The notes below the pieces were generated by a model. The model had not been told where the DNA came from, made no database searches, and saw nothing but the letters and a program-made list of their open reading frames with translations. This document shows positions 1 to 64,000 of a stretch of DNA of 64,000 nucleotides, piece after piece. The DNA comes from an uncultured bacterium. GTDB lineage: Bacteria > Omnitrophota > Omnitrophia > Omnitrophales > Aquincolibacteriaceae. Within the stretch, counting starts at the first letter, position 1. Each line of letters opens with the position of its first letter. The translations under genes were made by a program, and so were the position numbers. Where the stretch lies: positions 876-64,875 of the forward strand of contig CAZLTL010000005.1 in the NCBI GenBank assembly GCA_964562525.1, given 5' to 3'.

Positions 1-1852
1 TGTTCCTTGCTCTGAGTATAAAACTAAACCGATTATGGAGTTACTGGATGATCAGCCGGTACTGGATTCCAAAATGCTCGCTTTGACGCGCTGGATTGCG
101 GATTATTACGGCTGCAGTTGGGGTGAGGCTATTGAAAATGCTTTGCCGCGATGGGTCAAGTTTGGCAAACCGCCCAAAGAGAAAAAAGAAGATGCGTTTA
201 CGGAATCCGCACCATCCGGTGTTTCGAGCCGCCAATTGACTTCAGAGCAAGCCGATGCATTTGCCCGAATTCAGCAAGAATTAAATAAACCGCTTCCTTC
301 GGCCACACTGCTTGTGGGAGTCACCGGCAGCGGAAAAAGCGAGCTGTATATTCGCGCGATTCACGCAGCTTTAAAACAAGGCCGCTCCGCTATTTGCCTT
401 GTCCCTGAAATTGCTTTAACGGAACAACTGCGTTTCTTTTTTGCGAATGAATTCGGCAGTTTGCTTGAAATGCTGCATAGTAAAATGACGGATCGCGAGC
501 GTTTTATCGCGTGGAAACGGATTCGCGAGGGGAAGCGTCGGGTTGTACTCGGGCCGCGTTCCGCTGTTTTTGCGCCTGTGATCGATTTAGGGTTGGTTGT
601 GATAGATGAAGAGCATGAAACATCCTATAAGCAGGAAACGACACCGCGTTATCATGCCCGCGAAGTAGCTGAAAAACGGTGCGAACTTGAGTCCGCACTG
701 CTTTTGATGGGGACGGCAACGCCGTCACTCGAGTCCATGGAACGGGTTCAGTCGAAGAAATGGCAAGGTTTGCGATTAACTCAGCGTGTTGACGGAAAAA
801 AACTTCCGGATGTCCGTTTGGTCGATCTCCGGCAATATCCCAAAGACCCCCGGCAGGGACTCATTTTTTCACCGCCGCTTGTGAAGGAAATTGAAAAAAA
901 TCTGAAAGCCGGTGAGGGGACGATGCTGCTTTTGAATCGCCGCGGCTTTTCGACTTTTATTCAAGCGGCTGAGGGTGATCAGGAGATTTTAAAATGCAAA
1001 CGTTGCGATATTCCGATGACTTTCCATCAAATGGATGATTTGTTGCTTTGTCACTATTGTAATGATCGTATCGCGTTTTCAAAGTTGGAAAAACAAAAGC
1101 CGAATCAGTTTTATAAAATGAGCGGATTTGGTACTGAAAAAGTTGAAAGTGAAGCCGGTCGTTTGTTTCCCGGAGCGCGTATCGCGCGGCTTGACGCGGA
1201 TGTCATGCAAAAACGCGGATCGCATCAGGAAATTCTCGATCAATTTCGTGAGCAGAAAATTGATATTTTGATCGGAACTCAAATGATCGCAAAGGGCTTT
1301 GATTTTTCGCATGTGACATTAGTGGGAGTTATTTTGGCGGATATTGGACTTAAACTGCCGGATTTTCGCTCCTCGGAAAGAACTTTTCAGCTTTTAACGC
1401 AGGTGGCAGGTCGGGCGGGCCGCGGCGATAAACCCGGGCGGGTTTATGTGCAGACCGTGAATCCGGATCATCCCGCGATTTTATTCGCGCAAAGACAGGA
1501 TTATGACGCTTTTTATCAATATGCATTGCCGATGCGCCGTGAGCTGGGTTATCCGCCATTTTCACATTTGCTGAATATCATTATTCGCTCACCTGATGAA
1601 AATAGGGCTTACGCGCATGCGCGCGCTGTGCGTGACATGGTCAAACAATGTTTACCCGCTTTGGCACAGGGACAGCTGATGGGGCCGGCGCCATTGCCCT
1701 TTTATAAATTGCGCGGTCATGTGCGCTGGCATGTGATGCTCAAGCTTCAAAATCCTGAAAAAGCTGCGACTTTGTTTTTGGCGCTAAGCAAACTTAAGAA
1801 ACCATCCGGTGTCCAGGTGGCTTGGGACATGGACCCGGTTAATATCCTTTAG
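1..1852 (+). CDS. priA: Primosomal protein N' (PriA replication-restart helicase), 5'-truncated at window edge
   Basis: Walker A LLVGVTGSGKSE and DEEH box (VVIDEEHETSYKQ). Cys-rich zinc-binding segment (CKRCDIPMTF...CHYCNDR). C-terminal helicase lobe with GRAGRG. The frame is open back to nt 2, and Walker A lies only ~95 aa from the first Met, so the N-terminal DNA-binding domain probably lies upstream of the window. Confidence 0.85.
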   Translation, partial: VPCSEYKTKPIMELLDDQPVLDSKMLALTRWIADYYGCSWGEAIENALPRWVKFGKPPKEKKEDAFTESAPSGVSSRQLTSEQADAFARIQQELNKPLPSATLLVGVTGSGKSELYIRAIHAALKQGRSAICLVPEIALTEQLRFFFANEFGSLLEMLHSKMTDRERFIAWKRIREGKRRVVLGPRSAVFAPVIDLGLVVIDEEHETSYKQETTPRYHAREVAEKRCELESALLLMGTATPSLESMERVQSKKWQGLRLTQRVDGKKLPDVRLVDLRQYPKDPRQGLIFSPPLVKEIEKNLKAGEGTMLLLNRRGFSTFIQAAEGDQEILKCKRCDIPMTFHQMDDLLLCHYCNDRIAFSKLEKQKPNQFYKMSGFGTEKVESEAGRLFPGARIARLDADVMQKRGSHQEILDQFREQKIDILIGTQMIAKGFDFSHVTLVGVILADIGLKLPDFRSSERTFQLLTQVAGRAGRGDKPGRVYVQTVNPDHPAILFAQRQDYDAFYQYALPMRRELGYPPFSHLLNIIIRSPDENRAYAHARAVRDMVKQCLPALAQGQLMGPAPLPFYKLRGHVRWHVMLKLQNPEKAATLFLALSKLKKPSGVQVAWDMDPVNIL

Positions 1853-1892
1853 GTTCATTTCCGAGACGGCTTTTTTTTGATATCATTCACGC

Positions 1893-2405
1893 ATGGCAAT
1901 ACTTCAAGTTCGTAAATATCCGGATCCGGTGCTGACACAAAAGGCAAAGCTTGTCGATGTTTTTGACAAGAAAATGCAGCGGTTCTTTGAGGACATGATC
2001 GATACCATGTATACCGATGATGGTGTCGGATTAGCGGCGCCGCAAGTGGGGGTTTCAAAACAAGTATTGATTGCTTCACCCCAAAATCAGCCGGGAACTG
2101 AGATTGTGATTTGCAATCCGGTTATCGAGAAGTCGGGCGGAACCCAAATCGGGCCGGAGGGGTGTTTGTCCTTTCCCGGCGTTTTTGCGGATGTTCCACG
2201 CGCGCAGTGGATCCAGCTGCGTTATCAAGACCGCAGCGGTAAGACGGTTGTAGTCAAAGTCGAAGATTTTTTTGCGCGGATTGTTCAGCATGAAATGGAT
2301 CACCTGAATGGTTTTCTTTTGATTGATCGCGTCAATCTTGTGACACGTGAAAAACTGCTTGCTGAATACGCTGCCAACGGCGGCAAAAAAAAGAAAAGAA
2401 TCTGA
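1893..2405 (+). CDS. def: Peptide deformylase
   Basis: Motifs GVGLAAPQVG, EGCLSFPG and QHEMDHLNG, in the conserved def-fmt arrangement. Confidence 0.9.
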   Translation: MAILQVRKYPDPVLTQKAKLVDVFDKKMQRFFEDMIDTMYTDDGVGLAAPQVGVSKQVLIASPQNQPGTEIVICNPVIEKSGGTQIGPEGCLSFPGVFADVPRAQWIQLRYQDRSGKTVVVKVEDFFARIVQHEMDHLNGFLLIDRVNLVTREKLLAEYAANGGKKKKRI

Positions 2406-3334
2406 TGCAGCGTATTGTTTTTTTCGGCTCCTCAGATTTTTCACTGCCCGGTCTTCAGGCTTGCCTTGAGTCTCCCGGTTACGAAGTTGCCGTCGTCGTG
2501 ACAACGCCCCCGCAGCGGCAAGGCCGGGGATTGGAATTAACACCGACCTTAATTGCTTCTTATTGCGTGAAAAAAAATATTTCATTTCGCGAGTATCCCA
2601 AGCTGGATGATGCGGCGTATCAGGAAATTGCGGACTTAAAACCTGATGTTTTTGTAGTTTCATCTTATGGAAAAATGATACCGGAGCGCTTTCTTGCGTT
2701 GCCCTCAAGCCGGTTTAACATTCATCCTTCTCTTTTACCGAAATACCGCGGAGCTTCGCCGCTTAACGCTCCGATTCTGGCAGGCGACTCGGTAACGGGG
2801 CTTTCCATCGCGGATATCACCAAGGAATTGGACGCGGGGGAAATTTATTTTCAGGAAGAGTGCCCCATCCGCTCCGGCGATGATTCGGAAAAGATGGGGG
2901 CTTCGCTTGCAGCAAAATCTTATTCCGTGATGCGAGAATTGCTGGAGCGCGCACGATTGGGTAAGGTGGCGGGACAGGCGCAAGATTCTTCTCAAGCCAG
3001 TTATGCCAAGAAGTTGAGCAAAGCCGACGGACATTTGAGTTTGCAGGATTCCGCGCAGAAATGGGACCGTGTTGTACGCGGACTCAAGCCCTGGCCGGGA
3101 GCTTTTATTGAAATTCGCAATGAAAGAGTTGGGTTAATCACGGTTCGACCCGTTTCGGGACAATCAGGAGCTAAGCTTGGGCAATTGCTGTCCATTTCAC
3201 AAGAAGCTATGGTTGTGCAGGTGGGCGATGAGGCGGTTGAGCTTCTTTCCGTTAAACCCGCGGGCAAGAAAGCGATGAGCGGTGGAGATTATGCTCGCGG
3301 ACGTCGCTGGAACGTCGGAATGAATTTAGCTTGA
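2405..3334 (+). CDS. fmt: Methionyl-tRNA formyltransferase
   Basis: ATGA overlap with the def stop. N-terminal IVFFGSSDFSLP, NIHPSLLPKYRGASP and the C-terminal Fmt domain. Confidence 0.9.
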   Translation: MQRIVFFGSSDFSLPGLQACLESPGYEVAVVVTTPPQRQGRGLELTPTLIASYCVKKNISFREYPKLDDAAYQEIADLKPDVFVVSSYGKMIPERFLALPSSRFNIHPSLLPKYRGASPLNAPILAGDSVTGLSIADITKELDAGEIYFQEECPIRSGDDSEKMGASLAAKSYSVMRELLERARLGKVAGQAQDSSQASYAKKLSKADGHLSLQDSAQKWDRVVRGLKPWPGAFIEIRNERVGLITVRPVSGQSGAKLGQLLSISQEAMVVQVGDEAVELLSVKPAGKKAMSGGDYARGRRWNVGMNLA

Positions 3335-3356
3335 GACGCAATTACAGCGGCACTTT

Positions 3357-4472
3357 ATGAAAATAGCTCAGCTGACAACACATGTCAATAGTGGTGGTAT
3401 TCCGGGGTATGTTTATACTTTATCGCGCTGTTTGAAACGTCAAAATCATGAAGCGATCGTGATTTCATCCGGCGGCACGATGGAAGCTCAATTTGCCCAA
3501 AGCGATATCCGCTGTTTTTCCTTCCCGATTAAAACTAAATTCGCATTTCATCCAAAATTGCTTTTTACGATTCCCGCTATTATTCGGACTTTGCGAGATA
3601 AAAAAATTGATTTAGTGCATGCGCATACGCGGATCGCACAAGTCCTTGCCTCATTGATTTTTAAGCGCGCGGGGATTCCGTTTGTTTCTACTTGCCACGG
3701 CTACTATGAGCCAAGGTTTGGGCGCAGAGTTTTTCCGGCTTGGGGTTCCAAGGTGATCGCGATCAGCGAGAGTGTTCGCAAAGACTTGATCGAGCGTCAT
3801 GCTGTTTCGCCGGAGCGGGTTGAAACAATTTACAACGGTGTTGAAGTGGATCAAATCCAAGCACGTGTAGCCTCGGTGGATAAAACCGCTGCGCGGAAGC
3901 AGTTTGGTTTTGAGGCGTCAGACTTTGTCGCTTGCACGGTAACGCGGCTTGTTGAGGAAAAGGGGGTGGCTGATTTTATTAGCGCATTGTTATTGCTCTT
4001 GCCTAAGTATGCAAATTTGAAAGCTTTGATTGTGGGCGAGGGGCGAGAAAAAGAGTTGCTGATTCAAAAAGTGAATGCTGCGGGTTTGGAGAAAAGGATT
4101 ATCTTTGCAGGTCGTTTGGATGATGTTTCTGAAGCTCTTGCGATCAGTGATGTTTTTGTTCATCCCGCGCGTTGGGCTGAAGCTTTTGGGCTGAGTATTG
4201 TTGAAGCCATGAGCGCTGGGTTGCCGGTATTAATGACCCGGCATTGGGCGCTTTTTGATTTGATCGAAAGTCAGGGGTGCTGTGCCTTTGTGGATAAAGG
4301 AAATATTGGTCAGATTAAAAGTGCGATTGAGGCATGGATCCATGATCCTGCGAGTGTCAAAAAAATGGGGGCAGCCGCGCGAGTCACCGCAAAAAAATAT
4401 TTTGATAGCGAGGTTATGGCGGAGCAGATTTCGGAGATTTATCAGCAGGTTTTGTCCTCAAATCAAAGTTAA
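3357..4472 (+). CDS. Glycosyltransferase, family 4 (GT-B fold)
   Basis: C-terminal EAFGLSIVEAMSAGLPV motif typical of GT4/RfaG-like enzymes. The substrate cannot be inferred. Confidence 0.7.
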   Translation: MKIAQLTTHVNSGGIPGYVYTLSRCLKRQNHEAIVISSGGTMEAQFAQSDIRCFSFPIKTKFAFHPKLLFTIPAIIRTLRDKKIDLVHAHTRIAQVLASLIFKRAGIPFVSTCHGYYEPRFGRRVFPAWGSKVIAISESVRKDLIERHAVSPERVETIYNGVEVDQIQARVASVDKTAARKQFGFEASDFVACTVTRLVEEKGVADFISALLLLLPKYANLKALIVGEGREKELLIQKVNAAGLEKRIIFAGRLDDVSEALAISDVFVHPARWAEAFGLSIVEAMSAGLPVLMTRHWALFDLIESQGCCAFVDKGNIGQIKSAIEAWIHDPASVKKMGAAARVTAKKYFDSEVMAEQISEIYQQVLSSNQS

Positions 4473-4518
4473 TAGGGAATCCGCGAGTTAAATCATTTTT
4501 AAAGATCTTTTTAAGCTC

Positions 4519-5694
<1,176 letters not shown>

Positions 5695-5719
5695 TTAACG
5701 GCTTAACTTTGAAGGCTGA

Positions 5720-7021
5720 ATGATGCAAAAAAAGACGATCCGCGATATTTCGATTTCCGGTAAACGCGTTTTGATGCGTGTGGACTTTAACGTTCCCATG
5801 AAGGACGGGGTTGTTCAAGATGATACGCGTATTCGCGCGGCTTTGCCGTCAATCAAGTATGTTCTGGATCAAGGCGCGAAGAGTTTGGTTTTGATGTCGC
5901 ATCTGGGCGATCCTAAAAAGGATTCTGCCAAAGCCAAGGAAAAAGCTGAAAAAACCGGCAAGCCTTTTGACGAAAAAGCTTACCTTGACGGTAAGCATCG
6001 TATGGCGCCTGTTGCTGCTTATCTTGCCAAACTTTTGGGCAAAGATGTGAAGCTTGCGTCTTCTTGTCTGGGAGCTGAAACATTGGCTGCGGTGAACTCG
6101 CTGGCCAATGGCGGGATTTTAATGCTTGAGAACACTCGCTTCCATAAGGAAGAGACATCAAAAGAGGTGTCTGAGCGCGAATCGATGGCGAAAGTTTTGG
6201 CACAGTACGGTGACGTCTACGTGAATGATGCATTCGGAACGGCACATCGTGCGCATGCCTCGACAGAAACTGTTGCACATCATTTGCCGGCCGTTGCGGG
6301 TTTTTTGATGCAAAAAGAGCTTGAGTATCTTGAAGGTAAAATTGCCAAAGATCCGGCGCACCCCTTCGTTGCTATTGTCGGCGGAGCAAAAATTTCATCA
6401 AAGTTAGCTGTACTTGAGAGCTTGCTGGGTAAAGTAGATAAGCTCATCATTGGCGGCGGTATGGCGTACACCTTTTATAAAGCAAAAGGTTTTCCCGTAG
6501 GAACTTCGCTGATTGAAGAGGATATGGTTCCGGTTGCGCGTAAAATTTTGAAACGCGCTTATGAAACCCATGTCAATGTGTACTTGCCGATTGATAATCT
6601 TGTTACCAAGGAGTTTGCTCCGGACGCGCCGTCACGCATCGCGGTTCGCGGCGCAATCAAGCCTGATGAAATGGGCATGGATATCGGTCCGGGCAGTATT
6701 GAAATGTTTCGTGTTGCCATTAACGGAGCCAAGACTGTTTTCTGGAATGGACCGCTTGGGGTTTTTGAGTTCCCGCATTTTGCGAGAGGAACCTTAGCAA
6801 TTGCGGAAGCGGTATCTGAACTGCCGGATTGTATTACCGTGATTGGCGGCGGAGATTCCGTCTCAGCGGTGAATAAAGCGGGTGTCGCGGATAAAATGTC
6901 TCATATTTCAACCGGCGGCGGTGCTTCGCTCGAATTAGTTGAAGGAAAAGTTTTGCCCGGTGTTGCTGCGCTATTAGATTTCGCCTCTGCGGGTTCCCCG
7001 CAACCGGCACTCAACAAATAA
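5720..7021 (+). CDS. pgk: Phosphoglycerate kinase
   Basis: Full-length PGK similarity (RVDFNVP, GGGASLE). It follows gap as in conserved gap-pgk-tpi operons. Confidence 0.95.
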
Positions 7022-7042
7022 CAGACCATTAGGATTTAGAAA

Positions 7043-7825
7043 ATGAAAAAGCCTTTGATTGCCGGAAACTGGAAAATGTACATGAATTGCGCGGAAGCAA
7101 CGCAATTAGTCAGAACTATTAAAGCAGGCGTGTATAAATTCCACGATGTTATCACGGTTGTTTGTCCGCCCTTCACGGCACTTTCGACAGTTGCTGACGA
7201 ATTAAAAGATTCCGAAATTGGGTTAGGCGCACAAAATATGCACTTTGAAACCGAGGGTGCTTATACCGGAGAAATTTCTCCGCCGATGTTGAAAGAAATC
7301 GGATGCCGTTATGTTATTTTGGGCCATTCCGAACGCCGCACTTATTTTAAAGAAACCGATGCTTTAGTTCAAAAAAAGCTCAAGACAGCTTTGAAGTACA
7401 GCTTACTACCGATTGTTTGCGTGGGTGAGACTTTGCAGGAACGCGAATCCGGTAAGCATTGGGAAGTTGTTGCTAAACAGATGAATGACTCATTGGCGGA
7501 TATTTCAGTGGATGAAATTTTAAAAGTAGTGATTGCTTATGAGCCGGTATGGGCTATTGGAACGGGAAAAACCGCTTCACCCGAACAAGCCGAAGAAATG
7601 CATGCTTTTATCCGCGGTCTCTTGAGTGAGAAATTCGGTGAAGACGTTGCTAATAAACTTTATATTCTTTACGGCGGAAGCGTTAAGCCTGATAACATTG
7701 AATCATTAATTGAAAAACCAAACGTGGATGGCGCGTTGGTTGGCGGCGCGTCGCTCAAAGCAGAGTCTTTTTCTCAGCTTGTGGCTGCTTGTGCCGCGTC
7801 ATCTAAAGTAGGGAGTCCGTCATGA
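7043..7825 (+). CDS. tpiA: Triosephosphate isomerase
   Basis: AYEPVWAIGTGKTA signature. Catalytic His in GHSERR. Confidence 0.95.
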   Translation: MKKPLIAGNWKMYMNCAEATQLVRTIKAGVYKFHDVITVVCPPFTALSTVADELKDSEIGLGAQNMHFETEGAYTGEISPPMLKEIGCRYVILGHSERRTYFKETDALVQKKLKTALKYSLLPIVCVGETLQERESGKHWEVVAKQMNDSLADISVDEILKVVIAYEPVWAIGTGKTASPEQAEEMHAFIRGLLSEKFGEDVANKLYILYGGSVKPDNIESLIEKPNVDGALVGGASLKAESFSQLVAACAASSKVGSPS

Positions 7826-8286
7826 TTTTGTTTGTAAGTATTGTTCATGTGATTGTTTGTCTCTTATTGCTTGCGATTATTTTGCTTCAACCCGGAAAAG
7901 GAATGGGGCTTTCAAGCGCGGCTTTCGGTGGATCCGATGCTCAGTCTGTATTCGGCACAAAAACAGCGGATGTTTTGACCAAGGCAACGACGGTTGCGGC
8001 TGTTTTATTTATTGTGACTTGCATTACCTTGAGCTCAATGGCTGCGAATAAATCCCGGTCCTTGTACTCCAAATTTCAGGATCAGGCTCCGATTACGATG
8101 GACCAGATTCAGAAAGCCGTAAAAGAAGCAGAAGAAAAAGCAGCTCAAGAGACCTCTGCCGCGCCAACTGCAGCAGTTTCATCTGCGGCGGCTGAAGTTC
8201 AAGCCGTTGTGGATCAGGCAGCACAGACGGGTGAAGCTGCGCCTGTCCCAGCCGTACCAGCGACGGAGTCGGCGCCTGCCGCTTAA
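7822..8286 (+). CDS. secG: Preprotein translocase subunit SecG, with an Ala/Gln-rich C-terminal extension
   Basis: N-terminal TM helix followed by LQPGKGMGLSSAAFGGS (SecG signature) and a second TM helix. Overlaps the tpiA stop, matching the conserved tpi-secG linkage. Confidence 0.8.
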   Translation: MILFVSIVHVIVCLLLLAIILLQPGKGMGLSSAAFGGSDAQSVFGTKTADVLTKATTVAAVLFIVTCITLSSMAANKSRSLYSKFQDQAPITMDQIQKAVKEAEEKAAQETSAAPTAAVSSAAAEVQAVVDQAAQTGEAAPVPAVPATESAPAA

Positions 8287-8292
8287 AAGCTC

Positions 8293-8319
8293 AATCAGGA
8301 CTGACTGTCCTGATTTTTT
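8293..8319 (+). terminator. Rho-independent terminator after secG
   Basis: AATCAGGAC-TGACT-GTCCTGATT perfect 9-bp stem followed by TTTTT. The T-tract abuts the recG ATG at 8320. Confidence 0.55.
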
Positions 8320-10413
8320 ATGGCTGGATTGACTCAGCGCGCTGATTCCGCAGGGTTTTCAAAGAATTCGATCTCTGGATCAAACGCGTACCTTTCTGAT
8401 TTGCGTTATGTCCGCGGAATAGGCCCGAAAAGGGCGGAATTGCTTTCGAAACTTCAAATTCGCTCGATCAATGATCTCCTATATCATTTTCCCGCACGTT
8501 ATGAAGACCGCACTCAGTTTGTAAAAATCAAAGATCTGCAGTCTGGGCAAATGGCTTCGATTGCCGTGGAGATTCTATCTTCGAAGTTGCGACCTATTCC
8601 GCGTATGCCTATGGTTGAAATGACTGCGGGCGATGAAACCGGCGCGGTGAATGTGGTCTGGCATCGTCAAACCTATTTGTTAAAGCAGCTGATTCCGGAA
8701 CGACAGGCCATTCTTTACGGGCGTGCGGAGTTTGATGGCTTAAAGGTTAAGATTTCGAATCCGGAGATTGAATTTATTGATTCTGCAGGCCCTTCAGTTC
8801 ATTCAGGCCGCATTGTTCCGGTTTATGGCTTAACCGAGGGATTGCATCAAAAAGGGCTACGTGCGCTCATTTATGGAGTTGTTCATTCAGATTCTTTGAA
8901 CTTGATTCACGACAGCCTTCCTGAGTCTATCCAAAAGAAAGAAGGATTGGTGAGTTTGCGGGAAGCGTTGCGAGGAATTCATTTTCCTGAATCTCAAGAG
9001 CAATTAGATAATTCAAGGAAGCGGCTGATTTTTGATGAGTTTTTTTCTTTTCAATTATCACTTCAATCCCAGATTCGTAAAAATCAGATGCGTTCCGATG
9101 GCGTTTCAATGTCAGTTTCAGATCAACTTTTGACCGAATACGCGCGATCGCTTCCGTTTGAATTAACCCCCGACCAGCAGCAAGCCATGACTGAGATTCA
9201 AAAAGATTGCGCCGGAACGCGTCCGATGAATCGGCTTTTGCAGGGAGATGTCGGATCGGGAAAAACGGCTGTCGCTGCTTTTAGTTTTTTAATGGTTAAG
9301 TCTGCCGGACTGCAAAGCGCTTTTTTGGTCCCGACGGAAATCTTAGCGGAACAGCATTATCAAACTCTCAAGAAATTGCTCGCGCCATTTAAGCTCCAAA
9401 TTGCGATCCTTACCAAGAGCACGGAAAAGAAACGCCGTGAAAGACTGTTTGCTGAATTGCGGCAAGGGAAAATTGATTTAGTTGTCGGGACGCATTCGCT
9501 TTTGCAGGATGAAGTTGACTTTAAAAAGCTCGGGCTTGTTGTTGTGGATGAACAGCACAAGTTTGGCGTCGTTCAGCGCAGTAAGCTTCTCGAGCGTAAA
9601 CCTGTTCCTCACTGTTTGGTAATGACAGCGACTCCCATACCGCGGTCTTTGGCGTTGGCGGTTTACGCGGACGCCGACTTCAGCACCATCCGTCAGCTCC
9701 CGCGCGGAAGGCAGCCTATTTCGACTTATTGGATTAGCCGGCAAAAGCAGCCGCAAGTTTGGGAGCATATCAAGGCGAGTTTGAAAGAAGGCCGTCAGGC
9801 TTATGTTGTTTTTCCAGTCATCGAAGAGTCTCTTAAGGCTGATTTAAAAGCGGCTGAAACCGAATTTAAAAAATTGAAAGAAAACGTTTTTTCCGGATTT
9901 AAAGTGGCGCTGGTGCATGGCAAGACATCGGTTGCTCAGCGCGAGTCGTCCATGCGGCAATTTTATGAGGGCGGTGTCGATGTTTTAGTTTCAACCACGG
10001 TTATTGAAGTCGGCGTTGATCAGCCCAATGCCACTTTGATGGTGATTGAAAATGCGGAACGTTTTGGCTTAGCTCAGTTGCATCAATTGCGCGGGCGTAT
10101 CGGTCGGGGACAGCACGCTTCAGAGTGTTTTTTATTTGGCGAGCCGACAACTGATGAAGGAAAAGTAAGGCTAAGACTTTTGACTAAAACGCAGGATGGC
10201 TTTCAAATCGCGGAAGAAGATTTAAATTTACGCGGACCCGGTGATTTGTGGGGAGAGCGTCAGTCCGGTGTGCCTCATTTTAAATTGGCGCACCCGGTTT
10301 GGAATTTAGATCTATTGCAGCGCGCCAAGGATATTGCAGTGGATATTGTGCGGGAAGACTCTGAGCAGGGATGGACTAAAAAATATCTCGCTGAAAAGCT
10401 CCGGAGTTATTAA
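8320..10413 (+). CDS. recG: ATP-dependent DNA helicase RecG
   Basis: Wedge/OB N-terminal region, Walker A LQGDVGSGKT, DEQH box (VVVDEQHKFG) and the helicase C-terminal lobe. Confidence 0.9.
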   Translation: MAGLTQRADSAGFSKNSISGSNAYLSDLRYVRGIGPKRAELLSKLQIRSINDLLYHFPARYEDRTQFVKIKDLQSGQMASIAVEILSSKLRPIPRMPMVEMTAGDETGAVNVVWHRQTYLLKQLIPERQAILYGRAEFDGLKVKISNPEIEFIDSAGPSVHSGRIVPVYGLTEGLHQKGLRALIYGVVHSDSLNLIHDSLPESIQKKEGLVSLREALRGIHFPESQEQLDNSRKRLIFDEFFSFQLSLQSQIRKNQMRSDGVSMSVSDQLLTEYARSLPFELTPDQQQAMTEIQKDCAGTRPMNRLLQGDVGSGKTAVAAFSFLMVKSAGLQSAFLVPTEILAEQHYQTLKKLLAPFKLQIAILTKSTEKKRRERLFAELRQGKIDLVVGTHSLLQDEVDFKKLGLVVVDEQHKFGVVQRSKLLERKPVPHCLVMTATPIPRSLALAVYADADFSTIRQLPRGRQPISTYWISRQKQPQVWEHIKASLKEGRQAYVVFPVIEESLKADLKAAETEFKKLKENVFSGFKVALVHGKTSVAQRESSMRQFYEGGVDVLVSTTVIEVGVDQPNATLMVIENAERFGLAQLHQLRGRIGRGQHASECFLFGEPTTDEGKVRLRLLTKTQDGFQIAEEDLNLRGPGDLWGERQSGVPHFKLAHPVWNLDLLQRAKDIAVDIVREDSEQGWTKKYLAEKLRSY

Positions 10414-10456
10414 ACTATCGCATACTCTTTTGTTGTTTGAGAAATGGATTTTAATT

Positions 10457-11059
10457 ATGCGAATTATCAGCGGAAAATTTAAGTCTCGTAAAATTGACTT
10501 TCCGAAGAATAAGTTGACTCGGCCCATGACGGACCGAACCAAAGAGACTCTCTTTAATATGATAGGGAGCTTGGTTTTTGAAAAGAATATCTTAGATTTG
10601 TTTAGCGGCTCCGGTTCGATTGCCCTCGAAGCATTGAGCCGCGGTGCTCGTCATGCGACGTTTGTCGACCAGGCGGATTGGGCCGTTCGGGTGATTCGTA
10701 AGAATATCGAGACCCTCCAGTTAGAGTCTCAATCGACTGTTATTCAGACTGATATTCTGAAAGCAATCGCTAAATTAGAGAAGCAAAATGAGCGTTTTTC
10801 GATCATTTTTGTGGATCCGCCATTCTTCTCGGGTTGGGTCAAAAAAGCGTTGATCAGGCTAGATCGTTCTGATATAGTCTTGCCCTTCGCGCAGGTAATT
10901 GTGGGCCATCCGGCAAAAGAGCCGCTTCCGGAACCCGATGAGCTTAAAGTTCTTAAGTGCGTGCGAACAAAGAAGATCGGTCAAGCATGTTTGTCATTTT
11001 ATTTTCGCTTGGATGCCTCGGATGAGCAAACGCAGGGCTATTTATCCGGGCAGCTTTGA
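10457..11059 (+). CDS. rsmD: 16S rRNA (guanine966-N2)-methyltransferase RsmD
   Basis: MRIISGKFKSRKIDFP...DLFSGSGSIALEALSRGA...FVDPPF motifs. The start was moved to the internal ATG at 10457, because the annotated upstream extension overlaps the recG 3' end. Confidence 0.8.
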   Translation: MRIISGKFKSRKIDFPKNKLTRPMTDRTKETLFNMIGSLVFEKNILDLFSGSGSIALEALSRGARHATFVDQADWAVRVIRKNIETLQLESQSTVIQTDILKAIAKLEKQNERFSIIFVDPPFFSGWVKKALIRLDRSDIVLPFAQVIVGHPAKEPLPEPDELKVLKCVRTKKIGQACLSFYFRLDASDEQTQGYLSGQL

Positions 11060-11507
11060 TCCCGTTACGAACGGGCATCTCGACTTAATTCAAAGGGCTT
11101 TAAAGCTTTTTGATGAAGTGATTGTTCTTGTCGCTGCGAACGCAGAAAAAAACTCCCTCTTTACACCAGAGGAAAGAGTTGCGTTTTTAAAGCGCGCGCT
11201 CAAGGGCAGTAAAGGCGTTAAGGTTCAGACATTTGAAGGTTTGACGGTGCGTTTTGCCGAGAAGAGCGGCGCGCATGCTTTGGTACGCGGGATTCGCGCG
11301 ACTTCGGATTTTGATTATGAGTTTCAGATGGCGTTAACGAACCGGCGGTTGGCGCGCAAAGTTGATACTGTTTTTCTGATGCCGTCGGAGTCGCATTTTT
11401 ATTTGTCGTCACGGTTGATTAAAGAGATAGCTGCTTTACATGGAGATGTTTCAGGCTATGTCCCGAAATTCGTGGAGCAGGAGCTTCGCCGGCGATTTGG
11501 ATTTTAA
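11022..11507 (+). CDS. coaD: Phosphopantetheine adenylyltransferase
   Basis: AIYPGSFDPVTNGHLDLI (nucleotidyltransferase HxGH) motif. Overlaps the rsmD 3' end, as in the common rsmD-coaD pair. Start chosen at ATG 11022. Confidence 0.85.
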   Translation: MSKRRAIYPGSFDPVTNGHLDLIQRALKLFDEVIVLVAANAEKNSLFTPEERVAFLKRALKGSKGVKVQTFEGLTVRFAEKSGAHALVRGIRATSDFDYEFQMALTNRRLARKVDTVFLMPSESHFYLSSRLIKEIAALHGDVSGYVPKFVEQELRRRFGF

Positions 11508-11527
11508 GAGTACGGAAGTAGCAAGAT

Positions 11528-11959
11528 ATGAAAATTCGCGTCGCCGCTTATAAAGAAGGCGTTCCGGCTGAGCTGAGCTATCAATGCGAAGCTTCCGAGT
11601 TGGATGTTAGTTTTGACGATATGCGTTTTATGACGCCGATTGATGTAAGCGGAACCGTTGAGCGTGAGAAAAAATCATTGCGTTTTTACGGTGCTGCAAC
11701 GGCTCGGATTGTGCGGGTTTGCGGGCGGACGCTCGTGGAAGTCCCTGAAAATTGGGCGGTAGATTTCGATTGGTTTTTTGAGACAGATAACGCAGAATTT
11801 GTTGTCCCGGACGGGGAATTGCGTGAATTGATTATCTTGGATCATCCAATGGTATTTCGGGCTCCTGAGGCGGATAAGCCTGTGGAGTACAGTGACCCGG
11901 AAGTGAAAAAGAAAAGTCCGTTTGAAGAGTTGAAGAAGCAAATTAAGCCGAAGAAGTAA
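11528..11959 (+). CDS. yceD: DUF177/YceD-family protein (large-subunit rRNA accumulation protein)
   Basis: Size ~140 aa and position immediately upstream of rpmF-plsX, the conserved yceD-rpmF-plsX-fab arrangement. No strong motif was seen; the call rests mainly on synteny. Confidence 0.55.
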   Translation: MKIRVAAYKEGVPAELSYQCEASELDVSFDDMRFMTPIDVSGTVEREKKSLRFYGAATARIVRVCGRTLVEVPENWAVDFDWFFETDNAEFVVPDGELRELIILDHPMVFRAPEADKPVEYSDPEVKKKSPFEELKKQIKPKK

Positions 11960-12014
11960 CATTTTTGCGGTTGCGCCCAGCGCAGAACAAGTAATAAAAA
12001 CAGGAGTAAATACA

Positions 12015-12218
12015 ATGGCAACACCAAAAAGAAGGTCGTCGAACCGCCGTTCGGGACTTCGTCGTTCGCATCATCATGTCGCAGTTCCGGCCTATGACCG
12101 TGATCCTAAAACAGGGGAAGTCACGCTTCGTCACCGCGTTTCCGCTACGGGTATGTACCGCGGCAAGCAAGTTGTGACGGTTGAAGTGAAGTCCAAAGAA
12201 AAAAAGTCTGAGAAATAA
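12015..12218 (+). CDS. rpmF: 50S ribosomal protein L32
   Basis: N-terminal MATPKRRSSNRRSGLRRSHH, typical of L32, in a basic ~66-aa protein. Confidence 0.9.
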   Translation: MATPKRRSSNRRSGLRRSHHHVAVPAYDRDPKTGEVTLRHRVSATGMYRGKQVVTVEVKSKEKKSEK

Positions 12219-12221
12219 TCC

Positions 12222-13277
12222 ATGATTCGTGTCGCTGTTGACGGAATGGGCGGAGATTACGCGCCCGAGGTTGTGGTTGCAGGAGCGGTTCAGGCTGCCA
12301 ATGACTTTGATCATATTGAAGTTGTGTTGGTGGGCCAAGAAGAAGCTCTGAAGCGCGAGCTTAAAAAGCACAAGCTGACGGGCGGTAAGCTCACAGTGCG
12401 CCATGCTTCGGAAGTAGTTACGATGTCCGACACCCCTGTCGCGGCGATTAAAAAGAAAAAAGACTCTTCGATTGCTGTTTGCGTTGATATGCTGCAAAAG
12501 CGTGAAGTGGACGCGATTGTTTCCGCCGGTAATACCGGTGCGGCTGTCGCGGCCTCGACACTCCGGCTTGGGATGCTCAAGGGCGTCAAGCGTCCCGGTA
12601 TTGCAATCAGCACTCCTTCCTTGCAAGGTATGAGTGTGGTAATGGATGTCGGTGCGAATTTAAACCCGTCTCCGACTGAGTTGCTACATTACGCTATCAT
12701 GGCGAGTGTTTATTCCAAGTCTATTTTCAAGAAAAGACATCCTTCGATCGGTCTTCTGAATATTGGTGAGGAAGAATGCAAGGGGACAGACGTGATTCAG
12801 GAAGCGCACAAGCTTTTACGCGATACGTCATTACTGAATTTTATCGGTAATATCGAAGGACGAGACTTTTTTAATGGCAAGGCAGATTGCATCGTTTGCG
12901 ATGGGTTTGTCGGCAATGTCGTTTTAAAGCTGCTCGAGAGTGTTTTAGAGCCCAGCAAGATTTTAGTTAAACGCAACATGCAAAAAAATCCGCTGAGCTA
13001 TGTGGGGGCTTATTTTATGAAGCCTGCGATTAAATCCGTCTTGGAAGATATTAATTATGAAGAAGCGGGCGGCGCGCCTCTTTTGGGTGTGGATGGAATT
13101 GTGATTATTGGTCACGGAATTTCATCTGCAAAGGCTATACGTAACGCGATCCGCAAGGGCGCTGAGTTTGTATCGACGCAAGTTAATGAGCAGATTGTTG
13201 AAGTGATTGCAGGTTTAAAATCAGCGGCTCCGGAAGTATCTAGCCAAGATGGAAAGAGTAATGGCGGCGCCGTATAA
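12222..13277 (+). CDS. plsX: Phosphate acyltransferase PlsX
   Basis: MIRVAVDGMGGDYAP N-terminus and full-length PlsX similarity. Confidence 0.9.
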   Translation: MIRVAVDGMGGDYAPEVVVAGAVQAANDFDHIEVVLVGQEEALKRELKKHKLTGGKLTVRHASEVVTMSDTPVAAIKKKKDSSIAVCVDMLQKREVDAIVSAGNTGAAVAASTLRLGMLKGVKRPGIAISTPSLQGMSVVMDVGANLNPSPTELLHYAIMASVYSKSIFKKRHPSIGLLNIGEEECKGTDVIQEAHKLLRDTSLLNFIGNIEGRDFFNGKADCIVCDGFVGNVVLKLLESVLEPSKILVKRNMQKNPLSYVGAYFMKPAIKSVLEDINYEEAGGAPLLGVDGIVIIGHGISSAKAIRNAIRKGAEFVSTQVNEQIVEVIAGLKSAAPEVSSQDGKSNGGAV

Positions 13278-14250
13278 GGCTCGCTTCAGCGGGTTGGGAT
13301 TTTTTGTCCCGCCCAAAGTTCTCACCAATTTTGATCTCGAAAAGATGGTCGAGACAACCGACGAATGGATTCGAACCCGCACGGGTATCAGTGAGCGGCA
13401 TGTCGCCGAAAAAGGGCAGTCTTCCAGCGACTTAGGGCTTGAAGCCGCCAAGATGGCGTTAGCCGATGCCAAATTAACTCCACAAGACATCGATCTTATT
13501 ATTGTCGCGACCATTACACCTCATATGCTTTTTCCCTCAACGGCGTGCATTATTCAATCCAAGTTAGGCGCGCGCTGCGGTGCCTTTGATATGGCAGCCG
13601 CGTGTTCAGGATTTCCTTACGCAGTTTCGGTTGCGGAATCTTTTATTGCTGCGGGAATACATAAGCATGTCCTCGTTATAGGTTCAGAAGTTTTATCCGG
13701 ATTCATTGACTGGAAAGACCGTTCAACCTGTGTGCTTTTTGGTGATGGTGCCGGTGCGGCGGTTTTATCACGCTCAGAAGATTATCAGCGCGGCATTATT
13801 GCGTCTTATTTGGGTTCAGATGGGAATCAGGCGGATATTCTCAAAATTCCTGCCGGCGGTTCTGCAAATCCTACAACTCCAGAGACTGTCCAGCAAGGGT
13901 TGCACTATTTAAAAATGGAAGGTTCCGATGTTTTTAAAGTGGCGGTGCGCACCATGGAAGAAGCCGTACGAGAAGTTGCTCGGCGTGGCGGCATTACCGT
14001 CGAACAAATTAATTGTCTCATTCCGCATCAGGCAAACAGCCGGATTTTAAGCGCGGTGGGTGAACGTCTTGGCATGGGGCCGGACAAAGTTTATACCAAT
14101 GTTGAAGTTTACGGAAATATGTCCAGTGCATCGACTGCGGTGGCTTTGTGTGAAGCTGTGCAGAAGGGACGCATCAAGTCGGGCGATTATGTTGTTTTGG
14201 TCGCTTTTGGCGGCGGATTAACTTGGGCTGCAACGCTCATTAAATGGTAG
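13261..14250 (+). CDS. fabH: 3-oxoacyl-ACP synthase III
   Basis: Active-site Cys context (AAACSGF) and HQAN / GGG motifs. The start was placed at the internal ATG 13261, which overlaps the plsX end. Confidence 0.9.
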   Translation: MAAPYKARFSGLGFFVPPKVLTNFDLEKMVETTDEWIRTRTGISERHVAEKGQSSSDLGLEAAKMALADAKLTPQDIDLIIVATITPHMLFPSTACIIQSKLGARCGAFDMAAACSGFPYAVSVAESFIAAGIHKHVLVIGSEVLSGFIDWKDRSTCVLFGDGAGAAVLSRSEDYQRGIIASYLGSDGNQADILKIPAGGSANPTTPETVQQGLHYLKMEGSDVFKVAVRTMEEAVREVARRGGITVEQINCLIPHQANSRILSAVGERLGMGPDKVYTNVEVYGNMSSASTAVALCEAVQKGRIKSGDYVVLVAFGGGLTWAATLIKW

Positions 14251-14296
14251 CTCTGCGCTATCGCGCAACCGCGTTTAGATAATGAAGGGTTAATAA

Positions 14297-15256
14297 ATGA
14301 ATAAGATTGGTTTTTTATTTCCGGGTCAAGGGTCTCAATTTGTGGGAATGGGGCTTTCACTTTTCAATCAATTTGATTCTGCTAAAGCTATTTTTAAAAA
14401 GGCGGATGATGTTTTAGGTTATGCGATTTCTAAAATTTGCTTTGATGGCCCCGAGGAAACTCTCACCAATACGTTAAATGCTCAGCCCGCGATTTATGTT
14501 TCAAGTTATGCTGCTTTTACGGTATTGAAAGAAAAGTGGCCTTCCATTCAGCCTGCGGTTGTTGCGGGGCATAGTTTGGGCGAGTTTTCAGCGTTAGCCG
14601 CGGCGGGATTTTTTTCTTTTGAAGATGGCTTGCGTTTAGTACAAGTACGCGCCCGAGCGATGGAAAAAGCAGCGGCTCAGAATCCTGGCGCTATGGCCGC
14701 GATTTTAGGTTTAGACCAAACGGGTTGCATTGAGGTTGCGAAAGAATCCGGCGCTGAGGTTGCTAATTTTAATGCCCCCCTTCAAACTGTTTTGACCGGA
14801 ACTGCGGAAGCTATCCAAAAATCTCTTGGAATTGCCGAAAATAAAGGCGCGAAGCGGGCGATTCAGCTCAAGGTAAGCGGTGCATTTCACTCGACTTTAA
14901 TGAAACAAGCGCAAGCTGATTTGGTTGCCGCTATTCAAGGTATAAAAACGAATCCGCTTAAAGCTCAATTTATTCCGAATGTGACAGGCCAATTGACTGC
15001 CGATGATAGTTCGATCCGTGATTTGTTAGGAAGGCAGCTGATTAGCTCCGTATGTTGGACTGAAACAATGAAACAATTCTCAAAGCTTGGATTAACGCAT
15101 TTAATCGAAGTGGGGCCCGGAAAGGTTTTGAAAGGTCTCGCGAAAAGCTGTGAAGTCCCTCTTGCTGTTCAGATTTTTGGAACAAATGAAGATATTGAGC
15201 CTCTCGCGGCAGTTTTGCCGGGCTCCGCGCCGTTGGCGCAATCACAAATTAAATGA
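14297..15256 (+). CDS. fabD: Malonyl CoA-ACP transacylase
   Basis: GQGSQ and GHSLGEFSAL active-site motifs. Confidence 0.9.
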   Translation: MNKIGFLFPGQGSQFVGMGLSLFNQFDSAKAIFKKADDVLGYAISKICFDGPEETLTNTLNAQPAIYVSSYAAFTVLKEKWPSIQPAVVAGHSLGEFSALAAAGFFSFEDGLRLVQVRARAMEKAAAQNPGAMAAILGLDQTGCIEVAKESGAEVANFNAPLQTVLTGTAEAIQKSLGIAENKGAKRAIQLKVSGAFHSTLMKQAQADLVAAIQGIKTNPLKAQFIPNVTGQLTADDSSIRDLLGRQLISSVCWTETMKQFSKLGLTHLIEVGPGKVLKGLAKSCEVPLAVQIFGTNEDIEPLAAVLPGSAPLAQSQIK

Positions 15257-15269
15257 AGGAGCTTTTGAA

Positions 15270-16013
15270 ATGATGTTGAAAGATAAAGTTGCGATTGTCA
15301 CGGGTGCAAGCCGCGGAATCGGTCAGGCCATCGCGTTGGAACTTGCTCGTCAAGGCGCCAAGCTGGTTTTATCCGCGTCTTCCGCGCAGAATTTAAAAGA
15401 CACTGAAGACAAGTTGCGTGAAATGGGATGCTCACATTTTATCGGTGTGGCCGCAGATGTGAAGAATGCCGAACAGGTGCAGTCTGTGGTCAAGAATTGT
15501 ATTGACACGTATGGTCGCATCGATATACTTGCGAACAACGCGGGCATAACCCGTGATAATTTACTCGCTTTAATGAGTGAGTCCGAGTGGGATGATGTCT
15601 TGGACACGAATTTAAAAAGCGCGTTTTTGTTCACGAAAGCTTGCTCCCGTCCGATGATTAAGCAAAAGGGCGGATCGATCATTAACATATCATCCGTGGT
15701 GGGGTTAACCGGCAACGCAGGACAGGCTAATTATTCTGCTTCCAAAGCGGGTTTGATTGGGTTTACCAAGTCGGTTGCTAAGGAATTAGCCAAAAAGAAT
15801 GTGCGCGCCAATGTCGTCGCGCCGGGGTTTATCCGCACAAAAATGACGGATCAATTACCCGAAGAGCTTAAGCTGAAGGTTGCCGCGCAAATAGCGCTTG
15901 GCCGTCTCGGCGAACCCGAAGAAATCGCATCTGTGGTTGCTTTTCTGGCTTCGGATATGTCGAAATATATGACTGGTCAGGTGCTTGTTGTGGACGGCGG
16001 GCTAGTTATCTAA
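15270..16013 (+). CDS. fabG: 3-oxoacyl-ACP reductase
   Basis: SDR motifs TGASRGIGQAIA and YSASKAG. Start set at ATG 15270, which has an AAGGAG RBS; the longer annotated ORF overlaps fabD. Confidence 0.9.
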   Translation: MMLKDKVAIVTGASRGIGQAIALELARQGAKLVLSASSAQNLKDTEDKLREMGCSHFIGVAADVKNAEQVQSVVKNCIDTYGRIDILANNAGITRDNLLALMSESEWDDVLDTNLKSAFLFTKACSRPMIKQKGGSIINISSVVGLTGNAGQANYSASKAGLIGFTKSVAKELAKKNVRANVVAPGFIRTKMTDQLPEELKLKVAAQIALGRLGEPEEIASVVAFLASDMSKYMTGQVLVVDGGLVI

Positions 16014-16021
16014 TTTATGTT

Positions 16022-16108
16022 GGTTCTGGGCTTTGCCCAACCACTGGTATGCTGAGCATCGCTCAACCGCACCAATTGTTAAAATAGGTTCTGGGCTTGG
16101 CTCAACCA
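16022..16108 (+). repeat. Two copies of a ~21-bp imperfect-palindromic element (GGTTCTGGGCTTTGCCCAACC at 16022-16042; GGTTCTGGGCTTGGCTCAACC at 16088-16108) in the fabG-acpP intergenic region
   Basis: Direct repeat read from the sequence. Each copy can fold as a stem-loop (GGTT..GGGC / GCCC..AACC). Confidence 0.4.
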
Positions 16109-16163
16109 AAAAAATTTGTTTGTTGAATAGAACTCATAAACGATTTCGCTACAAGGAGGAATC

Positions 16164-16403
16164 ATGGCTGTTGAAGACAAGATCAAGGAAATTATCGTAG
16201 AACAACTCGGTGTAAAACCTGAGGAAGTTGTTTCTGAAGCATCCTTTGTGGATGATTTGGGTGCGGATTCTCTTGATACCGTTGAGTTAGTCATGGCGTT
16301 TGAAGAAGAATTCGGAACTGAAATTCCGGATGAAGACGCTGAGAAGATCCAGTCTGTTGGCGACGCTGTTAAGTATATTGAAGAAAAGCTGGGCTCGAAG
16401 TAA
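16164..16403 (+). CDS. acpP: Acyl carrier protein
   Basis: [20 protein letters not shown] phosphopantetheine-attachment motif, with an AAGGAGG RBS. Confidence 0.95.
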
Positions 16404-16436
16404 TTCGGCCCGGCTCTTTTTTTAGAAAGAGTACTT

Positions 16437-17675
16437 ATGCGTCGTGTCGTTGTCACCGGTATTGGGATGATTACGCCTGTTGCCAATACCGCGGAAGAGA
16501 CCTGGAAGGGTTTTTTACGCGGTCAAAGCGGCACAGGTCTTTTGACTCATATACCGTCTACGCCGTTTAACTCCAAGGTCGCTGCCGAAATTAAAGGCTT
16601 TGATCCTACCGCTTATTTGTCTCCGAAGGATGCCCGAAAGACCGATCGGTTTGTTCAACTTGCCATTGCTTGTTCCAAAATGGCATTGGATGATTCGGGA
16701 ATCGATGTTTCAAAAGAAGATCCTTATCGTATTGGGACTTTAATCGGAACCGGTATCGGCGGTCTCCATACAATCGAAGCTCAGTATAAAACGATGATTG
16801 AAAAAGGGCCTGACCGTCTTTCGCCGTTCACAATTCCGATGCTCATTGTGAATATGGCTCCCGGACAGGTTTCGATTACTTTTGGTTTCAAAGGACCGAA
16901 CTCATGTGTCGCAACGGCTTGCGCGACAGGGTCGAATGCGATTGGGGACGCTATGCGCCTAATTCAGCGCGGAGATGCGGATATGATGTTCAGCGGTGGA
17001 ACCGAAGCCTGTATCACAAATCTTGGTTTTGGCGGATTCGATGCTATGAAAGCCCTTTCGACGCATAACGACACACCTGATAAAGCATCCCGTCCTTTTG
17101 ACAAAACCCGCAGCGGATTTGTGATGGGAGAGGGCTGCGGAATTATGGTTTTAGAAGAGCTTCAACATGCTCTCAAGCGGAATGCTAAAATTTATGCCGA
17201 AATTGTCGGTTATGGTATGACTGCGGATGCCTATCACATTACGGGACAAGATCCCACGGGTGAAGGCGCGATGCGCTGTATGCAGCTTGCGATTAAGGAC
17301 GGCGGATTAAAGCCTGAGGACGTTGATTACGTCAACGCACATGGAACTTCGACGGATATTAACGATCGTTGCGAAACGCTCGCAATTAAACGTGCTTTGA
17401 GCGAAGCGCATGCCCGTAAAATTAAAATTAGCTCAACAAAATCTATGACGGGTCATTTGCTGGGTGCTGCCGGTGCCGTTGAAGCGATTGCCGGGGTTCT
17501 TGCCATCCGTGATCAGGTAGCACCGCCGACGATTAATTATTCAACTCCCGATCCTGATTGTGATTTGAACTATGTCCCGAATGAAGCGCAGCCGGGAAAG
17601 ATCGAAGTTGTGATTTCAAATTCGCTGGGTTTTGGCGGACATAACGCTTGTTTGGCGTTTAAACGCTATAAATAA
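16437..17675 (+). CDS. fabF: 3-oxoacyl-ACP synthase II
   Basis: Full-length KAS II similarity, with the active-site Cys (ATACATGS) and His-His (HGTST...GHLLGAAG) motifs. Confidence 0.9.
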   Translation: MRRVVVTGIGMITPVANTAEETWKGFLRGQSGTGLLTHIPSTPFNSKVAAEIKGFDPTAYLSPKDARKTDRFVQLAIACSKMALDDSGIDVSKEDPYRIGTLIGTGIGGLHTIEAQYKTMIEKGPDRLSPFTIPMLIVNMAPGQVSITFGFKGPNSCVATACATGSNAIGDAMRLIQRGDADMMFSGGTEACITNLGFGGFDAMKALSTHNDTPDKASRPFDKTRSGFVMGEGCGIMVLEELQHALKRNAKIYAEIVGYGMTADAYHITGQDPTGEGAMRCMQLAIKDGGLKPEDVDYVNAHGTSTDINDRCETLAIKRALSEAHARKIKISSTKSMTGHLLGAAGAVEAIAGVLAIRDQVAPPTINYSTPDPDCDLNYVPNEAQPGKIEVVISNSLGFGGHNACLAFKRYK

Positions 17676-17835
17676 AACCTGGCTTTGCGCGGCCTAAATA
17701 ATTAAGAAAAACGCGAATTTTTCATTCTTAACGCAGAATATTTTAGTAGAATAGCCGCATGAAACTCGAACCAATTTGTTTAGGCTCTGTGCTTCGCACA
17801 ACCGCGATTTCCACTAATTCGCCACTTCATTATTC

Positions 17836-20800
17836 ATGAAATTAAAAAAATTAACCCTATTGGGTTTTAAATCCTTTGCGGATAAAACAGAAATTCTTTT
17901 TGATGAAGGCGTGACCTGCGTTGTCGGACCGAACGGATGCGGAAAAAGTAATATTTCCGATTCAATCCGCTGGGTGCTCGGCGAACGAAGCGCTAAGATG
18001 TTGCGCGGTTCGTCCATGGAAGACGTCATTTTTAACGGTACGGAGTACCGTAAACCCCTCAATTTTGCCGAAGTTTCACTCACGATTGATAACACCGACA
18101 AAACTCTTCCGCTCGATTATGCTGAAGTGACTATCACGCGCCGTCTTTACCGCAGCGGCGAAAGTGAATATCTTATCAATAAAACCGCCTGCCGCCTTAA
18201 AGATGTTCAAGATTTAATTTTAGACACCGGCATTGGTACGCGCCAATACTCAATGATCGAGCAAGGAAAAATCGACCATTTGCTGCGTGCTGAACCGGAA
18301 GAACGCCGCGCTTTAATCGAAGAGGCGGCCGGAATCGCAAAATTTAAAACCAAAAAAGATGAAGCGCTACGCAAACTTCAGCGTACGGAAGATAACTTGT
18401 TACGTTTGAATGACATTGTTCTCGAAGTTGAAAAAAACATTAAGTATGCCGAACGTCAGGCGAAAAAAGCCGAAAAATATAAAGTCGAGTTTGACCACCT
18501 CCGCAATTTGGAAATTGAGCGCGTGTTTTTGGCTCAAAAGCAAATTCAGCAGAAAAAGAATGAGCTGCTCGCGGAGCAATCTCAAATCTTGAGCTCGATT
18601 GCGGATCTTGAGCGTGAGCATCATCGTCTTCGTTCCGAAATCGGCGGACTTGAAACCCAAGTAACTGAAATTCAAAATCAGTTTCAAATCAAAGAATTAG
18701 GCCGTTATCAGAAAGTCAGTCAAAGCGAAAAAAACGAACAGCAGGTTCAGTTTATTTCAGATAAAAAAATGGAGCTGGCTCAGCAAAAAGGGGAGTTACT
18801 TCAAGAGCAAGATCAGCTGCAAGAAGCTCTGAAGCAAAGCGCGGAAAAGAAAGAACAAGTTTTGCGTGACCAGCAAGAGGTGAGCGTTCATTTACCGGGC
18901 TTAGTACAGCAAATAGAAGCTGCGAATGCCCGTCTCGAGTCAATTGATCATAGTCTGATCCAATCGCGCCAAGGGTTGGAACAAGTTCGAACTCAGTTTT
19001 TTGATCGCTCTCGTGAAAGTTCGTCGACGCGCAATCAAATTGAGCGCAACCGTGCCTTCTTAGAGCATTTTGCCGAACAGAAGCAGCGTTTTGAATCAGA
19101 TCAAGCTCGGTTGCGCCAGGCGCTTCAGGCCAACTTGGAAGCAATTCAAAAGGTTGAGTCTGAGTTGCTGCAGTTTCGCGCGCAGGCTGAGCAAGCTCAT
19201 TCCAATTTAGAAATTTGTCAAGCCGCTGAGACGGATGCTGATCGCGCAGTTAATGATCTTGCGGTTGATTTGGAGAAAAAAAGAATTGCTTTGGGCGAAA
19301 TGGATGCCAAGCTTGAAATTTTGCGCGGTTTTCAAGTTGAAGGTGAGCAGGAGTTTCTTAAGTTTCAGAATGAAATTCAGCAATTTTCAGGACTTTATGA
19401 CAAGCTTTCTGATTCTTTGGAGATTACCGCGGGTTATGAGCGTCTTTTCGACGCAGCCTTGAAGTCCTACACCCATTTGCTCTTTTTGAAGCAGTCCAAT
19501 TCATTGGCTCAAATTTGGACCGATTTAAAATCGAAAGGTAAAACATCCGAATCGATTGCATTTGTTTTGGGACATACAGACATACCCGCGCCGCCGGTTC
19601 CGACCGAGCTCACGCAAATTGGGGCGCGTCCGTTGAGTGATTTTGTCCGCATCAACGACTCTCACCGCAACTCGGTTGGGAAGCTTTTTGGATCTTTTTT
19701 GGTTGTCGATCATTTGCCACTTGAATCGCTGGCGGATTGGTTTCCTGCGCTGGGTGCTTGGACTGTGATTTCCCGCGATGGAATGATTATCGAGCCGAAT
19801 GGTTTGGTTTATTCTTTTCAGGCTGAAAGAAAATCGCAGTTTGCCGCGAGCCGCAAACGTGAAATGGAGACGGTTCAGCAAGCTTGGATTGTTTTAGAAG
19901 AACAAATTCGCGGTTTGACCGCGCAGTTAGTTGATTTAGAAAGCCGGTATGATTCGGCGCAGGCTGCCGCGCAGGACGCATTGCGGTTAAAAAGTCAGCT
20001 TGGTTTTCAGGTTGAGCAGTTGAGTCGTGAGCAAGTGCGTTTAGGGCAAGAGCGTGAGAAAATTCAGCAGCAGGAAAAGGTTTCTTTGTCTGAGTTTGAT
20101 GATTGGGCTCGCCGCGCGCAGGAAGCGCAAGAAAGCCAATTGACGCTTTCGCATGCTTTGGCCGGTCTTGAGAATGAGGAGCGTGAATTGCAGGGGCAAT
20201 TGCGTCAACGCGAAGCCGAGCTTGAAGCCTTTCAAAAAGATAAAGAATTGTGTTTGGTGAATCGCCGCGAAGTGATGTCTTCGCATGAAAGTTGGAAGCA
20301 AAAGGAAATTCACTTGCGCGATGCGCTGGTCATGATTGAAAGTCATGCAAAGCTTGATCAAGAACGCCTTTTGTTTTTGGATGAAGGGAAGAATCGTTTG
20401 GTTGAGCGTGATACTGAGCTTCGCCAGGAAGAGCAGCAGGCTATTCAGCTCCGTTCTGTTTTAGAAAAAGAGCTTCAGGATATCAGTGTTGAGATTGAGT
20501 TGATCCGTAAAGATAAGATTGAGCAAGAAAATCGCCTTGCAAATTACCGTCAGGAAATAGAGCGTCGGAACTCTGAGATTAAGTTAAATCAAGACCGTCA
20601 GCATGGGCTTGAAATGCGCATCAAAGATTTTGATTTTGAAGAAAAATCTTTTATCGAGCGCTTAGAACAAAAGTATCGTATTGCTTTTGCTGATGTGGTT
20701 GCGCCCGCGGAAATGACCCATGAAGACTTGGCTGCTTTAGACGAGAAAATTAATGATTTGCAGAAGCGAGTTGATCAGCTCGGTACCGTGAATCTTTTAG

Positions 20801-21432
20801 CAATCGAAGAGTACGATGAGTTAAAGCAGCGGTTTGACTTTTTGACCGGCCAGAAAAAAGATTTGGAAGATTCCCGTGAACAATTGCTTGAAGCGATCCG
20901 CAAAATTAACCGCACGACCAAACAGCTGTTCGAAGACACCTTTCAGAATGTTCAAAGACAGTTCGGTGAATATTATAAGATTTTGTTCAGCGGCGGCGAA
21001 GCCAAGCTGATTCTTTTGGATGAAGCGCATCCGCTGGATTCCGGAGTTGATATTGTGGTCCGTCCGCCGGGCAAAAAGCTGCAGCATATTTCGTTACTTT
21101 CGGGCGGTGAAAAAGCATTAACGGCTGTTGCACTTATTTTTGCCTTATTCAGTATTAAGCCGTCGCCTTTCTGTCTTTTGGACGAAGTGGATGCTCCGCT
21201 TGACGAGGCGAATGTGGACCGTTTTATCAAAGTGACGCAGTCTTTTATTAAGCTTTCCCAGTTTATTATCATCACGCATAACCGCAAGACAATCGCGATG
21301 GGGAATTCGTTGTACGGGGTTACGATGCAGGAAGCGGGAGTTTCAAAAATTGTTTCTGTTCGGGTTGCCAGCGATTTACCTGACTTGACTCCGACGAAAA
21401 AGGCGCCCTCCGCGGGAACCGTTCCTGTTTGA
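17836..21432 (+). CDS. smc: Chromosome segregation protein SMC
   Basis: N-terminal Walker A GPNGCGKSN, long coiled coils with a central hinge, and a C-terminal LSGGEKALTAVALIFAL signature plus Walker B LLDEVDAPLD. Confidence 0.9.
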   Translation: MKLKKLTLLGFKSFADKTEILFDEGVTCVVGPNGCGKSNISDSIRWVLGERSAKMLRGSSMEDVIFNGTEYRKPLNFAEVSLTIDNTDKTLPLDYAEVTITRRLYRSGESEYLINKTACRLKDVQDLILDTGIGTRQYSMIEQGKIDHLLRAEPEERRALIEEAAGIAKFKTKKDEALRKLQRTEDNLLRLNDIVLEVEKNIKYAERQAKKAEKYKVEFDHLRNLEIERVFLAQKQIQQKKNELLAEQSQILSSIADLEREHHRLRSEIGGLETQVTEIQNQFQIKELGRYQKVSQSEKNEQQVQFISDKKMELAQQKGELLQEQDQLQEALKQSAEKKEQVLRDQQEVSVHLPGLVQQIEAANARLESIDHSLIQSRQGLEQVRTQFFDRSRESSSTRNQIERNRAFLEHFAEQKQRFESDQARLRQALQANLEAIQKVESELLQFRAQAEQAHSNLEICQAAETDADRAVNDLAVDLEKKRIALGEMDAKLEILRGFQVEGEQEFLKFQNEIQQFSGLYDKLSDSLEITAGYERLFDAALKSYTHLLFLKQSNSLAQIWTDLKSKGKTSESIAFVLGHTDIPAPPVPTELTQIGARPLSDFVRINDSHRNSVGKLFGSFLVVDHLPLESLADWFPALGAWTVISRDGMIIEPNGLVYSFQAERKSQFAASRKREMETVQQAWIVLEEQIRGLTAQLVDLESRYDSAQAAAQDALRLKSQLGFQVEQLSREQVRLGQEREKIQQQEKVSLSEFDDWARRAQEAQESQLTLSHALAGLENEERELQGQLRQREAELEAFQKDKELCLVNRREVMSSHESWKQKEIHLRDALVMIESHAKLDQERLLFLDEGKNRLVERDTELRQEEQQAIQLRSVLEKELQDISVEIELIRKDKIEQENRLANYRQEIERRNSEIKLNQDRQHGLEMRIKDFDFEEKSFIERLEQKYRIAFADVVAPAEMTHEDLAALDEKINDLQKRVDQLGTVNLLAIEEYDELKQRFDFLTGQKKDLEDSREQLLEAIRKINRTTKQLFEDTFQNVQRQFGEYYKILFSGGEAKLILLDEAHPLDSGVDIVVRPPGKKLQHISLLSGGEKALTAVALIFALFSIKPSPFCLLDEVDAPLDEANVDRFIKVTQSFIKLSQFIIITHNRKTIAMGNSLYGVTMQEAGVSKIVSVRVASDLPDLTPTKKAPSAGTVPV

Positions 21433-21977
21433 ACTTACCGAACTTTCTTTCTCTGATTCGAATCGCGCTCGTCCCTGTTTTTTTTGTTTTAATTATTCTT
21501 CCTCCGGATTATGCGCAGGCGCGCTGGTGGGCCTTAGCTGTTTATGCTTTCGCGTCGTTAACGGATGCTTTGGATGGTTACTTCGCACGCACCTGGAAGC
21601 AAGTGACTGGGTTTGGCGAAAAAATCGACCCTTTAGCTGATAAGCTGCTGATTCTGTCCGGCATGCTTGCGCTGCATGTGACGCATCAGCCTGTTTTTGT
21701 TCCGCCGTTATGGATTACCGGGATTGTTTTTTTTCGTGAAATGGTTTTTACCGGCGGGCTGATTACTTTTCTCATTTTAAAGAAAAAAATGCCGGCCCGA
21801 CCGAATTTGTTAGGGAAAGCAACAACGCTTTTACAGATGACTTTGGTGTTAGGCTGTTTGCTGAGTTTTCAATTTTCGATTTTTATCGCGGTGGCCGTGG
21901 GTTTGTTGACCGTGGCTTCCGGTTTTGTTTACACATTACGCGGTGCTCGTTATTTAGCGGGCAAGGAGGCAGTATGA
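21429..21977 (+). CDS. pgsA: CDP-diacylglycerol--glycerol-3-phosphate 3-phosphatidyltransferase; apparent TTG start overlapping the smc stop
   Basis: N-terminus (M)NLPNFLSLIRIALVP and CDP-alcohol phosphatidyltransferase motif DALDGYFAR...G...DPLADK. Codon 21429-21431 is TTG. Confidence 0.75.
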   Translation: MNLPNFLSLIRIALVPVFFVLIILPPDYAQARWWALAVYAFASLTDALDGYFARTWKQVTGFGEKIDPLADKLLILSGMLALHVTHQPVFVPPLWITGIVFFREMVFTGGLITFLILKKKMPARPNLLGKATTLLQMTLVLGCLLSFQFSIFIAVAVGLLTVASGFVYTLRGARYLAGKEAV

Positions 21978-22570
21978 TTTTAAGCTTAGTTATTGCTTAT
22001 TTACTGGGGTCGATCCCATTCGGCCTTTTAATTGGTTGGGCTGTGAAGCGGGTTGATATCCGTGAGCATGGCAGTAAAAATATCGGCGCCACCAATGTTT
22101 TTCGGGTTGTGGGTAAGAAGTGGGGCATTCTTGTTCTGCTGTTGGACGCGTTCAAAGGCTGGCTGGCATGTAAAATCCCAAGTCTTGTCGGTGGGGTCTT
22201 TTTGACTGTTGAACAGGAGCTTCTTTTGGCCGTGGCTGCGATTCTCGGGCATACTTTTTCGGTTTGGCTCAAGTTTAAAGGAGGGAAAGGGGTTGCCACA
22301 TCGTTGGGTGTTTTTATGGCGGTTGTTTGGCTGCCGACTTTGATCGCCTTTGGTTTTTGGATCGCTGTCTTTTCTGTATTTCGAATTATCTCGGTTGCTT
22401 CCTTGGCGGCAGGAGCTGGTTATCCTTTGTTGGTATTCATTTTTCAGCGGCATCAGCCGGGGTTTGGCTGGCTCATGGGCTTAAGCGTGGTTTTATGTCT
22501 TTTTATGTTTTATACCCATCGGGCCAATATCGGGCGTATTTTGAAAGGCGAGGAAAAAAAGTTAATTTAA
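21974..22570 (+). CDS. plsY: Glycerol-3-phosphate acyltransferase PlsY
   Basis: LGSIPFGLLIG, GSKNIGATNVFR and LDAFKG motifs. Overlaps the pgsA stop. Confidence 0.85.
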   Translation: MILSLVIAYLLGSIPFGLLIGWAVKRVDIREHGSKNIGATNVFRVVGKKWGILVLLLDAFKGWLACKIPSLVGGVFLTVEQELLLAVAAILGHTFSVWLKFKGGKGVATSLGVFMAVVWLPTLIAFGFWIAVFSVFRIISVASLAAGAGYPLLVFIFQRHQPGFGWLMGLSVVLCLFMFYTHRANIGRILKGEEKKLI

Positions 22571-22599
22571 TATATTGCAATTAATATATGATTTATAAT

Positions 22600-22642
22600 A
22601 AAATCATTTCTGGTGAGACAGAAATGATTTTCTGTTTATAAT
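22600..22642 (+). promoter_or_regulatory. Perfect 12-bp inverted repeat AAAATCATTTCT-N8-AGAAATGATTTT followed by a TATAAT hexamer (22637-22642), 28 nt upstream of recA; candidate operator overlapping the recA promoter
   Basis: Read directly from the sequence. Its position relative to the -10 hexamer and the recA start suggests a repressor site (SOS-type). Confidence 0.35.
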
Positions 22643-22669
22643 ACGCCAACGCAATCATAAGGAGTTCCC

Positions 22670-23779
22670 ATGTCAGATAAGAAAAAAGCCGCTAAAGTGA
22701 CCGCTTCTGAAACAGCTACTGCAGCGAAGGCCGCCAAAGCTGCAACTGAGAAAACAAAAAACCTCGACCTGGCGCTGCTTCAAATTGAAAAGCAGTTCGG
22801 TAAAGGTTCCATTATGAAGTTGGGCGCCGGATTTAAAGAAAAAGTCGAACCGATTTCAACCGGTGCTTTGAGTTTAGATATTGCTACGGGAATCGGCGGA
22901 GTTCCGCGCGGGCGCATCATTGAGATTTTTGGACCGGAATCGAGCGGGAAAACAACTTTGACGCTCTCGGTTGTCGCTAATTTGCAAAAAAGCGGCGGTG
23001 TTGCTGCATTCATCGATGCGGAGCACGCGCTTGATCCAACTTATGCTGAAAAAATCGGCGTAAAGCTGGATGATCTTTTGATTTCCCAACCTGATTCCGG
23101 TGAGCAAGCTTTGCAAATCTGTGAAATGCTGGTGAAGTCCAATGCGGTTGATTTAATCGTGATCGATTCGGTTGCCGCGCTTGTTCCGAAAGCCGAAATT
23201 GACGGAGAAATGGGCGAATCCAAAATGGGTCTTCAGGCGCGTTTGATGTCGCAGGCGATGCGCAAGCTCACCGGTATCATGAGCCGCTCGAAAACTTGCG
23301 TTATTTTCATCAATCAGTTGCGTGAAAAAATCGGTGTCATGTTCGGTAACCCCGAAACAACCACGGGCGGCAAAGCGCTTAAGTTTTACTCGTCCATGCG
23401 TTTGGATATCCGCCGCATCGCCAGCTTAAAAAAAGGCGAGAATGTTGTCGGGAACCGTGTGCGCGTGAAAGTGGTTAAAAACAAACTCGCGGCTCCTTTT
23501 AAGCAAGCCGAATTTGACTTGATGTTTGACGAGGGGATTTCCCGTTCCGCGAGTGTGATCGATATGGGAATTGATCATCAGATTTTAGATAAGTCCGGCT
23601 CGTGGATTCTTTACAAAGAGGAGAAAGTGGGACAGGGTCGTGATAATGCCCGCCAGTACCTGAAAGAAAATCCCCAGCTTTTGGATGAGATTGAAAATTT
23701 GATCCGCGAAAAGCTGATGGCGAACCCGGATGCGGTTCCGGTTCAGGTTGGTGAAGCGGATTCTTCCTCCGACGAATAA
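22670..23779 (+). CDS. recA: Recombinase RecA
   Basis: Walker [13 protein letters not shown] and full-length RecA similarity. AAGGAG RBS. Confidence 0.95.
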
Positions 23780-23796
23780 GACCCGGTCCGTCGGTT

Positions 23797-24303
23797 ATGG
23801 ATGAGGAGCAGAGAAAGCAGGCCATGATTACGGCTTTGCGCTCGCTCACCATGAATGACAAGAGCGAGCATGATTTGACCGTCAAGCTTCGTGATAAGGG
23901 ATATTCCGAACCAGTGATTGCTTTCACTTTAGATCGCCTCAAGGCGGAGGGCTTTCTTAGTGATCAGGCTTTCGCACAAAAACTTTCCGACCGAATCCTT
24001 TTGGCTAAAAAAGCAGGCACGCACAAACTCGCGTTTGAACTTAAGAAAAAGCGTATCCCTGAATCCATTCGTAAAGAGGTTTTAAGTGTGGTGGACCCCG
24101 AGCAGCAGCGTTTGCAGGCACTTGAAATCGCTGAACTCAAAATCCGTTCATTCCGCGATACAGATACCCGTGTTTTGAGGAAAAAACTGTATGACTTTTT
24201 AATTAGAAAAGGATATGATTTTCAGCTCGCCCAGAATACAGCCATGTCGGTTGTGGCGAGTTATAAGCAAAGCCAAGACGATGAAAACGAATCAAATCCG
24301 TAA
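23797..24303 (+). CDS. recX: Regulatory protein RecX
   Basis: ~165-aa helical-repeat protein immediately downstream of recA, the conserved recA-recX-alaS arrangement. Confidence 0.75.
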   Translation: MDEEQRKQAMITALRSLTMNDKSEHDLTVKLRDKGYSEPVIAFTLDRLKAEGFLSDQAFAQKLSDRILLAKKAGTHKLAFELKKKRIPESIRKEVLSVVDPEQQRLQALEIAELKIRSFRDTDTRVLRKKLYDFLIRKGYDFQLAQNTAMSVVASYKQSQDDENESNP

Positions 24304-26893
24304 AACTTATCTAGACTTTTTTGCCAGCAAAGGCCATAAGGCCGTTGCGAGCGACTCACTTGTTCCGCAAAATGACCCGACACTGCTTTTTACCGGTGCG
24401 GGGATGAACCAATTTAAAGACTATTTTTTGGGAGTCAAAAAGGACTTATCCCGCGCGACCAGTTCCCAGAAGTGTCTGCGTACCGCCGATTTGGATGAGG
24501 TTGGTCGCACGGCTTATCATCACTCTTTCTTCGAAATGCTCGGAAATTTTTCATTTGGAGATTATTTTAAGAAAGAAGCAATCTCATGGGCTTGGGAGTT
24601 TTTGACCGAAGTGGTGAAGTTGCCTAAGAGCCGTTTGCGTGTCACGGTGCATCTAACCGATAATGAAGCGTTTGAAATTTGGGAAAAGCATATTGGAATT
24701 CGTAAAGACTGGATTTACCGATGCGGCGATAAATCTAACTTTTGGCCGGCCAATGCGCCTGAGGACGGTCCCAATGGACCTTGCGGACCTTGTTCCGAGA
24801 TATATTTTGACCAAGACCCGTCGAAGGGGGATGGTGGTGATATTGAAGACCGTCGTTTTGCCGAAATTTGGAATCTTGTTTTCACCCAATTCGACCGCAC
24901 GGGTAAGCAGCAACTTGTTCCTTTGCAGAATAAGAACATTGATACCGGCATGGGGCTTGAGCGTTTAGCGTGCATGCTTCAGGGGAAAGCCAGCAATTTT
25001 GAAATTGATTTGTTTCAGCCGATTCATGCCAAGATTCGTGAATCGCTTTCGATTCAAGATTCTCAGACGCGTCTTCGCAATAGTTTGCACGCGATCGCCG
25101 ATCATGCGCGAGCTTTGACCTTTACCATCGCGGACGGAGTGATTCCATCCAATGAGGGCCGAGGCTATGTTGTGCGTAAAATTTTGCGTCGCGCTTTGTG
25201 GCATGGATATCAGCTCAGCAATAATCAAAAGCTGAAAAAACCTTTTATGTTTGAAGTGATTCCGTCCGTGGTTGAAGCGATGAAAGATGCTTATCCTGAA
25301 CTTGTGTCTGCGCAGGCAAGTATTCAGGCGACGGTTCAGAATGAAGAAAAACGGTTTCTTGAAACTTTGGATACCGGAATGGCAATTTTGAGCCGCCATC
25401 TTGAAAAGCTGAAAAATATTGGCAAGAATCAGCTTTCCGCAGAGGCTTCGTTTGAGCTTTACGACACTTACGGTTTTCCGGATGAATTAACGCGCATTAT
25501 TTGCGAAGAGTCAAAAGTAGGCGTAGACGCGGAGGGTTTTGAGCGTTTGATGGGCGAGCAGCGTATCCGTTCCAAAGGTTCCACTCAAATCGCTGCATCT
25601 ATTTTTACTGCTTCCGGTTTGGAGAAAATTCCGTCGGCAACTCCGGCAACGCAATTCACGGGTTATTCGAGTTTGAGCGAGCGCGCAAAAGTTCTTTGGT
25701 TTGAAGTTTCAGATAAACAAACCTCGGTTATTTTAGATAAAACCCCTTTTTATGCTGAGAGCGGTGGACAAGTTGGAGACCGGGGTGTTTTGTCCGCTGC
25801 CGGATTTGAAATGCGGGTATGCGACACTAAAAAGCTGGACCGCTTTTCCATTCACACGGGTGAGCTGGTTGCGGGTAATCTCAAAGACGGATTGATTGTT
25901 GACGCGAAAGTGGACGTGGCTCACCGCGAAGCTGTGATGCGCAATCATACCGCAACGCATTTGCTGCACGCGGCTTTAAGGAAGTTGCTGGGTGATCACG
26001 TGCGTCAGCTGGGGTCTTTGGTTGCCGCCGACAAGCTGCGTTTCGATTATGCGCATGGGCAACCCTTGTCCGCAGAAGAAATTTTGAAATTAGAGCAACT
26101 CGTTAACGCGGAAGTTTTGAAAAATCAGACCGTGTCAAAAGCCGAGGAAGACATTGAAACCGCCAAGAAGGGCGGCGCAATGGCGTTTTTTGGAGAAAAA
26201 TACGGCGACCGCGTGCGCGTTGTGACGGTTCCGGGATTCAGCAAAGAGTTGTGCGGCGGCATTCACTGCGCGGCTACCGGCGATATTGGGTCTTTTGTGA
26301 TCGCCTCAGACAGTTCGGTTGCAAGCGGTGTGCGGCGCATCGAGGCTTTAACCGGGCAGGCGGCATTAGAGTATTACCGCGAGTTGCGAGCCAAATTAGA
26401 CCGCTTGGCGGGGGTGCTGAAGGTTCCGGCGAAAGATATGGAATCGCGTATTGTTAAATTGCAGGACACAATCCGTACTTATGAAAAAAAGAAGACTGCT
26501 TCCGCCGGCGGAGCTGACTTAAAGAGTGTGATTGCGGGCGCGCAAAAATGCGGCGCTGTGTCGCTGATCGTACATGATTTTGGCGCGATGTCCGCGGATG
26601 AAATTCACGCTCTTTCTGATTCTTTGAAAAATCAATCCGAAAACACAGTTTTTTTTATTGTCGCAGCGGAAGAAGAAAAGCTACAAACGGTTTTGGCATC
26701 CAGTTCAAAATGGTCAGCGCCTGCTGTTGATTTGCGGATTGTTTTTAAGTCGATTCAACCACTTTTGAATCTTCGCGGCGGCGGCCGTCCTGATTTTATT
26801 CGCGCGGGAGGCGTTGCGGTGCCGGACTTGAACGTTAAGTTAGATCAAATTCGACGGCTTCTTTCTGATTTTTCAGCCCAAAAGGTTTCCTAA
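24281..26893 (+). CDS. alaS: Alanine--tRNA ligase
   Basis: Class II aaRS N-terminal motifs (FTGAGMNQFK, HHSFFEMLGNFSFGDYFK), editing-domain HxxxH motifs and a C-terminal DHHA1-like region. Start moved to ATG 24281, overlapping the recX end. Confidence 0.9.
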   Translation: MKTNQIRKTYLDFFASKGHKAVASDSLVPQNDPTLLFTGAGMNQFKDYFLGVKKDLSRATSSQKCLRTADLDEVGRTAYHHSFFEMLGNFSFGDYFKKEAISWAWEFLTEVVKLPKSRLRVTVHLTDNEAFEIWEKHIGIRKDWIYRCGDKSNFWPANAPEDGPNGPCGPCSEIYFDQDPSKGDGGDIEDRRFAEIWNLVFTQFDRTGKQQLVPLQNKNIDTGMGLERLACMLQGKASNFEIDLFQPIHAKIRESLSIQDSQTRLRNSLHAIADHARALTFTIADGVIPSNEGRGYVVRKILRRALWHGYQLSNNQKLKKPFMFEVIPSVVEAMKDAYPELVSAQASIQATVQNEEKRFLETLDTGMAILSRHLEKLKNIGKNQLSAEASFELYDTYGFPDELTRIICEESKVGVDAEGFERLMGEQRIRSKGSTQIAASIFTASGLEKIPSATPATQFTGYSSLSERAKVLWFEVSDKQTSVILDKTPFYAESGGQVGDRGVLSAAGFEMRVCDTKKLDRFSIHTGELVAGNLKDGLIVDAKVDVAHREAVMRNHTATHLLHAALRKLLGDHVRQLGSLVAADKLRFDYAHGQPLSAEEILKLEQLVNAEVLKNQTVSKAEEDIETAKKGGAMAFFGEKYGDRVRVVTVPGFSKELCGGIHCAATGDIGSFVIASDSSVASGVRRIEALTGQAALEYYRELRAKLDRLAGVLKVPAKDMESRIVKLQDTIRTYEKKKTASAGGADLKSVIAGAQKCGAVSLIVHDFGAMSADEIHALSDSLKNQSENTVFFIVAAEEEKLQTVLASSSKWSAPAVDLRIVFKSIQPLLNLRGGGRPDFIRAGGVAVPDLNVKLDQIRRLLSDFSAQKVS

Positions 26894-28152
26894 TGCAAGT
26901 ATTGAACTGGGATAAGCAAACGCAAAAGAAAATCCGCCGTGATTTTGCTTCGTTTTACGATCCTGCTATTTCTAAAAAAGTAGCTCGAATTTTAAATGAA
27001 GTTCGTTTGCGCGGTGATAATGCCATTCGACGTTATACCCGTGAGTTTGACGGGATTGATTTGCCTTTAAAGCGCATTCAGGTCAATCAGGGTGATATTA
27101 ACCGCGCTTTTGAAAACATTGAAGTGAAGTTTGTGCCGCTGCTCAAACAGATCATGGAGAATGTTCAGGATTATTATAAAAAAGAATTGCGTGAGTCGTA
27201 CGAGATTGAAGGGAAGTACGGCGTGAAGCTTGGTAAAAAATATTCTCCCATGGAGCGTATCGGTGTTTATGTTCCGGCTGGAACCGCGCCGCTTGTTTCT
27301 ACAGTTTATATGACCGTGATTCCCGCTAAGGTCGCGGGTGTTAAAGAGATCGTCATGGTAACGCCTCCCAATAAAGAGACCGGCGAAATTAATCCTAATA
27401 TTCTTGCGGTTGCGAATTTGCTCGGTGTTACGGAGATTTACCGCTGTGGCGGGGTGCAGGCGATTGGCGCGTTAGCTTATGGAACGCGCACAATCAAAAA
27501 AGTCGATAAAATTGTCGGCCCCGGCAACATGTATGTCACCGAAGCCAAGCGTCAAGTTTATGGGTTTGTGGATATTGATATGGTCGCGGGGCCCAGTGAG
27601 GTTGCGATTTTGGCGGATGCTCAGGCCGATCCGGATTTTGTGACATGTGATTTGCTTGCGCAATCGGAGCATCACGGCGGCACGTCCTATTTGGTGACAC
27701 CATCTAAAAAGTTGGTCGAGAGTATTCGCAAGCGAATTGATACGGGCGTGATTATTCAGGTTAAGAATATTGCCGAGGGCTGCGAAGTCATTAATGAGCT
27801 TGCGCCCGAGCATTTGGAAATCATGACCGAGAATCCGCGGAAAGTCATGGAAGATATTAAACATGCGGGAGCGATTTTTATTGGGCCCAATTCACCGGCG
27901 GTTATCGGCGATTACATTGCCGGTCCCAGCCACGTTTTACCGACAGGCGGCAGCGCGCGTTATTATTCACCGCTCAGTGCTTCAACGTTTATCAAAAGCA
28001 CGCAAATTATCGAATACACGAAGGAAGCGATTAAACATTCTAAAGAGCATGTGCAGAAGCTGACCGAAATGGAAGGTTTGTATTTGCATCGTATTTCATT
28101 TGAAGCGAGATTGGTTGAAAAGAAAGCGGAAAAAGATGCCGAAAAAAGTTAA
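26893..28152 (+). CDS. hisD: Histidinol dehydrogenase
   Basis: Full-length HisD similarity. TAATG overlap with the alaS stop. Confidence 0.9.
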   Translation: MQVLNWDKQTQKKIRRDFASFYDPAISKKVARILNEVRLRGDNAIRRYTREFDGIDLPLKRIQVNQGDINRAFENIEVKFVPLLKQIMENVQDYYKKELRESYEIEGKYGVKLGKKYSPMERIGVYVPAGTAPLVSTVYMTVIPAKVAGVKEIVMVTPPNKETGEINPNILAVANLLGVTEIYRCGGVQAIGALAYGTRTIKKVDKIVGPGNMYVTEAKRQVYGFVDIDMVAGPSEVAILADAQADPDFVTCDLLAQSEHHGGTSYLVTPSKKLVESIRKRIDTGVIIQVKNIAEGCEVINELAPEHLEIMTENPRKVMEDIKHAGAIFIGPNSPAVIGDYIAGPSHVLPTGGSARYYSPLSASTFIKSTQIIEYTKEAIKHSKEHVQKLTEMEGLYLHRISFEARLVEKKAEKDAEKS

Positions 28153-28165
28153 AAACGGAGCGGTC

Positions 28166-28768
28166 ATGAAAAAAAGCACTCGTATCGCAAAAGTGCATCG
28201 TAAAACACGTGAGACTGATATTCAGCTTGAGCTGAATGTAGACGGAAGCGGTTTGTCCAAAGTTAAAACGGGTTTGCCTTTTTTAGATCACATGCTCGAG
28301 CTTTTTTCAAAACACGGTCTTTTTGATTTATTTGTTAAGGCAAAAGGCGATTTAGAGGTTGATATTCACCATACCAATGAAGATACCGGGATTGTTTTAG
28401 GCGCGGCTTTGACCAAAGCTCTTGGCGACAAAAAGGGAATTCGCCGTTACGGTTTTTGGAGTTTGCCGATGGATGAAACGCTGATTCGTGTGAGTTTGGA
28501 TATTTCCGGCAGACCTTCGCTTTTTGTGCATCAGGCGGACGGGGTTTCTTTTTCGCGACTGGAAAATTATTCTTTTCATGATGCCATGGAGTTTATGCGC
28601 GCGTTTTGCCATCATGCCGGAATCAATATGCACATTGAAGTGGTTAAGGGAAAAGACTCCCATCACATTATTGAGGGCGTTTTCAAGTGTTTGACCAAAG
28701 CACTTGATGCTGCTACTCAAGTGGACCCGCGTGTTCAGGGCGTGCCTTCGACTAAAGGATTGATCTAG
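28166..28768 (+). CDS. hisB: Imidazoleglycerol-phosphate dehydratase
   Basis: RKTRETDI...LELNVDGSG and HHxxE motifs. Start set to ATG 28166; the longer ORF would overlap hisD. Confidence 0.85.
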   Translation: MKKSTRIAKVHRKTRETDIQLELNVDGSGLSKVKTGLPFLDHMLELFSKHGLFDLFVKAKGDLEVDIHHTNEDTGIVLGAALTKALGDKKGIRRYGFWSLPMDETLIRVSLDISGRPSLFVHQADGVSFSRLENYSFHDAMEFMRAFCHHAGINMHIEVVKGKDSHHIIEGVFKCLTKALDAATQVDPRVQGVPSTKGLI

Positions 28769-28773
28769 GCAGC

Positions 28774-29403
28774 ATGGCTCAAAAAACTAAGTCCAAGCCA
28801 ATCGTGATAATCGATTATGGCATGGGCAACCTCAGCAGTGTTTGTAAAGCCATTCAGTATCTCAAGACGGATGCGGTGATTACGCATTCGCCGCGCGTGA
28901 TCAGCAAGGCTGACAAAATTATTCTTCCCGGCGTGGGTGCATTCGGTGACGCTATGCACGAGATCCGCGCACGAAAACTGGTCAACCCCATCCTTGCGCA
29001 TATCCAGAAAAAGAAAAAGTTTTTGGGCATTTGTCTCGGGCTTCAGCTTCTTTTTGAAACCAGTGAGGAAAGCCGCGGAACTAAAGGGTTAGGTGTTTTG
29101 AAAGGGAAGGTTCGCAAGTTTAAAACGAAAAAAGCGAAAGTTCCGCATATGGGATGGAATCAGCTTCAGTCTGTTGCGGATCATCCTGTTTTGAATCAAT
29201 TAACCCAATCTGATTATTTTTATTTTGTTCATTCCTATTATGCGGTTCCGGAGCCGGAGTGTCGACTGGCGGATAGCGCGCATGGCGGCGAAGTTTTTAC
29301 GGCGATTGCGGGGAAGGATAATGTGATTGCGATGCAATTTCACCCTGAAAAAAGCCAGGCCTCCGGATTAAAACTCTTGAAAAACTTTATTCGGTGGGCA
29401 TGA
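28774..29403 (+). CDS. hisH: Imidazole glycerol phosphate synthase, glutamine amidotransferase subunit
   Basis: Class I GATase motifs (GVGAFG, catalytic Cys in GICLGLQ, HPEKS). Confidence 0.9.
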   Translation: MAQKTKSKPIVIIDYGMGNLSSVCKAIQYLKTDAVITHSPRVISKADKIILPGVGAFGDAMHEIRARKLVNPILAHIQKKKKFLGICLGLQLLFETSEESRGTKGLGVLKGKVRKFKTKKAKVPHMGWNQLQSVADHPVLNQLTQSDYFYFVHSYYAVPEPECRLADSAHGGEVFTAIAGKDNVIAMQFHPEKSQASGLKLLKNFIRWA

Positions 29404-30122
29404 TGAATCTTTATCCTGCGATTGATCTTTATGAGAACCGCGTGGTTCGCCTGCAAAAAGGCGATTTTAAACGCATGACGGTTTATCATGATCGTCCTTC
29501 CGAAACGGCGCGGATTTGGGAAGACCAAGGTGCTGATTGGTTACATTTGGTAAATTTGAACGGGGCGCGTGATGGGAAACTAGAGAATTTAGAAGCACTT
29601 GCCAAAATTCGCGCGGCGGTTAATTGTCGAATTCAGTTCGGAGGCGGTATTCGTTCTGCGCAGGATGTCCAAACTTTATTGGACTTAGGTGTTGAGCGGG
29701 TGATTGTCGGAAGCCGCGCGCTTGAGGCTCGTTTTTTACAAGCTGTTTTTGAACGTTTTCCTTATCGTGTTGCGGTGGGGTTTGATGTTATGGACGGCGT
29801 GGTGAAAACGCATGGTTGGCTTGCGGGAAGTGGTGTGAGTCTTGATGCCGCGCTTCAAAGCCTTTATGGTTTTGCGCCGGCAGCCGTGATCGTCACCGAT
29901 ATTCACAAAGACGGCATGCTTCAAGGGCCGAACTTTGATATGATCCAACGATGTTTGGAATTAGCTCGTTTTCCTATTGTTTTGTCGGGCGGAATCAGCG
30001 GGTTAGAGGATATCGAGAAGTGTGCCGCGCTTAGGCATCCTTTTTTTGACGGCGCGATTATCGGAAAAGCACTCTATGAAAAAAAAATTTCCCTGACAGC
30101 TGCTTTTAAAAAAATTTCCTGA
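29400..30122 (+). CDS. hisA: ProFAR isomerase HisA
   Basis: LYPAIDL...V.L.GD N-terminus and a (beta/alpha)8 HisA/HisF-type sequence. ATGA overlap with the hisH stop. Confidence 0.85.
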   Translation: MMNLYPAIDLYENRVVRLQKGDFKRMTVYHDRPSETARIWEDQGADWLHLVNLNGARDGKLENLEALAKIRAAVNCRIQFGGGIRSAQDVQTLLDLGVERVIVGSRALEARFLQAVFERFPYRVAVGFDVMDGVVKTHGWLAGSGVSLDAALQSLYGFAPAAVIVTDIHKDGMLQGPNFDMIQRCLELARFPIVLSGGISGLEDIEKCAALRHPFFDGAIIGKALYEKKISLTAAFKKIS

Positions 30123-30135
30123 AAGGATGTGACAA

Positions 30136-30549
30136 ATGGATGCTTATTGGGAACAGCTTAAGGCCGTTTTGTTTCATGATTTTAAGCAAGCTTGGATTTT
30201 TGTCGCTATTTTGTTCGTAACCGCGACCACTCTTTTAAGATGGCTTTTGACGAGCCGGATTAAAAAATCATCGAAGCGTATCAGTTCTAAAAATCTAAAA
30301 CCCATCCAGAATCAGTATTTATATAAATCAATTTCCGGCTGGTTCTTTTATTTGCTTTCTCTGGGGCTTTTTGTTTTGTATTGGTATGCCCGTTTTTTTC
30401 AAATTTACGGTCTTCAAGATATGGCTTTTTTCTTCGCGGTGGGAAGCGGCGTGCTTTTTTTGCTGTCCATTATTACCCATCTCACTTTTTTTGCTTCCGC
30501 ATGCCTTGACCAAATTAAACTTCTCGAAGACAAGCAACTTACACCTTGA
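30136..30549 (+). CDS. Hypothetical small membrane protein (3 predicted TM helices) inserted between hisA and hisF
   Basis: ORF tightly packed in the operon (14 nt after hisA; overlaps the hisF start) with three hydrophobic helices. No recognisable domain. Confidence 0.45.
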
Positions 30550-31307
30550 ATATGCTGACGCGTCGCATCATTCCATGCTTAGATATCAATCAGGGGCGTG
30601 TTGTTAAAGGGGTTCAGTTTGTTGATTTGCGGGATGCAGGGGATCCGGTGGCGTGCGCGATTGCTTATGATAAACAAAAAGCGGATGAACTTGTTTTTTT
30701 GGATATCACCGCGACGCATGAAAAACGCAAAACAATTTTAGATTTAGCTTCACGAGTCGCTTCAAAGATTTTCATTCCATTTACCGTAGGTGGAGGTATT
30801 TCGACAACGGAGCAAATTCGCGACCTTTTGCTGACCGGATGCGATAAGGTGTCGATCAATTCCAGCGCTTTAAATCGACCAAAATTGATACAAGAGGCCA
30901 GTCGACGTTTTGGAAGTCAATGTGTGGTGGTCGCGATTGACGCCAAGCGTGACGGCAAAAGTTGGCGGGCTTATACGCATGGCGGGCGAAAACCAACTGC
31001 ATGGGACGCCGTTGAGTGGGCAAAGTATGCCGCAAAAATGGGCGCGGGTGAGATTTTGCTCACGAGTATGGATTCCGATGGAATGCAAAAAGGCTACGAT
31101 TTGGGATTGACCCGCGCTATTTCGAAAGCGGTATCCATCCCGGTGATTGCCTCGGGCGGTGTTGGAAATTTAAAGCATCTTCTTGATGGGTTTACGAAGG
31201 GATGCGCGGATGCCGTTTTAGCGGCTTCAATCTTTCATTTTGGCGATTACACAATTCCGCAGGCAAAAGCCTACCTCAAGCGCCGCGGGATTCCTGTTCG
31301 GCTGTAA
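30546..31307 (+). CDS. hisF: Imidazole glycerol phosphate synthase cyclase subunit
   Basis: [20 protein letters not shown]-terminus. Full-length HisF. Confidence 0.9.
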
Positions 31308-31415
31308 TGGTTTTGCTCTGCGCCAAAGCAGCAGCTGTGAAAACCTAGTTTTCTTTAGGCGCGTATCAACTATTCCTAACATTGACACCCGAGGAGAAAT
31401 GGGTCAAAATGGCAC

Positions 31416-32888
31416 ATGATTAATCCATCGTTTGCTGAATACAAAAAATCATTCCGTCTCGGGAAAATGATCGCGGTTTATGAAACCTTTCCGGCTGATC
31501 TCGAGACCCCGGTTTCCGCTTTTTTGAAAATTGCTCAATATGAGAAGCATGCCTTTTTACTGGAATCGGCCGTCGAAGAACAGAAGATTGGGCGATATAG
31601 TATTTTGGGAATTAAACCGGAAGAGATTTTAGAGGCGCGCGCAGGGAAAGTCACATTGACGCGCGCAGGTCGTAAGACTAGGCTTTCAGAGCACCACATT
31701 CTTCAGTACATTGAGGAGCAAATCCGAAAAAACCCCGCCGCGAATGAAGCTCTTTTTCCGGGATTTCCGGGCGGGTACATTGGCTATTTTTCTTATGAAA
31801 ATGTCCGTGATTTTGAAAAAGTGAAAATTCAGAATAATCATCCGCGGCTTTTTCCGGATGCTGTTTTTTTTCGCGCGCATGAATTTTTGGTTTTTGATCA
31901 TTACCGTAAAACGCTTTCGATCGTTGTTCAGAATTCAGCTCAAAAACATACATCCGCAGATCAAGCGTATCGTGATGCCTGTAAGCGGATTAAGTTTTAT
32001 GAGCAGAAGCTAAAGACGCCGTTACGGTTGCCCAAGAAATCCACTTCGGTTATGGCGCCCCTCAAGGCTAATTTTTCCCAGAAAGAATTTGAAACGATTG
32101 TGAAGAAGGCAAAAGAATATATCCGCGCGGGAGATATTATTCAGGTCGTGCTTTCTCAGCGTTTTGAGTCGGAGTATCACGGGGATGATTTTCAAATTTA
32201 CCGCTCACTGCGTTCAATTAATCCTTCGCCTTATATGTTTTACTTCAGGTCGGATCAAACTCGCCTTGTCGGTTCTTCGCCGGAAGTCTTGGTGAAAAAG
32301 ACGGGTCGGCTTGCTGAGCTGCGTCCGATTGCGGGAACGCGCCCCCGCGGAAAGACTGAAGCGGAAGATTTAAAGTTTGAAAAACAGCTGTGTACATCGA
32401 AAAAAGAATTAGCTGAACATGTAATGTTGGTGGATTTGGGGCGGAATGACTTGGGGCGTGTTTCTGATTTTCAAAGTGTGCGGGTTAAAGACTATGCGCA
32501 TGTTGAAAGATATTCCCATGTCATGCATTTGGTTTCAAATGTGAGCTCGACATTAAAAAAGGGGAAAACGGCGGCAGATCTTTTAAGAGCCGTCTTTCCG
32601 GCGGGAACCGTGAGCGGTGCTCCTAAAATTCGAGCTATGCAAATTATCGATGAGCTTGAACATGATGGCCGCGGTCCTTACGCGGGCTGTCTTGGGTATT
32701 TTGGTTTTAACGGGGATATGGATATGTGCATTACGATTCGCACTTTAATGTGCGAAGGCAAGCACTTATGTCTTCAGGCCGGCGCGGGCATCGTCAAAGA
32801 TTCCAATCCTAAAAAAGAATATGAAGAGACCGTTAATAAAGCGCGCGCCGTGGTGAAGGCGATTGAACAAAGGGATTGTTTCTCATGA
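31416..32888 (+). CDS. trpE: Anthranilate synthase component I
   Basis: Chorismate-binding domain with GxxxxYxxY...LMCEG-type motifs. N-terminal ...ETFPADLETPVSAFLK typical of TrpE. Confidence 0.9.
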   Translation: MINPSFAEYKKSFRLGKMIAVYETFPADLETPVSAFLKIAQYEKHAFLLESAVEEQKIGRYSILGIKPEEILEARAGKVTLTRAGRKTRLSEHHILQYIEEQIRKNPAANEALFPGFPGGYIGYFSYENVRDFEKVKIQNNHPRLFPDAVFFRAHEFLVFDHYRKTLSIVVQNSAQKHTSADQAYRDACKRIKFYEQKLKTPLRLPKKSTSVMAPLKANFSQKEFETIVKKAKEYIRAGDIIQVVLSQRFESEYHGDDFQIYRSLRSINPSPYMFYFRSDQTRLVGSSPEVLVKKTGRLAELRPIAGTRPRGKTEAEDLKFEKQLCTSKKELAEHVMLVDLGRNDLGRVSDFQSVRVKDYAHVERYSHVMHLVSNVSSTLKKGKTAADLLRAVFPAGTVSGAPKIRAMQIIDELEHDGRGPYAGCLGYFGFNGDMDMCITIRTLMCEGKHLCLQAGAGIVKDSNPKKEYEETVNKARAVVKAIEQRDCFS

Positions 32889-33472
32889 TGATCATGATTG
32901 ATAATTATGACTCATTCACGTACAACCTCGTGCAGTATTTCGGCGAGTTGGGTATCAGTCCGAAAGTTTTTCGCAATGACGAAGTGACATTGCGTCAAAT
33001 TCAAAAATTGAAACCGTCACAAATTGTTGTTTCGCCGGGACCTTGCACGCCGAAAGAGGCGGGAATTTCAAATGAAGTTATCCGTGCTTTTGCGGGAAAA
33101 GTGCCTATTTTTGGTGTCTGCTTGGGGCACCAGTGTTTGGGTGATGTTTTTGGCGGAAAAATTGTCCGCGCTAAAAGAATTATGCACGGCAAAGTTTCCG
33201 ATGTTTATCATGACCGTGATCCGCTGTTTGACGGCATGGATAATCCGTTTCAAGCCACGCGCTATCATTCTCTGGTCATTGAGCCCAAGTCTTTTCCTGC
33301 TGATTTAAAAAAAATCGGCTGGACGAAAGACGGAGAGATTATGGCCGTTCGCCATCGCAAATTTCCGATTTGGGGAGTTCAATTTCATCCTGAATCCATT
33401 TTGACCACACAGGGCATGCGTTTGCTTTCTAATTTTTTAAAAATGGCAAAAGGCAAGACACTAAAAAAATGA
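32876..33472 (+). CDS. trpG: Anthranilate synthase component II (glutamine amidotransferase)
   Basis: Class I GATase with GVCLGHQ and HPES motifs. Overlaps the trpE end. Confidence 0.85.
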   Translation: MFLMMIMIDNYDSFTYNLVQYFGELGISPKVFRNDEVTLRQIQKLKPSQIVVSPGPCTPKEAGISNEVIRAFAGKVPIFGVCLGHQCLGDVFGGKIVRAKRIMHGKVSDVYHDRDPLFDGMDNPFQATRYHSLVIEPKSFPADLKKIGWTKDGEIMAVRHRKFPIWGVQFHPESILTTQGMRLLSNFLKMAKGKTLKK

Positions 33473-34503
33473 TTCACCGGAATTTGCATGCCTCAGAAAA
33501 TGAACTGTCGGACCTGCTTTTGTCCGGAAACTTCGCCGGCGATGATTCCGCTGTTTTTTGGAAGCGATTGGTAAGCGGTCGCTATCCGGATTCTTCTGCG
33601 CGCGCTTTTTTTGTGTTGCTCTCAGCTTTTGGCGAAAGTCCTGATGCTTTGATTGCAGCTTGGAAAGCGATCCGCCAAGCTGAGCAAACGGCGGTTTCGT
33701 TTGATGGGCCGTGTTTAGATACTTGCGGAACCGGCGGAGATGCGAGTCATTCGATTAATTTATCAACTTTGTCGTCGGTGGTCATGGCTGCAGCGGGGGT
33801 TTGTGTGTTAAAGCATGGTAATCGGGCGATTACATCGCGTTGCGGAAGTTCTGATTTATTAGATGCCTTTGGTTTTAATTTGAACCAGAAAATTGAATCG
33901 GTTTTAGATTCCGCGCGGAAAGTGAATATGGGGTATTTTCACGCGCCTGCGGTTCATCCCGTATATGCACGCTATCAGGCTTTACGTCGCGGAATGCGAG
34001 TGCGGACTCTCTTTAACTTGTTGGGGCCGGTGCTTAACCCGGTGGCGGTGCGCTATCAGCTGCTCGGAACGGCTGAGTCGCGTTTGCTTCATCTGTATCA
34101 AACTCTTTTGCCGAGTTTGGGTCGGGAAAGAGCGCTCATCTTTATGGGAGCTGATGGAATGGATGAGATAACCAGCTTGGGGCTAACCCGGGGGGTTTTA
34201 TTGCGAGGGAATAAAGCTCAAAATTGGCTTTTGAATCCGGTCACACTTGGTTTTCGCAAAGGTAAGAAAAGTGAATTGCAAATCCAGTCTGTCGCGCATG
34301 CCAAAAAAAGGGCGATTGATATTTTAAAATTGAAAAAATCGGGGGCAGCGCGGGATAGTGTGATATTGAGCGCTGCCGCGGGGATTTCTGTCTTCGACGG
34401 AAATGCGAATTTGGCCGATGCTGTGAGTCGGGCAAAAAATGCGATTGATTCAGGCAAGTCGTGGATTGTTTTAAACGAAATGGTACGGGTTTCAAAATTA
34501 TGA
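33469..34503 (+). CDS. trpD: Anthranilate phosphoribosyltransferase
   Basis: CGTGGDASHSINLST and KHGNRA motifs. Confidence 0.9.
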   Translation: MIHRNLHASENELSDLLLSGNFAGDDSAVFWKRLVSGRYPDSSARAFFVLLSAFGESPDALIAAWKAIRQAEQTAVSFDGPCLDTCGTGGDASHSINLSTLSSVVMAAAGVCVLKHGNRAITSRCGSSDLLDAFGFNLNQKIESVLDSARKVNMGYFHAPAVHPVYARYQALRRGMRVRTLFNLLGPVLNPVAVRYQLLGTAESRLLHLYQTLLPSLGRERALIFMGADGMDEITSLGLTRGVLLRGNKAQNWLLNPVTLGFRKGKKSELQIQSVAHAKKRAIDILKLKKSGAARDSVILSAAAGISVFDGNANLADAVSRAKNAIDSGKSWIVLNEMVRVSKL

Positions 34504-35315
34504 TATTGGATGATATTTTAACCAAAAAAAGAAAAGATCTCGAAGAATTGAAAATGCGTCTGCCTTTGGCTCGCCTGCAGAAAATCGCTGAGTCGCGGAC
34601 CACATTTATCCGCCGCAACTTCAAACACGCTCTGCAGAATACGAAGAAAATCAATATTATTGCTGAGTTAAAAAAAGCATCGCCGTCGGAAGGTTTGTTG
34701 CGGGAAGATTTTCAACCCATGCGTTTAGCTGAAATTTATGAGATCAGCGGGGCTAGCGCAATTTCCATTTTAACGGAGCCGCATTACTTTATGGGGCGGT
34801 CAAGTTATCTGAAGACCGTCCGTCAAGTCACTTCGATTCCGCTTCTGAGGAAAGATTTTATTTTTGAACGATATCAGATTTATGAAACCGCTATTTTAGA
34901 AGCGGATGCTTTTTTGCTGATTTCGTCTTTGCTGGCGGAAGAAGAGCTGCGTGATTTCATTGTTTTGGGTAAGAGTCTGGGGATGGATGCGCTGGTAGAA
35001 GTGCATTCAGACGAGGATTTACACAAGGCGCTTGCTGCAGGCGCGGAAATTATCGGAATCAACAACCGGAATTTACGCACTTTGGAAGTCAATACCCGTA
35101 ATGCGGAGCGACTTATTCCGCATATTCCCGCGGGCAAAGTGATTGTGGTGGAAAGCGGGCTTAAGACGCATGATGAAATTTTAAGCTACAAGAGTATCGG
35201 AACCCATGCCTTTTTGATTGGGCGTACTTTTATGAAATCACCCGATATTGCGCAAACGTTTCATCAGCTTTTAGGTAAGCATAATGCAACCTTAATCGAG
35301 GGTTCTCATGGCTAA
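34500..35315 (+). CDS. trpC: Indole-3-glycerol phosphate synthase
   Basis: MILDDILTKKRKDLEE N-terminus, IIAELKKASPS and LLRKDFIF motifs. ATGA overlap with the trpD stop. Confidence 0.85.
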   Translation: MILDDILTKKRKDLEELKMRLPLARLQKIAESRTTFIRRNFKHALQNTKKINIIAELKKASPSEGLLREDFQPMRLAEIYEISGASAISILTEPHYFMGRSSYLKTVRQVTSIPLLRKDFIFERYQIYETAILEADAFLLISSLLAEEELRDFIVLGKSLGMDALVEVHSDEDLHKALAAGAEIIGINNRNLRTLEVNTRNAERLIPHIPAGKVIVVESGLKTHDEILSYKSIGTHAFLIGRTFMKSPDIAQTFHQLLGKHNATLIEGSHG

Positions 35316-35949
35316 GGTTAAAATTTGCGGAAATACAAACGCGGTTGATATTCAGAAGGCGATCATGCTTGGCGCGGATTATTTGGGGCTTATTTTTGTG
35401 CCCGGAAGTAAGCGGTTTGTCGACCCGAATCAAGCCAAAGAACTTGTGGCAAGCGCGCCTGGGTTTCAAAATTTTGTCGGAGTTTTTTTTAATCAATCGA
35501 AAGAAGACGTGGAAGCGGTAGCCGAAACAGCAGGGCTGCGCTGGCTTCAGTTTCACGGCGATGAAACTTCTCGCTACTGCAATTATTTTATGCAAAAAGG
35601 TTTTTCTGTTATTAAAACTTTTCGGATTCAGGATTCTCGGTCGCTTTTACGAATGGATGAATACGATGTTACGGCTTATTTGTTTGATACGTTCTCAAAA
35701 ACCTCTAAGGGCGGAACCGGCCAGACATTTGATTGGTCTTTGATTCAGGATAAACCTTATGTTCATGAAAAGCTTTTTTTGGCGGGCGGACTACATTTGG
35801 GTAATCTTAAAGAAGCGCTCCAGGCCGTTCGGCCGTTCGCGGTGGATGTTGCCAGTGGGGTGGAAGCTTCTCCCGGCTTAAAGGATCACACAAAACTTCA
35901 GCAGTTCATTCAAACCGCACATGGGATGAACAGTCATGTCCCGACTTGA
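35308..35949 (+). CDS. trpF: Phosphoribosylanthranilate isomerase
   Basis: MAKVKICGNT N-terminus and (beta/alpha)8 TrpF similarity. Confidence 0.85.
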   Translation: MAKVKICGNTNAVDIQKAIMLGADYLGLIFVPGSKRFVDPNQAKELVASAPGFQNFVGVFFNQSKEDVEAVAETAGLRWLQFHGDETSRYCNYFMQKGFSVIKTFRIQDSRSLLRMDEYDVTAYLFDTFSKTSKGGTGQTFDWSLIQDKPYVHEKLFLAGGLHLGNLKEALQAVRPFAVDVASGVEASPGLKDHTKLQQFIQTAHGMNSHVPT

Positions 35950-37117
35950 AGAGCGGCGCGCTTTTTTAAAGCGCCTGTCCAAAAATTTGGAGCAAATTGA
36001 CAAGAAAACGCTTCTGACCCATTTATTGGACGAAGCGGAAGGGTATGAAGCCTTTGTCGGTTTGCTGCAGCGTCTCGATGAAGGAATCTTGCTTGTTTCA
36101 GAACAGGGTGAGGTTGAGCTGATGAATGATTCGGCCCGTAAAATGCTGGGTCTCAAGATGACCCCAACCCAACCTTTTTGGGATGACATCGAAGACGCTG
36201 ATTTAAAATCTTTTTTTGAGAAACAACTTCAAGCGATTCGTTCCGAAGTTGTGCAAATTGTTCGGGCTTTAACGCCTCAAGAACGCAACTTTAAAATCCA
36301 CATTCATCCCACGGTTTTAACAAAGCCCGCGCGGCATTTAATCAGCGTAACGGACCTGACCCATTCCTTGTTGCCTGAGGTGGAGCGTATGGCGCGACGC
36401 CGGTTTGAAGCTTTAATTCGGCTTACGGGCGGTTTAGCGCATGAAATCGGTAATCCGCTCAACGCGATGTCGCTTCATACCGAAATTTTAAAAAAACAGA
36501 TTGAGAAAGTGAGTGATCCCAAAAAAGATTATTTGCTGGATACGGTTCAAATTATTAAAGATGAAATAGGCCGACTCGATCGGATTGTGCGAAATTTTTT
36601 AAAAACAACCCGCCGAACCCCGCTGCGGTTTCAAATGCTGAATTTAAGCACAATCATTCAGGATGTTTTGCGCGTGATGAAGCCTTCTTTGGAAGAGCAT
36701 GATGTGCGTTTGGAAATTTCAATTCCGGAGCGGGTTGATTTTTTTCTGGATGAGGAGCGCATGCGCTCGCTGTTTATGAACTTGATTCAGAACGCGATGG
36801 AAGCCATGTCGCAAGGCGGAAATTTGACCATCCAAGCTGTTGTTAAAGGGCAGACGGCGAAAATTGTTGTTGAAGATACCGGTAAGGGAATTGCTGAGCA
36901 GGATTTACCGCATATTTTTGAAGCCTATTTCACGACTAAAGAGCATGGTTCAGGTTTAGGACTAATGTTTGTTTATGACGCGGTTCACGATCATGGCGGA
37001 AAAGTGGATGTGCGCAGCCGCCCCGGCAAGGGCACACGTTTTGAAATTACATTGCCTTTGCGCCGATCCAATTTACAAATCCAGCACGCTTCCAATCAAG
37101 TGACAGGAGATGAGTGA
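35936..37117 (+). CDS. Sensor histidine kinase (cytoplasmic, PAS-like N-terminus; HisKA + HATPase_c)
   Basis: H-box LAHEIGNPLNAMSLHTEIL and N/G1/G2 boxes (NLIQNAMEAM, EDTGKGI, GSGLGL). No TM segments. The start overlaps the trpF 3' end by 14 nt. Confidence 0.8.
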   Translation: MSRLEERRAFLKRLSKNLEQIDKKTLLTHLLDEAEGYEAFVGLLQRLDEGILLVSEQGEVELMNDSARKMLGLKMTPTQPFWDDIEDADLKSFFEKQLQAIRSEVVQIVRALTPQERNFKIHIHPTVLTKPARHLISVTDLTHSLLPEVERMARRRFEALIRLTGGLAHEIGNPLNAMSLHTEILKKQIEKVSDPKKDYLLDTVQIIKDEIGRLDRIVRNFLKTTRRTPLRFQMLNLSTIIQDVLRVMKPSLEEHDVRLEISIPERVDFFLDEERMRSLFMNLIQNAMEAMSQGGNLTIQAVVKGQTAKIVVEDTGKGIAEQDLPHIFEAYFTTKEHGSGLGLMFVYDAVHDHGGKVDVRSRPGKGTRFEITLPLRRSNLQIQHASNQVTGDE

Positions 37118-38484
37118 TGGCTAACTTTCAATCCATTTTAATTGTGGATGACGACGAAAACTCGCTGAAAGGCTTGGCGCGTTACCTTGAAAATTTGGAA
37201 TATGATGTGCTTACAGCGAGCAATGCCGCGCAAGCGATTGAACTTTTTAGGCTTGAGAAGCCCGATTTAGTTTTATCCGACGTTAAAATGCCCGGGATGA
37301 GCGGCTCTGATCTGTTGGATAAACTGATTGAGATTCACCCCGCCGCCAAAGTGATTCTCATGACGGCTTACGGCAGCGTGGAAGACGCGGTGAAGGCGAT
37401 TAAGAAAGGTGCTTTTTATTATCTCCAAAAGCCAATTAATTTAGATGAGCTTGAGATTTTGATCAAGAAAGCCTTCTCCAGCAAGTTGCTTGAGGAAGAA
37501 AACCGTGAATTGAAGAGGGAATTGTTTGCCCAAAAGTTTGATGATGGCGAACTTGTCGCGGAATCTTCGAAGATGAAAGAGCTCTTAAAGATCGTTGATA
37601 AAATCGCACAATCTCAGTCGACGATTTTAATTGAAGGCGAAAGCGGTACCGGAAAAGAGTTGATTGCCCATCGTATTCATAGGCTTAGTCAGCGCGCGCA
37701 GGCAGCCTTTATTCCCGTGCATTGCGCGGCTTTAACGGACACTCTTTTAACGAGTGAGTTGTTTGGCCATGAAAAAGGCGCTTTTACCGGAGCTTTAGAA
37801 CGTAAACAGGGACGGTTTGAACGCGCGCATCAGGGAACTTTGTTTTTGGATGAAATGGGGGAAATTTCAAAAGATACGCAGGTGAAGCTTTTGCGCGTGT
37901 TGCAAGAAGGCGAGTTTGAGCGCGTGGGCGGCGCTAAAACGATTAAAGTGGATGTACGTGTGGTTGCCGCGACGAATCGTCATCTGCTTGAAGAGGTCAA
38001 GGCCGGGCGTTTTCGCGAAGATTTATACTACCGTATCAATGTGATTTACATAAAAGTTCCGCCTTTACGCGAACGCAAAGAAGATATTCCGCCGCTGGTG
38101 CATAATTTTATCCGGCAGTTTTCGAAGGCAAACGGAAAAAAGCTGACCGGAATTGATAAAAAAGCCATGGAACTTTTAGTTGCTTACGATTGGCCCGGAA
38201 ATATCCGTGAGCTTAAAAATATTATTGAGCGCATGATCGTGTTGAGTTCAGAGCCGATTTTGCAGGCGGATCTTGTTCCTGATGATATCCGCTCTTTTTA
38301 TCCCAAAGCGGCCGTCAGCGAAGCAGGCGCACATGCTTCTTTAAGTGAGGTTGAAAAAGATCTTATTTTGCGGACGTTGAAAGCGCATCATGGTAATAAA
38401 TCTTCCGCCGCGCAAGCTTTGGGCATTTCCCGCCGAACCCTTTATCGGAAGATAGAAGAATATCGAATTCCAGAAAATTCTTAG
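37114..38484 (+). CDS. Sigma-54-dependent response regulator (NtrC family: REC + AAA+ sigma-54 activator + Fis-type HTH)
   Basis: Receiver Asp pocket (IVDDDE...LSDVKMPGMSG), Walker A GESGTGKE, GAFTGA motif, Walker B FLDEMGE and a C-terminal HTH (AAQALGISRRTLYRKI). Confidence 0.85.
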   Translation: MMANFQSILIVDDDENSLKGLARYLENLEYDVLTASNAAQAIELFRLEKPDLVLSDVKMPGMSGSDLLDKLIEIHPAAKVILMTAYGSVEDAVKAIKKGAFYYLQKPINLDELEILIKKAFSSKLLEEENRELKRELFAQKFDDGELVAESSKMKELLKIVDKIAQSQSTILIEGESGTGKELIAHRIHRLSQRAQAAFIPVHCAALTDTLLTSELFGHEKGAFTGALERKQGRFERAHQGTLFLDEMGEISKDTQVKLLRVLQEGEFERVGGAKTIKVDVRVVAATNRHLLEEVKAGRFREDLYYRINVIYIKVPPLRERKEDIPPLVHNFIRQFSKANGKKLTGIDKKAMELLVAYDWPGNIRELKNIIERMIVLSSEPILQADLVPDDIRSFYPKAAVSEAGAHASLSEVEKDLILRTLKAHHGNKSSAAQALGISRRTLYRKIEEYRIPENS

Positions 38485-38674
38485 CCATTAAGCCACAGCA
38501 GTTGAGTCATAGTGGCACACTTGCTTTTTTTCTCACGCGAATCCTCTGAATTTATATTGTTGTAACTTTATTGATTTCAATAGGTTAAACAATGTTTCGC
38601 CGCCACTTGGTTATGGCACAGGAATTGATACTCCAAGTTATCGCAATAGTTCTCAAATTAAGGAGCATAAGATT

Positions 38675-40582
38675 ATGGCAAAAGTATTAGGTATCGATTT
38701 AGGAACAACCAATTCATGTATGGCAATTATCGAAGCGGGCGAAACAAAGGTCATTGCCAATAAAGAAGGCAATCGCACAACGCCTTCGATTGTTGCTTTC
38801 ACTAAAACAGGAGAAAGAATTGTCGGTCAAGCGGCGAAGCGCCAGGCCGTAACGAATCCTGAGAATACTGTTTTCAGTGCGAAGCGTTTCATTGGACGCC
38901 GTTTTGAAGAAACTGAAGCGGATCGCAAGATGGTTGCTTTTAAAGTCAATAAAGGCAAGCATGGCGAAGCTGTGATTCAAGTTCCTCAGGAAAATCGTGA
39001 ATTTACACCGCCTGAAATTTCAGCCATGGTACTTCAAAAGCTGAAAAGCGACGCAGAAGCCTTTTTGGGTGAAAAAATCACACAAGCTGTGATTACGGTT
39101 CCGGCTTATTTCAACGATTCACAGCGCCAGGCAACGAAAGACGCCGGTCAAATTGCCGGTCTTGAAGTTTTGCGCATTATCAACGAGCCGACAGCTGCGG
39201 CGCTGGCTTATGGTTTAGATAAGAAGAAAGATGAAAAGATTGCCGTGTATGATTTGGGAGGCGGAACGTTTGACGTTTCCATTCTTGAAATCGGCGATGG
39301 CGTTTTTGAAGTCAAGGCAACCAACGGCGATACTCATTTGGGCGGCGACGACTTTGACCAAATTGTTATCGCATGGCTCACAGAAGAGTTCAAAAAATCC
39401 GAAGGCATTGATTTGAGCAAAGATAAGATGGCGATTCAACGCCTCAAAGAAGCCGCAGAAAAAGCGAAGTGCGAACTTTCAACTTCACAATCAACGGAAA
39501 TCAATTTGCCGTTTATTACCGCGGATGCATCGGGTCCTAAGCATTTACTTTTGACTTTAACTCGCGCCAAGCTTGAGCAATTGTGTCAGAACTTGATTGA
39601 GCGTACCGCTCAGCCCTGCATTCAGGCTTTGAAGGATGCGGGTTTAAATGCTTCTGATATCAATGAAGTGATTCTTGTCGGCGGTATGACCCGTATGCCG
39701 GCCGTGGTTCAGAAAGTAAAATCGATTTTTGGCAAAGAGCCGCATCAAGGTGTCAATCCGGATGAAGTGGTTGCGGTTGGCGCAGCGATCCAGGGTGGGG
39801 TTCTTCAAGGTGATGTGAAAGACGTTCTTCTGCTTGACGTGACTCCGCTTTCGCTTGGAATTGAAACTCTCGGCGGAATTATGACGAAGCTGATTGAGCG
39901 CAATACCACTATCCCGACCAAGAAATCAGAAATTTTCTCCACAGCCGCTGATAATCAAACCGCAGTCACGGTGAAGGTTTTGCAGGGGGAGCGTGAGATG
40001 GCGAATGATAACCGGAGTTTGGGAGTTTTTAACCTTGAAGGTATTCCGCCGGCCGCGCGCGGAGTTCCACAGGTGGAAGTCACTTTCGACATTGATGCGA
40101 ATGGTATTGTGCATGTTTCCGCAAAAGACTTGGGGACAGGTAAAGAACAGAAAATTCGCATTGAATCTTCATCCGGTCTTTCTAAGGAAGAAATCGAAAA
40201 GCTGGTTAAAGAAGCTCAGGCGCATGCGTCGGAAGACAAACAGAAGCATGAGGTTATTACCGCCCGGAATCAGCTTGATAGTTTGATTTATGCGACTGAA
40301 AAGAGCTTGAAAGAGAATGAAGCGAAGGCAACGGCGGAAGAAAAACAAAAGATTGAAGACGCGATTAAAGAAGCTCGGGAAGCGTTGAAAACGGATGACA
40401 AATCCAAGCTTGACGCTGCGACCCAAGCCGTCTCAGCCGCCTCGCAGTCCTTTGCTCAGAAAATCTACGCGGAAGCATCGCAGAAAGCTCAGCCCCAGCA
40501 GCCCGGTGCGGAAGCTAAAAAAGACGATGCCGTGGATGCGGAATATGAGGTTGTTGACGATGAGGACAAAAAGAAAAAGTAA
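38675..40582 (+). CDS. dnaK: Chaperone protein DnaK (Hsp70)
   Basis: [16 protein letters not shown] and GG-rich NBD motifs, full length. AAGGAG RBS. Confidence 0.95.
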
Positions 40583-40610
40583 TTTCGTCAATTTCGTTCC
40601 TGAATTTAAA

Positions 40611-40646
40611 AAAGCCGCCCGGGTTTACCGGGCGGCTTTTTTTGTT
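40611..40646 (+). terminator. Strong Rho-independent terminator after dnaK
   Basis: Perfect 12-bp GC-rich stem AAAGCCGCCCGG-GTTTA-CCGGGCGGCTTT followed by TTTTTTTG. Confidence 0.8.
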
Positions 40647-40662
40647 TTGGGCCAGTCTTCCG

Positions 40663-40691
40663 TTGGAAACGCGGCCTAAAGCTTCTATAAT
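40663..40691 (+). promoter_or_regulatory. Sigma-70-like promoter upstream of the moxR/Bat operon (TTGGAA-17 bp-TATAAT)
   Basis: -35 TTGGAA (40663-40668), 17-bp spacer, perfect -10 TATAAT (40686-40691), ~78 nt upstream of the moxR ATG. Confidence 0.45.
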
Positions 40692-40768
40692 ACCCGCGTT
40701 ATAAAACTTCACCGTGATGAATTAATTAAGTCAACGAATCGTCTCGTTACTGATAATAAGGAGGACGC

Positions 40769-41767
40769 ATGGGTTTCTCGGATGTTTCCATTCAAGAGGT
40801 TAACGCTAAAGTTCGCGACGCCAGTTCCGTTTTACGCGATTTGAGCCGTGAAGTCGGGCGAGCGATTGTCGGTCAGGAGTATATGGTTTCGAGGTTGCTG
40901 ATGGCGATGCTTGCCGATGGACACGTCTTGATTGAAGGTGTTCCGGGCTTGGCCAAAACCATGACCGTGAAGACGCTTTCGGAAGCGATTAAAGCCAGCT
41001 TTGCGCGTATTCAGTTTACGCCGGATCTTTTACCGGCGGACATTATCGGAACGATGATTTTTAATCCCAAAGACGGAACCTTTTCCACTAAACGCGGACC
41101 CGTTTTTGCGAACGTTGTTTTAGCCGACGAAATTAACCGTTCTCCTTCAAAAGTGCAAAGCGCTTTGCTGGAAGCCATGCAGGAAAAGCAGGTTACCGTT
41201 GGCGGCGAGACATTCCCGCTTCCCAAGCCGTTTCTTGTTTTGGCAACGCAAAACCCGCTTGAGCAAGAGGGAACTTATCCGCTGCCTGAAGCTCAGGTTG
41301 ACCGTTTCATGATGAAGTTGATGGTTAATTATCCTTCCAAGAAAGAAGAGAAAGAAATTTTGGAACGCATGACTACGGGACGCAAAATTCAAATTTCGCC
41401 CGTAATTGATGTCGATAAGATTTTAGCTTTGCGTAAACTTTTGCATGAAATTTATATCGATGAAAAGGTTAAAGACTATATCGTTGATTTAGTTTTTGCG
41501 ACGCGCTTTCCTGAGGAATACAACCTCAAAGAATTGAAACCTTTAATTTCTTGCGGTGGTTCACCGCGTGCCAGCATCATGCTGACTTTGGTTTCAAAAG
41601 CCAACGCCTTCATGAATGGACGCGGTTACGTGACTCCGGATGACGTTAAGGAAATCGGAATGGATGTTTTGCGGCATCGCGTTTTGATTACCTATGAAGC
41701 CGAAGCTGAGAATTTAAAATCTGAAGACATTATCCGTAAAATTTTCGATCAAGTCGAAGTGCCGTAA
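40769..41767 (+). CDS. MoxR-family AAA+ ATPase
   Basis: Walker A EGVPGLAKT, Walker B LADEINR and sensor motifs. Typical ~330-aa MoxR. Confidence 0.85.
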   Translation: MGFSDVSIQEVNAKVRDASSVLRDLSREVGRAIVGQEYMVSRLLMAMLADGHVLIEGVPGLAKTMTVKTLSEAIKASFARIQFTPDLLPADIIGTMIFNPKDGTFSTKRGPVFANVVLADEINRSPSKVQSALLEAMQEKQVTVGGETFPLPKPFLVLATQNPLEQEGTYPLPEAQVDRFMMKLMVNYPSKKEEKEILERMTTGRKIQISPVIDVDKILALRKLLHEIYIDEKVKDYIVDLVFATRFPEEYNLKELKPLISCGGSPRASIMLTLVSKANAFMNGRGYVTPDDVKEIGMDVLRHRVLITYEAEAENLKSEDIIRKIFDQVEVP

Positions 41768-41823
41768 CATTTTATCGCTGAGCTCACTCAACCGGCGTTA
41801 ATGCTTCAAAAGGCTTTTGACGA

Positions 41824-42699
41824 ATGAATACTGCTGAGATACTAAAGAAAGTTCGAAAGATTGAAATTCGCACCACCAAATTGGTCAATGACCTTTTTGG
41901 TGGAGAGTATCAGTCGGTATTTAAAGGTCAAGGGATTGAGTTCGCCGATGTCCGCGAATATGTTCCCGGAGATGATATTCGCAGCATTGATTGGAATGTT
42001 ACCGCGCGATCCGACCGCGCTTTTATCAAAAAATATATCGAAGAGCGCGAGTTGACGGTTATTTTTGCGGTAGATATGTCCGCATCTCAATACTTCGGCT
42101 CCCATTACAGACTTAAATCGGAAATCGCCGCGGAAGTCACAGCGCTTTTGTCTTTTTCGGCGGTTAAAAATCACGATAAAACCGGATTGGTTATTTTCAC
42201 CGATGAAGTTGAGAAATTTGTGCCGGTTAAAAAAGGCAAGACCCATGTTCTGCGCGTGGTACGCGAAATTCTTGGCTATAAAGCCAAGAAGTCCGGAACC
42301 CGTATTCAATCCGCTGCGGAATTCCTCAGCCGTATATTAACCCGTACTGCGGTTATTTTTATTATTTCCGATTTTATTGATCATGACTATGAACGCGGAT
42401 TAAAAATCCTTAGTCAGAGACATGACGTGATCGCGATTCAAATCAAAGATCCCATTGAGAGCCGTTTGCCTTCCGCGGGGATTGTCGAGCTATACGATAA
42501 TGAAAGCGGGCGGTCGATTTTGCTGGATAGCTCATCAAAAAAAGTTCGACATGCTTTTGAGCAGGCAGAAGCAAAGCGCTTAGATAAGCTTGACTCTCTT
42601 TTTAAAAAATTGGGGATTGATAAGATCTCCATATCCTCCGAAGAGTCTTACGTTGAGCCTTTAATTCGTTTTTTCAAAAAAAGAGAAGGTAAGAAATGA
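41824..42699 (+). CDS. DUF58-domain protein (vWA-like; MoxR partner)
   Basis: REYVPGDDIRSIDWNVTAR motif characteristic of DUF58, immediately downstream of moxR. Confidence 0.75.
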   Translation: MNTAEILKKVRKIEIRTTKLVNDLFGGEYQSVFKGQGIEFADVREYVPGDDIRSIDWNVTARSDRAFIKKYIEERELTVIFAVDMSASQYFGSHYRLKSEIAAEVTALLSFSAVKNHDKTGLVIFTDEVEKFVPVKKGKTHVLRVVREILGYKAKKSGTRIQSAAEFLSRILTRTAVIFIISDFIDHDYERGLKILSQRHDVIAIQIKDPIESRLPSAGIVELYDNESGRSILLDSSSKKVRHAFEQAEAKRLDKLDSLFKKLGIDKISISSEESYVEPLIRFFKKREGKK

Positions 42700-43676
42700 T
42701 TCGCTATTTTTCTTTTCTTTTCGTTTTTTTATGTGCGTTTTTTATGGTCGGGGAGCGATTAATCATAGCCGGACCATCCGCTGCTCAAGAAGAGTCTGCG
42801 CTTATTACGGCTTATGCGGAAGCCGAAAAGGCTGCGCTTACGATAGGTGAACCGGTTGTTGTTAAGGTCGTGGTGACGCTTGAAAGCAATCTTGAATTGA
42901 TTAATGGAATTCCTGATCCCGAAGCCCATGGGCTTAACCTTAAAGAGCATAAAACCTGGCAAGACCGTGATGGCAAGAAAATAGTTTTTGGGCGAAGCTG
43001 GACGATAACAGGCTTTCAATTGGGGCGTTTTATGGTTGAGCCCATTGAGGTGGCTTATCGGGAAAAGGGGGGAGAGGTTAAAACGGCAAAAACAAATCCT
43101 GTCTATATCACGATAGAGAGTATTGCTGCAGGGGAAAAGAAAACCGATATCCGGGATGTTAAAGGCGTGGTAACGCTTCAATCGAAAATCATGAAATATT
43201 TGCTTCCGGTCGGAATTCCTTTAAGTTTGCTATTGCTGCTGGCGCTTTATCTGATTTATTTTCGTAAGAAAGAACTTTTGCGCGCCCAAACCAGGGTCGT
43301 TTTATCGCCCGCAGAAGAAGCTTTGACTCATTTAAGAGCACTTTTTGATTCGACGCTGATACGCGACGGCAAGATTAAAAATTATTACTTTACCTTTTCT
43401 GAAATTTTGAAGATTTATCTCGAAAAACAATTTGGTATTCAGGCGATCGAGGGCACGACTTCTGAAATTGCAGCCATGCTCAAGCGGGTGCCGGCCACGG
43501 ATGAATCAAAAAAGAAATTGATTGAGGTTTTGGAAGCTGCTGATTTTGCAAAATTCGCAAAATGGGTTCCGCCTCCGGCGGATATCGTCGCGCTAAACAA
43601 GAAGGCTGAGTCTGTAGTTACCGAGCTTTTGATCAGACCGGACGCGGCGGAGGGGAATGGGCATGCAGTTTCGTGA
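42696..43676 (+). CDS. Hypothetical membrane protein of the Bat operon (N-terminal hydrophobic leader, one internal TM helix)
   Basis: Hydrophobic N-terminus (FSFLFVFLCAFFMV) and an internal TM helix (LLPVGIPLSLLLLLALYLIYF). Occupies the slot held by a membrane-anchored hypothetical protein in MoxR-DUF58-BatA operons. Confidence 0.4.
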   Translation: MIRYFSFLFVFLCAFFMVGERLIIAGPSAAQEESALITAYAEAEKAALTIGEPVVVKVVVTLESNLELINGIPDPEAHGLNLKEHKTWQDRDGKKIVFGRSWTITGFQLGRFMVEPIEVAYREKGGEVKTAKTNPVYITIESIAAGEKKTDIRDVKGVVTLQSKIMKYLLPVGIPLSLLLLLALYLIYFRKKELLRAQTRVVLSPAEEALTHLRALFDSTLIRDGKIKNYYFTFSEILKIYLEKQFGIQAIEGTTSEIAAMLKRVPATDESKKKLIEVLEAADFAKFAKWVPPPADIVALNKKAESVVTELLIRPDAAEGNGHAVS

Positions 43677-44646
43677 CCCTCTTTTCTTTTTATTGCTGCT
43701 TCTCTTGCCGATTTTATTTTATTTTTCCAGATCCAGACAAAAAGTGTGGATGCCGTTTTCCAGTATTTCTGAGCGGGGCTTGCATGGAACGGTGTCACTC
43801 AAAATTTTGCTTTACCGGCTTTTGCCTTTTTTGCGTTTGACCGTACTTGCTTTGGTGATATTTGCGCTTGCGCGGCCGGTTCAAGCTCTGTCAGAAAAAG
43901 ACTTCGAAACCCAGGGAATTGACATTGTGATGTCGCTAGATATTTCAGGCTCCATGCTGGCTGAGGATTTCAAGCCGCAGAACCGCTTGTTTGTTGCCAA
44001 GGAAGAAGCCAAAAACTTCATTAATGCCCGCCAGAATGACCGCATTGGATTGGTTATTTTTGCCAAAAAAGCCTACTCGCAATGCCCCTTAACGTTGGAT
44101 TACAAGATTTTGAATCAGCTGGTGGATGATGTGCAAATTGGGATGATCGAAGACGGCACTGCGATTGGAATGGGGCTGGCCACTGCGGTAAACCGGCTTA
44201 AAACAAGCACTGCCAAGAGCAAGGTCATCATTTTGCTGACCGATGGTGATAATAATGCCGGCAATATTGACCCTGTCACTGCCGCGGAGCTGGCGAAGAC
44301 ATTCGGAATTAAAGTGTATACGATTGGCGTTGGGAAAGGCGGGCTTGTTGATTTTCCTGTCGTGGATCCTTTGTTTGGGAAACGATATGTCCAGGTTGAA
44401 ATGGATGTGGACGAGTTTGTGCTGAAGCGAATCGCGGACATCACCGGAGGAAAGTTTTTCCGCGCTCGTGATGCGGCAGGACTTAAAGAAGTTTACTCAA
44501 AAATCGATCAGCTTGAACGTACAGAGATCAAAGTGCATCTCTATCAAAGCTATCAAGAGCTTTTTAAATATATTCTGATTCCCGCTGTCTTGCTTTTGTT
44601 CATTGAATTGGCTTTATCTAGAACTGTTTTACTTAAAATCCCATGA
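43657..44646 (+). CDS. batA: von Willebrand factor A-domain membrane protein, BatA-like
   Basis: N- and C-terminal TM helices flanking a vWA domain with the MIDAS motif (DIVMSLDISGSM...LTDGDNN). Confidence 0.7.
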   Translation: MGMQFRDPLFFLLLLLLPILFYFSRSRQKVWMPFSSISERGLHGTVSLKILLYRLLPFLRLTVLALVIFALARPVQALSEKDFETQGIDIVMSLDISGSMLAEDFKPQNRLFVAKEEAKNFINARQNDRIGLVIFAKKAYSQCPLTLDYKILNQLVDDVQIGMIEDGTAIGMGLATAVNRLKTSTAKSKVIILLTDGDNNAGNIDPVTAAELAKTFGIKVYTIGVGKGGLVDFPVVDPLFGKRYVQVEMDVDEFVLKRIADITGGKFFRARDAAGLKEVYSKIDQLERTEIKVHLYQSYQELFKYILIPAVLLLFIELALSRTVLLKIP

Positions 44647-44712
44647 CAACACACGATCAACACCAAAATAATAAATGGCGGTTGGGCATAGCCCAGAGCC
44701 GCAAATAATACT

Positions 44713-47031
44713 GTGCAATTTTATTCACCTTATTTTCTTAATCTGCTTTGGCTGGTTCCAATCTTGATTGTGTGTTTTTTTGCGTCTGCGTTTTTAAATG
44801 CAAATCGACTCAAGTCATTTTTGAAGACGCGTGAAATTCAAGACAAGCTTTTGCCGCATTACAATCGGCTTGAATGGCCGATTCGTGGCGCTTTTTTACT
44901 GGCCGCCTTTTTGTTGATCGTGCTCGCTTTGTCGCAGCCGCAATGGGGCGAAGAAAAGAAAAAAGTCGAACGCAAAGGCGTTGACCTTATTTTTCTTTTG
45001 GATGTTTCGCTGAGTATGCTTGCGGAGGATGTGAAACCAAGCCGGGTTCTTAAAGCTAAATTTGAGATTGAGGCTTTTGTGAAAGCATTGAAGGGGCATC
45101 GGATTGGTATGCTCACATTTGCCGGATCAAGTTTCATGCAGACACCTTTAACTTTAGATTACTCGGCGTTTCTCATCTTTTTAAGCGGTGTCGATGTGGG
45201 GCACGTCCCTGATCCGGGTACGTCCTTGGGCGCGGCTATTGAAAAAGCCATTGCAGCCTTTACCGATGAAAAGGGTAAGCAAAAAGCTTTGGTTGTATTC
45301 TCTGACGGTGAGGATCATGCCGCCCAAATTGATTCTGCGGTTGCCCTCGCAAAGCAGCAAAACGTCCGTATTTATACAATAGGAACCGCGACGGGGGAGG
45401 GGGCTCCTATCCCTCTTAAAAACGAAAGAGGGGTTCAAACCGCGGTCAAAAAAGACCGGGTGGGGAATATCGTGATTACTAAGCTGGATAAAGCAGTTTT
45501 ATCCAAAATTGCCACCGAGACAGGCGGGCTTTATTTTCCGGCGACCCCGAGTGAAAAAGAAGTCGATTTGATTTTGAAACACTTATCCAGCCTGGGTGAA
45601 AAAAAGCTGGAAGACCGGGTTGTGACGGAAAAAGAAGATCATTATCAGATCTTTTTGTTTATCGCTTTGATATTGCTCATGCTTGAAATGGTTGTGAAGC
45701 GTGGACGCGCGATACGGCTGAATATTCTGCCTTTCTTTTTTTTAGTTTTTATTTTGAACTCCGGATTTTTGCCCACGGCTCAAAATAAAGTTGAAGAAGG
45801 TAATAAAGATTTTGAAGGTAAACGGTATCAATCCGCTATTGATAAATACCGCGAAGTTCAGGTGAAAAATCCGGATGACCCGTCAGTTTCGTATAACTTA
45901 GCCACGTCGTTGTACAAGGTTGATCAATATCAAGAGTCCGCCGCACATTTAAAGAAATCCATGGAAAAGTCACAGGCTGAAAACAATGCTCTTCGCGCCA
46001 AGATTGCCTATAACTACGGCAATTCGCTTTTTCGCTTGGGAGATTATGACGGTGCGGTTGAAGCTTACAAGAAGGCACTTGAACTTAATCCTCAAGATCA
46101 AGACTCAAAATACAACTTAGAGTATATTCAGGATCAAAAAAGCAAATTTGAAAAAGAAAATCAGGACCGCAAAAAAGATAATCAAGATAAGAAGAACGAT
46201 CAAAACAAGCAGCAAAACAATAAAAATCAACAGCAGAACCAACAGCAAAATCAGCAAAACCAAGGTGGCGGGGGCAGCTCGAAGGATAATCAGAATCAAC
46301 AAGGGCAAAATAATCAGCAAAATCAAAGCGGTTCGGGCCAGCAAGATCAAAAACAGAATCAGGGCGGACAGGGCGAGAACAAGCAAAACACCGGGCAAAA
46401 TCAAGGGCAAGATCAAAAAGATCAGGGGCAAGGCCAAAATCAGAAAGATCAGCAAAGTCAGGGCGATCAGTCCGATCAAAACAAAGAGCAAAATCAGAGC
46501 TCAGGCGGCCAAGGCGAAAAGAAAGACGATGAGCAGAATCAAGGTGGTCAAGGTCAAGATCAAAAAGACCAAGGCGGTGGGCAGCAGGGTCAAGATCAAA
46601 ATCAAGGCGGTCAAGGGCAACAGGATCAGAAAGAACAGCAAGGACAAGGTCAGCAAGACAAGCAGCAGGGCCAAGGTGGGCAAAGTCAGCAAGAAAAAGA
46701 ACAGAATCAACAGGGCGGAAAGGGCCAAGAAAAAAACGATCAAGGGCAAAAGCCTGAGTCTAAGCCAGGCGAGCAGCCGGGCGGCGGACAGAAGCCTCAG
46801 GATCAGCCCTCCGGCGGCGGGGCTTCCGGTGGACAAGCTGGGGGTGGCGCTGGTGAGGAGCAACAGCAACAGGCTGGTGGTGCCGGCGGCAAGCCTCTTC
46901 AGGGGCAAATGAGTAAAGAGAATGCGGAATATCTGCTTGCTTCGCTAGAGGAAGGCGAAAAGAAGTTTCAAGTGATGCGGAAGCCGGCTGAAAATCAGTC
47001 TGAAGACCCTTATGTGGAAAAAGATTGGTAA
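44713..47031 (+). CDS. batB: BatB-like vWA membrane protein fused to a BatC-like TPR domain, with a ~250-aa Gln/Asn/Gly/Asp/Lys-rich low-complexity region
   Basis: N-terminal TM helix, vWA MIDAS motif (DLIFLLDVSLSM...FSDGEDH), two TM helices, TPR repeats (NYGNSLFRLGDYDGAVEAYKKALELNPQD), then a QNQGGQGQDQKDQ-type repetitive tail up to ~residue 735. Confidence 0.7.
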   Translation: MQFYSPYFLNLLWLVPILIVCFFASAFLNANRLKSFLKTREIQDKLLPHYNRLEWPIRGAFLLAAFLLIVLALSQPQWGEEKKKVERKGVDLIFLLDVSLSMLAEDVKPSRVLKAKFEIEAFVKALKGHRIGMLTFAGSSFMQTPLTLDYSAFLIFLSGVDVGHVPDPGTSLGAAIEKAIAAFTDEKGKQKALVVFSDGEDHAAQIDSAVALAKQQNVRIYTIGTATGEGAPIPLKNERGVQTAVKKDRVGNIVITKLDKAVLSKIATETGGLYFPATPSEKEVDLILKHLSSLGEKKLEDRVVTEKEDHYQIFLFIALILLMLEMVVKRGRAIRLNILPFFFLVFILNSGFLPTAQNKVEEGNKDFEGKRYQSAIDKYREVQVKNPDDPSVSYNLATSLYKVDQYQESAAHLKKSMEKSQAENNALRAKIAYNYGNSLFRLGDYDGAVEAYKKALELNPQDQDSKYNLEYIQDQKSKFEKENQDRKKDNQDKKNDQNKQQNNKNQQQNQQQNQQNQGGGGSSKDNQNQQGQNNQQNQSGSGQQDQKQNQGGQGENKQNTGQNQGQDQKDQGQGQNQKDQQSQGDQSDQNKEQNQSSGGQGEKKDDEQNQGGQGQDQKDQGGGQQGQDQNQGGQGQQDQKEQQGQGQQDKQQGQGGQSQQEKEQNQQGGKGQEKNDQGQKPESKPGEQPGGGQKPQDQPSGGGASGGQAGGGAGEEQQQQAGGAGGKPLQGQMSKENAEYLLASLEEGEKKFQVMRKPAENQSEDPYVEKDW
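46140..46905 (+). repeat. Coding low-complexity CAA/CAG/GGC/GAT/AAA-rich repeat tract (Gln/Asn/Gly-rich tail of batB)
   Basis: Highly repetitive DNA visible in the sequence. It generates spurious long ORFs in other frames on both strands. Confidence 0.7.
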
Positions 47032-47094
47032 TCGTTATTTTTTCAGCGTCGAAAATGAACCAAAAAAATAATTTTAAATAAAGGAGCGATTTTT

Positions 47095-47541
47095 ATGGGA
47101 AAACTCATGCAGTCATTCAATGAAGAAATCAAAAATGCTATGCGTGCCAAAGATGAAGTCAAGTTGGGTGTTTTGCGTATGGTTAAAACCGCGATGAACA
47201 ATGCTGCGATCGCCAAATCTAAGGATCAGCTGGATGATGCTGAAGAATTAGATGTGGTTCAAAAGCAAGCCAAGCAACGCCGTGAAAGTATCGATAGCTT
47301 CGAAAAAGGCGGACGTGCTGAGCTTGCCGCCAAGGAAAAGGCCGAGTTGGCTGTTTTGGAGGCCTATTTGCCGAAGCAAATGTCAGATGATGAAATTAAA
47401 GCGGTGTGTCAGTCCGTTATCGCTAAGGTTGGCGCAAAGAGTGCTGCGGATACGGGGGCGATCATGAAAGAACTGATGCCATTGGTCAAAGGCAAAGCTG
47501 ATGGTGGCCGTGTTCAAACCATCCTTAAAAGCCTGTTTTGA
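47095..47541 (+). CDS. GatB/YqeY-domain protein
   Basis: ~148-aa helical protein whose N-terminus (FNEEIKNAMRAKDEVKLGVLRMVKTA) resembles the YqeY family. Confidence 0.6.
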   Translation: MGKLMQSFNEEIKNAMRAKDEVKLGVLRMVKTAMNNAAIAKSKDQLDDAEELDVVQKQAKQRRESIDSFEKGGRAELAAKEKAELAVLEAYLPKQMSDDEIKAVCQSVIAKVGAKSAADTGAIMKELMPLVKGKADGGRVQTILKSLF

Positions 47542-47731
47542 TATGTTGTTTTTATTGGCGCTTTCTACTTGTGGCTCTATGGCAATTTGTTAACATAAGA
47601 TACATTATAGGACTCAATTAAAGCATAGGGAGGGTTCTTATCTTTACACAAAACCAAAATATTCAGGTCCTGGCTTTGATCCCGTCAAGACATCTAATCA
47701 GCTCTTCCTTACCCCAATAAGGATTTCAACG

Positions 47732-49090
47732 ATGTCACCACAAACATCTCATCCAGAGCCGAGGAATCATGTTGTTGTGGGCATTGTTATTTGTATTCTA
47801 ATATTTTCAGCTGGGCTATTGCCCATCGACTCGGTTCGACCTCTGCAGTTATTGGGTTGGCCCGTCTGGATTTTTTTGGTAACGCGTTTAAGCCTGAAAT
47901 CGGGTTTAACAGCATCCCTTTTGATTAATCTCACGCTTAGTTTATTCGGCTCGTTTTGGATTGAATATTTCGGCTCTGGGTTTCTTATCAAGGCTGTGTT
48001 GTTATCGTTTTGGGTTTTACCGACATTAACTTTGATTTTTCACGGTATTCGAAAAATAACAATGCTTGGAAACGCTTTCGCTTTGGTTTTAGCTTCTGTT
48101 TTTCCCGTGGCATTCATTTCGCAATCACCCCTTTACCAGGGATTTTTTAATTTTCCGCTTGTTGCTGAGCAAATTCTTTTCTTGTTTCATGGTTCGTTAG
48201 GCCTTTTTATTTTAGGAGTCGCTTGGATTGGTTTATGTGCCGGAGCCTTGGAATTGCTCAAGACTAAATCTAAAACAGCTCTGATTATTACTGCCGTTAA
48301 CAGTTTAGTTTTGATACTCGCTTTTGGTTTTGGCGCATTTCGGACAATGGAAGAAACGTCAAATACTTCAATTGATCCAAACACAGTAAAAAAAGTGGCA
48401 TTAGTTCAACACAACGTCCCGTTCTTTTCTGATTCACGCGACTTGCAAGCTGTTTTGGAATCTTATGCTATTAAATCAATAGAGAGCGTAAAACGCGATC
48501 TGATTGTTTTTCCTCTGTATGACTTACCTGAAAACTTGCAGCGCGACCTTATTGATCCGGATAGCGGATTCTTTCGTGATCTTGCCTTGAAAACAAATTC
48601 GGGTATTTTAGTTGCTACTAAGCTGTCAGGATTGGTTGCTTTTGGTAAATTTTCGAATAATTTTGTCATTGCCGCAGCGCTTCGTTCCGGCGCAGGTTCG
48701 CTGGATGGTGTGCATCGCTCTTCTGCGCGTTCGCCGTTTCATGATCCCAGACAAGTTTTAGAGAAATATGATGTGATTAAGTCGAACGAATTTGGAACTT
48801 TTGGTGCTTTGATTTCGTATGAATTAGAAACACCGGATCGCGCCCAAACTGCGAAAAGGCTCGGCGCTAAGTTTCTGGTGGGTTTATCAAACCCCGGCGA
48901 CGCACCCTATTCCCCTTTACCTGCTTATCAGCTTAAAGAAATCCAGAGGCGTGCCATTGAAACCAATCTGCCAATTTTATCGGTAACCCCGAACGGATAT
49001 TCGGCGCACATCGATTCGCGGGGACGGGTTGTTAAGAAATCGCAGCTGGGACAATCCGAAATCTTATTAGCAGACTTGGTCGTAATTTAA
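47732..49090 (+). CDS. lnt: Apolipoprotein N-acyltransferase-like protein (Lnt architecture: polytopic N-terminal membrane domain + C-terminal CN-hydrolase-like domain), with apparent substitutions at catalytic positions
   Basis: ~6 TM helices, then the Lnt-hallmark VALVQHNV (compare VALVQGNI). At positions aligned by eye to the E. coli Lnt triad: IVFPL (Glu to Leu) and ALISYE (Cys to Ser). Confidence 0.55.
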   Translation: MSPQTSHPEPRNHVVVGIVICILIFSAGLLPIDSVRPLQLLGWPVWIFLVTRLSLKSGLTASLLINLTLSLFGSFWIEYFGSGFLIKAVLLSFWVLPTLTLIFHGIRKITMLGNAFALVLASVFPVAFISQSPLYQGFFNFPLVAEQILFLFHGSLGLFILGVAWIGLCAGALELLKTKSKTALIITAVNSLVLILAFGFGAFRTMEETSNTSIDPNTVKKVALVQHNVPFFSDSRDLQAVLESYAIKSIESVKRDLIVFPLYDLPENLQRDLIDPDSGFFRDLALKTNSGILVATKLSGLVAFGKFSNNFVIAAALRSGAGSLDGVHRSSARSPFHDPRQVLEKYDVIKSNEFGTFGALISYELETPDRAQTAKRLGAKFLVGLSNPGDAPYSPLPAYQLKEIQRRAIETNLPILSVTPNGYSAHIDSRGRVVKKSQLGQSEILLADLVVI

Positions 49091-49154
49091 TTTTCTGTGG
49101 AATAATGACGGCGAGCTGGTCGCAGCCCTTAACCTCAAGCAACAAACCTAACCT

Positions 49155-52100
49155 TTACGCTGAGGCTTCAACCTTCTTGCGGGATGCAAGCTCAATGAGC
49201 AGTGATTTGAGAGCTTCGTTGTTCCAGTATTTGTTCATGTCGCGAATGCCGTTGCTCAATCGGGTATCCACACCAGGCGCGAATTGCAGATCAAATTGTT
49301 TTGCTCCGAACTCAATCGCTAACTTACCTGTCGAAATCGCTTTTGCTATGAGCTCCTGATCCAGTGTATTTTCACCGTCATAAGCAAACGTCATCAATTC
49401 ATGATCTGCAGGATTATTTGCAGCCAAGGTCTGATTCAACTCTGCCAACTTAGCGAGCATACGGTCATTGGTTGCCAGCTCTCTTGGCATCAAGATTGTG
49501 CTGCTGCTGATACCGATTCGAAGAATCTTCTTCGCGAGCACCTGAGCGTCGATTGCTTCGATGTTCGCAGCTGAAATGACGTCCACGTCGTTGATCTTCA
49601 AATTTCCGGTAGGATCAAGCAACATCACATTGGTTGTGCTGCGACCAATTTTAGATTTAAACGGACTTTGAACTCCGGCAACACCCTTCATGATTTGCTC
49701 AACAGCAAGTCGTGCTTTAGCATCAAGCGAAGCGTTTTTCAACGCTTCAAGGTATTCATTCATCAGCAGTACTTCTGCGGTGAATGAAGCGGCCATCGCA
49801 GATCGCTGCATACCCTTGACTGTTTCAAGATAAGCTTCAATTTCGCGAAGCATATCGATGTTAGAACCATAAAGCCCTGCGAAAGGAAGCAATTCGGAGT
49901 TAGCAGCAATAAGTTCGTCTGCTGTTTTCCCTTCCTGCGCGGCGTGAACCGCTTCGTGACTAACAATCGCAATTGCCATCCGCTCAACCATAACCGCGTA
50001 AGCTTGATCATCGAGCCCAACAAACTTATCAGGATTGAGAACAATCTTGCCTGCTATATCTTCGTTGGGCTCTTTTATGTCTGCATAAAGACCGAGCGCA
50101 TTGTTAGCAAAATAATCTCTCACCTGCTCTGGCGTTGCAAGCTCAATCGGCGGCAATGTCATATTTTTTAAGGAATCTGATTCTGGCGCTAACTGAGAAA
50201 TCTTTTTATCTGCAAGATTTACTATATCCGATAGAACTGAGTCTCTTAATTCAGATCGATTAGCGCTCACGGGTTGTTTTTCTGAATCCACAGCATCTAA
50301 CCCCATATTTACAGGCATTGTTGTTTCTGTAACAAACGCAGAACCCTTATCAGTACCCCAATTTTGAATTAAATCATGCACTCCAAATACCCAGCTGCGC
50401 ATATACATTGCCGCAGCCTTTTGGATATTGTCGGATTTTGTTACCTTAAACAGTTCAGCAGCTTCGCTTTCGGTTAAAATCTTTTCTCCGCGCTGCTTGA
50501 TCTCAGGCTGATTATTTTCCGCGAGTTTTGCATTCACTATAGACTCAGCTAGTTCTTTGTCACCGCGGCTAGCGGCATCAAGCCACTGAAAAAACCAGCG
50601 TGACATGTCAATCTGACCAAAATAATCAGATTGTTCTCCAAAAATAGCGCGATAAAGCTTGAATGCTTCTTGATAGTCGCCTTTTTCAAGCATGGCATCA
50701 GCTTGAGTGAAATTACTTCTATACTTCAAAATTGGGCTGTCACCTGCACTCACAATCTTACGGTAACTTGCCATTTTCTTAAGATAGAGCTCGTCCATCA
50801 TCGCGCCCGCTGCGGTAAGGCCTTCGTAAGCTTGATTTGCTTCACCTTCAGGCAGTGCGCGCAAATAAACTGTGGCAAAGTACTCAGCAAGAAAATCGCG
50901 TGCGATTTGCCCCTGGCTATCGGAACCTTGTTTGTGAATCCAAAGCATCATTTGAGCTTTCATACGCGTTTCATCCGCTGTCTTGGGATCAGCAACGATT
51001 GAAGTTAATTTTTTCTGAAGCGCGGATTCATCTTTAAGTAAAGTCTGAACTCCAAGCTGCTCTGCCAAATACTTCTCAGAAGCCCATTGGTCGAGCAAAT
51101 ATTCCATGGTTTCATGCAGCATAAAGGCACGAATCACACCATCGATTTGAGACTCTGAAGCCCCCATGGAGCGCATCAAATTCAGCTTCTTCAAGAGTTC
51201 TGCGCTGAAAAACATAATTTTTCCAGAAACATGAGCTGCTGCATCAGGATCAGAATCAACCGCTTTTTGAATATCGCGCAATACAAGCGCTGCATTAGTG
51301 ATAAAGGTCTTTGCCATAGGCTGTTCTTCGGCAGAAAAATTATTCCACTGCATTGACTCGAGTGATGCGGTTACTCTTTCTGCGGTTTTTTCGATCCAGG
51401 TTAGATCGACACCTAATCCATAAACGCGACGGAATTCTGAAAGAACATTCGTATGCACCATTTCTTCGGATTGATTAGCTAGGTCAAGCAGAGCTACCGT
51501 TCCTTCCAGATTTTGACGGAGGTCTTGTTCTAAAGCATTCTGTGAGCGCGCACTTAAAACTGCATTTGCAAAGTCATTACGGAAGGTTCCTTCTGCAAAC
51601 ATTGTAGTAATCAATCCGCCAGCATCTAATCCATGAACCTCAGCTAACATCTGAATACTTTCAGGCGTTAACCATTCGTATCGAGCAGCAATGGCCGCAA
51701 AAGCATCTTGAGTAATATTTGCGCGCAGCTCCATGTCTGCAGCAAATACCTGCTTAAGTTCTGCGATCGAAATATTAGTATTAAGCAAGGCTGATAAAGC
51801 TGAGTAATGCTGCGTGTTGATTTCGGAGTCCACCATTCGAAGAGCGTCTTCAACGGTTAAGCCCGCCTGTTTGGCATTCGCCAATACCCATGCCAGACTT
51901 TGTGAAGAACCTAGACCCTGCGTCTCAAAGCTAGCTATGGCTTTGAGATAAACATATTGCTTAAACATCGAGGTTTCAACACCTCCCAAAGCTTGTGCCA
52001 CAAGTGAATCAAAGATTGCACCGTCATTTATTTTTTCACCGGCCTGGCTAAGTAAAATTAACATCAATTGGGCTGATTTTCCGATGACTTCGGCATACGA

Positions 52101-55100
52101 CGCAGGAGCAAGCTGTTGGATGCGCTTAAGTGTTTGTGCAAAAGCTAGTGCCTCAGTAGAGCGTTCCCCATCACCCTGCTTAGTCATTTGCTTGATTAAG
52201 ATCTCATACTGTGAAGATGCAGCTCGATTACGCAAAACTTCCGAAGCTGCGCGCAATGGAGCTCCCCAGGTTTTCTGAGTTGCCCAGCGCGAAAGAAAGT
52301 TTTCGGTGCGGCCTAGAGTCTTACTGAGCGACTCAGCAGCAAGCGAGGTCATCTCATCATCACTTACGCTAAAGACCGCTTTTGTTAAACGCGCGTCAAA
52401 TTCTTGAACCAATTGAATGTAGGTCTCAATTGATCTGATGCTTATCTCGCGCGGCAGCGCTTTTACAAGATTTGCATGATGACGGATAATGAGAGATGCC
52501 GCTTTCGCGTCTATCAATAAATTCAGCTTACTTAATTCAGCGGCAGCATCCTCACCACTCATGTTTAAAATATTCGGAACTATTGCAGCAAGAGAATGAT
52601 CGCTTTTAAGACCTATCAGCGGAAGAAGCGTATTATTCCACCATCCCCGAATATTGTCTGTCATTCCGGGCATCCAGCGGCTTTGCGTAAGGGCGAGCAC
52701 TGCACCGAACATTCCAGCAGCAATCAAGAAAGCCGGTGTCCAAACAGCTCCGACCACAAGTCCAACAGAAGAAATGACTAATGCACGCTTGAGGTCGTTT
52801 GAATCATTGCCTTGCGTACCATACGCAAATGCTTTTAAGCGGTAAGCCCAGACAGCCGGGGTCAAATTCGTCTTCAAAAATCCTCGTTCGGTGCTGAGCG
52901 CTTGATACATTTTATCCTCTGAAATTTTAAGGCTTTCTGAGCGACGGATCATCCCTGATTCGAGATTTGAACGACGTGTACCTTGGGTAAACACGTTCTG
53001 ATAAACAGCAGCCTGCGCGCCCGTATTTGCAAAACCCATCGTGCGAATAGCACGCCAAGCCGCAAATTCAAAATTACGACTAACCAAAGTGCTCGCCAAC
53101 ATTTCACCAAGCAACGCATTCTGAGAATTACCCAACTCTACTTGATAATCAGCTAATGCATGACCGATGAATTCAAGCCGTTTAGCAAGATCCATCGAAT
53201 TTCGGCTTTCAAAAATATTCAGAGTGTTGAGATATTGAACCGCAGAGACCATGGCGTCATTTTGGCTTGATCCGCGATCAAAAGTGTCTCCGTTTAACGA
53301 TGCAATAAGCGCGACGGCCTCAATCACAGCACCTGCCGAAGACGGTGTGGTCACATTTGCGCCAAAAACTCCGCGAAGAAACTGAATCGAACGGTAGGCT
53401 CGGCCATTGACGGTACCCACTCCGATGTCACCTGTTTGCTTCCAATAATCAATTACCCGGTCAGCAAGTTCTGCCGAAACACCGCTTTCGTACTTGAGCT
53501 CGTTAATCGCGCGTTCAGGATTGTTCACGCGTTGCGCAACGTGCTTTTCGTATTTTTGTGCTTGTTCATTGCCCGCTATTCGGCTTTCGCGTGACTTAAG
53601 AATATAATCACTAAAGAGCATGACGGTTTTTACGAAGTCACGCGGGCTACCCTCTTGCTGGCGTGCAATGGAATAGCGGCCATCAGCATTGTCGGCTTCA
53701 ATCCGGGCAATATCAAATTCTGATGAAACCCGCTCACCCGTCATAGCACGTTCAATCGACATTAAATCGTGGAAATTGAAAACATGCTGTATCAATTCAC
53801 GAGATAGCCCTGTTTGAAGCAGTTTCTCCATCAAGGAGCCTCGCTCAACGCGGCTGGTTTCTGTCTTATTTCCAAAAACTTGCTGAATAGTCATTTCAAC
53901 CTGTCGGCGCACAAATTCACGGCCATCAACACCATCGCGTGAAAGCTCAGTCCACTCATTGCCGATTTTACCTTCTTCAAGCTCCGAGATGACTTCGCGG
54001 ATTTTTTTGAGCATTGGTTCATCTGCATTAAATGTAACAAGTAACTTTCGCATACCCTTCATGACCATAAAATCTTGCAGATACGTGCGTACAACTGCTT
54101 TTGCGCCCTCGGATTGATGCAAAGCTTCATTGAACTCCGCATTCAGGGTCAATACGGTTTCACGGCCAAATTCGCGTACGAGCTCTGCATTGAGGATTTC
54201 AGAAAAACGGGCGGGATCAATGCGCCCAGGCTCTTTCAGGCTGGCGGCTAATTCGAGAATTTTGCCGTACATCTGAAGTCGTGATTCGTAAAGAGCAATG
54301 CGGTTTTGCGACAAATTAACTTGCTCGTTAGAAGCATTCTTCATAACTTCAGATTCGATTGCCCGCACGGCTTCGAGTTCATTTGCAGAACGGGTTTGCA
54401 TGCGGTGCAAGAAACTGACAAAAGAGTCGTATGAGACTTCTCCGATAGCGGTTTTCAAGTTTCCTGCTAATGCTTCGGCATCTGCAAAAAGTCTGATTTG
54501 ACCCTGATTGGAGCGGTCGCGACCGATGACTTGCGCTAAGAAATGTGAGGCATAGTTCTGAACATCAAATGCAAAAACATGGGTCGCGGAAAGTGAGCGT
54601 GCTTCGTCAGGTAATACCTTCTTGAGGATATCAATCAGAGCTGTCTCACCTTCTTGTCCTTTGTATTCAGGGTTTTTCTGATTTTCTTTCATTTGCTCAA
54701 CCGCAGAATTGATTTCCCGATTTTCGCTCACGCTCATTTCACGAGGACGGGCTGCATTCAACCCGGTTCCGCCCACTTCGGTTGCAACGAGGATGCGGAA
54801 CCCTGAAACCATCTCACGTGCAAAACCAGGGATATTAGCTTCATTGGTATTTTGATCGACATTCAATATTTCATATTTGGCATCAAGTAATCCCTCTGCT
54901 TTCATTTTTGCAACTGACTCATCAATCCATTTGCGCATTTCAGGGTTACGCAGCACCATCACAAAGTTATCGTTGAAGACAACATTCGAGTTGCCTTTTT
55001 TCTCCGAAGCCTTAGCAACCGCATCGCGCATACTGGCTTCAAAAGAATCTTGGAACGCTACTTTTGAGACATTACCGTCCAATAATACTGTGCTAAGACG

Positions 55101-58100
55101 ATCGACGGATTTCGATGCGTAATAAGAAAGATCCGGAGCACTGCGGCCAAGCTCAAGTAACGCGTTTCCGGTGAATAGACGAATGTATTCAGGCATCGTC
55201 GCCGTAAGCGCCACAGCTCCGCGGATAAAATTTGACTGCACCGGCGTACCCATCTTAGTGCGTAACCGACCCAGTGAACCAGAATCAAACCAGCTTTCAA
55301 GCTTTGTCCAGTCTTGAATTTTGACTGAGCTGCTTTCAACGGACACGCCTTCTGTTTTTTGCGCGCCAAGTTCAGGTGTCACATCTGCTTTTTCAAAACC
55401 GTACTCACTAACTGTTTTGCCAAGTTTGCCGCCCAGGTCAGAGAAATACTTGTAAAGAGAAGCGATTTGCAATGCCACATCACTTGATTGCTGGTCTTTG
55501 TGAATGCGGATATTATCCGCGGGTTTTAATACCAGCCGCGCAAGCCCTTGTGCATTTTCTCCCACCATCACACCCATGCGGGTTTCCTTACCATAAAGTG
55601 CGAGAAAAATAGAAGAGAACTCACGAGCGAGCTGGATGCCGTATGGCGCTCCGATTTTCGTTAATTCGGCCTGAAGACCCGCAGTAAAAATAACTTGTCC
55701 GCCCAATTCATCGACATAAAAAGCTTTGCGGCCCGCACCCTCAGCGCCAAAATACTCAGAACCCAATGTGTCAAATTCACTACGCTTGATTTCTTCATAG
55801 CCCTTTTTCTTAAGCGTATCAATGAATTCAAAGTATTTTTCAATTGTTTCGCGCCCCACAAACTTAGGACGATTACCATCGGCAATGATGGCTTTCACAC
55901 GGCTGAACGCAGCAAATTGGGCTTCATCGAGCACAACTCGGTCGAATTTATCGTTGAGATAATGAATTAAATCTTTGCCTGCCGGACTGTCAATGTTGTT
56001 AAAAAGATGCGTCTTAGAAAGAATATCTGTGACCAAAACACCATTTTCTTTGCGGGCAAGTTCAGCCTGCAATCCGGCAAAATCACGATTACCATCCGCA
56101 ATATATTTATCCGCAAGAACCAATTCCATGCCGAGTGCTTTAGCAACTTGCGAGTTCGTTAAACCCGAACCAAACTCAATTTCGGTCGGCATTTTATTAG
56201 AAGACATTCGGTTTTCTAGAACAAGCGCGACGCGCCCTTTGCGCTCGTTAAAGTTACGGTTTGACATATAAAATGCCGAACCCAAAAGCTGCCCGCGGGT
56301 TTTACCGATGCCGGTTCCGGCCGAAACGTCAAAACCAAGGTCGATTCCTACTGCAATCATAAAATGCGCAGCACCGCGGCCCATCATATCCGCGAACGGA
56401 CGATCTGTTATATCGGTTAAACCTTTATCGCTCAACATTGCAGTTTCTCGATTAACACGCCCGTCTTTAGTCATCGTGGTTTCAAAAATAACTGTTTCAA
56501 AAATATAATTCTCGACTCGGCTTGCAAATTTCCCTGCAATTTCTTCGCGACCATTTGAGTTTTTATCAAATGTTTTGCGGATTCCATCGACAAGCTGTCT
56601 TGTAAGACCTGATTCCATCACATTTCTTATTTGCTGACGTACAGCTTGAATCGCTTCCTGATTTCCTGAACGTGCTGCATCAAACAGACTGGTGTTCAAG
56701 TTCTGCGCTGAAAGCTCTTGGTGTAAACGATCGCGTGCCGCAAGCACAAGATCAGCCGTTGATGCACGAGCAAGCAATGCCGTAATCTCAGACTCGCTTG
56801 TGGCTTTAATTAGCGCATCAAGCACTTCCGTTTTTCCGTCAACACGAGTTGCTTCAATCAAGGCACCGCGTAGTAACTGTTGAATTCGGCTGCCGGCCGT
56901 TTCTTTGATGCTCAACGCCTCACCGAGACTTGTACCCGTGGCAAACTGCACCAAATCAGCCACTTGCTCAAGCCCTGATCGATTGACTACAAGCTCTACT
57001 CGGCCTTTTAAATTTGATCCTTCAATCTCTAATTTGCGAATCTGATCGTGAACTGTTTGAATTTGTTCTGCGGAGCCTTTTTTCTGATAAAGTCCCTCAA
57101 GCTCTTGTCTCAATCCGTCAAGCTTCGTGTTTAGCGCTTTGTATTTCGGTTCGATCACGCGAACCTCGGCAATAGCTTCAACCCAAGCTTTCATCGCGGC
57201 TTTTGTTTCAAATCGTTCAATCATTTCGTGGTTTGACATTTTGAGCATCTCACGAATGGCTTCCGTGCGGATTTCAACATCGGTTTTGGATGCGGACGCA
57301 TCGATGTTTTTGAGTTCTTCGAGAGTTACAGTCTTCCATTCTGCGGCCAGGTATTCAAAAAGTGCCATTCCCGCATTTTGCGGTCCGGTGAGCTGGCGCA
57401 GCATTGCCAAAGTCTCGTAGCTGATATGAATCGTTTTGCCGTTAGCATCAAGAATGACGATACCTTCAAATGATTTATCCGCATTCTTGGAGGCGACACG
57501 GAAAACTTGAGCAGCCTTGGAGGGCGCTCGTGACTGAATCTCAGCAATGGCTTCTGCCGCTTTTTCCGCACGGATTGTCGGTGCGGCTTCATTCAAAGTA
57601 ACAGTCAAAACAGCGCGTGCGGCATCTTGTGCGCTGATTAACTCCGCTGGAGGTGCTAAATTTGTGAGCTGCGCCACAAATGCTTCGGCTAATGCCGGTA
57701 GTAAGTCGCTTAAACGTGTATTCAAAACCAAATTATCCTTAAACGCCGCGTCACTTAATCCAGTTTCTTTTAAAAACTCTTTTAATGTCTTACCGTTAAC
57801 CGCGTCAAACCCTTCATGTGCGAGCTTTACGGCTTCATTGAGAACGTTGGCAACTGTTTCAGTTAACGCTGCAGAATTTTCGGTATCGATAAAAAGGTCT
57901 GATACAAGTGTTCGTAAATATCCGCGATTGGACTGAGCGGTAAAAGCTTGAAAAAATCCTGATACCTCTTTAGCTGCAGTTGATCCAGAGAGCATTCCTT
58001 CGATAAAAAGATGCGGCTCAGATAAGATAACGCCACTGCTTAATCTTCCGCTCACATCCATATCTTTCAAAAGTTCGCGTGCTGCATACTTGTCCGTGAC

Positions 58101-61100
58101 TTTAACGCCTTGAACATCCGCTTCTGCGATTCTGCTAAATGAAACATTTTCAGTTTTCGCATCAGTTACGCGTGCTTCGGGCTCAGCGAATGAAATTGCG
58201 ATACCAAATTCAGCGAGTGTTCTACGCGAGGAAGCATGGTTCGCAATAACGTAGAAGTTAACCGTCGTCAAATCAATCGGCTTAGAGTCTTTAGGGAGAT
58301 TAACTTGCTCAAGACTGATGTCTTTTCTTTCAAACAAAATTTGATCTACCAAATCCATGCGCCGCTGTTGGTAAGCCTCTGCCAAAACGCGTCCGCCATC
58401 TGTTTGCGCTTTAACTTCCGTGATCCGCTCTATGGCGGTTTTGAAATCTGAATTAAAGCGCCCTTGAGCCGCAGTGGACATTAATGGATGCCGTGCTTGG
58501 GGCACTAAGAAAATCGCATACTCACCGACTCCCTGCATAAATTTACCGTAATTACCTTGAAAGTCGTTCGCTGCGGCAAACGCAGCAAAGCTGACGGGCA
58601 TCATGAAATAATGTGCCAGCATCATCGGAATTGACTCAAGCGTAGCCGGCCCGCTTACGCCGCCAATCGGAGTATAAGTTCCGGTCAAAAGAGCGGTAAC
58701 ACCATTAATCGATGAAAGCACCGCATTAAACATCAACATATTGTCAGCAAATGCGAGGAATTTACCGGCACCGCCGGGTTGAAGCATATGATTTTTATAA
58801 AAATTATTATTGAAAGTATTAGCCAAACCACGGATTAATCCTTGAGTTTCAGATAATGTGCCCAGCGCTCCCCGAGAGTACGTAATTCCGGCAACATGCA
58901 TAACTTGTCCCAAAATTACATCGTGAGCAAGACGCTCTGTACCCCATGCTTCGAGGCTTAGAAACTCGTGGTCGAACCAAGCCCAAGCGAGGCGGACATT
59001 GCCCCAGTTTTCCCATCCATAAGTTTTGCCGTCAGGACCAATATTGGCTCCAAAATCAGCGAAAAGATGTTTAATGCCAAGCAAAGACTCCGCAACAGGA
59101 AAGGCATGGAAAAATATCACGCTACTGTATGCTTGATCCCATAGCGCGCTCACAAGCGCTTTATTACCGTGAATCGATTGCTCCAAAGCTCCAGAAATGG
59201 GCATATAGCCTGATTTAACCGCTAAATCACGGCTGACCAACGGTAAAAACTGAGACTTTCCATCACGCAATATAAATTTGCCGTTCACAATAGATGCACG
59301 CGATACGGATGCGGATAATCCCACAAGAAAACGGAATGCAAATCCAGCGCTAAAAAAGTAGAGCCCCCAGCTTTGAACCTGCTTATTGCCTGTAATTATG
59401 CCGACAGTTAAAGTACCTGCGCCAATCCATGAAGCAACGACGCCTGTACCATAGGCAAAACGTGTTGCGGCATTTAATCCAGAAATGCCGCGCAAACTTC
59501 CTAAGAAAAGCGGCCCCATCAACATGAATCCGCCGGTGACGGCAAGGGCTGTGCCCACCACTTTTAGAAAGGCAATATCGTAGTGGTGTCCCACTTGCTG
59601 CAAGGCGGCACCGAGACCGATTACAGAGGCACTGACTGTATTCCAGCTTTTTAAGGCAGCTAAGGCGGCTGTTCCGAGCCCCTGAGTGGTGCTCCAACCT
59701 TTGGCAAGATCACGCAAGGTGCTGACACTCTTTATTGCATTGGATCCGAACGTTTGCCACCCAGCCTTTGTGAACGCGGCTGCCCCAACACGAGCGCTAC
59801 TTACTGCGAATGATTTGATAAAAACACCCAAGCGTGCCCCCACAGGTAAATACGACAGGGTGCTACCTACATCCAGAGTTGCATTGAGCCATGTTCCTTG
59901 TATGCCGTTGGATTGTAAAATGGCATTGCCAACTGTGCTCGCGAGACCGATACCTCCGAGCGTGTCTACCGTAGTCCAAAAAGTTGATGTGCCGCCAACA
60001 CCGCCCAAAGCACCAAGCCCATATGCAAGACCAATAGCGCCGCCAACCATAGCAACTCCGCCAAATACTTTCAGATAATTGCCGACAGAATTATCTCCGG
60101 CATAGCTGCCTGCCATGTACATACCTGCTCCCACACCTAGCCAAATGGTACCGCCGACAGCAAAAGCACTCGCAGTTGATACAGAACCCACCGCCACTGT
60201 TGTTGATCCGGCTAATACCAATGCACCAGTGCCGTAAGTCACAACAACCATACCCACCACAGCCAAGGCTGCTGCACCACCGCGCAGCCATTTTTCACCC
60301 GTGCTCATATCGCTCCAAACAGACTGCGCGGAAAGCCAAAAACTATTGTCGTAAGATTCACGCATACGGAGTACGCGGCCTGAAGCATCGATATCTTCAA
60401 CATGGGAATGCTGCGAGCCCTCTGCGTAATTGAGATACTTGATAGAGGTCGCCTGATTGTCAGAGTTAAAGGTGCGAGCAAGCTCAAAGCGGTCGTCGTC
60501 GGTGTCTTCATATTTAAATGAAGCCAGTTGCCCCGCCGCATTGAATGTCAGACTACCTTTGAATCCAATCAAATTGACGGATTCGCCAGCATTTCCCGGT
60601 TGAGGAACAAATATCTGTGGATCGTTATCAATGATTCCACCGTCAATAAACTGGTACTCAGCAGCTTGCTTGAAATTATTGTTTTTATAGACCGCAATCA
60701 GTTTATTGTCGCCGCCGTTGTTCTCAGAAAGTGAGAATGTGATGTGATGCGTATTATCATCAACGCGAGTGAACTCATATCCGACACCAGAACCTTCGAG
60801 AGTAATCGGGTTATTTTTCCCCATCAATATCCATTCATGGCCAAATTCAGTCACAATCACTGAGCTGCCAGAAATAAACTGATTACTATTGGTCATATTC
60901 ACCCACGCAACGTTACCATTTACGTCGCGCAAGTAGGATCGTTCGTTTTTTTCTTTATAGGTTTGGCCGGTAGGCATCATAGCGCCGCCAACACTGCCAT
61001 AGCTCACCTGGTATCCCGTTGCTTGCCATTCACCCGTTTTAATTTGCACAAAAGTGCTGCCGTTTACCAGCGCATATGTATATTTCGTTCTGTTTTCACC

Positions 61101-64000
61101 CACTGAAACGGATTGTCGAATGACTTTTCCCTGCTCGTTAAAAACATACGTGGAACTATCACTGAAACTGAATTGAAACAGATTTTTATCAGACGCGCTG
61201 TAACCTTCTAAGCTCATCCCAGACAGATTCTTTGAAATGATATTATTCAAGTCGCTAAGATCTGCCGCAAATGAACCCGAGAAATTAATCAAAGGAAGTG
61301 CTCGAGCGTCTACAATATGTCCGCTTTCACCCTTGACGTCCCATGCCGCGAATGAAACATCTCCGCTTTGAATATCTTTAAACCGAAGAATTGTTCCGCT
61401 TACATTGGTGATTTCATGCGTATCGGTTTTGCTGTATATCAAAGACTGAGCGATTCCCGCTGCACGCGCCGCTTGCGCAGATTCAGAACCGGCTGGCAAT
61501 TTCTCAAAATCAAAATCTATGGCGCCGCGGAATGCGCCGATTAAACTGTTTTTGCTGTCGACAAATACTCTTAAAGCTAAGTCAGTGCCAATTTCGTCAC
61601 CCGAAATAACTTTTGAGGATGTTGCGTGAGTCGAAATCAATTCAGCAACCGCGTTATTCACTGATATTTCCGAGGAAGAAGTGTTCCTTGGATCATTGGC
61701 AGAATAAACAGTAACCGAAGTTTGAATATTGGCTTTATCTTGTTTAAGCTCGCTCTCATTGGCCCAGCGCATATCCGAGCCGAATTGGCGGTCAAAGCCG
61801 TCAACGAGTTCTCCGTCGTTGTTATAGACACCAAGAAAGTCACGACCAATATTTTCACCCGGAAGAATCTTGAACCCTGCGCGAGTTTCAGCATATAAGA
61901 GTCCTTTAATATTGTCCGCGCTGCTGAAAACTGCAATAGTTGCACCCTGCGCCAAAGGATCAGTGCCTGCAAAGAGATCCGTATCCACAAATACGCGGAA
62001 TGAGCTGTTATTTTTATCTGAGCCCACCAACAGCAGGTTTGCCTCAGCTAAACCATAGCGGCCTTCATACTGTTGGCCCGATTGTGATATAAATTTTGAG
62101 CCTTCTTTACGCTCAAGGTTTTGTTGCTGCCGCTGCAATTCAGCTGGAGTTGCCGCTTGCAGCATATTGCCGGAGCGATCGAGCGCTCCAAAAAGTGATT
62201 TACCATCTTCGCTGAGAATCTGATACCAGTGTCCAGAACGATCCATATTGAGCAAAGCACGGTTACCATCGATCTCGATTGCCATTTGCTGTAATGATGC
62301 AAATTCACTCAAATTGCCGAAACGTGTCGCCAAAATCTCACTCGCTTCATTGAGGTAGATTGCGATTCCTGCATTATCTCCGCGGTCACTAATAATTTCA
62401 TATGCCGGAGAAATAGATTTCCAAGTTTTTCCGCTGCCATCACTCAAGCTCTTGTATTCACCGCTCTGTGGCAAGTTGTATCCGGAAGTTCCGTAGGCTT
62501 TCCGCAAAACCTCAGTTTGAGTTTTGCGGTCAAACAGGCCTATAGTTCCGCTTGTGTCGCGTATCAAATAACTTTCTTCACCTAAATGAGGTTGATATGT
62601 TTTTCCGGCAATTTGAAAAAATACTGTCTGGATTTGATCGTTGATCGTACCTAAGCCAGCGGGTTGCAGTACTTCTAATGTCACGCCTTGAAGCATACCA
62701 ATACGATCACCGGATTCGTTTAAATAGTATGCAACACTAACTTCGCGACCATTTTGGTCGAATGCAATACCCTTGACGAATTTGTTGTAGGCAAACTGCT
62801 TGGTAGGATCATTCGATTGAAGTGGATTTAACTTACCGCCAGCTTCCATCTTAGCGGGGCCATTCATGAACTGATAACCTACAAAAGCGCCATTGGCATC
62901 CGTGATCTTGAAGCTGTTGTTGCCCATGCCGGAGTAGCTTTGGTTATTTGCATAGGCAAAAAGTGTCATGGCTTCAAAACTGCCTACGCCAGTTACCATT
63001 CTATCAATCGCTTGATCTAAGCTCAGTGTTTTGTCGCCATTCCACTGGCTGACCAAAGTGATTCTATTCTCATGCGCAAAGAAACTAAAATGTTCTCCTT
63101 TGTTATTTGTCGCGCCAAAGACGCGCTCAACGTTAAGACCGCCGATTGATGTGTTCTTTGCAAATTCACCAGCAACTTTGTCAGTATCAACAGTCTTACC
63201 AGAATCAAAATGACCATTATGCCCAAGCACGCCTACTAATTCACCCGTGCGAAGATCATTAACCTGAAACGCTTGCGCGATATTCATTAATCCGCTCATT
63301 TCGTATTTAAAATTACCAACTTGATAACTCATGTACGTTAAGCCTTCAAATGAAGTCAGAGTTATATTTTGAGAGGCAGGACCATTCACTAGCAAATTAG
63401 CAAATTCAGGCAATCCCATGACTGCATTGATTTCATTCAGTGTTGATTGATTTCCGCGCAAAGTAATTGATTGACCGCGTTCATTCACCAAAAGCTGATA
63501 CATTTGTCCGTTGTTGGCGTCAGCGGTTAAAACTTGTTTCGCTGTGAATGTTGCGCTCTTCAAACCATCGCGCGTATTAAGCGACCAGGTATATGGCGAA
63601 TCAAGTGTGCGCGCATCGTAGAATTTGCCGCTGACACCGATTATTCCGTCAAGACTATGAGTGTAAGGGTTAAACACAGAGTAAACGCCATAATCCCCGT
63701 TTTGGAAAGCTTCAGGCAGGTGGCGATATTCGAGACCATCCTGCGTGTAAAATAATGCAAGTGTCTTATCCTTGCCGACCCCTGTCATCATCAAACTCGC
63801 AATATCCCCATTCTCAAATCCGATTTCAAACGAGGCTTTTTTCTGCGCGCTAAAAAGGGTTACAGACGAATCAATATTTAAATTGAGCAACCCTGATTTA
63901 GTATGAACTTGAGGTTGATCTTTGGTCCAAGTTCTCAAAGACAAGTATTCGCCCTGGTTAATGAACCCGATCACGGCTTGGGTTTTAAGATCGCGAGCGA
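49155..64000 (-). CDS. Giant multidomain membrane protein, >4,939 aa, 5' end beyond the window. Beta-rich N-terminal region, Gly/Ala-rich polytopic TM segment, central SF2/SNF2-like P-loop ATPase, second TM hairpin, long alpha-helical C-terminus with HExxH
   Basis: A single uninterrupted 14.8-kb minus-strand ORF (stop TAA at 49155-49157) that stays open to the window edge. Walker A DVSAGTGIGKT (~56296-56335), Walker B VVLDEAQ (55917-55937), motif V ILVATEVGGTGLN (54761-54805), motif VI AQVIGRDRS (54511-54537). Gly-zipper TM cluster ~59277-60297. HEAVH at 49924-49938. No other frame has comparable ORFs. Confidence 0.8.
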   Translation of the reverse strand, partial: ARDLKTQAVIGFINQGEYLSLRTWTKDQPQVHTKSGLLNLNIDSSVTLFSAQKKASFEIGFENGDIASLMMTGVGKDKTLALFYTQDGLEYRHLPEAFQNGDYGVYSVFNPYTHSLDGIIGVSGKFYDARTLDSPYTWSLNTRDGLKSATFTAKQVLTADANNGQMYQLLVNERGQSITLRGNQSTLNEINAVMGLPEFANLLVNGPASQNITLTSFEGLTYMSYQVGNFKYEMSGLMNIAQAFQVNDLRTGELVGVLGHNGHFDSGKTVDTDKVAGEFAKNTSIGGLNVERVFGATNNKGEHFSFFAHENRITLVSQWNGDKTLSLDQAIDRMVTGVGSFEAMTLFAYANNQSYSGMGNNSFKITDANGAFVGYQFMNGPAKMEAGGKLNPLQSNDPTKQFAYNKFVKGIAFDQNGREVSVAYYLNESGDRIGMLQGVTLEVLQPAGLGTINDQIQTVFFQIAGKTYQPHLGEESYLIRDTSGTIGLFDRKTQTEVLRKAYGTSGYNLPQSGEYKSLSDGSGKTWKSISPAYEIISDRGDNAGIAIYLNEASEILATRFGNLSEFASLQQMAIEIDGNRALLNMDRSGHWYQILSEDGKSLFGALDRSGNMLQAATPAELQRQQQNLERKEGSKFISQSGQQYEGRYGLAEANLLLVGSDKNNSSFRVFVDTDLFAGTDPLAQGATIAVFSSADNIKGLLYAETRAGFKILPGENIGRDFLGVYNNDGELVDGFDRQFGSDMRWANESELKQDKANIQTSVTVYSANDPRNTSSSEISVNNAVAELISTHATSSKVISGDEIGTDLALRVFVDSKNSLIGAFRGAIDFDFEKLPAGSESAQAARAAGIAQSLIYSKTDTHEITNVSGTILRFKDIQSGDVSFAAWDVKGESGHIVDARALPLINFSGSFAADLSDLNNIISKNLSGMSLEGYSASDKNLFQFSFSDSSTYVFNEQGKVIRQSVSVGENRTKYTYALVNGSTFVQIKTGEWQATGYQVSYGSVGGAMMPTGQTYKEKNERSYLRDVNGNVAWVNMTNSNQFISGSSVIVTEFGHEWILMGKNNPITLEGSGVGYEFTRVDDNTHHITFSLSENNGGDNKLIAVYKNNNFKQAAEYQFIDGGIIDNDPQIFVPQPGNAGESVNLIGFKGSLTFNAAGQLASFKYEDTDDDRFELARTFNSDNQATSIKYLNYAEGSQHSHVEDIDASGRVLRMRESYDNSFWLSAQSVWSDMSTGEKWLRGGAAALAVVGMVVVTYGTGALVLAGSTTVAVGSVSTASAFAVGGTIWLGVGAGMYMAGSYAGDNSVGNYLKVFGGVAMVGGAIGLAYGLGALGGVGGTSTFWTTVDTLGGIGLASTVGNAILQSNGIQGTWLNATLDVGSTLSYLPVGARLGVFIKSFAVSSARVGAAAFTKAGWQTFGSNAIKSVSTLRDLAKGWSTTQGLGTAALAALKSWNTVSASVIGLGAALQQVGHHYDIAFLKVVGTALAVTGGFMLMGPLFLGSLRGISGLNAATRFAYGTGVVASWIGAGTLTVGIITGNKQVQSWGLYFFSAGFAFRFLVGLSASVSRASIVNGKFILRDGKSQFLPLVSRDLAVKSGYMPISGALEQSIHGNKALVSALWDQAYSSVIFFHAFPVAESLLGIKHLFADFGANIGPDGKTYGWENWGNVRLAWAWFDHEFLSLEAWGTERLAHDVILGQVMHVAGITYSRGALGTLSETQGLIRGLANTFNNNFYKNHMLQPGGAGKFLAFADNMLMFNAVLSSINGVTALLTGTYTPIGGVSGPATLESIPMMLAHYFMMPVSFAAFAAANDFQGNYGKFMQGVGEYAIFLVPQARHPLMSTAAQGRFNSDFKTAIERITEVKAQTDGGRVLAEAYQQRRMDLVDQILFERKDISLEQVNLPKDSKPIDLTTVNFYVIANHASSRRTLAEFGIAISFAEPEARVTDAKTENVSFSRIAEADVQGVKVTDKYAARELLKDMDVSGRLSSGVILSEPHLFIEGMLSGSTAAKEVSGFFQAFTAQSNRGYLRTLVSDLFIDTENSAALTETVANVLNEAVKLAHEGFDAVNGKTLKEFLKETGLSDAAFKDNLVLNTRLSDLLPALAEAFVAQLTNLAPPAELISAQDAARAVLTVTLNEAAPTIRAEKAAEAIAEIQSRAPSKAAQVFRVASKNADKSFEGIVILDANGKTIHISYETLAMLRQLTGPQNAGMALFEYLAAEWKTVTLEELKNIDASASKTDVEIRTEAIREMLKMSNHEMIERFETKAAMKAWVEAIAEVRVIEPKYKALNTKLDGLRQELEGLYQKKGSAEQIQTVHDQIRKLEIEGSNLKGRVELVVNRSGLEQVADLVQFATGTSLGEALSIKETAGSRIQQLLRGALIEATRVDGKTEVLDALIKATSESEITALLARASTADLVLAARDRLHQELSAQNLNTSLFDAARSGNQEAIQAVRQQIRNVMESGLTRQLVDGIRKTFDKNSNGREEIAGKFASRVENYIFETVIFETTMTKDGRVNRETAMLSDKGLTDITDRPFADMMGRGAAHFMIAVGIDLGFDVSAGTGIGKTRGQLLGSAFYMSNRNFNERKGRVALVLENRMSSNKMPTEIEFGSGLTNSQVAKALGMELVLADKYIADGNRDFAGLQAELARKENGVLVTDILSKTHLFNNIDSPAGKDLIHYLNDKFDRVVLDEAQFAAFSRVKAIIADGNRPKFVGRETIEKYFEFIDTLKKKGYEEIKRSEFDTLGSEYFGAEGAGRKAFYVDELGGQVIFTAGLQAELTKIGAPYGIQLAREFSSIFLALYGKETRMGVMVGENAQGLARLVLKPADNIRIHKDQQSSDVALQIASLYKYFSDLGGKLGKTVSEYGFEKADVTPELGAQKTEGVSVESSSVKIQDWTKLESWFDSGSLGRLRTKMGTPVQSNFIRGAVALTATMPEYIRLFTGNALLELGRSAPDLSYYASKSVDRLSTVLLDGNVSKVAFQDSFEASMRDAVAKASEKKGNSNVVFNDNFVMVLRNPEMRKWIDESVAKMKAEGLLDAKYEILNVDQNTNEANIPGFAREMVSGFRILVATEVGGTGLNAARPREMSVSENREINSAVEQMKENQKNPEYKGQEGETALIDILKKVLPDEARSLSATHVFAFDVQNYASHFLAQVIGRDRSNQGQIRLFADAEALAGNLKTAIGEVSYDSFVSFLHRMQTRSANELEAVRAIESEVMKNASNEQVNLSQNRIALYESRLQMYGKILELAASLKEPGRIDPARFSEILNAELVREFGRETVLTLNAEFNEALHQSEGAKAVVRTYLQDFMVMKGMRKLLVTFNADEPMLKKIREVISELEEGKIGNEWTELSRDGVDGREFVRRQVEMTIQQVFGNKTETSRVERGSLMEKLLQTGLSRELIQHVFNFHDLMSIERAMTGERVSSEFDIARIEADNADGRYSIARQQEGSPRDFVKTVMLFSDYILKSRESRIAGNEQAQKYEKHVAQRVNNPERAINELKYESGVSAELADRVIDYWKQTGDIGVGTVNGRAYRSIQFLRGVFGANVTTPSSAGAVIEAVALIASLNGDTFDRGSSQNDAMVSAVQYLNTLNIFESRNSMDLAKRLEFIGHALADYQVELGNSQNALLGEMLASTLVSRNFEFAAWRAIRTMGFANTGAQAAVYQNVFTQGTRRSNLESGMIRRSESLKISEDKMYQALSTERGFLKTNLTPAVWAYRLKAFAYGTQGNDSNDLKRALVISSVGLVVGAVWTPAFLIAAGMFGAVLALTQSRWMPGMTDNIRGWWNNTLLPLIGLKSDHSLAAIVPNILNMSGEDAAAELSKLNLLIDAKAASLIIRHHANLVKALPREISIRSIETYIQLVQEFDARLTKAVFSVSDDEMTSLAAESLSKTLGRTENFLSRWATQKTWGAPLRAASEVLRNRAASSQYEILIKQMTKQGDGERSTEALAFAQTLKRIQQLAPASYAEVIGKSAQLMLILLSQAGEKINDGAIFDSLVAQALGGVETSMFKQYVYLKAIASFETQGLGSSQSLAWVLANAKQAGLTVEDALRMVDSEINTQHYSALSALLNTNISIAELKQVFAADMELRANITQDAFAAIAARYEWLTPESIQMLAEVHGLDAGGLITTMFAEGTFRNDFANAVLSARSQNALEQDLRQNLEGTVALLDLANQSEEMVHTNVLSEFRRVYGLGVDLTWIEKTAERVTASLESMQWNNFSAEEQPMAKTFITNAALVLRDIQKAVDSDPDAAAHVSGKIMFFSAELLKKLNLMRSMGASESQIDGVIRAFMLHETMEYLLDQWASEKYLAEQLGVQTLLKDESALQKKLTSIVADPKTADETRMKAQMMLWIHKQGSDSQGQIARDFLAEYFATVYLRALPEGEANQAYEGLTAAGAMMDELYLKKMASYRKIVSAGDSPILKYRSNFTQADAMLEKGDYQEAFKLYRAIFGEQSDYFGQIDMSRWFFQWLDAASRGDKELAESIVNAKLAENNQPEIKQRGEKILTESEAAELFKVTKSDNIQKAAAMYMRSWVFGVHDLIQNWGTDKGSAFVTETTMPVNMGLDAVDSEKQPVSANRSELRDSVLSDIVNLADKKISQLAPESDSLKNMTLPPIELATPEQVRDYFANNALGLYADIKEPNEDIAGKIVLNPDKFVGLDDQAYAVMVERMAIAIVSHEAVHAAQEGKTADELIAANSELLPFAGLYGSNIDMLREIEAYLETVKGMQRSAMAASFTAEVLLMNEYLEALKNASLDAKARLAVEQIMKGVAGVQSPFKSKIGRSTTNVMLLDPTGNLKINDVDVISAANIEAIDAQVLAKKILRIGISSSTILMPRELATNDRMLAKLAELNQTLAANNPADHELMTFAYDGENTLDQELIAKAISTGKLAIEFGAKQFDLQFAPGVDTRLSNGIRDMNKYWNNEALKSLLIELASRKKVEASA

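Follow-up and report, generated by a model that had tools for sequence, protein, structure and literature searches.

The low-complexity tract in the open reading frame at nt 44713–47031 (+ strand) is an unusually long version of a linker and end-piece carried by the BatC proteins of other sampled bacteria. We interpret the ORF as an orthodox BatB-BatC fusion in an Omnitrophota Bat operon, in which the normal BatC linker has been lengthened and would act as a tether for a C-terminal module that docks in trans; we put the probability of this reading at about 0.7. The window, i.e., the whole stretch of DNA analysed, is 64,000 nt in length, and all features described below are on its forward (+) strand. 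A preliminary description of the ORF had regarded the tail as prion-like and as atypical for a Bat complex. The tract is instead what one would expect in this widespread type of operon, and there is no reason to mark it as anomalous, artefactual or a candidate prion.

The operon begins with a gene for a MoxR-type AAA+ ATPase (nt 40769–41767; Pfam AAA_3 6.9e-66, AAA_lid_2 and bpMoxR), followed by a vWA-like DUF58 protein (nt 41824–42699; Pfam DUF58 2.1e-75). The third gene (nt 42696–43676) specifies a conserved membrane protein without annotation, having an N-terminal signal/TM segment, a second TM segment at about aa 166–188, and a C-terminal domain. It has no match in Pfam or NCBIfam, but residues 190–292 are 31% identical (2e-14) to the ORF at the same position of a Bacteroidota Bat operon, and of 34 loci examined by tblastn, 30 have the gene upstream of BatC. 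BatA (nt 43657–44646) carries an N-terminal double-TM BatA domain and a vWA domain (Pfam BatA 1.5e-7, VWA 1.7e-21), and matches NCBIfam VWA_BatA_Lepto at 5e-70, under the cutoff of that model. The order MoxR-DUF58-third gene-BatA-BatB/C is the same in a close relative (L001) and in a Bacteroidota locus (L002), with the MoxR gene in an identical position in both, and the complete set from MoxR to BatB is found upstream in 30 of the 34 genome loci checked. BatD and BatE, as in the B. fragilis type of operon, were not found downstream, where the next genes encode YqeY and an Lnt-like CN_hydrolase protein. The same is true of L001, and no BatD or BatE gene was found in L002 either. These two genes are not universal, since L. 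biflexa carries only three bat genes (PMC3557215).

The fusion ORF is the last gene of the operon and encodes 772 aa from a GTG start codon. Its N-terminus agrees with the family consensus, M1 and F3 being nearly invariant in the alignment. Hydropathy analysis finds four TM segments (aa 7–29, 55–77, 311–329 and 335–355), where the preliminary description had rightly placed a vWA and a TPR domain in one ORF but had counted only two TM helices. The first two segments form an N-terminal pair with a K/R-rich loop between them (nt 44731–44943), modelled by AlphaFold2 as helices 6–36 and 54–74. The vWA domain (aa 91–290, nt 44983–45582; Pfam VWA_2 6e-16, VWA 1e-13) has an intact MIDAS (D97-x-S99-x-S101, T170, D198), and its MIDAS residues, D97, S99 and S101 among them, are invariant columns of the alignment. 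By sequence it matches PDB entries 3ibs ('BatB', 1.1e-58) and 4jdu (1.3e-56), and Foldseek superimposes the vWA model onto both with a TM score of 0.93 and an rmsd of 1.7 Å. The TPR domain of the BatC part (aa 356–472, nt 45778–46128) is recognised by Pfam TPR_2 (2.5e-15), by other Pfam TPR families and by NCBIfam TPR_BatC_Lepto (7e-26), and is modelled at pLDDT 84–96.

Comparison with separately encoded proteins of a Bacteroidota operon, in which the genes follow the same order, bears out the fusion and locates the junction. Residues 14–328 are 34% identical (2e-52) to a separate BatB of 343 aa, and residues 338–471 together with 733–772 align to the adjacent, separate BatC of 232 aa. The junction falls between the end of the BatB alignment (aa 328) and the start of the BatC alignment (aa 338), and is formed by TM3 (aa 311–329), the C-terminal anchor of BatB, and TM4 (aa 335–355), the former signal anchor of BatC (nt 45643–45777). 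All of the features of BatB are present (N-terminal TM pair, a vWA domain with the MIDAS pattern DxSxS...T...D, C-terminal TM anchor), as are all of those of BatC (signal anchor, TPR domain of ~115 aa, a low-complexity linker of polar character, and a conserved C-terminal helix that finishes with [KR][DNE]W). The fusion scores 158.5 bits against NCBIfam NF047506 (VWA_BatB_Lepto) and so misses its cutoff of 350 bits, but this is a Leptospira-specific 'exception' model, and failing it excludes only the narrow Leptospira orthologue group. The native protein, at 91 bits, also misses the cutoff of NF047507 (TPR_BatC_Lepto, 175), as does a construct with a shortened tail, which reaches 99.9 bits and extends the alignment into the C-terminal motif (model positions 24–197 of 214). 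Bacteroidota BatCs likewise score under this cutoff (60–71 bits), indicating that the model is lineage-specific.

The low-complexity linker (aa 473–732, nt 46129–46908; previously placed at nt 46140–46905) consists of 34% Q, 21% G, 10% K, 10% N and 8% D, with 1.5% hydrophobic residues. Q and N together make up 44%, charged residues 24% (28 K+R and 35 D+E, evenly spread), and there are just two aromatic residues, both within the first 9 positions. Shannon entropy in 40-aa windows is 1.9–2.8 bits over the tract compared to 3.4–3.9 bits across the remaining protein, in keeping with the earlier description of an extraordinarily low-complexity tract. Among ORFs of at least 150 aa in the window, the longest low-entropy stretch is this one (274 aa); four others are 46–90 aa long, and two of those four are alternative-frame readings of the same tract. 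Several alternative frames are open across the tract, and the low T content of its DNA (9%) is sufficient alone to account for them. The tract is repetitive in composition only. Its DNA is not built of tandem copies, and Tandem Repeats Finder detects no more than four weak arrays (24–42 bp, 2–3 imperfect copies, scores of 59 or less). The earlier suggestion of repeat DNA varying between strains was not upheld as to the repeat DNA. Length does vary, by small in-frame indels between species-level relatives and across the family (132–293 aa). A reading of the tract as a slippage or contingency locus was rejected on the weakness and shortness of these arrays.

How the tract changes can be seen by comparison with L001, which has ~88% nucleotide identity. 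The two tracts differ by scattered, net in-frame indels of 3–15 nt, and substitutions per 100 nt number 12.95 in the tract and 12.29 in the rest of the gene. The tract evolves by small in-frame indels, with selection on composition and reading frame and not on sequence. Judging from the aligned relatives, composition and frame are kept and the order of amino acids is not conserved. No sign of hypervariable slippage was seen, either in the L001 comparison or in lengths across the family.

Among the 120 best homologues, 117 have the same fusion, a Q-rich tract of 132–293 aa (median 165 aa, n = 117) and a near-invariant C-terminus with the consensus PLQGQM..A...L..EK..R.P..KDW; the named ones are all from Omnitrophota. 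Stand-alone BatCs were identified in Bacteroidota, Ignavibacteriota and one Competibacteraceae MAG, and the 31 tails measured are 43–170 aa long. Linkers span 39–170 aa over all loci sampled for stand-alone BatCs and 39–293 aa over the whole family, the shortest among the 148 homologues with measured tails being 43 aa. When 1.84 billion proteins were searched with a profile of the 48 C-terminal residues, BatC-type proteins were retrieved that bear the motif at their extreme C-terminus, and the named matches belong to Bacteroidota and Competibacteraceae. In GTDB genomes, at least 350 relatives were confirmed, and 79 of 80 fetched genome loci terminate in [KR][DNE]W-stop. Far from being atypical, a low-complexity linker followed by the C-terminal motif is the family norm in every lineage sampled, both in fused and in stand-alone BatCs. 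The linker of 262 aa examined here ranks 110 of 117 in length and has the highest glycine content (21%). Great length and richness in glycine are traits of the lineage, since its closest relatives (57–97% identity) have tails of 240–286 aa with 14–21% Gly. Tail composition differs by lineage (Q/K/D, Q/E or Q/G), and a hydrophilic character is common to every lineage sampled (3–6% hydrophobic residues). Since homologous tails in other lineages are dominated by K, E and D, richness in Q and N is not the conserved property.

Disorder, which had been suspected from composition, is predicted by AlphaFold2, with block-mean pLDDT values of 29–44 over aa 497–727; the first ~30 residues of the tract are predicted to extend the last TPR helix. 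The conserved BatC C-terminal module (nt 46909–47028), defined by alignment, profile and AlphaFold2, comprises a helix (aa 735–756, pLDDT 75–79) and the terminal ...EKDW-COOH. The short conserved end noted previously was found at aa 728–772, with Q730, G731, Q732, M733, A738, L742, R756, D771 and W772 invariant in the alignment. The helix is charged, and its hydrophobic moment is modest (muH 0.3–0.38). The 51 C-terminal residues matched no family in Pfam or NCBIfam, even when E values as high as 10 were admitted, and no Pfam model covers the BatC linker or C-terminal module. AlphaFold2 gave no confident docking in cis, either for the fused protein or for a stand-alone BatC (the latter from a shallow alignment). 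For the last ~10 residues, pLDDT stays below 50 both in the model of the fusion and in that of a short-tailed, stand-alone BatC (13-sequence alignment), and this low confidence was counted as indirect evidence in favour of docking in trans over docking in cis. Asp771 was considered as a MIDAS ligand, a candidate weakened by the presence of Asn at this position in 12 of 79 Bacteroidota and Ignavibacteriota BatCs. Variants of the terminal tripeptide are bound to particular clades.

A periplasmic location of the vWA domain, TPR domain and tail, suggested earlier as one option for the tail, is plausible. It is predicted from the positive charges of the TM1-TM2 loop and the TM3-TM4 loop (KRGRAIR), from the signal peptides at the start of stand-alone BatCs, and from BB0173, the vWA domain of which was placed in the periplasm by experiment (PMC5700661). 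The C-terminal TM helix of BatB and the signal anchor of BatC would be joined via a short cytoplasmic loop and, because this loop joins the anchors, both the vWA and TPR domains would lie on the periplasmic side of the inner membrane. In our reading the tract rich in Q and G represents the normal BatC linker, lengthened to 262 aa in this sub-lineage, and is probably an intrinsically disordered, highly soluble polyampholyte. As a flexible periplasmic tether, it would let the C-terminal module (the short helix and a free-terminus K-[D/N/E]-W peptide) search for a partner and dock in trans. Candidate partners are the vWA or TPR domain of another Bat subunit, the periplasmic domain of the third gene product, or a component of the cell wall or outer membrane. 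By standard polymer scaling for disordered proteins, we estimate that a coil of 262 residues would measure ~11 nm from end to end, with a contour length of ~90 nm, enough to span a periplasm.

The tract could instead be a neutrally drifting spacer, for which a minimum separation between the TPR domain and the motif, or none at all, is needed, and whose length and glycine content have no adaptive value, having arisen as indels drifted in A/G-rich codons. Its unconserved sequence, the frequent small indels between relatives, the shifts of composition between lineages and the wide range of lengths (39–293 aa) are all what a spacer of this kind would display, and linker length may indeed be weakly constrained. 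Against it, length (240–286 aa) and glycine persist in the sub-lineage down to 57% overall identity, all sampled lineages retain both a hydrophilic composition and a C-terminal motif linked to it in frame, and none of the 148 homologues measured has a linker of less than 43 aa. Neutral drift as the whole explanation is considered unlikely.

Much less probable is a Q/N-rich domain that behaves like a prion, forms amyloid or phase-separates, and thereby drives the Bat complex to self-assemble. Prion-like domains of this kind would be expected to lie in the cytoplasm and to have scattered aromatic and few charged residues. The Q+N and G contents and the predicted disorder would fit such a domain, but amyloid is disfavoured by a charge-rich, aromatic-poor composition, as is known from yeast prion domains, and here the charges are evenly spread and aromatic residues essentially absent. 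The tract is also predicted to be exported to the periplasm, and the K/E/D-dominated tails of other lineages do not share its Q/N bias, so the description as prion-like was not upheld. Low-complexity DNA with several open frames could also mean that the tract was misassembled, is the remnant of a pseudogene, or is a hypervariable contingency repeat changing length rapidly between strains. However, without a tandem array there is nothing to collapse or expand, and the open frames are explained by the scarcity of T. Independent assemblies from NCBI, Logan, JGI and ENA agree, the motif is in frame in 117 of 120 homologues, and the net indels relative to L001 are all in-frame, making a collapsed or expanded repeat or a frameshift, both raised in the preliminary description, extremely improbable. 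A further explanation would see the C-terminus as a sorting or processing signal like PEP-CTERM, LPXTG or the T9SS C-terminal domain, with the linker as the usual spacer, and the position of the motif at the extreme C-terminus, its invariant terminal residue and the low-complexity spacer before it are suggestive of this. The motif is nevertheless a charged helix, lacking the hydrophobic TM segment or basic tail of PEP-CTERM and LPXTG signals and the ~80-aa beta domain of T9SS. It is common to Bacteroidota, Omnitrophota and Competibacteraceae, and the conserved operon contains no sortase-like gene, so we give a sorting signal very little credence.

Returning to the lengthened BatC linker, the BatCs sampled (Omnitrophota, Bacteroidota, Ignavibacteriota and Competibacteraceae) have a common end, in which a disordered linker of polar residues is followed by a short helix and a terminal [KR][DNE]W. 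A title- and abstract-level literature search, mostly outside subscription journals, found no description of this tail or module. We tentatively propose that linker, C-terminal helix and K-[D/N/E]-W-COOH constitute a tethered-ligand module of BatC that is new to the literature and is conserved among the sampled phyla. It might plug into a periplasmic partner, for example a vWA or TPR domain in an adjacent Bat subunit or a constituent of the outer envelope. Linker length might then be tuned to envelope geometry, and the extra-long, glycine-rich version could be an adaptation of one Omnitrophota sub-lineage. This more specific proposal is possible, though on balance doubtful. If it is true, the module would offer a handle on Bat complex function via mutants of the terminal peptide and peptide pull-downs, for which the invariant free C-terminus of BatC is a cheap target. 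Published Bat phenotypes conflict: they are described for B. fragilis, Francisella and Riemerella and not for L. biflexa, where bat deletion mutants showed no change in morphology, growth or response to oxidative stress (PMC3557215).

Among known systems, the closest is the Bat (Bacteroides aerotolerance, BatI) system, represented by BatB/BatC of B. fragilis and B. thetaiotaomicron (PDB 3ibs and 4jdu), with which the order MoxR-DUF58-x-BatA-BatB-BatC is shared. The proteins are also alike in the MIDAS vWA domain (TM 0.93), TPR domain, membrane anchors, and the linker and ...K[DNE]W of BatC. The present linker is ~5x longer than that of Bacteroidota BatCs (262 aa compared to a median of 55 aa) and unusually glycine-rich, neither the window nor L001 has BatD/BatE adjoining the operon, and the host belongs to the Omnitrophota. 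BatB and BatC in one ORF, as found here, have been published for Leptospira biflexa, Borrelia burgdorferi, Spirochaeta thermophila and Francisella tularensis (PMC3557215). The window proteins differ from those of Leptospira in falling under the cutoffs of the Leptospira-specific NCBIfam models.

More distant parallels are found in Mg-chelatase subunit D (BchD/ChlD), a system that likewise combines a MoxR-class ATPase, a vWA domain and a long acidic/polar low-complexity linker, but there the linker joins different domains and is cytoplasmic. Tails of stand-alone BatCs give weak matches to the BchD linker region (NF009943, E ~1e-3), and these, like matches to cobaltochelatase linkers, were judged to be compositional only. 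The EEVD-COOH of Hsp70 and Hsp90, bound by Hop or CHIP, and the PTS1 signal SKL-COOH, bound by PEX5, are short peptides recognised at the exact C-terminus. By analogy, BatC would present an invariant short peptide at its own terminus via a disordered linker, with a TPR domain in the same system, although its penultimate residue varies (D, N or E) and the terminus was not docked with confidence by AlphaFold2 in either model. TonB (Pro-rich), TolA (domain II), LpoB (linker) and FtsN (Gln-rich linker) are periplasm-spanning envelope proteins anchored in the inner membrane. The fusion has no sequence relationship to them, and is rich in Q/G/K/D rather than in Pro or Ala/Lys, but it would resemble them in combining an inner-membrane anchor, a long disordered segment, and a small C-terminal interaction element that reaches a distant partner.

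The ORF at 44713..47031 (+) encodes a protein of 772 aa with a GTG start (six-frame ORF list), with Pfam matches to a vWA domain (aa 91-228/290) and to TPR repeats (aa 356-470). The preliminary description had proposed a vWA domain, two TM helices and a TPR domain fused in one ORF; the fusion was confirmed but the TM count was not, as a hydropathy scan located four segments (aa 7-29, 55-77, 311-329 and 335-355), including, besides the two already noted between vWA and TPR, an extra pair at the N-terminus. The family profile matched two PDB entries, 3ibs from B. thetaiotaomicron, named 'BatB' (1.1e-58), and 4jdu from B. fragilis, named 'aerotolerance-related membrane protein' (1.3e-56). The vWA domain as modelled by AlphaFold2 superimposed on both (TM 0.93, rmsd 1.7 A). 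The MIDAS residues D97, S99 and S101 are invariant in an alignment of 55 homologues. Named organisms among the best homologues are all Candidatus Omnitrophota or Omnitrophica. The protein scores under the cutoffs of the NCBIfam Leptospira BatB and BatC models, as do bona fide Bacteroidota BatCs; these cutoffs are lineage-specific and, besides BatD/BatE adjacency, are the only points on which the protein departs from family membership.

A Bacteroidota MAG locus (L002, GCA_021156365.1) has the same gene order but carries BatB (343 aa) and BatC (232 aa) as separate genes. Residues 14-328 of the fusion protein align to this BatB (34% identity, 2e-52), while the separate BatC is matched by aa 338-471 (TPR) and by aa 733-772 (40% identity). 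These alignments indicate that the fusion junction runs from the C-terminal TM of BatB (TM3) through a short loop, KRGRAIR, into what was the signal anchor of BatC (TM4).

The fusion gene closes a run of five co-directional genes on the plus strand, after those for a MoxR AAA+ ATPase (40769-41767), a DUF58 protein (41824-42699), a 326-aa membrane protein (42696-43676) and BatA (43657-44646). The MoxR, DUF58 and BatA genes were assigned by Pfam/NCBIfam; the third gene has no Pfam or NCBIfam match. Its C-terminal half shares 31% identity (2e-14) with ORF 4976-5968 of L002, at the equivalent position in that Bat operon. A stricter pattern was passed by 34 of 80 fetched BatC loci, and in 30 of these 34 the MoxR, DUF58, unannotated, BatA and BatB genes all lie 5' of BatC. 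Judged from sequence, the third gene looks like a conserved, unannotated component of Bat operons from Omnitrophota to Bacteroidota. No BatD or BatE genes adjoin the operon in the window; such adjacency is not universal among Bat operons. Immediately upstream and co-oriented are genes for DnaK and for a 456-aa protein that its sequence assigns to the sigma-54-dependent response regulators (37114-40582, +). Downstream, and also retained there in L001 (a related contig that was assembled independently, Logan SRR22388275), is a multi-TM CN_hydrolase protein of 452 aa (47732-49090, +) that resembles apolipoprotein N-acyltransferase (Lnt) but scores only 75 bits, against a TIGR00546 cutoff of 132.9. 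A giant ORF on the minus strand (49155-64000) encodes at least 4947 aa and runs past the end of the window; its L001 orthologue was called at 10,374 aa. Giant genes have been described from Omnitrophota (PMC10066038; bioRxiv 10.1101/2023.11.21.568195), so the giant ORF beside the Bat operon fits the phylum.

Between the TPR domain and the C-terminus is a low-complexity tract (about aa 473-732, DNA 46129-46908) composed of Q 34%, G 21%, K 10%, N 10% and D 8%; hydrophobic residues make up only 1.5%. Shannon entropy in 40-aa windows is 1.9-2.8 bits, versus 3.4-3.9 in the rest of the protein. This is the longest low-entropy stretch among the long ORFs of the window (274 aa); there are four others of 46-90 aa, and two of these are the tract itself read in another frame. 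The tract is followed by a conserved end of 40-45 aa (PLQGQMSKENAEYLLASLEEGEKKFQVMRKP...EKDW), as had been described. The same description spoke of repeat DNA, but Tandem Repeats Finder reported nothing more than four imperfect arrays of 24-42 bp (scores up to 59), and the bias is compositional (A 41%, G 29%, C 21%, T 9%). Since low T content allows few stop codons, frames remain open on both strands, and the ORFs at 46148-46912 (+), 46117-46491 (-) and 46501-46908 (-), of 124-254 aa, were rejected as genes. The sole further low-entropy stretch, apart from those of the Bat gene and the giant ORF, is an Ala/Pro/Glu-rich C-terminal tail of about 60 aa on a small membrane protein (7900-8300, +), the N-terminal part of which appears SecG-like by inspection.

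An assembly artefact or a contingency locus finds no support. L001 shares ~88% nucleotide identity and identical synteny with the window, and its indels within the tract (+6, +3, +15, +3, -6, +3, -3, -3 and -3 nt) are scattered and net in-frame. Substitutions number 12.95 per 100 nt in the tract and 12.29 in the rest of the gene, and the C-terminal motif stays in frame in assemblies from four sources. No collapse, frameshift or rapid slippage was seen in the tract, either against L001 or among homologue assemblies.

Disorder, also proposed earlier, was borne out as a prediction. AlphaFold2, run with a 55-sequence alignment, gave pLDDT 80-96 for the vWA and TPR domains, the last TPR helix reaching about aa 505, and modelled aa 497-727 as coil with block means of 29-44. 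A helix follows at aa 735-756 (pLDDT 75-79), and the last residues are below 50-56. A stand-alone, short-tailed BatC (P0182) gave a similar picture (TPR 91-98, C-terminal helix 52-61, terminus below 50), and neither model shows confident intramolecular docking of the terminus.

The tail had been regarded as atypical for a Bat complex, a view contradicted by surveys of the family. Tail length was measured in 117 of the best 120 homologues (620-805 aa), and every one of the 117 is fused in this way, with 132-293 aa of Q-rich sequence (median 165) and a nearly invariant C-terminus. A profile of the C-terminal 48 residues, taken from alignment A1 (Q, G, Q, M, A, L, R, D and W invariant), gave 85 matches in 1.84 billion representative proteins. 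Full-length matches are 228-365 aa and consist of a signal peptide, TPR, a Q/E/K/D linker and the motif at the extreme C-terminus; named stand-alone BatCs came from Bacteroidota and Competibacteraceae MAGs. A scan with an alignment of stand-alone BatCs confirmed at least 350 relatives in GTDB species genomes. The 80 fetched loci from Bacteroidota and Ignavibacteriota genomes (Bacteroidales, Paludibacteraceae, Flavobacteriales, Sphingobacteriales, Ignavibacteriales and others, including cultured Mucilaginibacter ximonensis KCTC 22437 of the Sphingobacteriales) end in [KR][DNE]W-stop in 79 cases (KDW 55, KNW 11, KEW 10, RDW 2, RNW 1), the final Trp being invariant. The KNW variant accompanies the ISKEDAERLLNAL form of the C-terminal helix, and the two may co-vary by clade. 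Linkers in the 34 strict loci are 39-107 aa (median 55). In an in silico construct with a shortened window tail, the alignment to the Leptospira BatC model reached into the C-terminal motif, a module without a Pfam match. Together, the fused, stand-alone and genome-locus surveys indicate that linker and motif are an ancestral, family-wide feature of BatC. The window tail differs in degree: its 262-aa linker ranks 110/117 in length among fused homologues and has the highest Gly fraction measured. Its closest relatives (57-97% identity) retain both traits (240-286 aa, Gly 14-21%).

The TM1-TM2 and TM3-TM4 loops are K/R-rich, stand-alone BatCs have an N-terminal signal peptide, and the vWA domain of Borrelia BB0173 was shown experimentally to face the periplasm (PMC5700661); on these grounds the vWA, TPR, linker and C-terminal motif should all be periplasmic. 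By composition the linker is a near-neutral polyampholyte (28 K+R, 35 D+E) practically without hydrophobic or aromatic residues, which favours an expanded, soluble coil. Standard disordered-protein scaling gives estimates for 262 residues of Rg ~4.6 nm, end-to-end distance ~11 nm and contour length ~90 nm. A prion-like tract, as suggested in the preliminary description, or a phase-separating one is disfavoured by this charge content and lack of aromatics, the probable exported location, and the K/E/D-rich linkers of other lineages. A sorting signal at the C-terminus is likewise disfavoured, there being no hydrophobic segment or beta domain and the motif being spread across phyla. A drifting, neutral spacer agrees with the broad spread of linker lengths, but fits less well with a length that is stable within lineages and a uniformly maintained composition.

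Beyond the TPR domain, sequence constraint is confined to the terminal helix and the residue-exact C-terminus, which favours a tether: most likely, the linker would act as a flexible periplasmic arm that carries a docking helix and a free terminal peptide towards a partner in trans. Candidates for this partner would be a vWA or TPR domain of a Bat subunit, the product of the third operon gene through its periplasmic part, or a component of the wall or outer membrane. A strict role for the penultimate residue as an Asp ligand at a MIDAS site is countered by the frequent Asn there (KNW/RNW ends). The C-terminal module, conserved yet unmodelled, provides an experimental handle on Bat function. 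Stress phenotypes are described for Bat in B. fragilis, Francisella and Riemerella, while L. biflexa shows none (PMC3557215). The same source describes BatB-BatC fusions in L. biflexa, B. burgdorferi, S. thermophila and F. tularensis, and the window gene is a fusion of this known kind, in an Omnitrophota Bat operon, with an expanded version of the normal family linker.

Follow-up and report, generated by a model that had tools for sequence, protein, structure and literature searches.

The Lnt-like gene and its architecture

We analysed a window of 64,000 nucleotides of DNA from an uncultured Omnitrophota bacterium, in which a gene for a protein related to apolipoprotein N-acyltransferase (Lnt) lies between yqeY and a giant open reading frame (Table 1). 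The start codon of this gene encodes a Met that is homologous to the start of L001, a relative 82% identical to the protein studied here (the query). The gene ends at 49090 and is separated by a 64-bp gap from the stop codon of the giant, which starts at 49155, in agreement with the convergence on an adjoining giant gene noted in the preliminary description of this DNA. No Pfam domains were found in the part of the giant frame that lies within the window, and a promoter and terminator scan of positions 47000-49500 gave no signal above shuffles.

Table 1 Features of the Lnt-like gene and its neighbours; positions are those of the window.
Feature	Position	Strand	Description
yqeY	47095..47541	+	Conserved upstream neighbour in the query's subclade (window, L001, L012/13, L014)
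Lnt-like ORF	47732..49090	+	452 aa, ATG start; member of the triad-less Omnitrophota Lnt-like family
Polytopic membrane domain, residues 1-213	47732..48370	+	Alignable with the membrane domain of canonical Lnt
Periplasmic nitrilase-like (CN_hydrolase) domain, residues 219-452	48386..49087	+	C-terminal part of the query
His227 codon	48410..48412	+	QHN motif after beta1, base of 'Arm 7'; Gly in canonical Lnt
Leu262 codon	48515..48517	+	Catalytic Glu267 position (IVFPL vs IIWPE)
Ser330 codon	48719..48721	+	Catalytic Lys335 position
His337-Asp338 codons	48740..48745	+	PFHD vs canonical PFGE; invariant in the query's subclade
Ser362 codon (TCG)	48815..48817	+	Nucleophile Cys387 position (LISYE vs ICYE); Cys-derived within the subclade
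Convergent giant ORF	49155..64000	-	At least 4947 aa in the window, runs past the window end; TM-like segments

The preliminary description had assigned the Lnt architecture to the query, and our analysis confirms this. An AF2 model reached a pLDDT of 91.2 and a pTM of 0.91, and the best 24 Foldseek matches in the PDB were Lnt without exception (TMq 0.66-0.71, 14-17% identity). These matches span both the membrane and the nitrilase domains over about 490-528 aligned columns, and those ranking under them are nitrilase-superfamily enzymes (Nit2, amidases, CPA). Pfam CN_hydrolase (PF00795) matched residues 221-449 at 37.8 bits, compared to a gathering threshold of 23.2. The VALVQHNV motif, previously read as an Lnt hallmark, does align with the canonical consensus KVALVQGNI. 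The query therefore shares the full-length two-domain fold of canonical Lnt (E. coli/P. aeruginosa; TIGR00546, K03820; PDB 5n6h, 5n6m, 8b0l), with a TM of about 0.70.

The membrane domain contains helices at residues 11-29, 36-52, 55-92, 95-109, 114-129, 155-178 and 181-206, and the Pfam model LNT_N (PF20154) had no match on it at E<=1. The query stops 2 residues past the nitrilase-like domain, hmmalign deleted the ~40 C-terminal nodes of the canonical HMM, and TM8 is absent; TM8-like tails occur in only ~14 of the 45 Lnt-like family members described below. Against TIGR00546 the query scored 75.4 bits, with the curated equivalog cut-off at 132.9. A weak HU/IHF match at residues 167-240 (E about 0.01) spans the last TM helix and beta1, and we rejected it as spurious. 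Together with the catalytic positions, these data support the view that the query is a protein of Lnt architecture that is not able to be a canonical Lnt.

Catalytic positions and pocket residues

Lnt is viewed as an antibiotic target and as an enzyme that uses Glu-Lys-Cys throughout. It follows a ping-pong reaction in which a thioester forms on Cys387, with Glu267 as the base and Lys335 and Glu343 as the oxyanion hole. For the query, substitutions at two of the three triad positions had been called by eye. We compared these positions using phmmer against PDB 5n6m, a MAFFT alignment with 62 canonical Lnts and E. coli Lnt, and hmmalign with an HMM from 32 database Lnts. In the phmmer alignment, IVWPE lies over IVFPL and ICYE over LISYE, and all three alignments concur in placing Leu262 at Glu267 and Ser362 at Cys387. 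The earlier call was thus right about Glu and Cys but fell short by one position, as Lys335 is also replaced, by Ser330. Profile alignment found no Glu, Lys or Cys at the catalytic positions, and the alignment by eye had not been shifted. Arg329 adjoins Ser330, at a position that varies across the Lnt-like family. The 'fourth catalytic residue' Glu343 corresponds to Asp338 by hmmalign and to a gap by MAFFT, and Asp338 is at best a possible equivalent. In E. coli Lnt, the E267A, K335A, E343A and C387A mutants were reported inactive (PMC5500890); the C387S mutant forms the acyl-enzyme and lacks Lnt activity (PMC3850990).

Further changes are found around the former active site, where the query has Ser235, His328, Ile313 and Ala391 in place of Trp237, Tyr333, Asn314 and Phe416. 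Among the residues essential in E. coli, Tyr388 and Glu389 are kept as Tyr363 and Glu364, Gly145 is not conserved, and Trp237 and Phe416 are the replaced residues named above. The query also retains equivalents of Gln228, Pro340-Phe341, Asn412 and Arg432, and it has the canonical spacing from the Cys position to Asn (24 residues) and from Asn to Arg (19 residues). The beta5-beta6 lid loop (Arm 3), counted from the Lys to the Cys position, is about 20 residues shorter than in canonical Lnt, with 31 residues where E. coli has 51 and canonical Lnts have a median of 49. New polar residues appear in the pocket, with His227 found family-wide and His337-Asp338, Arg333 and Asp390 invariant in the query's subclade.

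Serine at the Cys387 position also occurs in known Lnt paralogues (M. bovis BCG_2279c / M. tuberculosis Rv2262c-2261c), and a described paralogue of this type did not N-acylate any of the four lipoproteins tested (PMC3850990). This type is common, making up 28 of the 62 canonical-length matches. Unlike the query, these paralogues retain Glu267, Lys335 and the canonical length, and they form a separate clade (GEKS) in the neighbour-joining (NJ) tree, whereas the query's family is Cys-ancestral. The nitrilase-like domain of the query lies above the gathering threshold for the nitrilase superfamily, but it is wholly without the Glu-Lys-Cys triad that defines catalysis there and, unlike that superfamily, is fused to a polytopic membrane domain. 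To our knowledge, Lnt is the only case of such a fusion. Acyltransferases of the LRAT and NlpC-P60 groups are of the Cys-His type; their fold is unrelated, and the likeness to the query is one of mechanistic analogy only.

A triad-less Lnt-like family in Omnitrophota

The query belongs to a previously undescribed Lnt-like family of about 45 representatives at <=50% identity, which come from Candidatus Omnitrophota wherever they are labelled. Scanning the genome contigs with a single protein gave no match, and a tighter family alignment (A2) succeeded. In the 43 full-length representatives, Cys is present in 41, Glu in 3 and Lys in none, although pairwise identity among representatives is only 20-35%. 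The query is therefore not an isolated degenerate copy, as had been considered, because the whole family shares the Glu and Lys loss. In the NJ tree, the family members group together to the exclusion of the sampled canonical Lnts, and Ser at the nucleophile position arose within that group. Glu and Lys were already lost at the base of this fast-evolving, Cys-keeping family, and the change from Cys to Ser is the sole triad change specific to the query's small lineage. A second, independent loss of Cys, to His, is seen in L046, L047 and P0056, so some lineages can do without the nucleophile.

Family members are 430-490 aa long, have a lid loop of 29-35 residues and share the signature QHN...W...FP[L/Q]Y...[A/S/T] (Lys position)...PF...[C]YE...NP..F. 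The query is nested within the clade and scored 377 bits with the family HMM; its deviations from the signature (Cys to Ser, Trp to Ser and Phe to Ala) are specific to its subclade or lineage. His227 is present in 30 of the 43 members, compared to Gly in 41 of the 62 canonical Lnts. It accompanies Leu262 in 19 of 21 cases, and all 3 Glu-keeping members have Ser at position 227. Both Glu262 and His227 are missing from at least 8 members (Gln262 with Pro, Thr or Ser at 227) that still have Cys, so the family has no universal base, and we rejected a universal Cys-His dyad on these grounds. Some members exceed the TIGR00546 equivalog cut-off, as do P0008 (147 bits) and P0123 (177 bits).

We next consider how the gene evolves. 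The Lnt-like gene has a dN of 0.73, compared to 0.015-0.05 for its neighbours, and a dN/dS of 0.2-0.39, compared to about 0.01-0.02, and it evolves 10-25 times faster than they do. Over the whole gene, dN/dS is 0.20; for the nitrilase-like domain alone it is 0.10. Of the positions equivalent to Lnt-essential residues, 9/14 are invariant in the subclade, compared to 47/224 others (p = 9e-4). Purifying selection acts on the gene and constrains the former active-site pocket more than any other part of it. It is a working gene, yet its evolution is not that of a housekeeping gene. Identity to the relative L013 is only 34%, for which we considered recent allelic replacement or horizontal transfer and rejected it: synonymous sites of the flanking genes are saturated too, so the low identity reflects rate acceleration.

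Giant neighbours and the possible role of the protein

A functional link to the giant gene had been thought conceivable, and gene order lends it real support. The order YqeY - Lnt-like - convergent giant is kept at 34% Lnt-like identity (L012/L013), and a giant frame is a recurrent neighbour in the query's subclade. Among 18 informative lineages of the family, 7 (9/29 sides) carry a frame of at least 1500 aa no more than 1.5 kb away, compared to 0 in 63 kb of far zone (p about 3e-4). The giant neighbours are heterogeneous and of surface type, with RHS/YD-shell or HYR/FG-GAP domains or without annotated domains. Adjacent giants have no BLASTP similarity beyond close groups, and we rejected a common homologous giant partner on this basis. 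Since adjacency is seen in ~40% of lineages and the giants are mutually dissimilar, co-location in variable genome regions, without a functional link, could also explain the pattern. Among the large neighbours whose N-terminus could be read, a lipobox was found in that of L032 (LVTSAC), was missing in the L035 orthologue and was marginal in L026; this does not support the view that the gene supplies a private Lnt to neighbouring lipoproteins. For the conserved C-terminal 385 aa of the giant, AF2 gave a pLDDT of only 43.5.

We read the query, at best, as an Lnt derivative that is functional but non-canonical. It would be a pseudoenzyme that uses its pocket for binding, or else a rewired protein that handles acyl groups, and it probably serves giant envelope proteins. 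Within this reading we favour, at a probability of about 0.4, an Lnt-derived accessory protein of the pseudoenzyme type that acts with the giant exported or membrane-anchored proteins encoded beside it. The protein keeps a complete Lnt scaffold and would reside in the inner membrane, with a periplasmic nitrilase-like pocket opening towards the membrane. Glu, Lys (and perhaps the second Glu) and about 20 lid-loop residues were lost before the family radiated, and the nucleophile changed from Cys to Ser afterwards, in the window's lineage. With its catalytic residues lost, the protein therefore cannot perform the Lnt ping-pong reaction by the known mechanism. We infer that the retained membrane-facing pocket may instead take up an acyl chain, or a segment that is lipid-anchored or lies close to the membrane, and that the protein may take part in anchoring, assembling or handling the adjacent very large proteins.

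The data on selection and pocket conservation are compatible with a pseudoenzyme and with the Ser-nucleophile variant raised in the preliminary description, and several observations suggest that chemistry may persist. Acyl transfer or hydrolysis could use Cys (Ser362 here) as nucleophile, with His227, or His337-Asp338 in the subclade, replacing Glu and Lys; the site would then be of a Cys/Ser-His type, as in LRAT/NlpC-P60 acyltransferases or in serine hydrolases. Ser is the most conservative swap for a Cys nucleophile, and with the new invariant polar residues of the pocket it makes a rewired catalytic site possible. That nearly all members keep Cys although the periplasmic domain evolves fast argues that most of the family does chemistry. 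Also consistent with rewiring are the co-occurrence of His227 with Leu262, the position of the beta1-alpha1 loop, which lines the active-site funnel of Lnt (PMC5500888), the low dN/dS of the nitrilase-like domain, and the abundance of Ser-type Lnt homologues, albeit ones with Glu and Lys. However, the Cys-keeping members that lack both Glu262 and His227, the lineage with His at the nucleophile position and the inactivity of E. coli C387S all speak against it, and His337 and Asp338 are adjacent in sequence, which would be unusual for a triad. We consider this alternative somewhat less likely than the pseudoenzyme reading.

It is quite unlikely that the query is the lineage's own housekeeping apolipoprotein N-acyltransferase, highly diverged and still N-acylating lipoproteins. 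The complete Lnt architecture and the kept equivalents of Tyr388, Glu389, Asn412, Arg432 and Gln228 would fit such a role. As some members score above the curated Lnt cut-off, the family may be the only Lnt homologue of these genomes; this fits a published KO table, which lists K03820, lgt and lspA as '1' each in two Omnitrophota genomes, and we found no second lnt in the 64-kb window. On the other hand, the query has no catalytic residue, in a family that has largely lost Glu and entirely lost Lys, and E. coli Lnt is inactivated by mutating any one of them. Its lid loop is shortened, its score is far under the cut-off, and its rate is unlike that of an essential envelope enzyme. A decaying, functionless lnt remnant, a pseudogene in the making beside the giant by accident, is highly improbable. 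The loss of every catalytic residue and of TM8 and the raised dN/dS relative to neighbours would be expected of one, but all relatives have an intact reading frame, dN/dS is far under 1, family-specific invariant residues cluster at the pocket, and the predicted fold is of high confidence. Moreover, synteny is held across saturated synonymous divergence and the adjacency to large genes is non-random.

A family that keeps the scaffold and, in most members, the Cys, but not Glu, Lys or the lid loop, represents either a catalytic solution new to the nitrilase fold or a clear case of an envelope enzyme turned pseudoenzyme. Because several members pass the Lnt equivalog threshold, lipoprotein N-acylation is probably being ascribed to Omnitrophota genomes, which may not perform it. 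The giant proteins of Omnitrophota are poorly understood (PMC10066038), and in the published giant-gene work examined we found no mention of an Lnt-like neighbour. The Lnt-like gene, which is small, recurs beside them and encodes a lipid-handling fold, offers a testable lead on them. A bolder version, which we consider unlikely, is that an Lnt branch across Omnitrophota (where labelled) has been re-engineered, with a non-nitrilase pocket of Cys/Ser and His (plus Asp in the subclade). These bacteria are ultra-small and probably predatory, and the branch might be devoted to their giant surface proteins, anchoring them to lipid, modifying them with acyl groups or assisting their assembly. If true, giant-protein biogenesis would gain a first accessory gene and, with it, a way in for biochemistry. 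The link of yqeY to the Lnt-like gene is probably only syntenic.

Architecture and catalytic positions of the Lnt-like protein

The window carries a co-directional run of housekeeping genes (def, fmt, gap, pgk, tpi, secG, recG, plsX-fabHDG-fabF, smc, plsY, recA, alaS, his and trp genes, a histidine kinase with a sigma54 response regulator, dnaK, a moxR-DUF58-batA-batB operon and yqeY) whose last gene encodes an Lnt-like protein. Proteins at least 90% identical to the window SMC and DUF58 proteins carry the label Candidatus Omnitrophota, and one other locus with a related Lnt-like gene (L005) comes from an Omnitrophica MAG. A relative at locus L001 (82% identical) begins at the homologous Met. 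Pfam places CN_hydrolase at residues 221-449 (37.8 bits vs a GA of 23.2), and with the curated NCBIfam equivalog model for Lnt, TIGR00546, the protein reaches only 75.4 bits, short of the 132.9 cut-off. A PDB sequence search hardly detected Lnt (E = 0.018-0.12), indicating that the protein is very divergent. We modeled it with AF2 from a 43-sequence family alignment (pLDDT 91.2, pTM 0.91), and the best 24 Foldseek matches of the model in the PDB were all Lnt, from E. coli and P. aeruginosa. These matches span both domains (TMq 0.66-0.71, ~490-528 aligned columns, 14-17% identity), and soluble nitrilase-superfamily enzymes rank below every Lnt structure. The CN_hydrolase match and the predicted structure over both domains confirm the Lnt architecture proposed in the preliminary description.

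Three independent alignments agreed on the triad positions. In phmmer, DLIVFPLYDLP lies under DLIVWPETAVP of P. aeruginosa Lnt (5n6m) and ALISYE under PYICYE. A 107-sequence MAFFT alignment that contains E. coli Lnt equates Glu267 with Leu262, Lys335 with Ser330 and Cys387 with Ser362, and hmmalign to an HMM of 32 database Lnts repeated this assignment. The E. coli reference sequence has the expected residue at all positions checked (145, 228-230, 237, 267, 314, 333, 335, 339-343, 352, 387-389, 412-416, 432), including those named in the literature (PMC5500890, PMC3850990). The Glu to Leu (IVFPL) and Cys to Ser (LISYE) changes previously read by eye were thus both reproduced, but the count of two out of three was too low, since the Lys is replaced as well.

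Losses extend past the triad: at most an Asp remains of the fourth catalytic Glu, the lid is shortened and TM8 is absent. Since hmmalign pairs PFHD with canonical PFGE, Glu343 may equal Asp338. Inter-motif spacing is canonical except at the beta5-beta6 lid loop ('Arm 3'), which is 31 residues long (E. coli 51, canonical median 49); ~40 C-terminal nodes of the canonical HMM (TM8) are deleted. Other Lnt-important residues are replaced (Trp237 by Ser235, Asn314 by Ile313, Tyr333 by His328, Phe416 by Ala391), and equivalents of Gln228, Tyr388, Glu389, Asn412 and Arg432 are kept.

Glu267 of E. coli Lnt is the general base, Cys387 carries the thioester and Lys335 belongs to the oxyanion hole, stabilised by Glu343; Ala mutants of each of the four are inactive (PMC5500890). 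The C387S variant forms the acyl-enzyme and lacks Lnt activity, and four test lipoproteins were not N-acylated by BCG_2279c, a natural Ser-type paralogue (PMC3850990). The window protein therefore cannot function as Lnt through this mechanism.

Coordinates of the features, by locus
Locus	Coordinates	Strand	Feature
Window	42696-43676	+	326 aa, flanked by DUF58 and BatA (MoxR/Bat operon); no Pfam match
Window	44713-47031	+	BatB-like VWA+TPR protein
Window	46117-46912	both	Long overlapping ORFs, artefacts
Window	47732-49090	+	Lnt-like protein, 452 aa, ATG start
Window	49155-64000	-	Giant; runs past window end, no in-frame stop in last 24 nt upstream of listed GTG
L001	7364-8716		Lnt-like gene
L001	8785-18719		Giant homologue, called at 10,374 aa
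L013	11552-21353		Giant homologue, called at 20,477 aa
L046	3356-4687		Family gene, Cys to His
L047	9959-11290		Family gene, Cys to His
L036	1-6294		RHS-repeat/YD-shell protein
L032	1-2421		RHS-repeat/YD-shell protein
L034	3-2123		RHS-repeat/YD-shell protein
L032	4397-9022		Secreted protein, ~1545 aa
L035	3414-8054		Secreted protein, ~1545 aa

A family of triad-less Lnt-like proteins

HMMER, run exhaustively over 1.84 billion representatives, gave 230 matches at E-values up to 0.001. About 45 of them (430-490 aa) align over their full length, and canonical Lnts (500-540 aa) align over the last ~100 residues only. Among 43 full-length representatives, the Glu267 position holds Leu (21), Gln (14), Glu (3) or others (5), and the Lys335 position Ala (26), Ser (13), Thr (3) or Asn (1), never Lys. 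The Glu343 column is essentially empty; the Cys387 position is Cys in 41 and Ser in 2. A His peculiar to the family follows the invariant beta1 Gln (QHN) in 30/43 members, a position at which 41/62 canonical Lnts have Gly. A TM8-like tail is retained in about a third of members. In an NJ tree, the members group in a single clade against the canonical Lnts sampled. The triad-less proteins are a family and not an accident of one gene.

The subclade of the window protein (P0001, P0002, P0004, P0005 and P0006) is sister to the remaining family and is marked by an invariant His337-Asp338, an invariant Asp390 and loss of the Trp. Ser362 is confined to representatives P0001-P0003, nested among Cys-bearing members, and is therefore derived. 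A second, independent Cys loss (Cys to His, GVLIHFED) is seen in L046, L047 and P0056; alongside this His lineage, the Ser362 lineage is the most degenerate known in the family. The three His-bearing members also carry Glu where the Lys would be, and in FPDSS an Asp replaces a conserved Asn.

P0008 (147 bits) and P0123 (177 bits) pass the TIGR00546 cut-off without the Glu and Lys, so annotation pipelines will call them Lnt. Lnt (K03820) calls in Omnitrophota may consequently mislead, with triad-less members auto-annotated as apolipoprotein N-acyltransferase. We found no family-specific model in Pfam, NCBIfam or PDB sequences and, by full-text literature searches, no paper on a triad-less Lnt-like family. 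The family derives from Lnt and lacks the catalytic triad.

One representative, P0045 (1105 aa), is a fusion in which a family-type nitrilase-like domain at ~54-277 is followed by a TM8-like helix and ~800 further C-terminal residues. Among the canonical-type Lnts matched, 28/62 keep Glu and Lys with Ser for the catalytic Cys; these form their own clade with ISYEVF and, after the Lys, VHRVP (e.g. P0051, P0055, P0059, P0061, P0085, P0118). BCG_2279c is the literature example of this class.

Evolutionary rate and candidate functions

Between the window and L001, the Lnt-like gene has a dN/dS of 0.20, with 0.45 for the membrane domain and 0.10 for the nitrilase-like domain. Gene order is conserved in another relative, L012/L013 (sigma54 response regulator, DnaK, MoxR, DUF58, hypothetical, BatA, BatB, YqeY, Lnt-like, convergent giant). 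There, flanking proteins are 93-97% identical to those of the window, compared to only 34% for the Lnt-like protein and 23-32% for the C-terminal part of the giant. We rejected a recent swap of the Lnt-like gene because synonymous sites of the flanks are saturated too (dS at least 1.8), which leaves rate acceleration: dN is 0.73 vs 0.015-0.05 for neighbours, and dN/dS 0.2-0.39 vs ~0.01-0.02. The gene is thus maintained yet fast-evolving, and we consider decay highly improbable. Within the subclade (33-41% identity), 9/14 positions equivalent to catalytic or essential Lnt residues are invariant, compared to 47/224 other nitrilase-domain positions (Fisher p = 9e-4). The most constrained part of the gene is therefore the former active site, now with different residues.

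For the window's lineage we favour a pseudoenzyme or accessory protein (probability roughly 40%) in which the kept membrane-facing pocket would be used for binding, since every catalytic residue has been replaced together with several in the pocket, the Cys has disappeared on two independent occasions and evolution is fast. A rewired Cys/Ser-His site is a somewhat less probable alternative. It would fit the near-universal Cys, the subclade's His337-Asp338 pair, the strong constraint on the nitrilase-like domain and His227, a residue specific to the family that sits at the base of the beta1-alpha1 loop (Arm 7) lining the Lnt active-site funnel (PMC5500888), but at least eight members lack both Glu262 and His227. 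That the gene is a still functional housekeeping Lnt seems unlikely. The 64-kb window contains no second ORF of the CN-hydrolase or Lnt type.

Synonymous divergence from L001 is uneven along the Lnt-like gene, with dS ~four-fold higher in the nitrilase-like (1.0) than in the membrane domain (0.27), a pattern that intragenic recombination or codon constraint might explain; the whole-gene value (0.57) is below that of flanking genes (0.7-1.7). In the Bat operon, the 326-aa gene evolves much faster than its neighbours (68% identity to L013, dN 0.26). BatB is only 75% identical to its L013 copy, compared to 93-97% for operon neighbours, and ends in a ~290-residue low-complexity region rich in Gln/Asn/Gly/Asp/Lys; the overlapping ORFs there are artefacts of its repeat composition.

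Large genes next to the family gene

We assessed adjacency in 8 genome loci, 33 metagenome loci and look-ups, dereplicated at 60% identity to 23 lineages, 18 of them informative. In 7/18 lineages (9/29 informative sides), a stop-to-stop frame of at least 1500 aa starts or ends no more than 1.5 kb from the family gene, and the 63 kb of 'far zone' open to detection contained no end of an ORF of at least 1500 aa. Assuming uniform ORF ends, all nine would lie in the near zone by chance at (43.5/106.5)^9 ~3e-4, or ~8e-4 without a GltB match. The large neighbours have no BLASTP similarity to each other and differ in domain content: the window giant has no Pfam domain in 4947 aa, and others show weak ILEI and glycoamylase matches (L004), RHS/YD-shell repeats (L036), HYR, FG-GAP and CHB_HEX_C domains (L026) or a GNAT domain within a giant (L002). 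In ~40% of lineages the family gene is thus associated with the general class of large exported-type proteins, and this adjacency suggests a functional tie. The published giant-gene accounts examined do not mention an Lnt-like neighbour.

Divergence between the window and L001 giants is mosaic, with the C-terminal 344 aa 85% identical and the remainder 27-31%. Contigs L015, L018 and L019 end 75-90 bp past the family gene's stop codon, possibly at assembly breaks in a repetitive or giant neighbour; in that case adjacency is underestimated. In one lineage (L036, L032, L034), the protein directly upstream of the family gene (at least 2098 aa, 20 RHS repeats) resembles a polymorphic toxin, and in L032 and L035 a secreted protein of ~1545 aa is encoded downstream.

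Follow-up and report, generated by a model that had tools for sequence, protein, structure and literature searches.

Results

A giant gene facing a same-strand gene run

We analysed a stretch of 64,000 nucleotides from an uncultured Omnitrophota bacterium, referred to below as the window. From 35 to 49090, all credible genes, about 46 of them, lie on the plus strand; the minus-strand ORFs within this part overlap plus-strand genes, and acpP fills the gap at 16.1-16.4 kb. A giant ORF follows at 49155..63998 on the minus strand (frame 2). An earlier note on this DNA had described it as the only minus-strand gene after 48 co-directional genes; the same-strand run holds, whereas the count is lowered to about 46. 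A search of the 64-bp gap between the convergent genes revealed neither a promoter nor a terminator consensus, and Rfam and tRNA scans of the 64-kb window were empty.

The stop codon of the giant ORF is located at 49155-49157 and the frame is open from base 63998 downward, giving 4,947 sense codons. The ORF runs off the window with no upstream in-frame stop before the edge, and is 5´-incomplete there. A GTG at 63974 is the first start codon in frame, from which 4,939 aa are encoded, in agreement with the more than 4,939 codons and the passage over the window edge reported before. An open frame of this length cannot have arisen by chance at 46% GC. GC content at codon positions 1/2/3 is 0.55/0.41/0.42, compared with 0.57/0.38/0.46 in ten neighbouring housekeeping genes, the RSCU values of the two sets are correlated (r = 0.78), and codon-position GC is even across all ten 500-codon blocks of the ORF. 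Since the frame is open and codon usage matches that of the neighbours, the ORF is a real gene. It is a genuine single chromosomal gene of an Omnitrophota bacterium, and the original proposal of one giant gene encoding a mosaic protein anchored in the membrane stands, on the open frame, the native codon usage and the colinear relatives.

Self-BLASTP of the protein gave no second HSP and TRF detected no tandem arrays in the gene, so that internal repeats are absent by both methods. As repeat Pfam domains were not found either, an RTX or repeat-adhesin identity, which the earlier note itself had named as the finding that would overturn its reading, was rejected.

It is extremely improbable that the ORF results from misassembly or from adjacent genes joined by frameshift errors. 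The window does stem from a metagenome-type assembly, and in the closest relative, L005, a stop directly follows the HExxE motif (see below). Against an artefact, about 20 independently assembled relatives, on contigs of NCBI, ENA, JGI and Logan origin, share the continuous frame and the module order of the window protein, codon-position GC is uniform over the ten blocks, and there are no repeats able to mislead an assembler.

The features of the encoded protein are collected in Table 1. Absence of cysteine, noticed previously in part of the sequence, extends to the whole protein: none occurs among 4,947 residues, where about 46 would be expected.

Table 1. Features of the giant protein, with residues counted over the 4,947-codon open frame and coordinates given in the window
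Feature	Residues (aa)	Window coordinates (strand)	Basis or remarks
N-terminal region	1-1235	60294..63998 (-)	N/S/T/Y/G-rich, few helix formers; presumed extracytoplasmic
Gly/Ala-rich polytopic membrane segment	1236-1600	59199..60293 (-)	Composition and hydropathy
Further hydrophobic/amphipathic segments (1753-1787, 1789-1811)	1601-1860	58419..59198 (-)	Shared with P0002 and L008
Charged linker, rich in helix formers, from membrane region to ATPase	1861-2519	56442..58418 (-)	Composition; conserved with P0002
SF2 (helicase/translocase-type) ATPase core, two RecA-like domains	2520-3185	54444..56441 (-)	
Walker A / motif I, DVSAGTGIGKT	2557-2567 (P-loop lysine K2566)	56298..56330 (-)	A1 invariants
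Walker B / motif II, VLDEAQ	2689-2694	55917..55934 (-)	A1 invariants
Motif VI, (AQVI)GRDRS, arginine-finger region	3159-3163	54510..54524 (-)	A1 invariants
Conserved post-ATPase region, rich in helix formers	3186-3738	52785..54443 (-)	Kept in all relatives
Hydrophobic hairpin, 35 uncharged residues, central WTP	3739-3773	52680..52784 (-)	Hydropathy; K/R on both flanks
HExxE module, no known family	4185-4560	50319..51446 (-)	A2 invariants
Zincin-like HExxH...E motif, then a conserved C-terminal domain (about 200 aa, ending -EASA)	4561-4947	49158..50318 (-)	A3 invariants, C-terminal alignment

A rare family confined to Omnitrophota

An exhaustive search of 1.84 billion proteins returned only 11 family representatives, all with E < 1e-10. 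Fourteen related genome loci were identified, and every locus whose record names the organism belongs to Omnitrophota or Omnitrophica. Members of this phylum are tiny, host-dependent bacteria. The choice of Omnitrophota as the group for comparison was thus well made, the more so as one of these loci is syntenic with the window: at the P0002 locus, too, the giant gene converges on a DnaK-MoxR-DUF58-BatA-BatB-YqeY neighbourhood. The genes next to the giant gene in the window are syntenic with, and 55-82% identical to, those of MAG GCA_043821445.1.

Other searches returned very little. With the ATPase core as query, a word-index protein search, profile included, gave one fragment only and a single-sequence scan of genome contigs gave no match; one 1.5-kb fragment was all that a profile scan of 241 million metagenome records yielded. 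A 2.9-kb Logan contig from run SRR13355622 belongs to the source contig of the window. Ten overlapping 600-aa tiles gave no Pfam match better than E 0.01, all matches lying below curated cut-offs, and the giant protein had no match in NCBIfam or among PDB sequences. It therefore is a member of a very rare, lineage-restricted and unannotated family; as a family invisible to Pfam and NCBIfam, it is genuinely new.

Two further identities were considered and dismissed. A polyvalent protein of a mobile element does not fit the syntenic chromosomal locus, and no relatives turned up among 72,556 plasmids and 50,697 phage records, nor any match in PHROGs. For a defence system there was no credible PADLOC match; the only one covers 42 residues of PD-DExK (E 8e-4) in a segment variable across the family.

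Apparently complete members are P0003 (5,849 aa), P0009 (4,402 aa) and L017 (about 5,050 aa), and the longest partial relative has at least 7,307 aa, the family thus spanning 4.4 to >7.3 kaa. Signal peptides are present in P0008 and P0009, and L017 has a signal-peptide-like start. Two traits recur throughout: the N-terminal region is hypervariable, and avoidance of Cys is near-total.

N-terminal region and membrane segments

By composition, residues 1-1235 contain more Asn, Ser, Thr and Tyr and more turn-forming residues, and fewer helix formers, than the rest of the protein, in line with the Asn/Gly/Ser/Thr/Tyr-rich character noted earlier. Neither homologue searches nor comparison with family members detected any relative of residues 1-925, while weak similarity to P0004 and P0007 is seen in residues 926-1235. 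The N-terminal part also had no relative in the word-index protein search and no Pfam match, and its first 400 aa gave no match in a single-sequence scan of metagenome contigs.

The Gly/Ala-rich polytopic segment reported earlier is readily recognized. Residues 1251-1500 comprise 32% Gly+Ala and only 6% charged residues, Lys and Arg outnumber Asp and Glu (22 versus 7) in residues 1236-1600, and uncharged hydrophobic stretches lie there at 1240-1301, 1311-1344, 1480-1502 and 1514-1538. Hydropathy indicates at least six hydrophobic uncharged segments between residues 1240 and 1811 and at least seven in the whole protein, with the transmembrane (TM) cluster N-terminal of the ATPase core. TM clusters are found at the corresponding position in P0002, P0004, P0007, L008 and L014. 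The additional TM hairpin proposed to follow the ATPase was likewise found, as a 35-residue uncharged hydrophobic stretch, and in other relatives reaching that far a TM-like hairpin occurs about 580-1,050 aa after motif VI. The giant protein is, judged by these segments, membrane-anchored, the number and topology of its TM helices being those predicted by hydropathy.

An SF2 ATPase core

Motif I (SAGTGIGKT, aa 2559-2567) fits the pattern [AG]xxxxGK[ST] and is invariant in 10/10 members of alignment A1, which comprises ten family members; the invariant Walker A columns are D38, S40, A41, T43, G44, G46 and K47. In motif II, D172, E173 and Q175 are invariant. Motif VI (AQVIGRDRS, aa 3155-3163) fits QxxGRxxR, its invariant columns being A636, Q637, G640, R641, D642, R643 and S644. 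Two RecA-like alpha/beta domains in tandem make up the core, and some 200 aa are inserted behind the Walker B motif. While a single-sequence AlphaFold model of the core was unusable (pLDDT 35), Foldseek with the modelled core returned MDA5 as the best match and Mycobacterium tuberculosis SecA with probability 1.00. Invariant motifs and fold search agree with the SF2 helicase-like ATPase first proposed, and assignment of the core to superfamily SF2 is confirmed.

C-terminal modules

Two conserved modules follow the hairpin. The first contains LHETME at aa 4294 and GSDSQGQIARDFLAEY at aa 4358; its alignment (A2) has invariant H111, E112, E115, G174, D176, Q180, R183, D184, A187 and E188, and its profile matched neither Pfam nor PDB sequences. 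The second carries HEAVH at aa 4681 and a conserved Glu about 34 residues downstream. Columns H64, E65, H68 and E102 of alignment A3, corresponding to H4681, E4682, H4685 and E4719, are invariant in 10/10 sequences that are only about 20% identical. The HExxH motif pointed out previously is evidently not a chance occurrence. Pfam SprT-like (PF10263) matches one of ten family members (E 7e-5), the window protein matches no peptidase model, and the C-terminal module profile found nothing credible among PDB sequences. By motif and third ligand, we regard the HExxH...E module as zincin-like. The possibility that both modules are related zincin domains found no support, as hhalign between them showed no relationship.

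The extreme C-terminus, -(V/A/R/K)(S/A)A, is conserved in the family. It could serve as a recognition signal if the giant were mainly an effector or adhesin that resembles polymorphic toxins, leaves the cell unfolded through a secretion system of its own standing and is released or displayed at the surface, with an accessory or remodelling ATPase and a zincin of toxic or processing activity. Avoidance of Cys is typical of proteins exported unfolded, and the near-total avoidance in the whole family would suit such a role, as would the hypervariable N-terminus, the signal peptides of P0008, P0009 and L017, and the adhesion or prey-degradation functions proposed for Omnitrophota giants in the literature. 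Nevertheless, this explanation is decidedly unlikely. Conserved hydrophobic segments both before and after the ATPase point to stable membrane insertion, not release; an ATP-dependent motor would have no energy source outside the cell; and RTX, adhesin or other repeats are missing, as are toxin, glycoside-hydrolase and dockerin domains in Pfam searches.

Relation of the motor to SecA and other SF2 families

Comparison of A1 with a ten-sequence SecA motor profile by hhalign gave a probability of 68% (E 4.9e-5, score 49.1). Forty column shuffles of the null scored 18 on average (sd 3, maximum 26.9) and the reversed profile 20.5, while the RecG/Mfd profile scored 27.3 against A1. The SecA alignment spans NBD1 and enters the PPXD region; at low mact it is colinear over SecA 64-595, through the insertion, and pairs GTGIGKT with TGEGKT, DEAQ with IDEAR, FYVDELGGQV with FSVDEKSRQV, KMGTP with MTGTA, ATEVGGTG with ATNMAGRG and GRDRSNQG with GRSGRQGD. 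The insertion sits between motifs II and III, where SecA has its PPXD.

When the domains are compared one at a time, significance is reached by NBD1 alone, with matches to both SecA and RecG/Mfd. NBD2 alone scores 18.6 against SecA and 29.3 against RecG/Mfd, and the insertion alone scores 15.8 against PPXD (null mean 11.9, maximum 17.8). Re-alignment with 14 sequences gave SecA 42.6 over only 32 columns and RecG/Mfd 42.2 over 166 columns. The post-ATPase region shows no similarity to the SecA scaffold/wing (hhalign versus SecA 590-835: score 13.6, probability 0.1%). Neither the window tiles nor ten family members match Pfam PF07517 SecA_DEAD, PF01043 SecA_PP_bind or NCBIfam SecA at E <= 1, the ATPase profile found nothing credible among PDB sequences, and hhalign against single sequences of Escherichia coli SecA, RecG and PriA was uninformative. 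The suggested kinship of the motor with SecA is not robust. The SNF2/DEAD-like motor of the earlier note likewise went too far, for the core cannot be narrowed to SNF2: the sole full-length profile match above the null is to SecA, with the reservation just made.

These scores bear on another explanation, a membrane-tethered nucleic-acid translocase or helicase that would act at the envelope, moving or processing DNA or RNA, for instance to take it up from a host cell, to deliver it to one, or in defence. SprT-like proteins are DNA-protein crosslink proteases, and here the zincin would act on DNA-bound proteins. MDA5 as the best Foldseek match, NBD2 and the 14-sequence alignment, which match RecG/Mfd equally well as or better than SecA, and the SprT-like family as the only Pfam match in the C-terminal module all favour this possibility. 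We consider it rather unlikely, because the one full-length match above the null, colinear through the insertion, is to SecA, no nucleic-acid-binding, nuclease or methylase domain was recognized by Pfam (PADLOC giving just the weak PD-DExK match), and no relatives occur in the plasmid or phage records.

Discussion

We are highly confident of the following description: a variable N-terminus and a polytopic Gly/Ala-rich membrane segment, then a conserved chassis comprising the SF2 ATPase, the helical region, the TM hairpin, the HExxE and zincin-like HExxH...E modules and the C-terminal domain with its small final residues, with Cys strongly avoided throughout, in a family of Omnitrophota. The whole reading, in which an envelope-anchored protein would couple ATP-driven translocation by a SecA-like mechanism to processing, has in our judgement an even chance of being right. 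According to it, the N-terminal part, unique and beta-prone by composition, would be exposed beyond the cytoplasmic membrane, where it would form a surface or host-contact domain, and the membrane segment would serve as anchor and may also provide a conduit. The ATPase would reside in the cytoplasm, because any ATP-driven motor must be there. The hairpin would bring the chain back to the cytoplasm, so that the protease-like modules would also be cytoplasmic or membrane-proximal. The motor, most likely SecA-like in view of its DEAD-type ATPase and post-motif-II insertion, would push polypeptide across the membrane, its cargo being the exported part of the giant itself or partner proteins, and the zincin-like module(s) would process the giant or its cargo.

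In this reading the protein would be a compact relative of the Omnitrophota giants already published. West-Roberts et al. (2023, 10.1101/2023.11.21.568195) describe proteins with many TM helices, in which TM anchors are followed by divergent SecA DEAD-helicase domains that lack the SecA scaffold/wing domains and for which a role in export is proposed. They catalogue genes of >90 kb encoding >30 kaa, 'Archaeovorin' and 'Dockerin-type' among them; the cut-off of Nielsen & Lui (2026, 10.64898/2026.06.07.730766) is >=10 kaa, and Omnitrophota giants are further treated in Seymour et al. (2023, PMC10066038). The claim of an undescribed type of machine is therefore too strong; since giants with TM anchors and SecA-like motors are in print, our family represents a compact, Pfam-dark form of them and not an undescribed class.

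Compared by descriptions, the window protein and these giants belong to the same phylum, are encoded by a single very long ORF, contain many TM helices and have hardly any annotated domains or none. In its family, as in the giants, the TM anchors precede a divergent ATPase of SF2/SecA type located towards the C-terminus, and sequence conservation is poor outside a core. The window protein differs in its size, which is far smaller as far as the known sequences of the family extend (at least 4.9 kaa, and 4.4 to >7.3 kaa in the family, versus >30 kaa or >=10 kaa), and in the absence of Pfam SecA_DEAD or SecA_PP_bind from every member. Unlike the published giants, the family has no glycosyltransferase, hydrolase, methyltransferase, NUDIX, dockerin or TSP3 domains or repeats. 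It has instead a conserved HExxE / (JAMM) / HExxH / C-terminal set together with Cys avoidance. A term search of the available text of West-Roberts et al. (2023, 10.1101/2023.11.21.568195) found mention of neither zincin nor cysteine. As far as the consulted text of that paper and of Nielsen & Lui goes, the conserved set of metalloprotease-like C-terminal modules is genuinely new relative to the published giants.

Several other systems resemble parts of the protein. Like SecA, the motor is an SF2 DEAD-type ATPase with Walker A, Walker B, motif VI and an insertion after motif II; unlike SecA, which is soluble, has about 900 aa and docks on SecYEG, it forms part of a protein of roughly 5 kaa that has TM segments of its own. 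SprT-like (PF10263) and gluzincin-type minimal zincins have the same HExxH with a downstream conserved Glu, but here the module ends a giant membrane protein, and the window protein itself matches no peptidase model. Conjugative elements and phages encode giant proteins termed 'polyvalent', reportedly described by Iyer and co-workers in 2017, which are said to be mosaics of SF2 helicases and zincin peptidases. The window protein, too, is a very large mosaic of SF2 ATPase and HExxH peptidase-like modules; it differs by its syntenic chromosomal locus, its polytopic TM regions and its lack of plasmid or phage relatives and of PHROG matches. Finally, a 2,947-aa hypothetical protein of Legionella geestiana (WP_135842960.1, plasmid NZ_CP041715.1) aligns with the SecA profile at 99.8% (hhalign) and so also carries a SecA-type motor inside a giant protein. 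Its motor is clearly SecA, whereas that of the window family is not; the two show no detectable kinship (score 16.8), and the Legionella protein is plasmid-borne and from another phylum.

The giant proteins of Omnitrophota are presumed to help the cell attach to its host or attack it, and their size of 30-150 kaa puts them almost beyond experimental reach. The present family packs the recurrent membrane anchor and SF2/SecA-like motor into about 5 kaa, adds sharply conserved C-terminal modules whose catalytic-looking residues do not vary, and offers defined, expressible pieces, namely the motor (aa ~2480-3200, with K2566) and the zincin (H4681, E4682, H4685), in which point mutants could probe whether such motors translocate protein. 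It also reveals a whole family of SF2 ATPases that present-day domain libraries overlook, and its family-wide avoidance of Cys is an unexplained constraint.

Going further, we can imagine a self-contained export machine made of one polypeptide, in which a SecA-derived motor, permanently joined to a polytopic Gly/Ala-rich membrane conduit of its own and to processing metalloproteases, would not need SecYEG to thread either its own hypervariable N-terminal surface domain or partner effectors for display or release. We regard this as unlikely. If true, this would make the machine the minimal chassis out of which the Omnitrophota giants of 30-150 kaa were elaborated.

Extent, coding character and genomic context of the giant gene

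The minus-strand frame, noted earlier as a single giant ORF running past the window edge, is open over 4,947 codons, and the length of 4,939 codons first given for it matches the frame counted from its first in-frame start. Since no upstream stop is found inside the window, the gene is truncated at its 5' end by the window edge. GC content by codon position is even along the gene and near that of ten neighbouring housekeeping genes, and codon usage agrees with theirs (RSCU r = 0.78); the giant gene is thus native coding sequence. Freedom from cysteine, claimed for the N-terminal part, extends to all 4,947 residues, where about 46 cysteines would be expected. A repeat protein, the alternative raised in the earlier note, was not found: self-BLASTP revealed no internal protein repeats and the gene has no DNA tandem repeats. 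Assembly artefact as the origin of the ORF is ruled out, because relatives come from independent assemblies. The giant gene is a real feature.

Every credible gene preceding it lies on the plus strand, as had been described. The window and the locus of the related protein P0002 (MAG GCA_043821445.1) are syntenic over DnaK, MoxR, DUF58, BatA, BatB and YqeY; the P0002 giant gene is convergent on these genes, and the neighbours are 55-82% identical to those of the window. In two further related loci (L016 and L012), the giant gene is also flanked by YqeY/BatB or Lnt. From this shared gene order we infer that the giant gene is chromosomal in Omnitrophota and vertically inherited.

The Lnt-like gene, with a TM region and a CN_hydrolase domain, sits between YqeY and the giant gene. 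It is missing from the otherwise syntenic P0002 locus (L003 comparison), and in L012 a related gene stands beside the giant gene. Just upstream of the giant gene is an entire Bat/MoxR operon of the 'aerotolerance' type, and the two are found together in at least two genomes.

Features of the window, the window protein and its relatives (nt, window position; aa, residue)
Feature	Position	Details
Plus-strand genes	nt 35-49090 (+)	including PriA, GAPDH, PGK/TPI, RecG, FabF, ACP, SMC, AlaS, HisD, TrpE, two-component system, DnaK, MoxR, DUF58, BatA/BatB, YqeY, Lnt-like gene
Bat/MoxR operon	nt 40769-47031 (+)	MoxR AAA+, DUF58, unannotated ORF, BatA-VWA, BatB VWA-TPR
Lnt-like gene	nt 47732-49090 (+)	
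Giant ORF	nt 63998 to stop at 49155-49157 (-)	first start GTG at 63974
N-terminal part	first 1,235 aa	N/S/T/Y- and turn-rich (composition)
Polytopic segment	aa ~1236-1600	Gly/Ala-rich, charge-poor; more hydrophobic stretches up to 1811
Segment with weak matches	aa ~3091-3151; nt 53700-54730 (-)	PADLOC PD_DExK (E 8e-4, 42 residues); Pfam DUF6602 (E 0.01)
Hydrophobic stretch	aa 3739-3773	35 residues, uncharged
C-terminal part		rich in helix formers (composition)
C-terminus	nt 49158-49200 (-)	-KVEASA
P0003, apparently complete	5,849 aa	JAMM/MPN-like motif at aa 4972
P0009, apparently complete	4,402 aa	N-terminal signal peptide
L017 ORF, apparently complete	~5,050 aa	signal-peptide-like start; JAMM/MPN-like motif at aa 4631
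P0004, L010, L014, L018		JAMM/MPN-like motif at aa 5033, 6775, 5569 and 6151, respectively

Relatives and library searches

An exhaustive phmmer search of 1.84 billion representative proteins with aa 2400-3500 retrieved only 11 proteins, all at E < 1e-10 (eight of 2.8-5.8 kaa, three short fragments), with no ordinary helicase or SecA among them. Scanning 185,579 species genomes with family-alignment patterns gave 14 loci, whose source organism, where named, was always Candidatus Omnitrophota or Omnitrophica, bearing out the suspected link to this phylum; 241 million metagenome records yielded one small fragment only. ORFs over the family matches range from 2.8 kaa to 7.3 kaa or more, and contig or locus ends cut most of them. 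The closest relative, L005 (contig CAZSVD010000374.1), shares 37% identity over 1,900 aa. Its ORF ends at nt 5731 with a stop directly after an LHETKE motif, 28 nt short of the contig end; the allele may be truncated, the gene may be split, or the stop may be a sequencing error.

The tiled HMM search proposed at the outset recognised no standard family: with ten overlapping 600-aa tiles, Pfam gave no match better than E 0.01 and all were under curated cut-offs. PADLOC and PHROGs gave nothing credible for the window protein, the ATPase region had no match in NCBIfam or PDB sequences, and neither the 72,556 plasmids nor the 50,697 phage records searched by tblastn contained a match to the ATPase core. 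The PD_DExK and DUF6602 matches fall between motifs V and VI, in a segment variable across the family, and are probably due to chance. SecA likewise carries a variable insertion between motifs V and VI.

The ATPase core and the SecA lead

In the alignment of ten ATPase cores (A1), motif I DVSAxTGxGK, motif II DExQ and motif VI AQxxGRDRS are invariant, as are QSSD, TKxGTPxQ and (S/T)AT. AlphaFold reached pLDDT 35 from the single sequence and pLDDT 63 (pTM 0.54) with A1. Of the SNF2/DEAD-like, SF2 helicase-like motor claimed earlier, the SF2 assignment is solid, whereas the subfamily is not.

A SecA relationship was suggested by motif inspection and by West-Roberts et al. (2023). Against a SecA/SecA2 motor profile (10 sequences, from E. 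coli and PLSDB records), A1 scored 49.1 (probability 67.7%, E 4.9e-5) from NBD1 into the PPXD start, compared with 27.3 for a RecG/Mfd control profile (9 sequences), a mean of 18.0 for 40 column-shuffled SecA profiles (sd 3.0, maximum 26.9) and 20.5 for the reversed profile. At low mact the two were colinear over SecA 64-595, lining up Walker A, Walker B, PPXD 'VDEK..V', MTGTA, motif V and motif VI. With 14 re-aligned sequences the score was 42.6 for SecA, confined to the Walker A region, and 42.2 for RecG/Mfd. NBD1 alone matches both (SecA 39.3, RecG 35.0), NBD2 alone leans towards RecG/Mfd (29.3 vs 18.6 for SecA), and the insertion alone scores at null level against PPXD (15.8; null maximum 17.8). 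The post-ATPase region does not resemble the SecA scaffold or wing domains, which published Omnitrophota giants are reported to lack as well. Given the re-alignment, domain-split and scaffold/wing results, a SecA-like motor is the leading hypothesis, to which we give roughly even chances, and not a finding.

Outside Omnitrophota, too, there is a giant protein that contains a SecA domain: the 13.8-kb Legionella geestiana plasmid NZ_CP041715.1 consists mostly of the gene for one 2,947-aa 'hypothetical protein' (WP_135842960.1) with an evident SecA motor (99.8% to the SecA profile by hhalign), not detectably related to the window family.

Family anatomy and C-terminal modules

On recount, the window protein has the regional composition first reported (polar N-terminal part, Gly/Ala-rich membrane segment, later hairpin, helix-prone C-terminal part). 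By BLAST and motif maps, residues 1-925 match nothing, family members included, and the N-terminal part is variable across the family. Beyond it the order is kept: TM cluster (in most members), ATPase (Walker A, then DExQ, then GRDRS), helical region, TM-like hairpin ~580-1,050 aa beyond motif VI, HExxE module, JAMM-like motif (in some members), HExxH...E motif and a C-terminal domain of ~200 aa. The HExxE module has 22 invariant columns (alignment A2) and no known relatives in PDB and Pfam. In the C-terminal alignment A3 (~20% identical), the HExxH seen previously is invariant together with a Glu 34 residues downstream, a sequence pattern consistent with a zincin; one member reaches Pfam SprT-like (E 7e-5). 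No kinship between the HExxE and HExxH modules is detectable.

Six relatives, but not the window protein, have the JAMM/MPN-like motif, HFHPxxxPxPSSxTD; it follows the HExxE module and, in those that have HExxH, precedes that motif. Every complete member ends in -(S/A)A, relatives showing -VAVAA, -VEVSA, -KVKSAA, -QARSA and -TAKSA; such small-residue C-termini could act as a signal for recognition or degradation. Cysteine content is 0-0.3% in all members (P0001-P0009, L005-L018), against 0.93% in neighbouring housekeeping genes, and the ATPase, which is presumably cytoplasmic, shares this avoidance. In West-Roberts et al. (2023), a search for the term cysteine gave no result.

Discussion

Being ATP-driven, the motor would have to face the cytoplasm, and K/R on both flanks of the 3739-3773 hairpin suggest that the C-terminal modules probably share its compartment. 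The positive TM cluster (K+R 22 vs D+E 7) and the signal peptides of some relatives point to the unique N-terminal region, on the far side of the cluster, as the likely exposed part. For larger Omnitrophota giants, SecA-like domains have been proposed to assist export of the very protein that bears them or of accessory proteins (West-Roberts et al. 2023). Taken with the family anatomy, this proposal makes an envelope-anchored protein the most economical reading: its motor would move polypeptide across the membrane and its zincin-like module would process the translocated polypeptide. The main rival, a membrane-tethered nucleic-acid translocase, is kept alive by generic SF2 fold matches and by the SprT-like match of one member.

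The suggestion of an undescribed type of machine goes too far, since giant, TM-rich, domain-poor Omnitrophota ORFs, often with SecA_DEAD domains after TM anchors, are already established by three studies (Seymour et al. 2023, PMC10066038; West-Roberts et al. 2023; Nielsen & Lui 2026). Compared by these descriptions, the window gene shares its phylum, its membrane anchoring and the placement of its motor with the published giants. It is set apart by being shorter, so far as readable here, by having no annotated enzyme or adhesin domain, by a motor that SecA models miss, and by the conserved HExxE/HExxH/C-terminal module set and marked cysteine avoidance of its family. Its interest is moderate, in part because its SF2 motor family escapes current libraries, and chiefly as a compact and tractable representative of the Omnitrophota giants.
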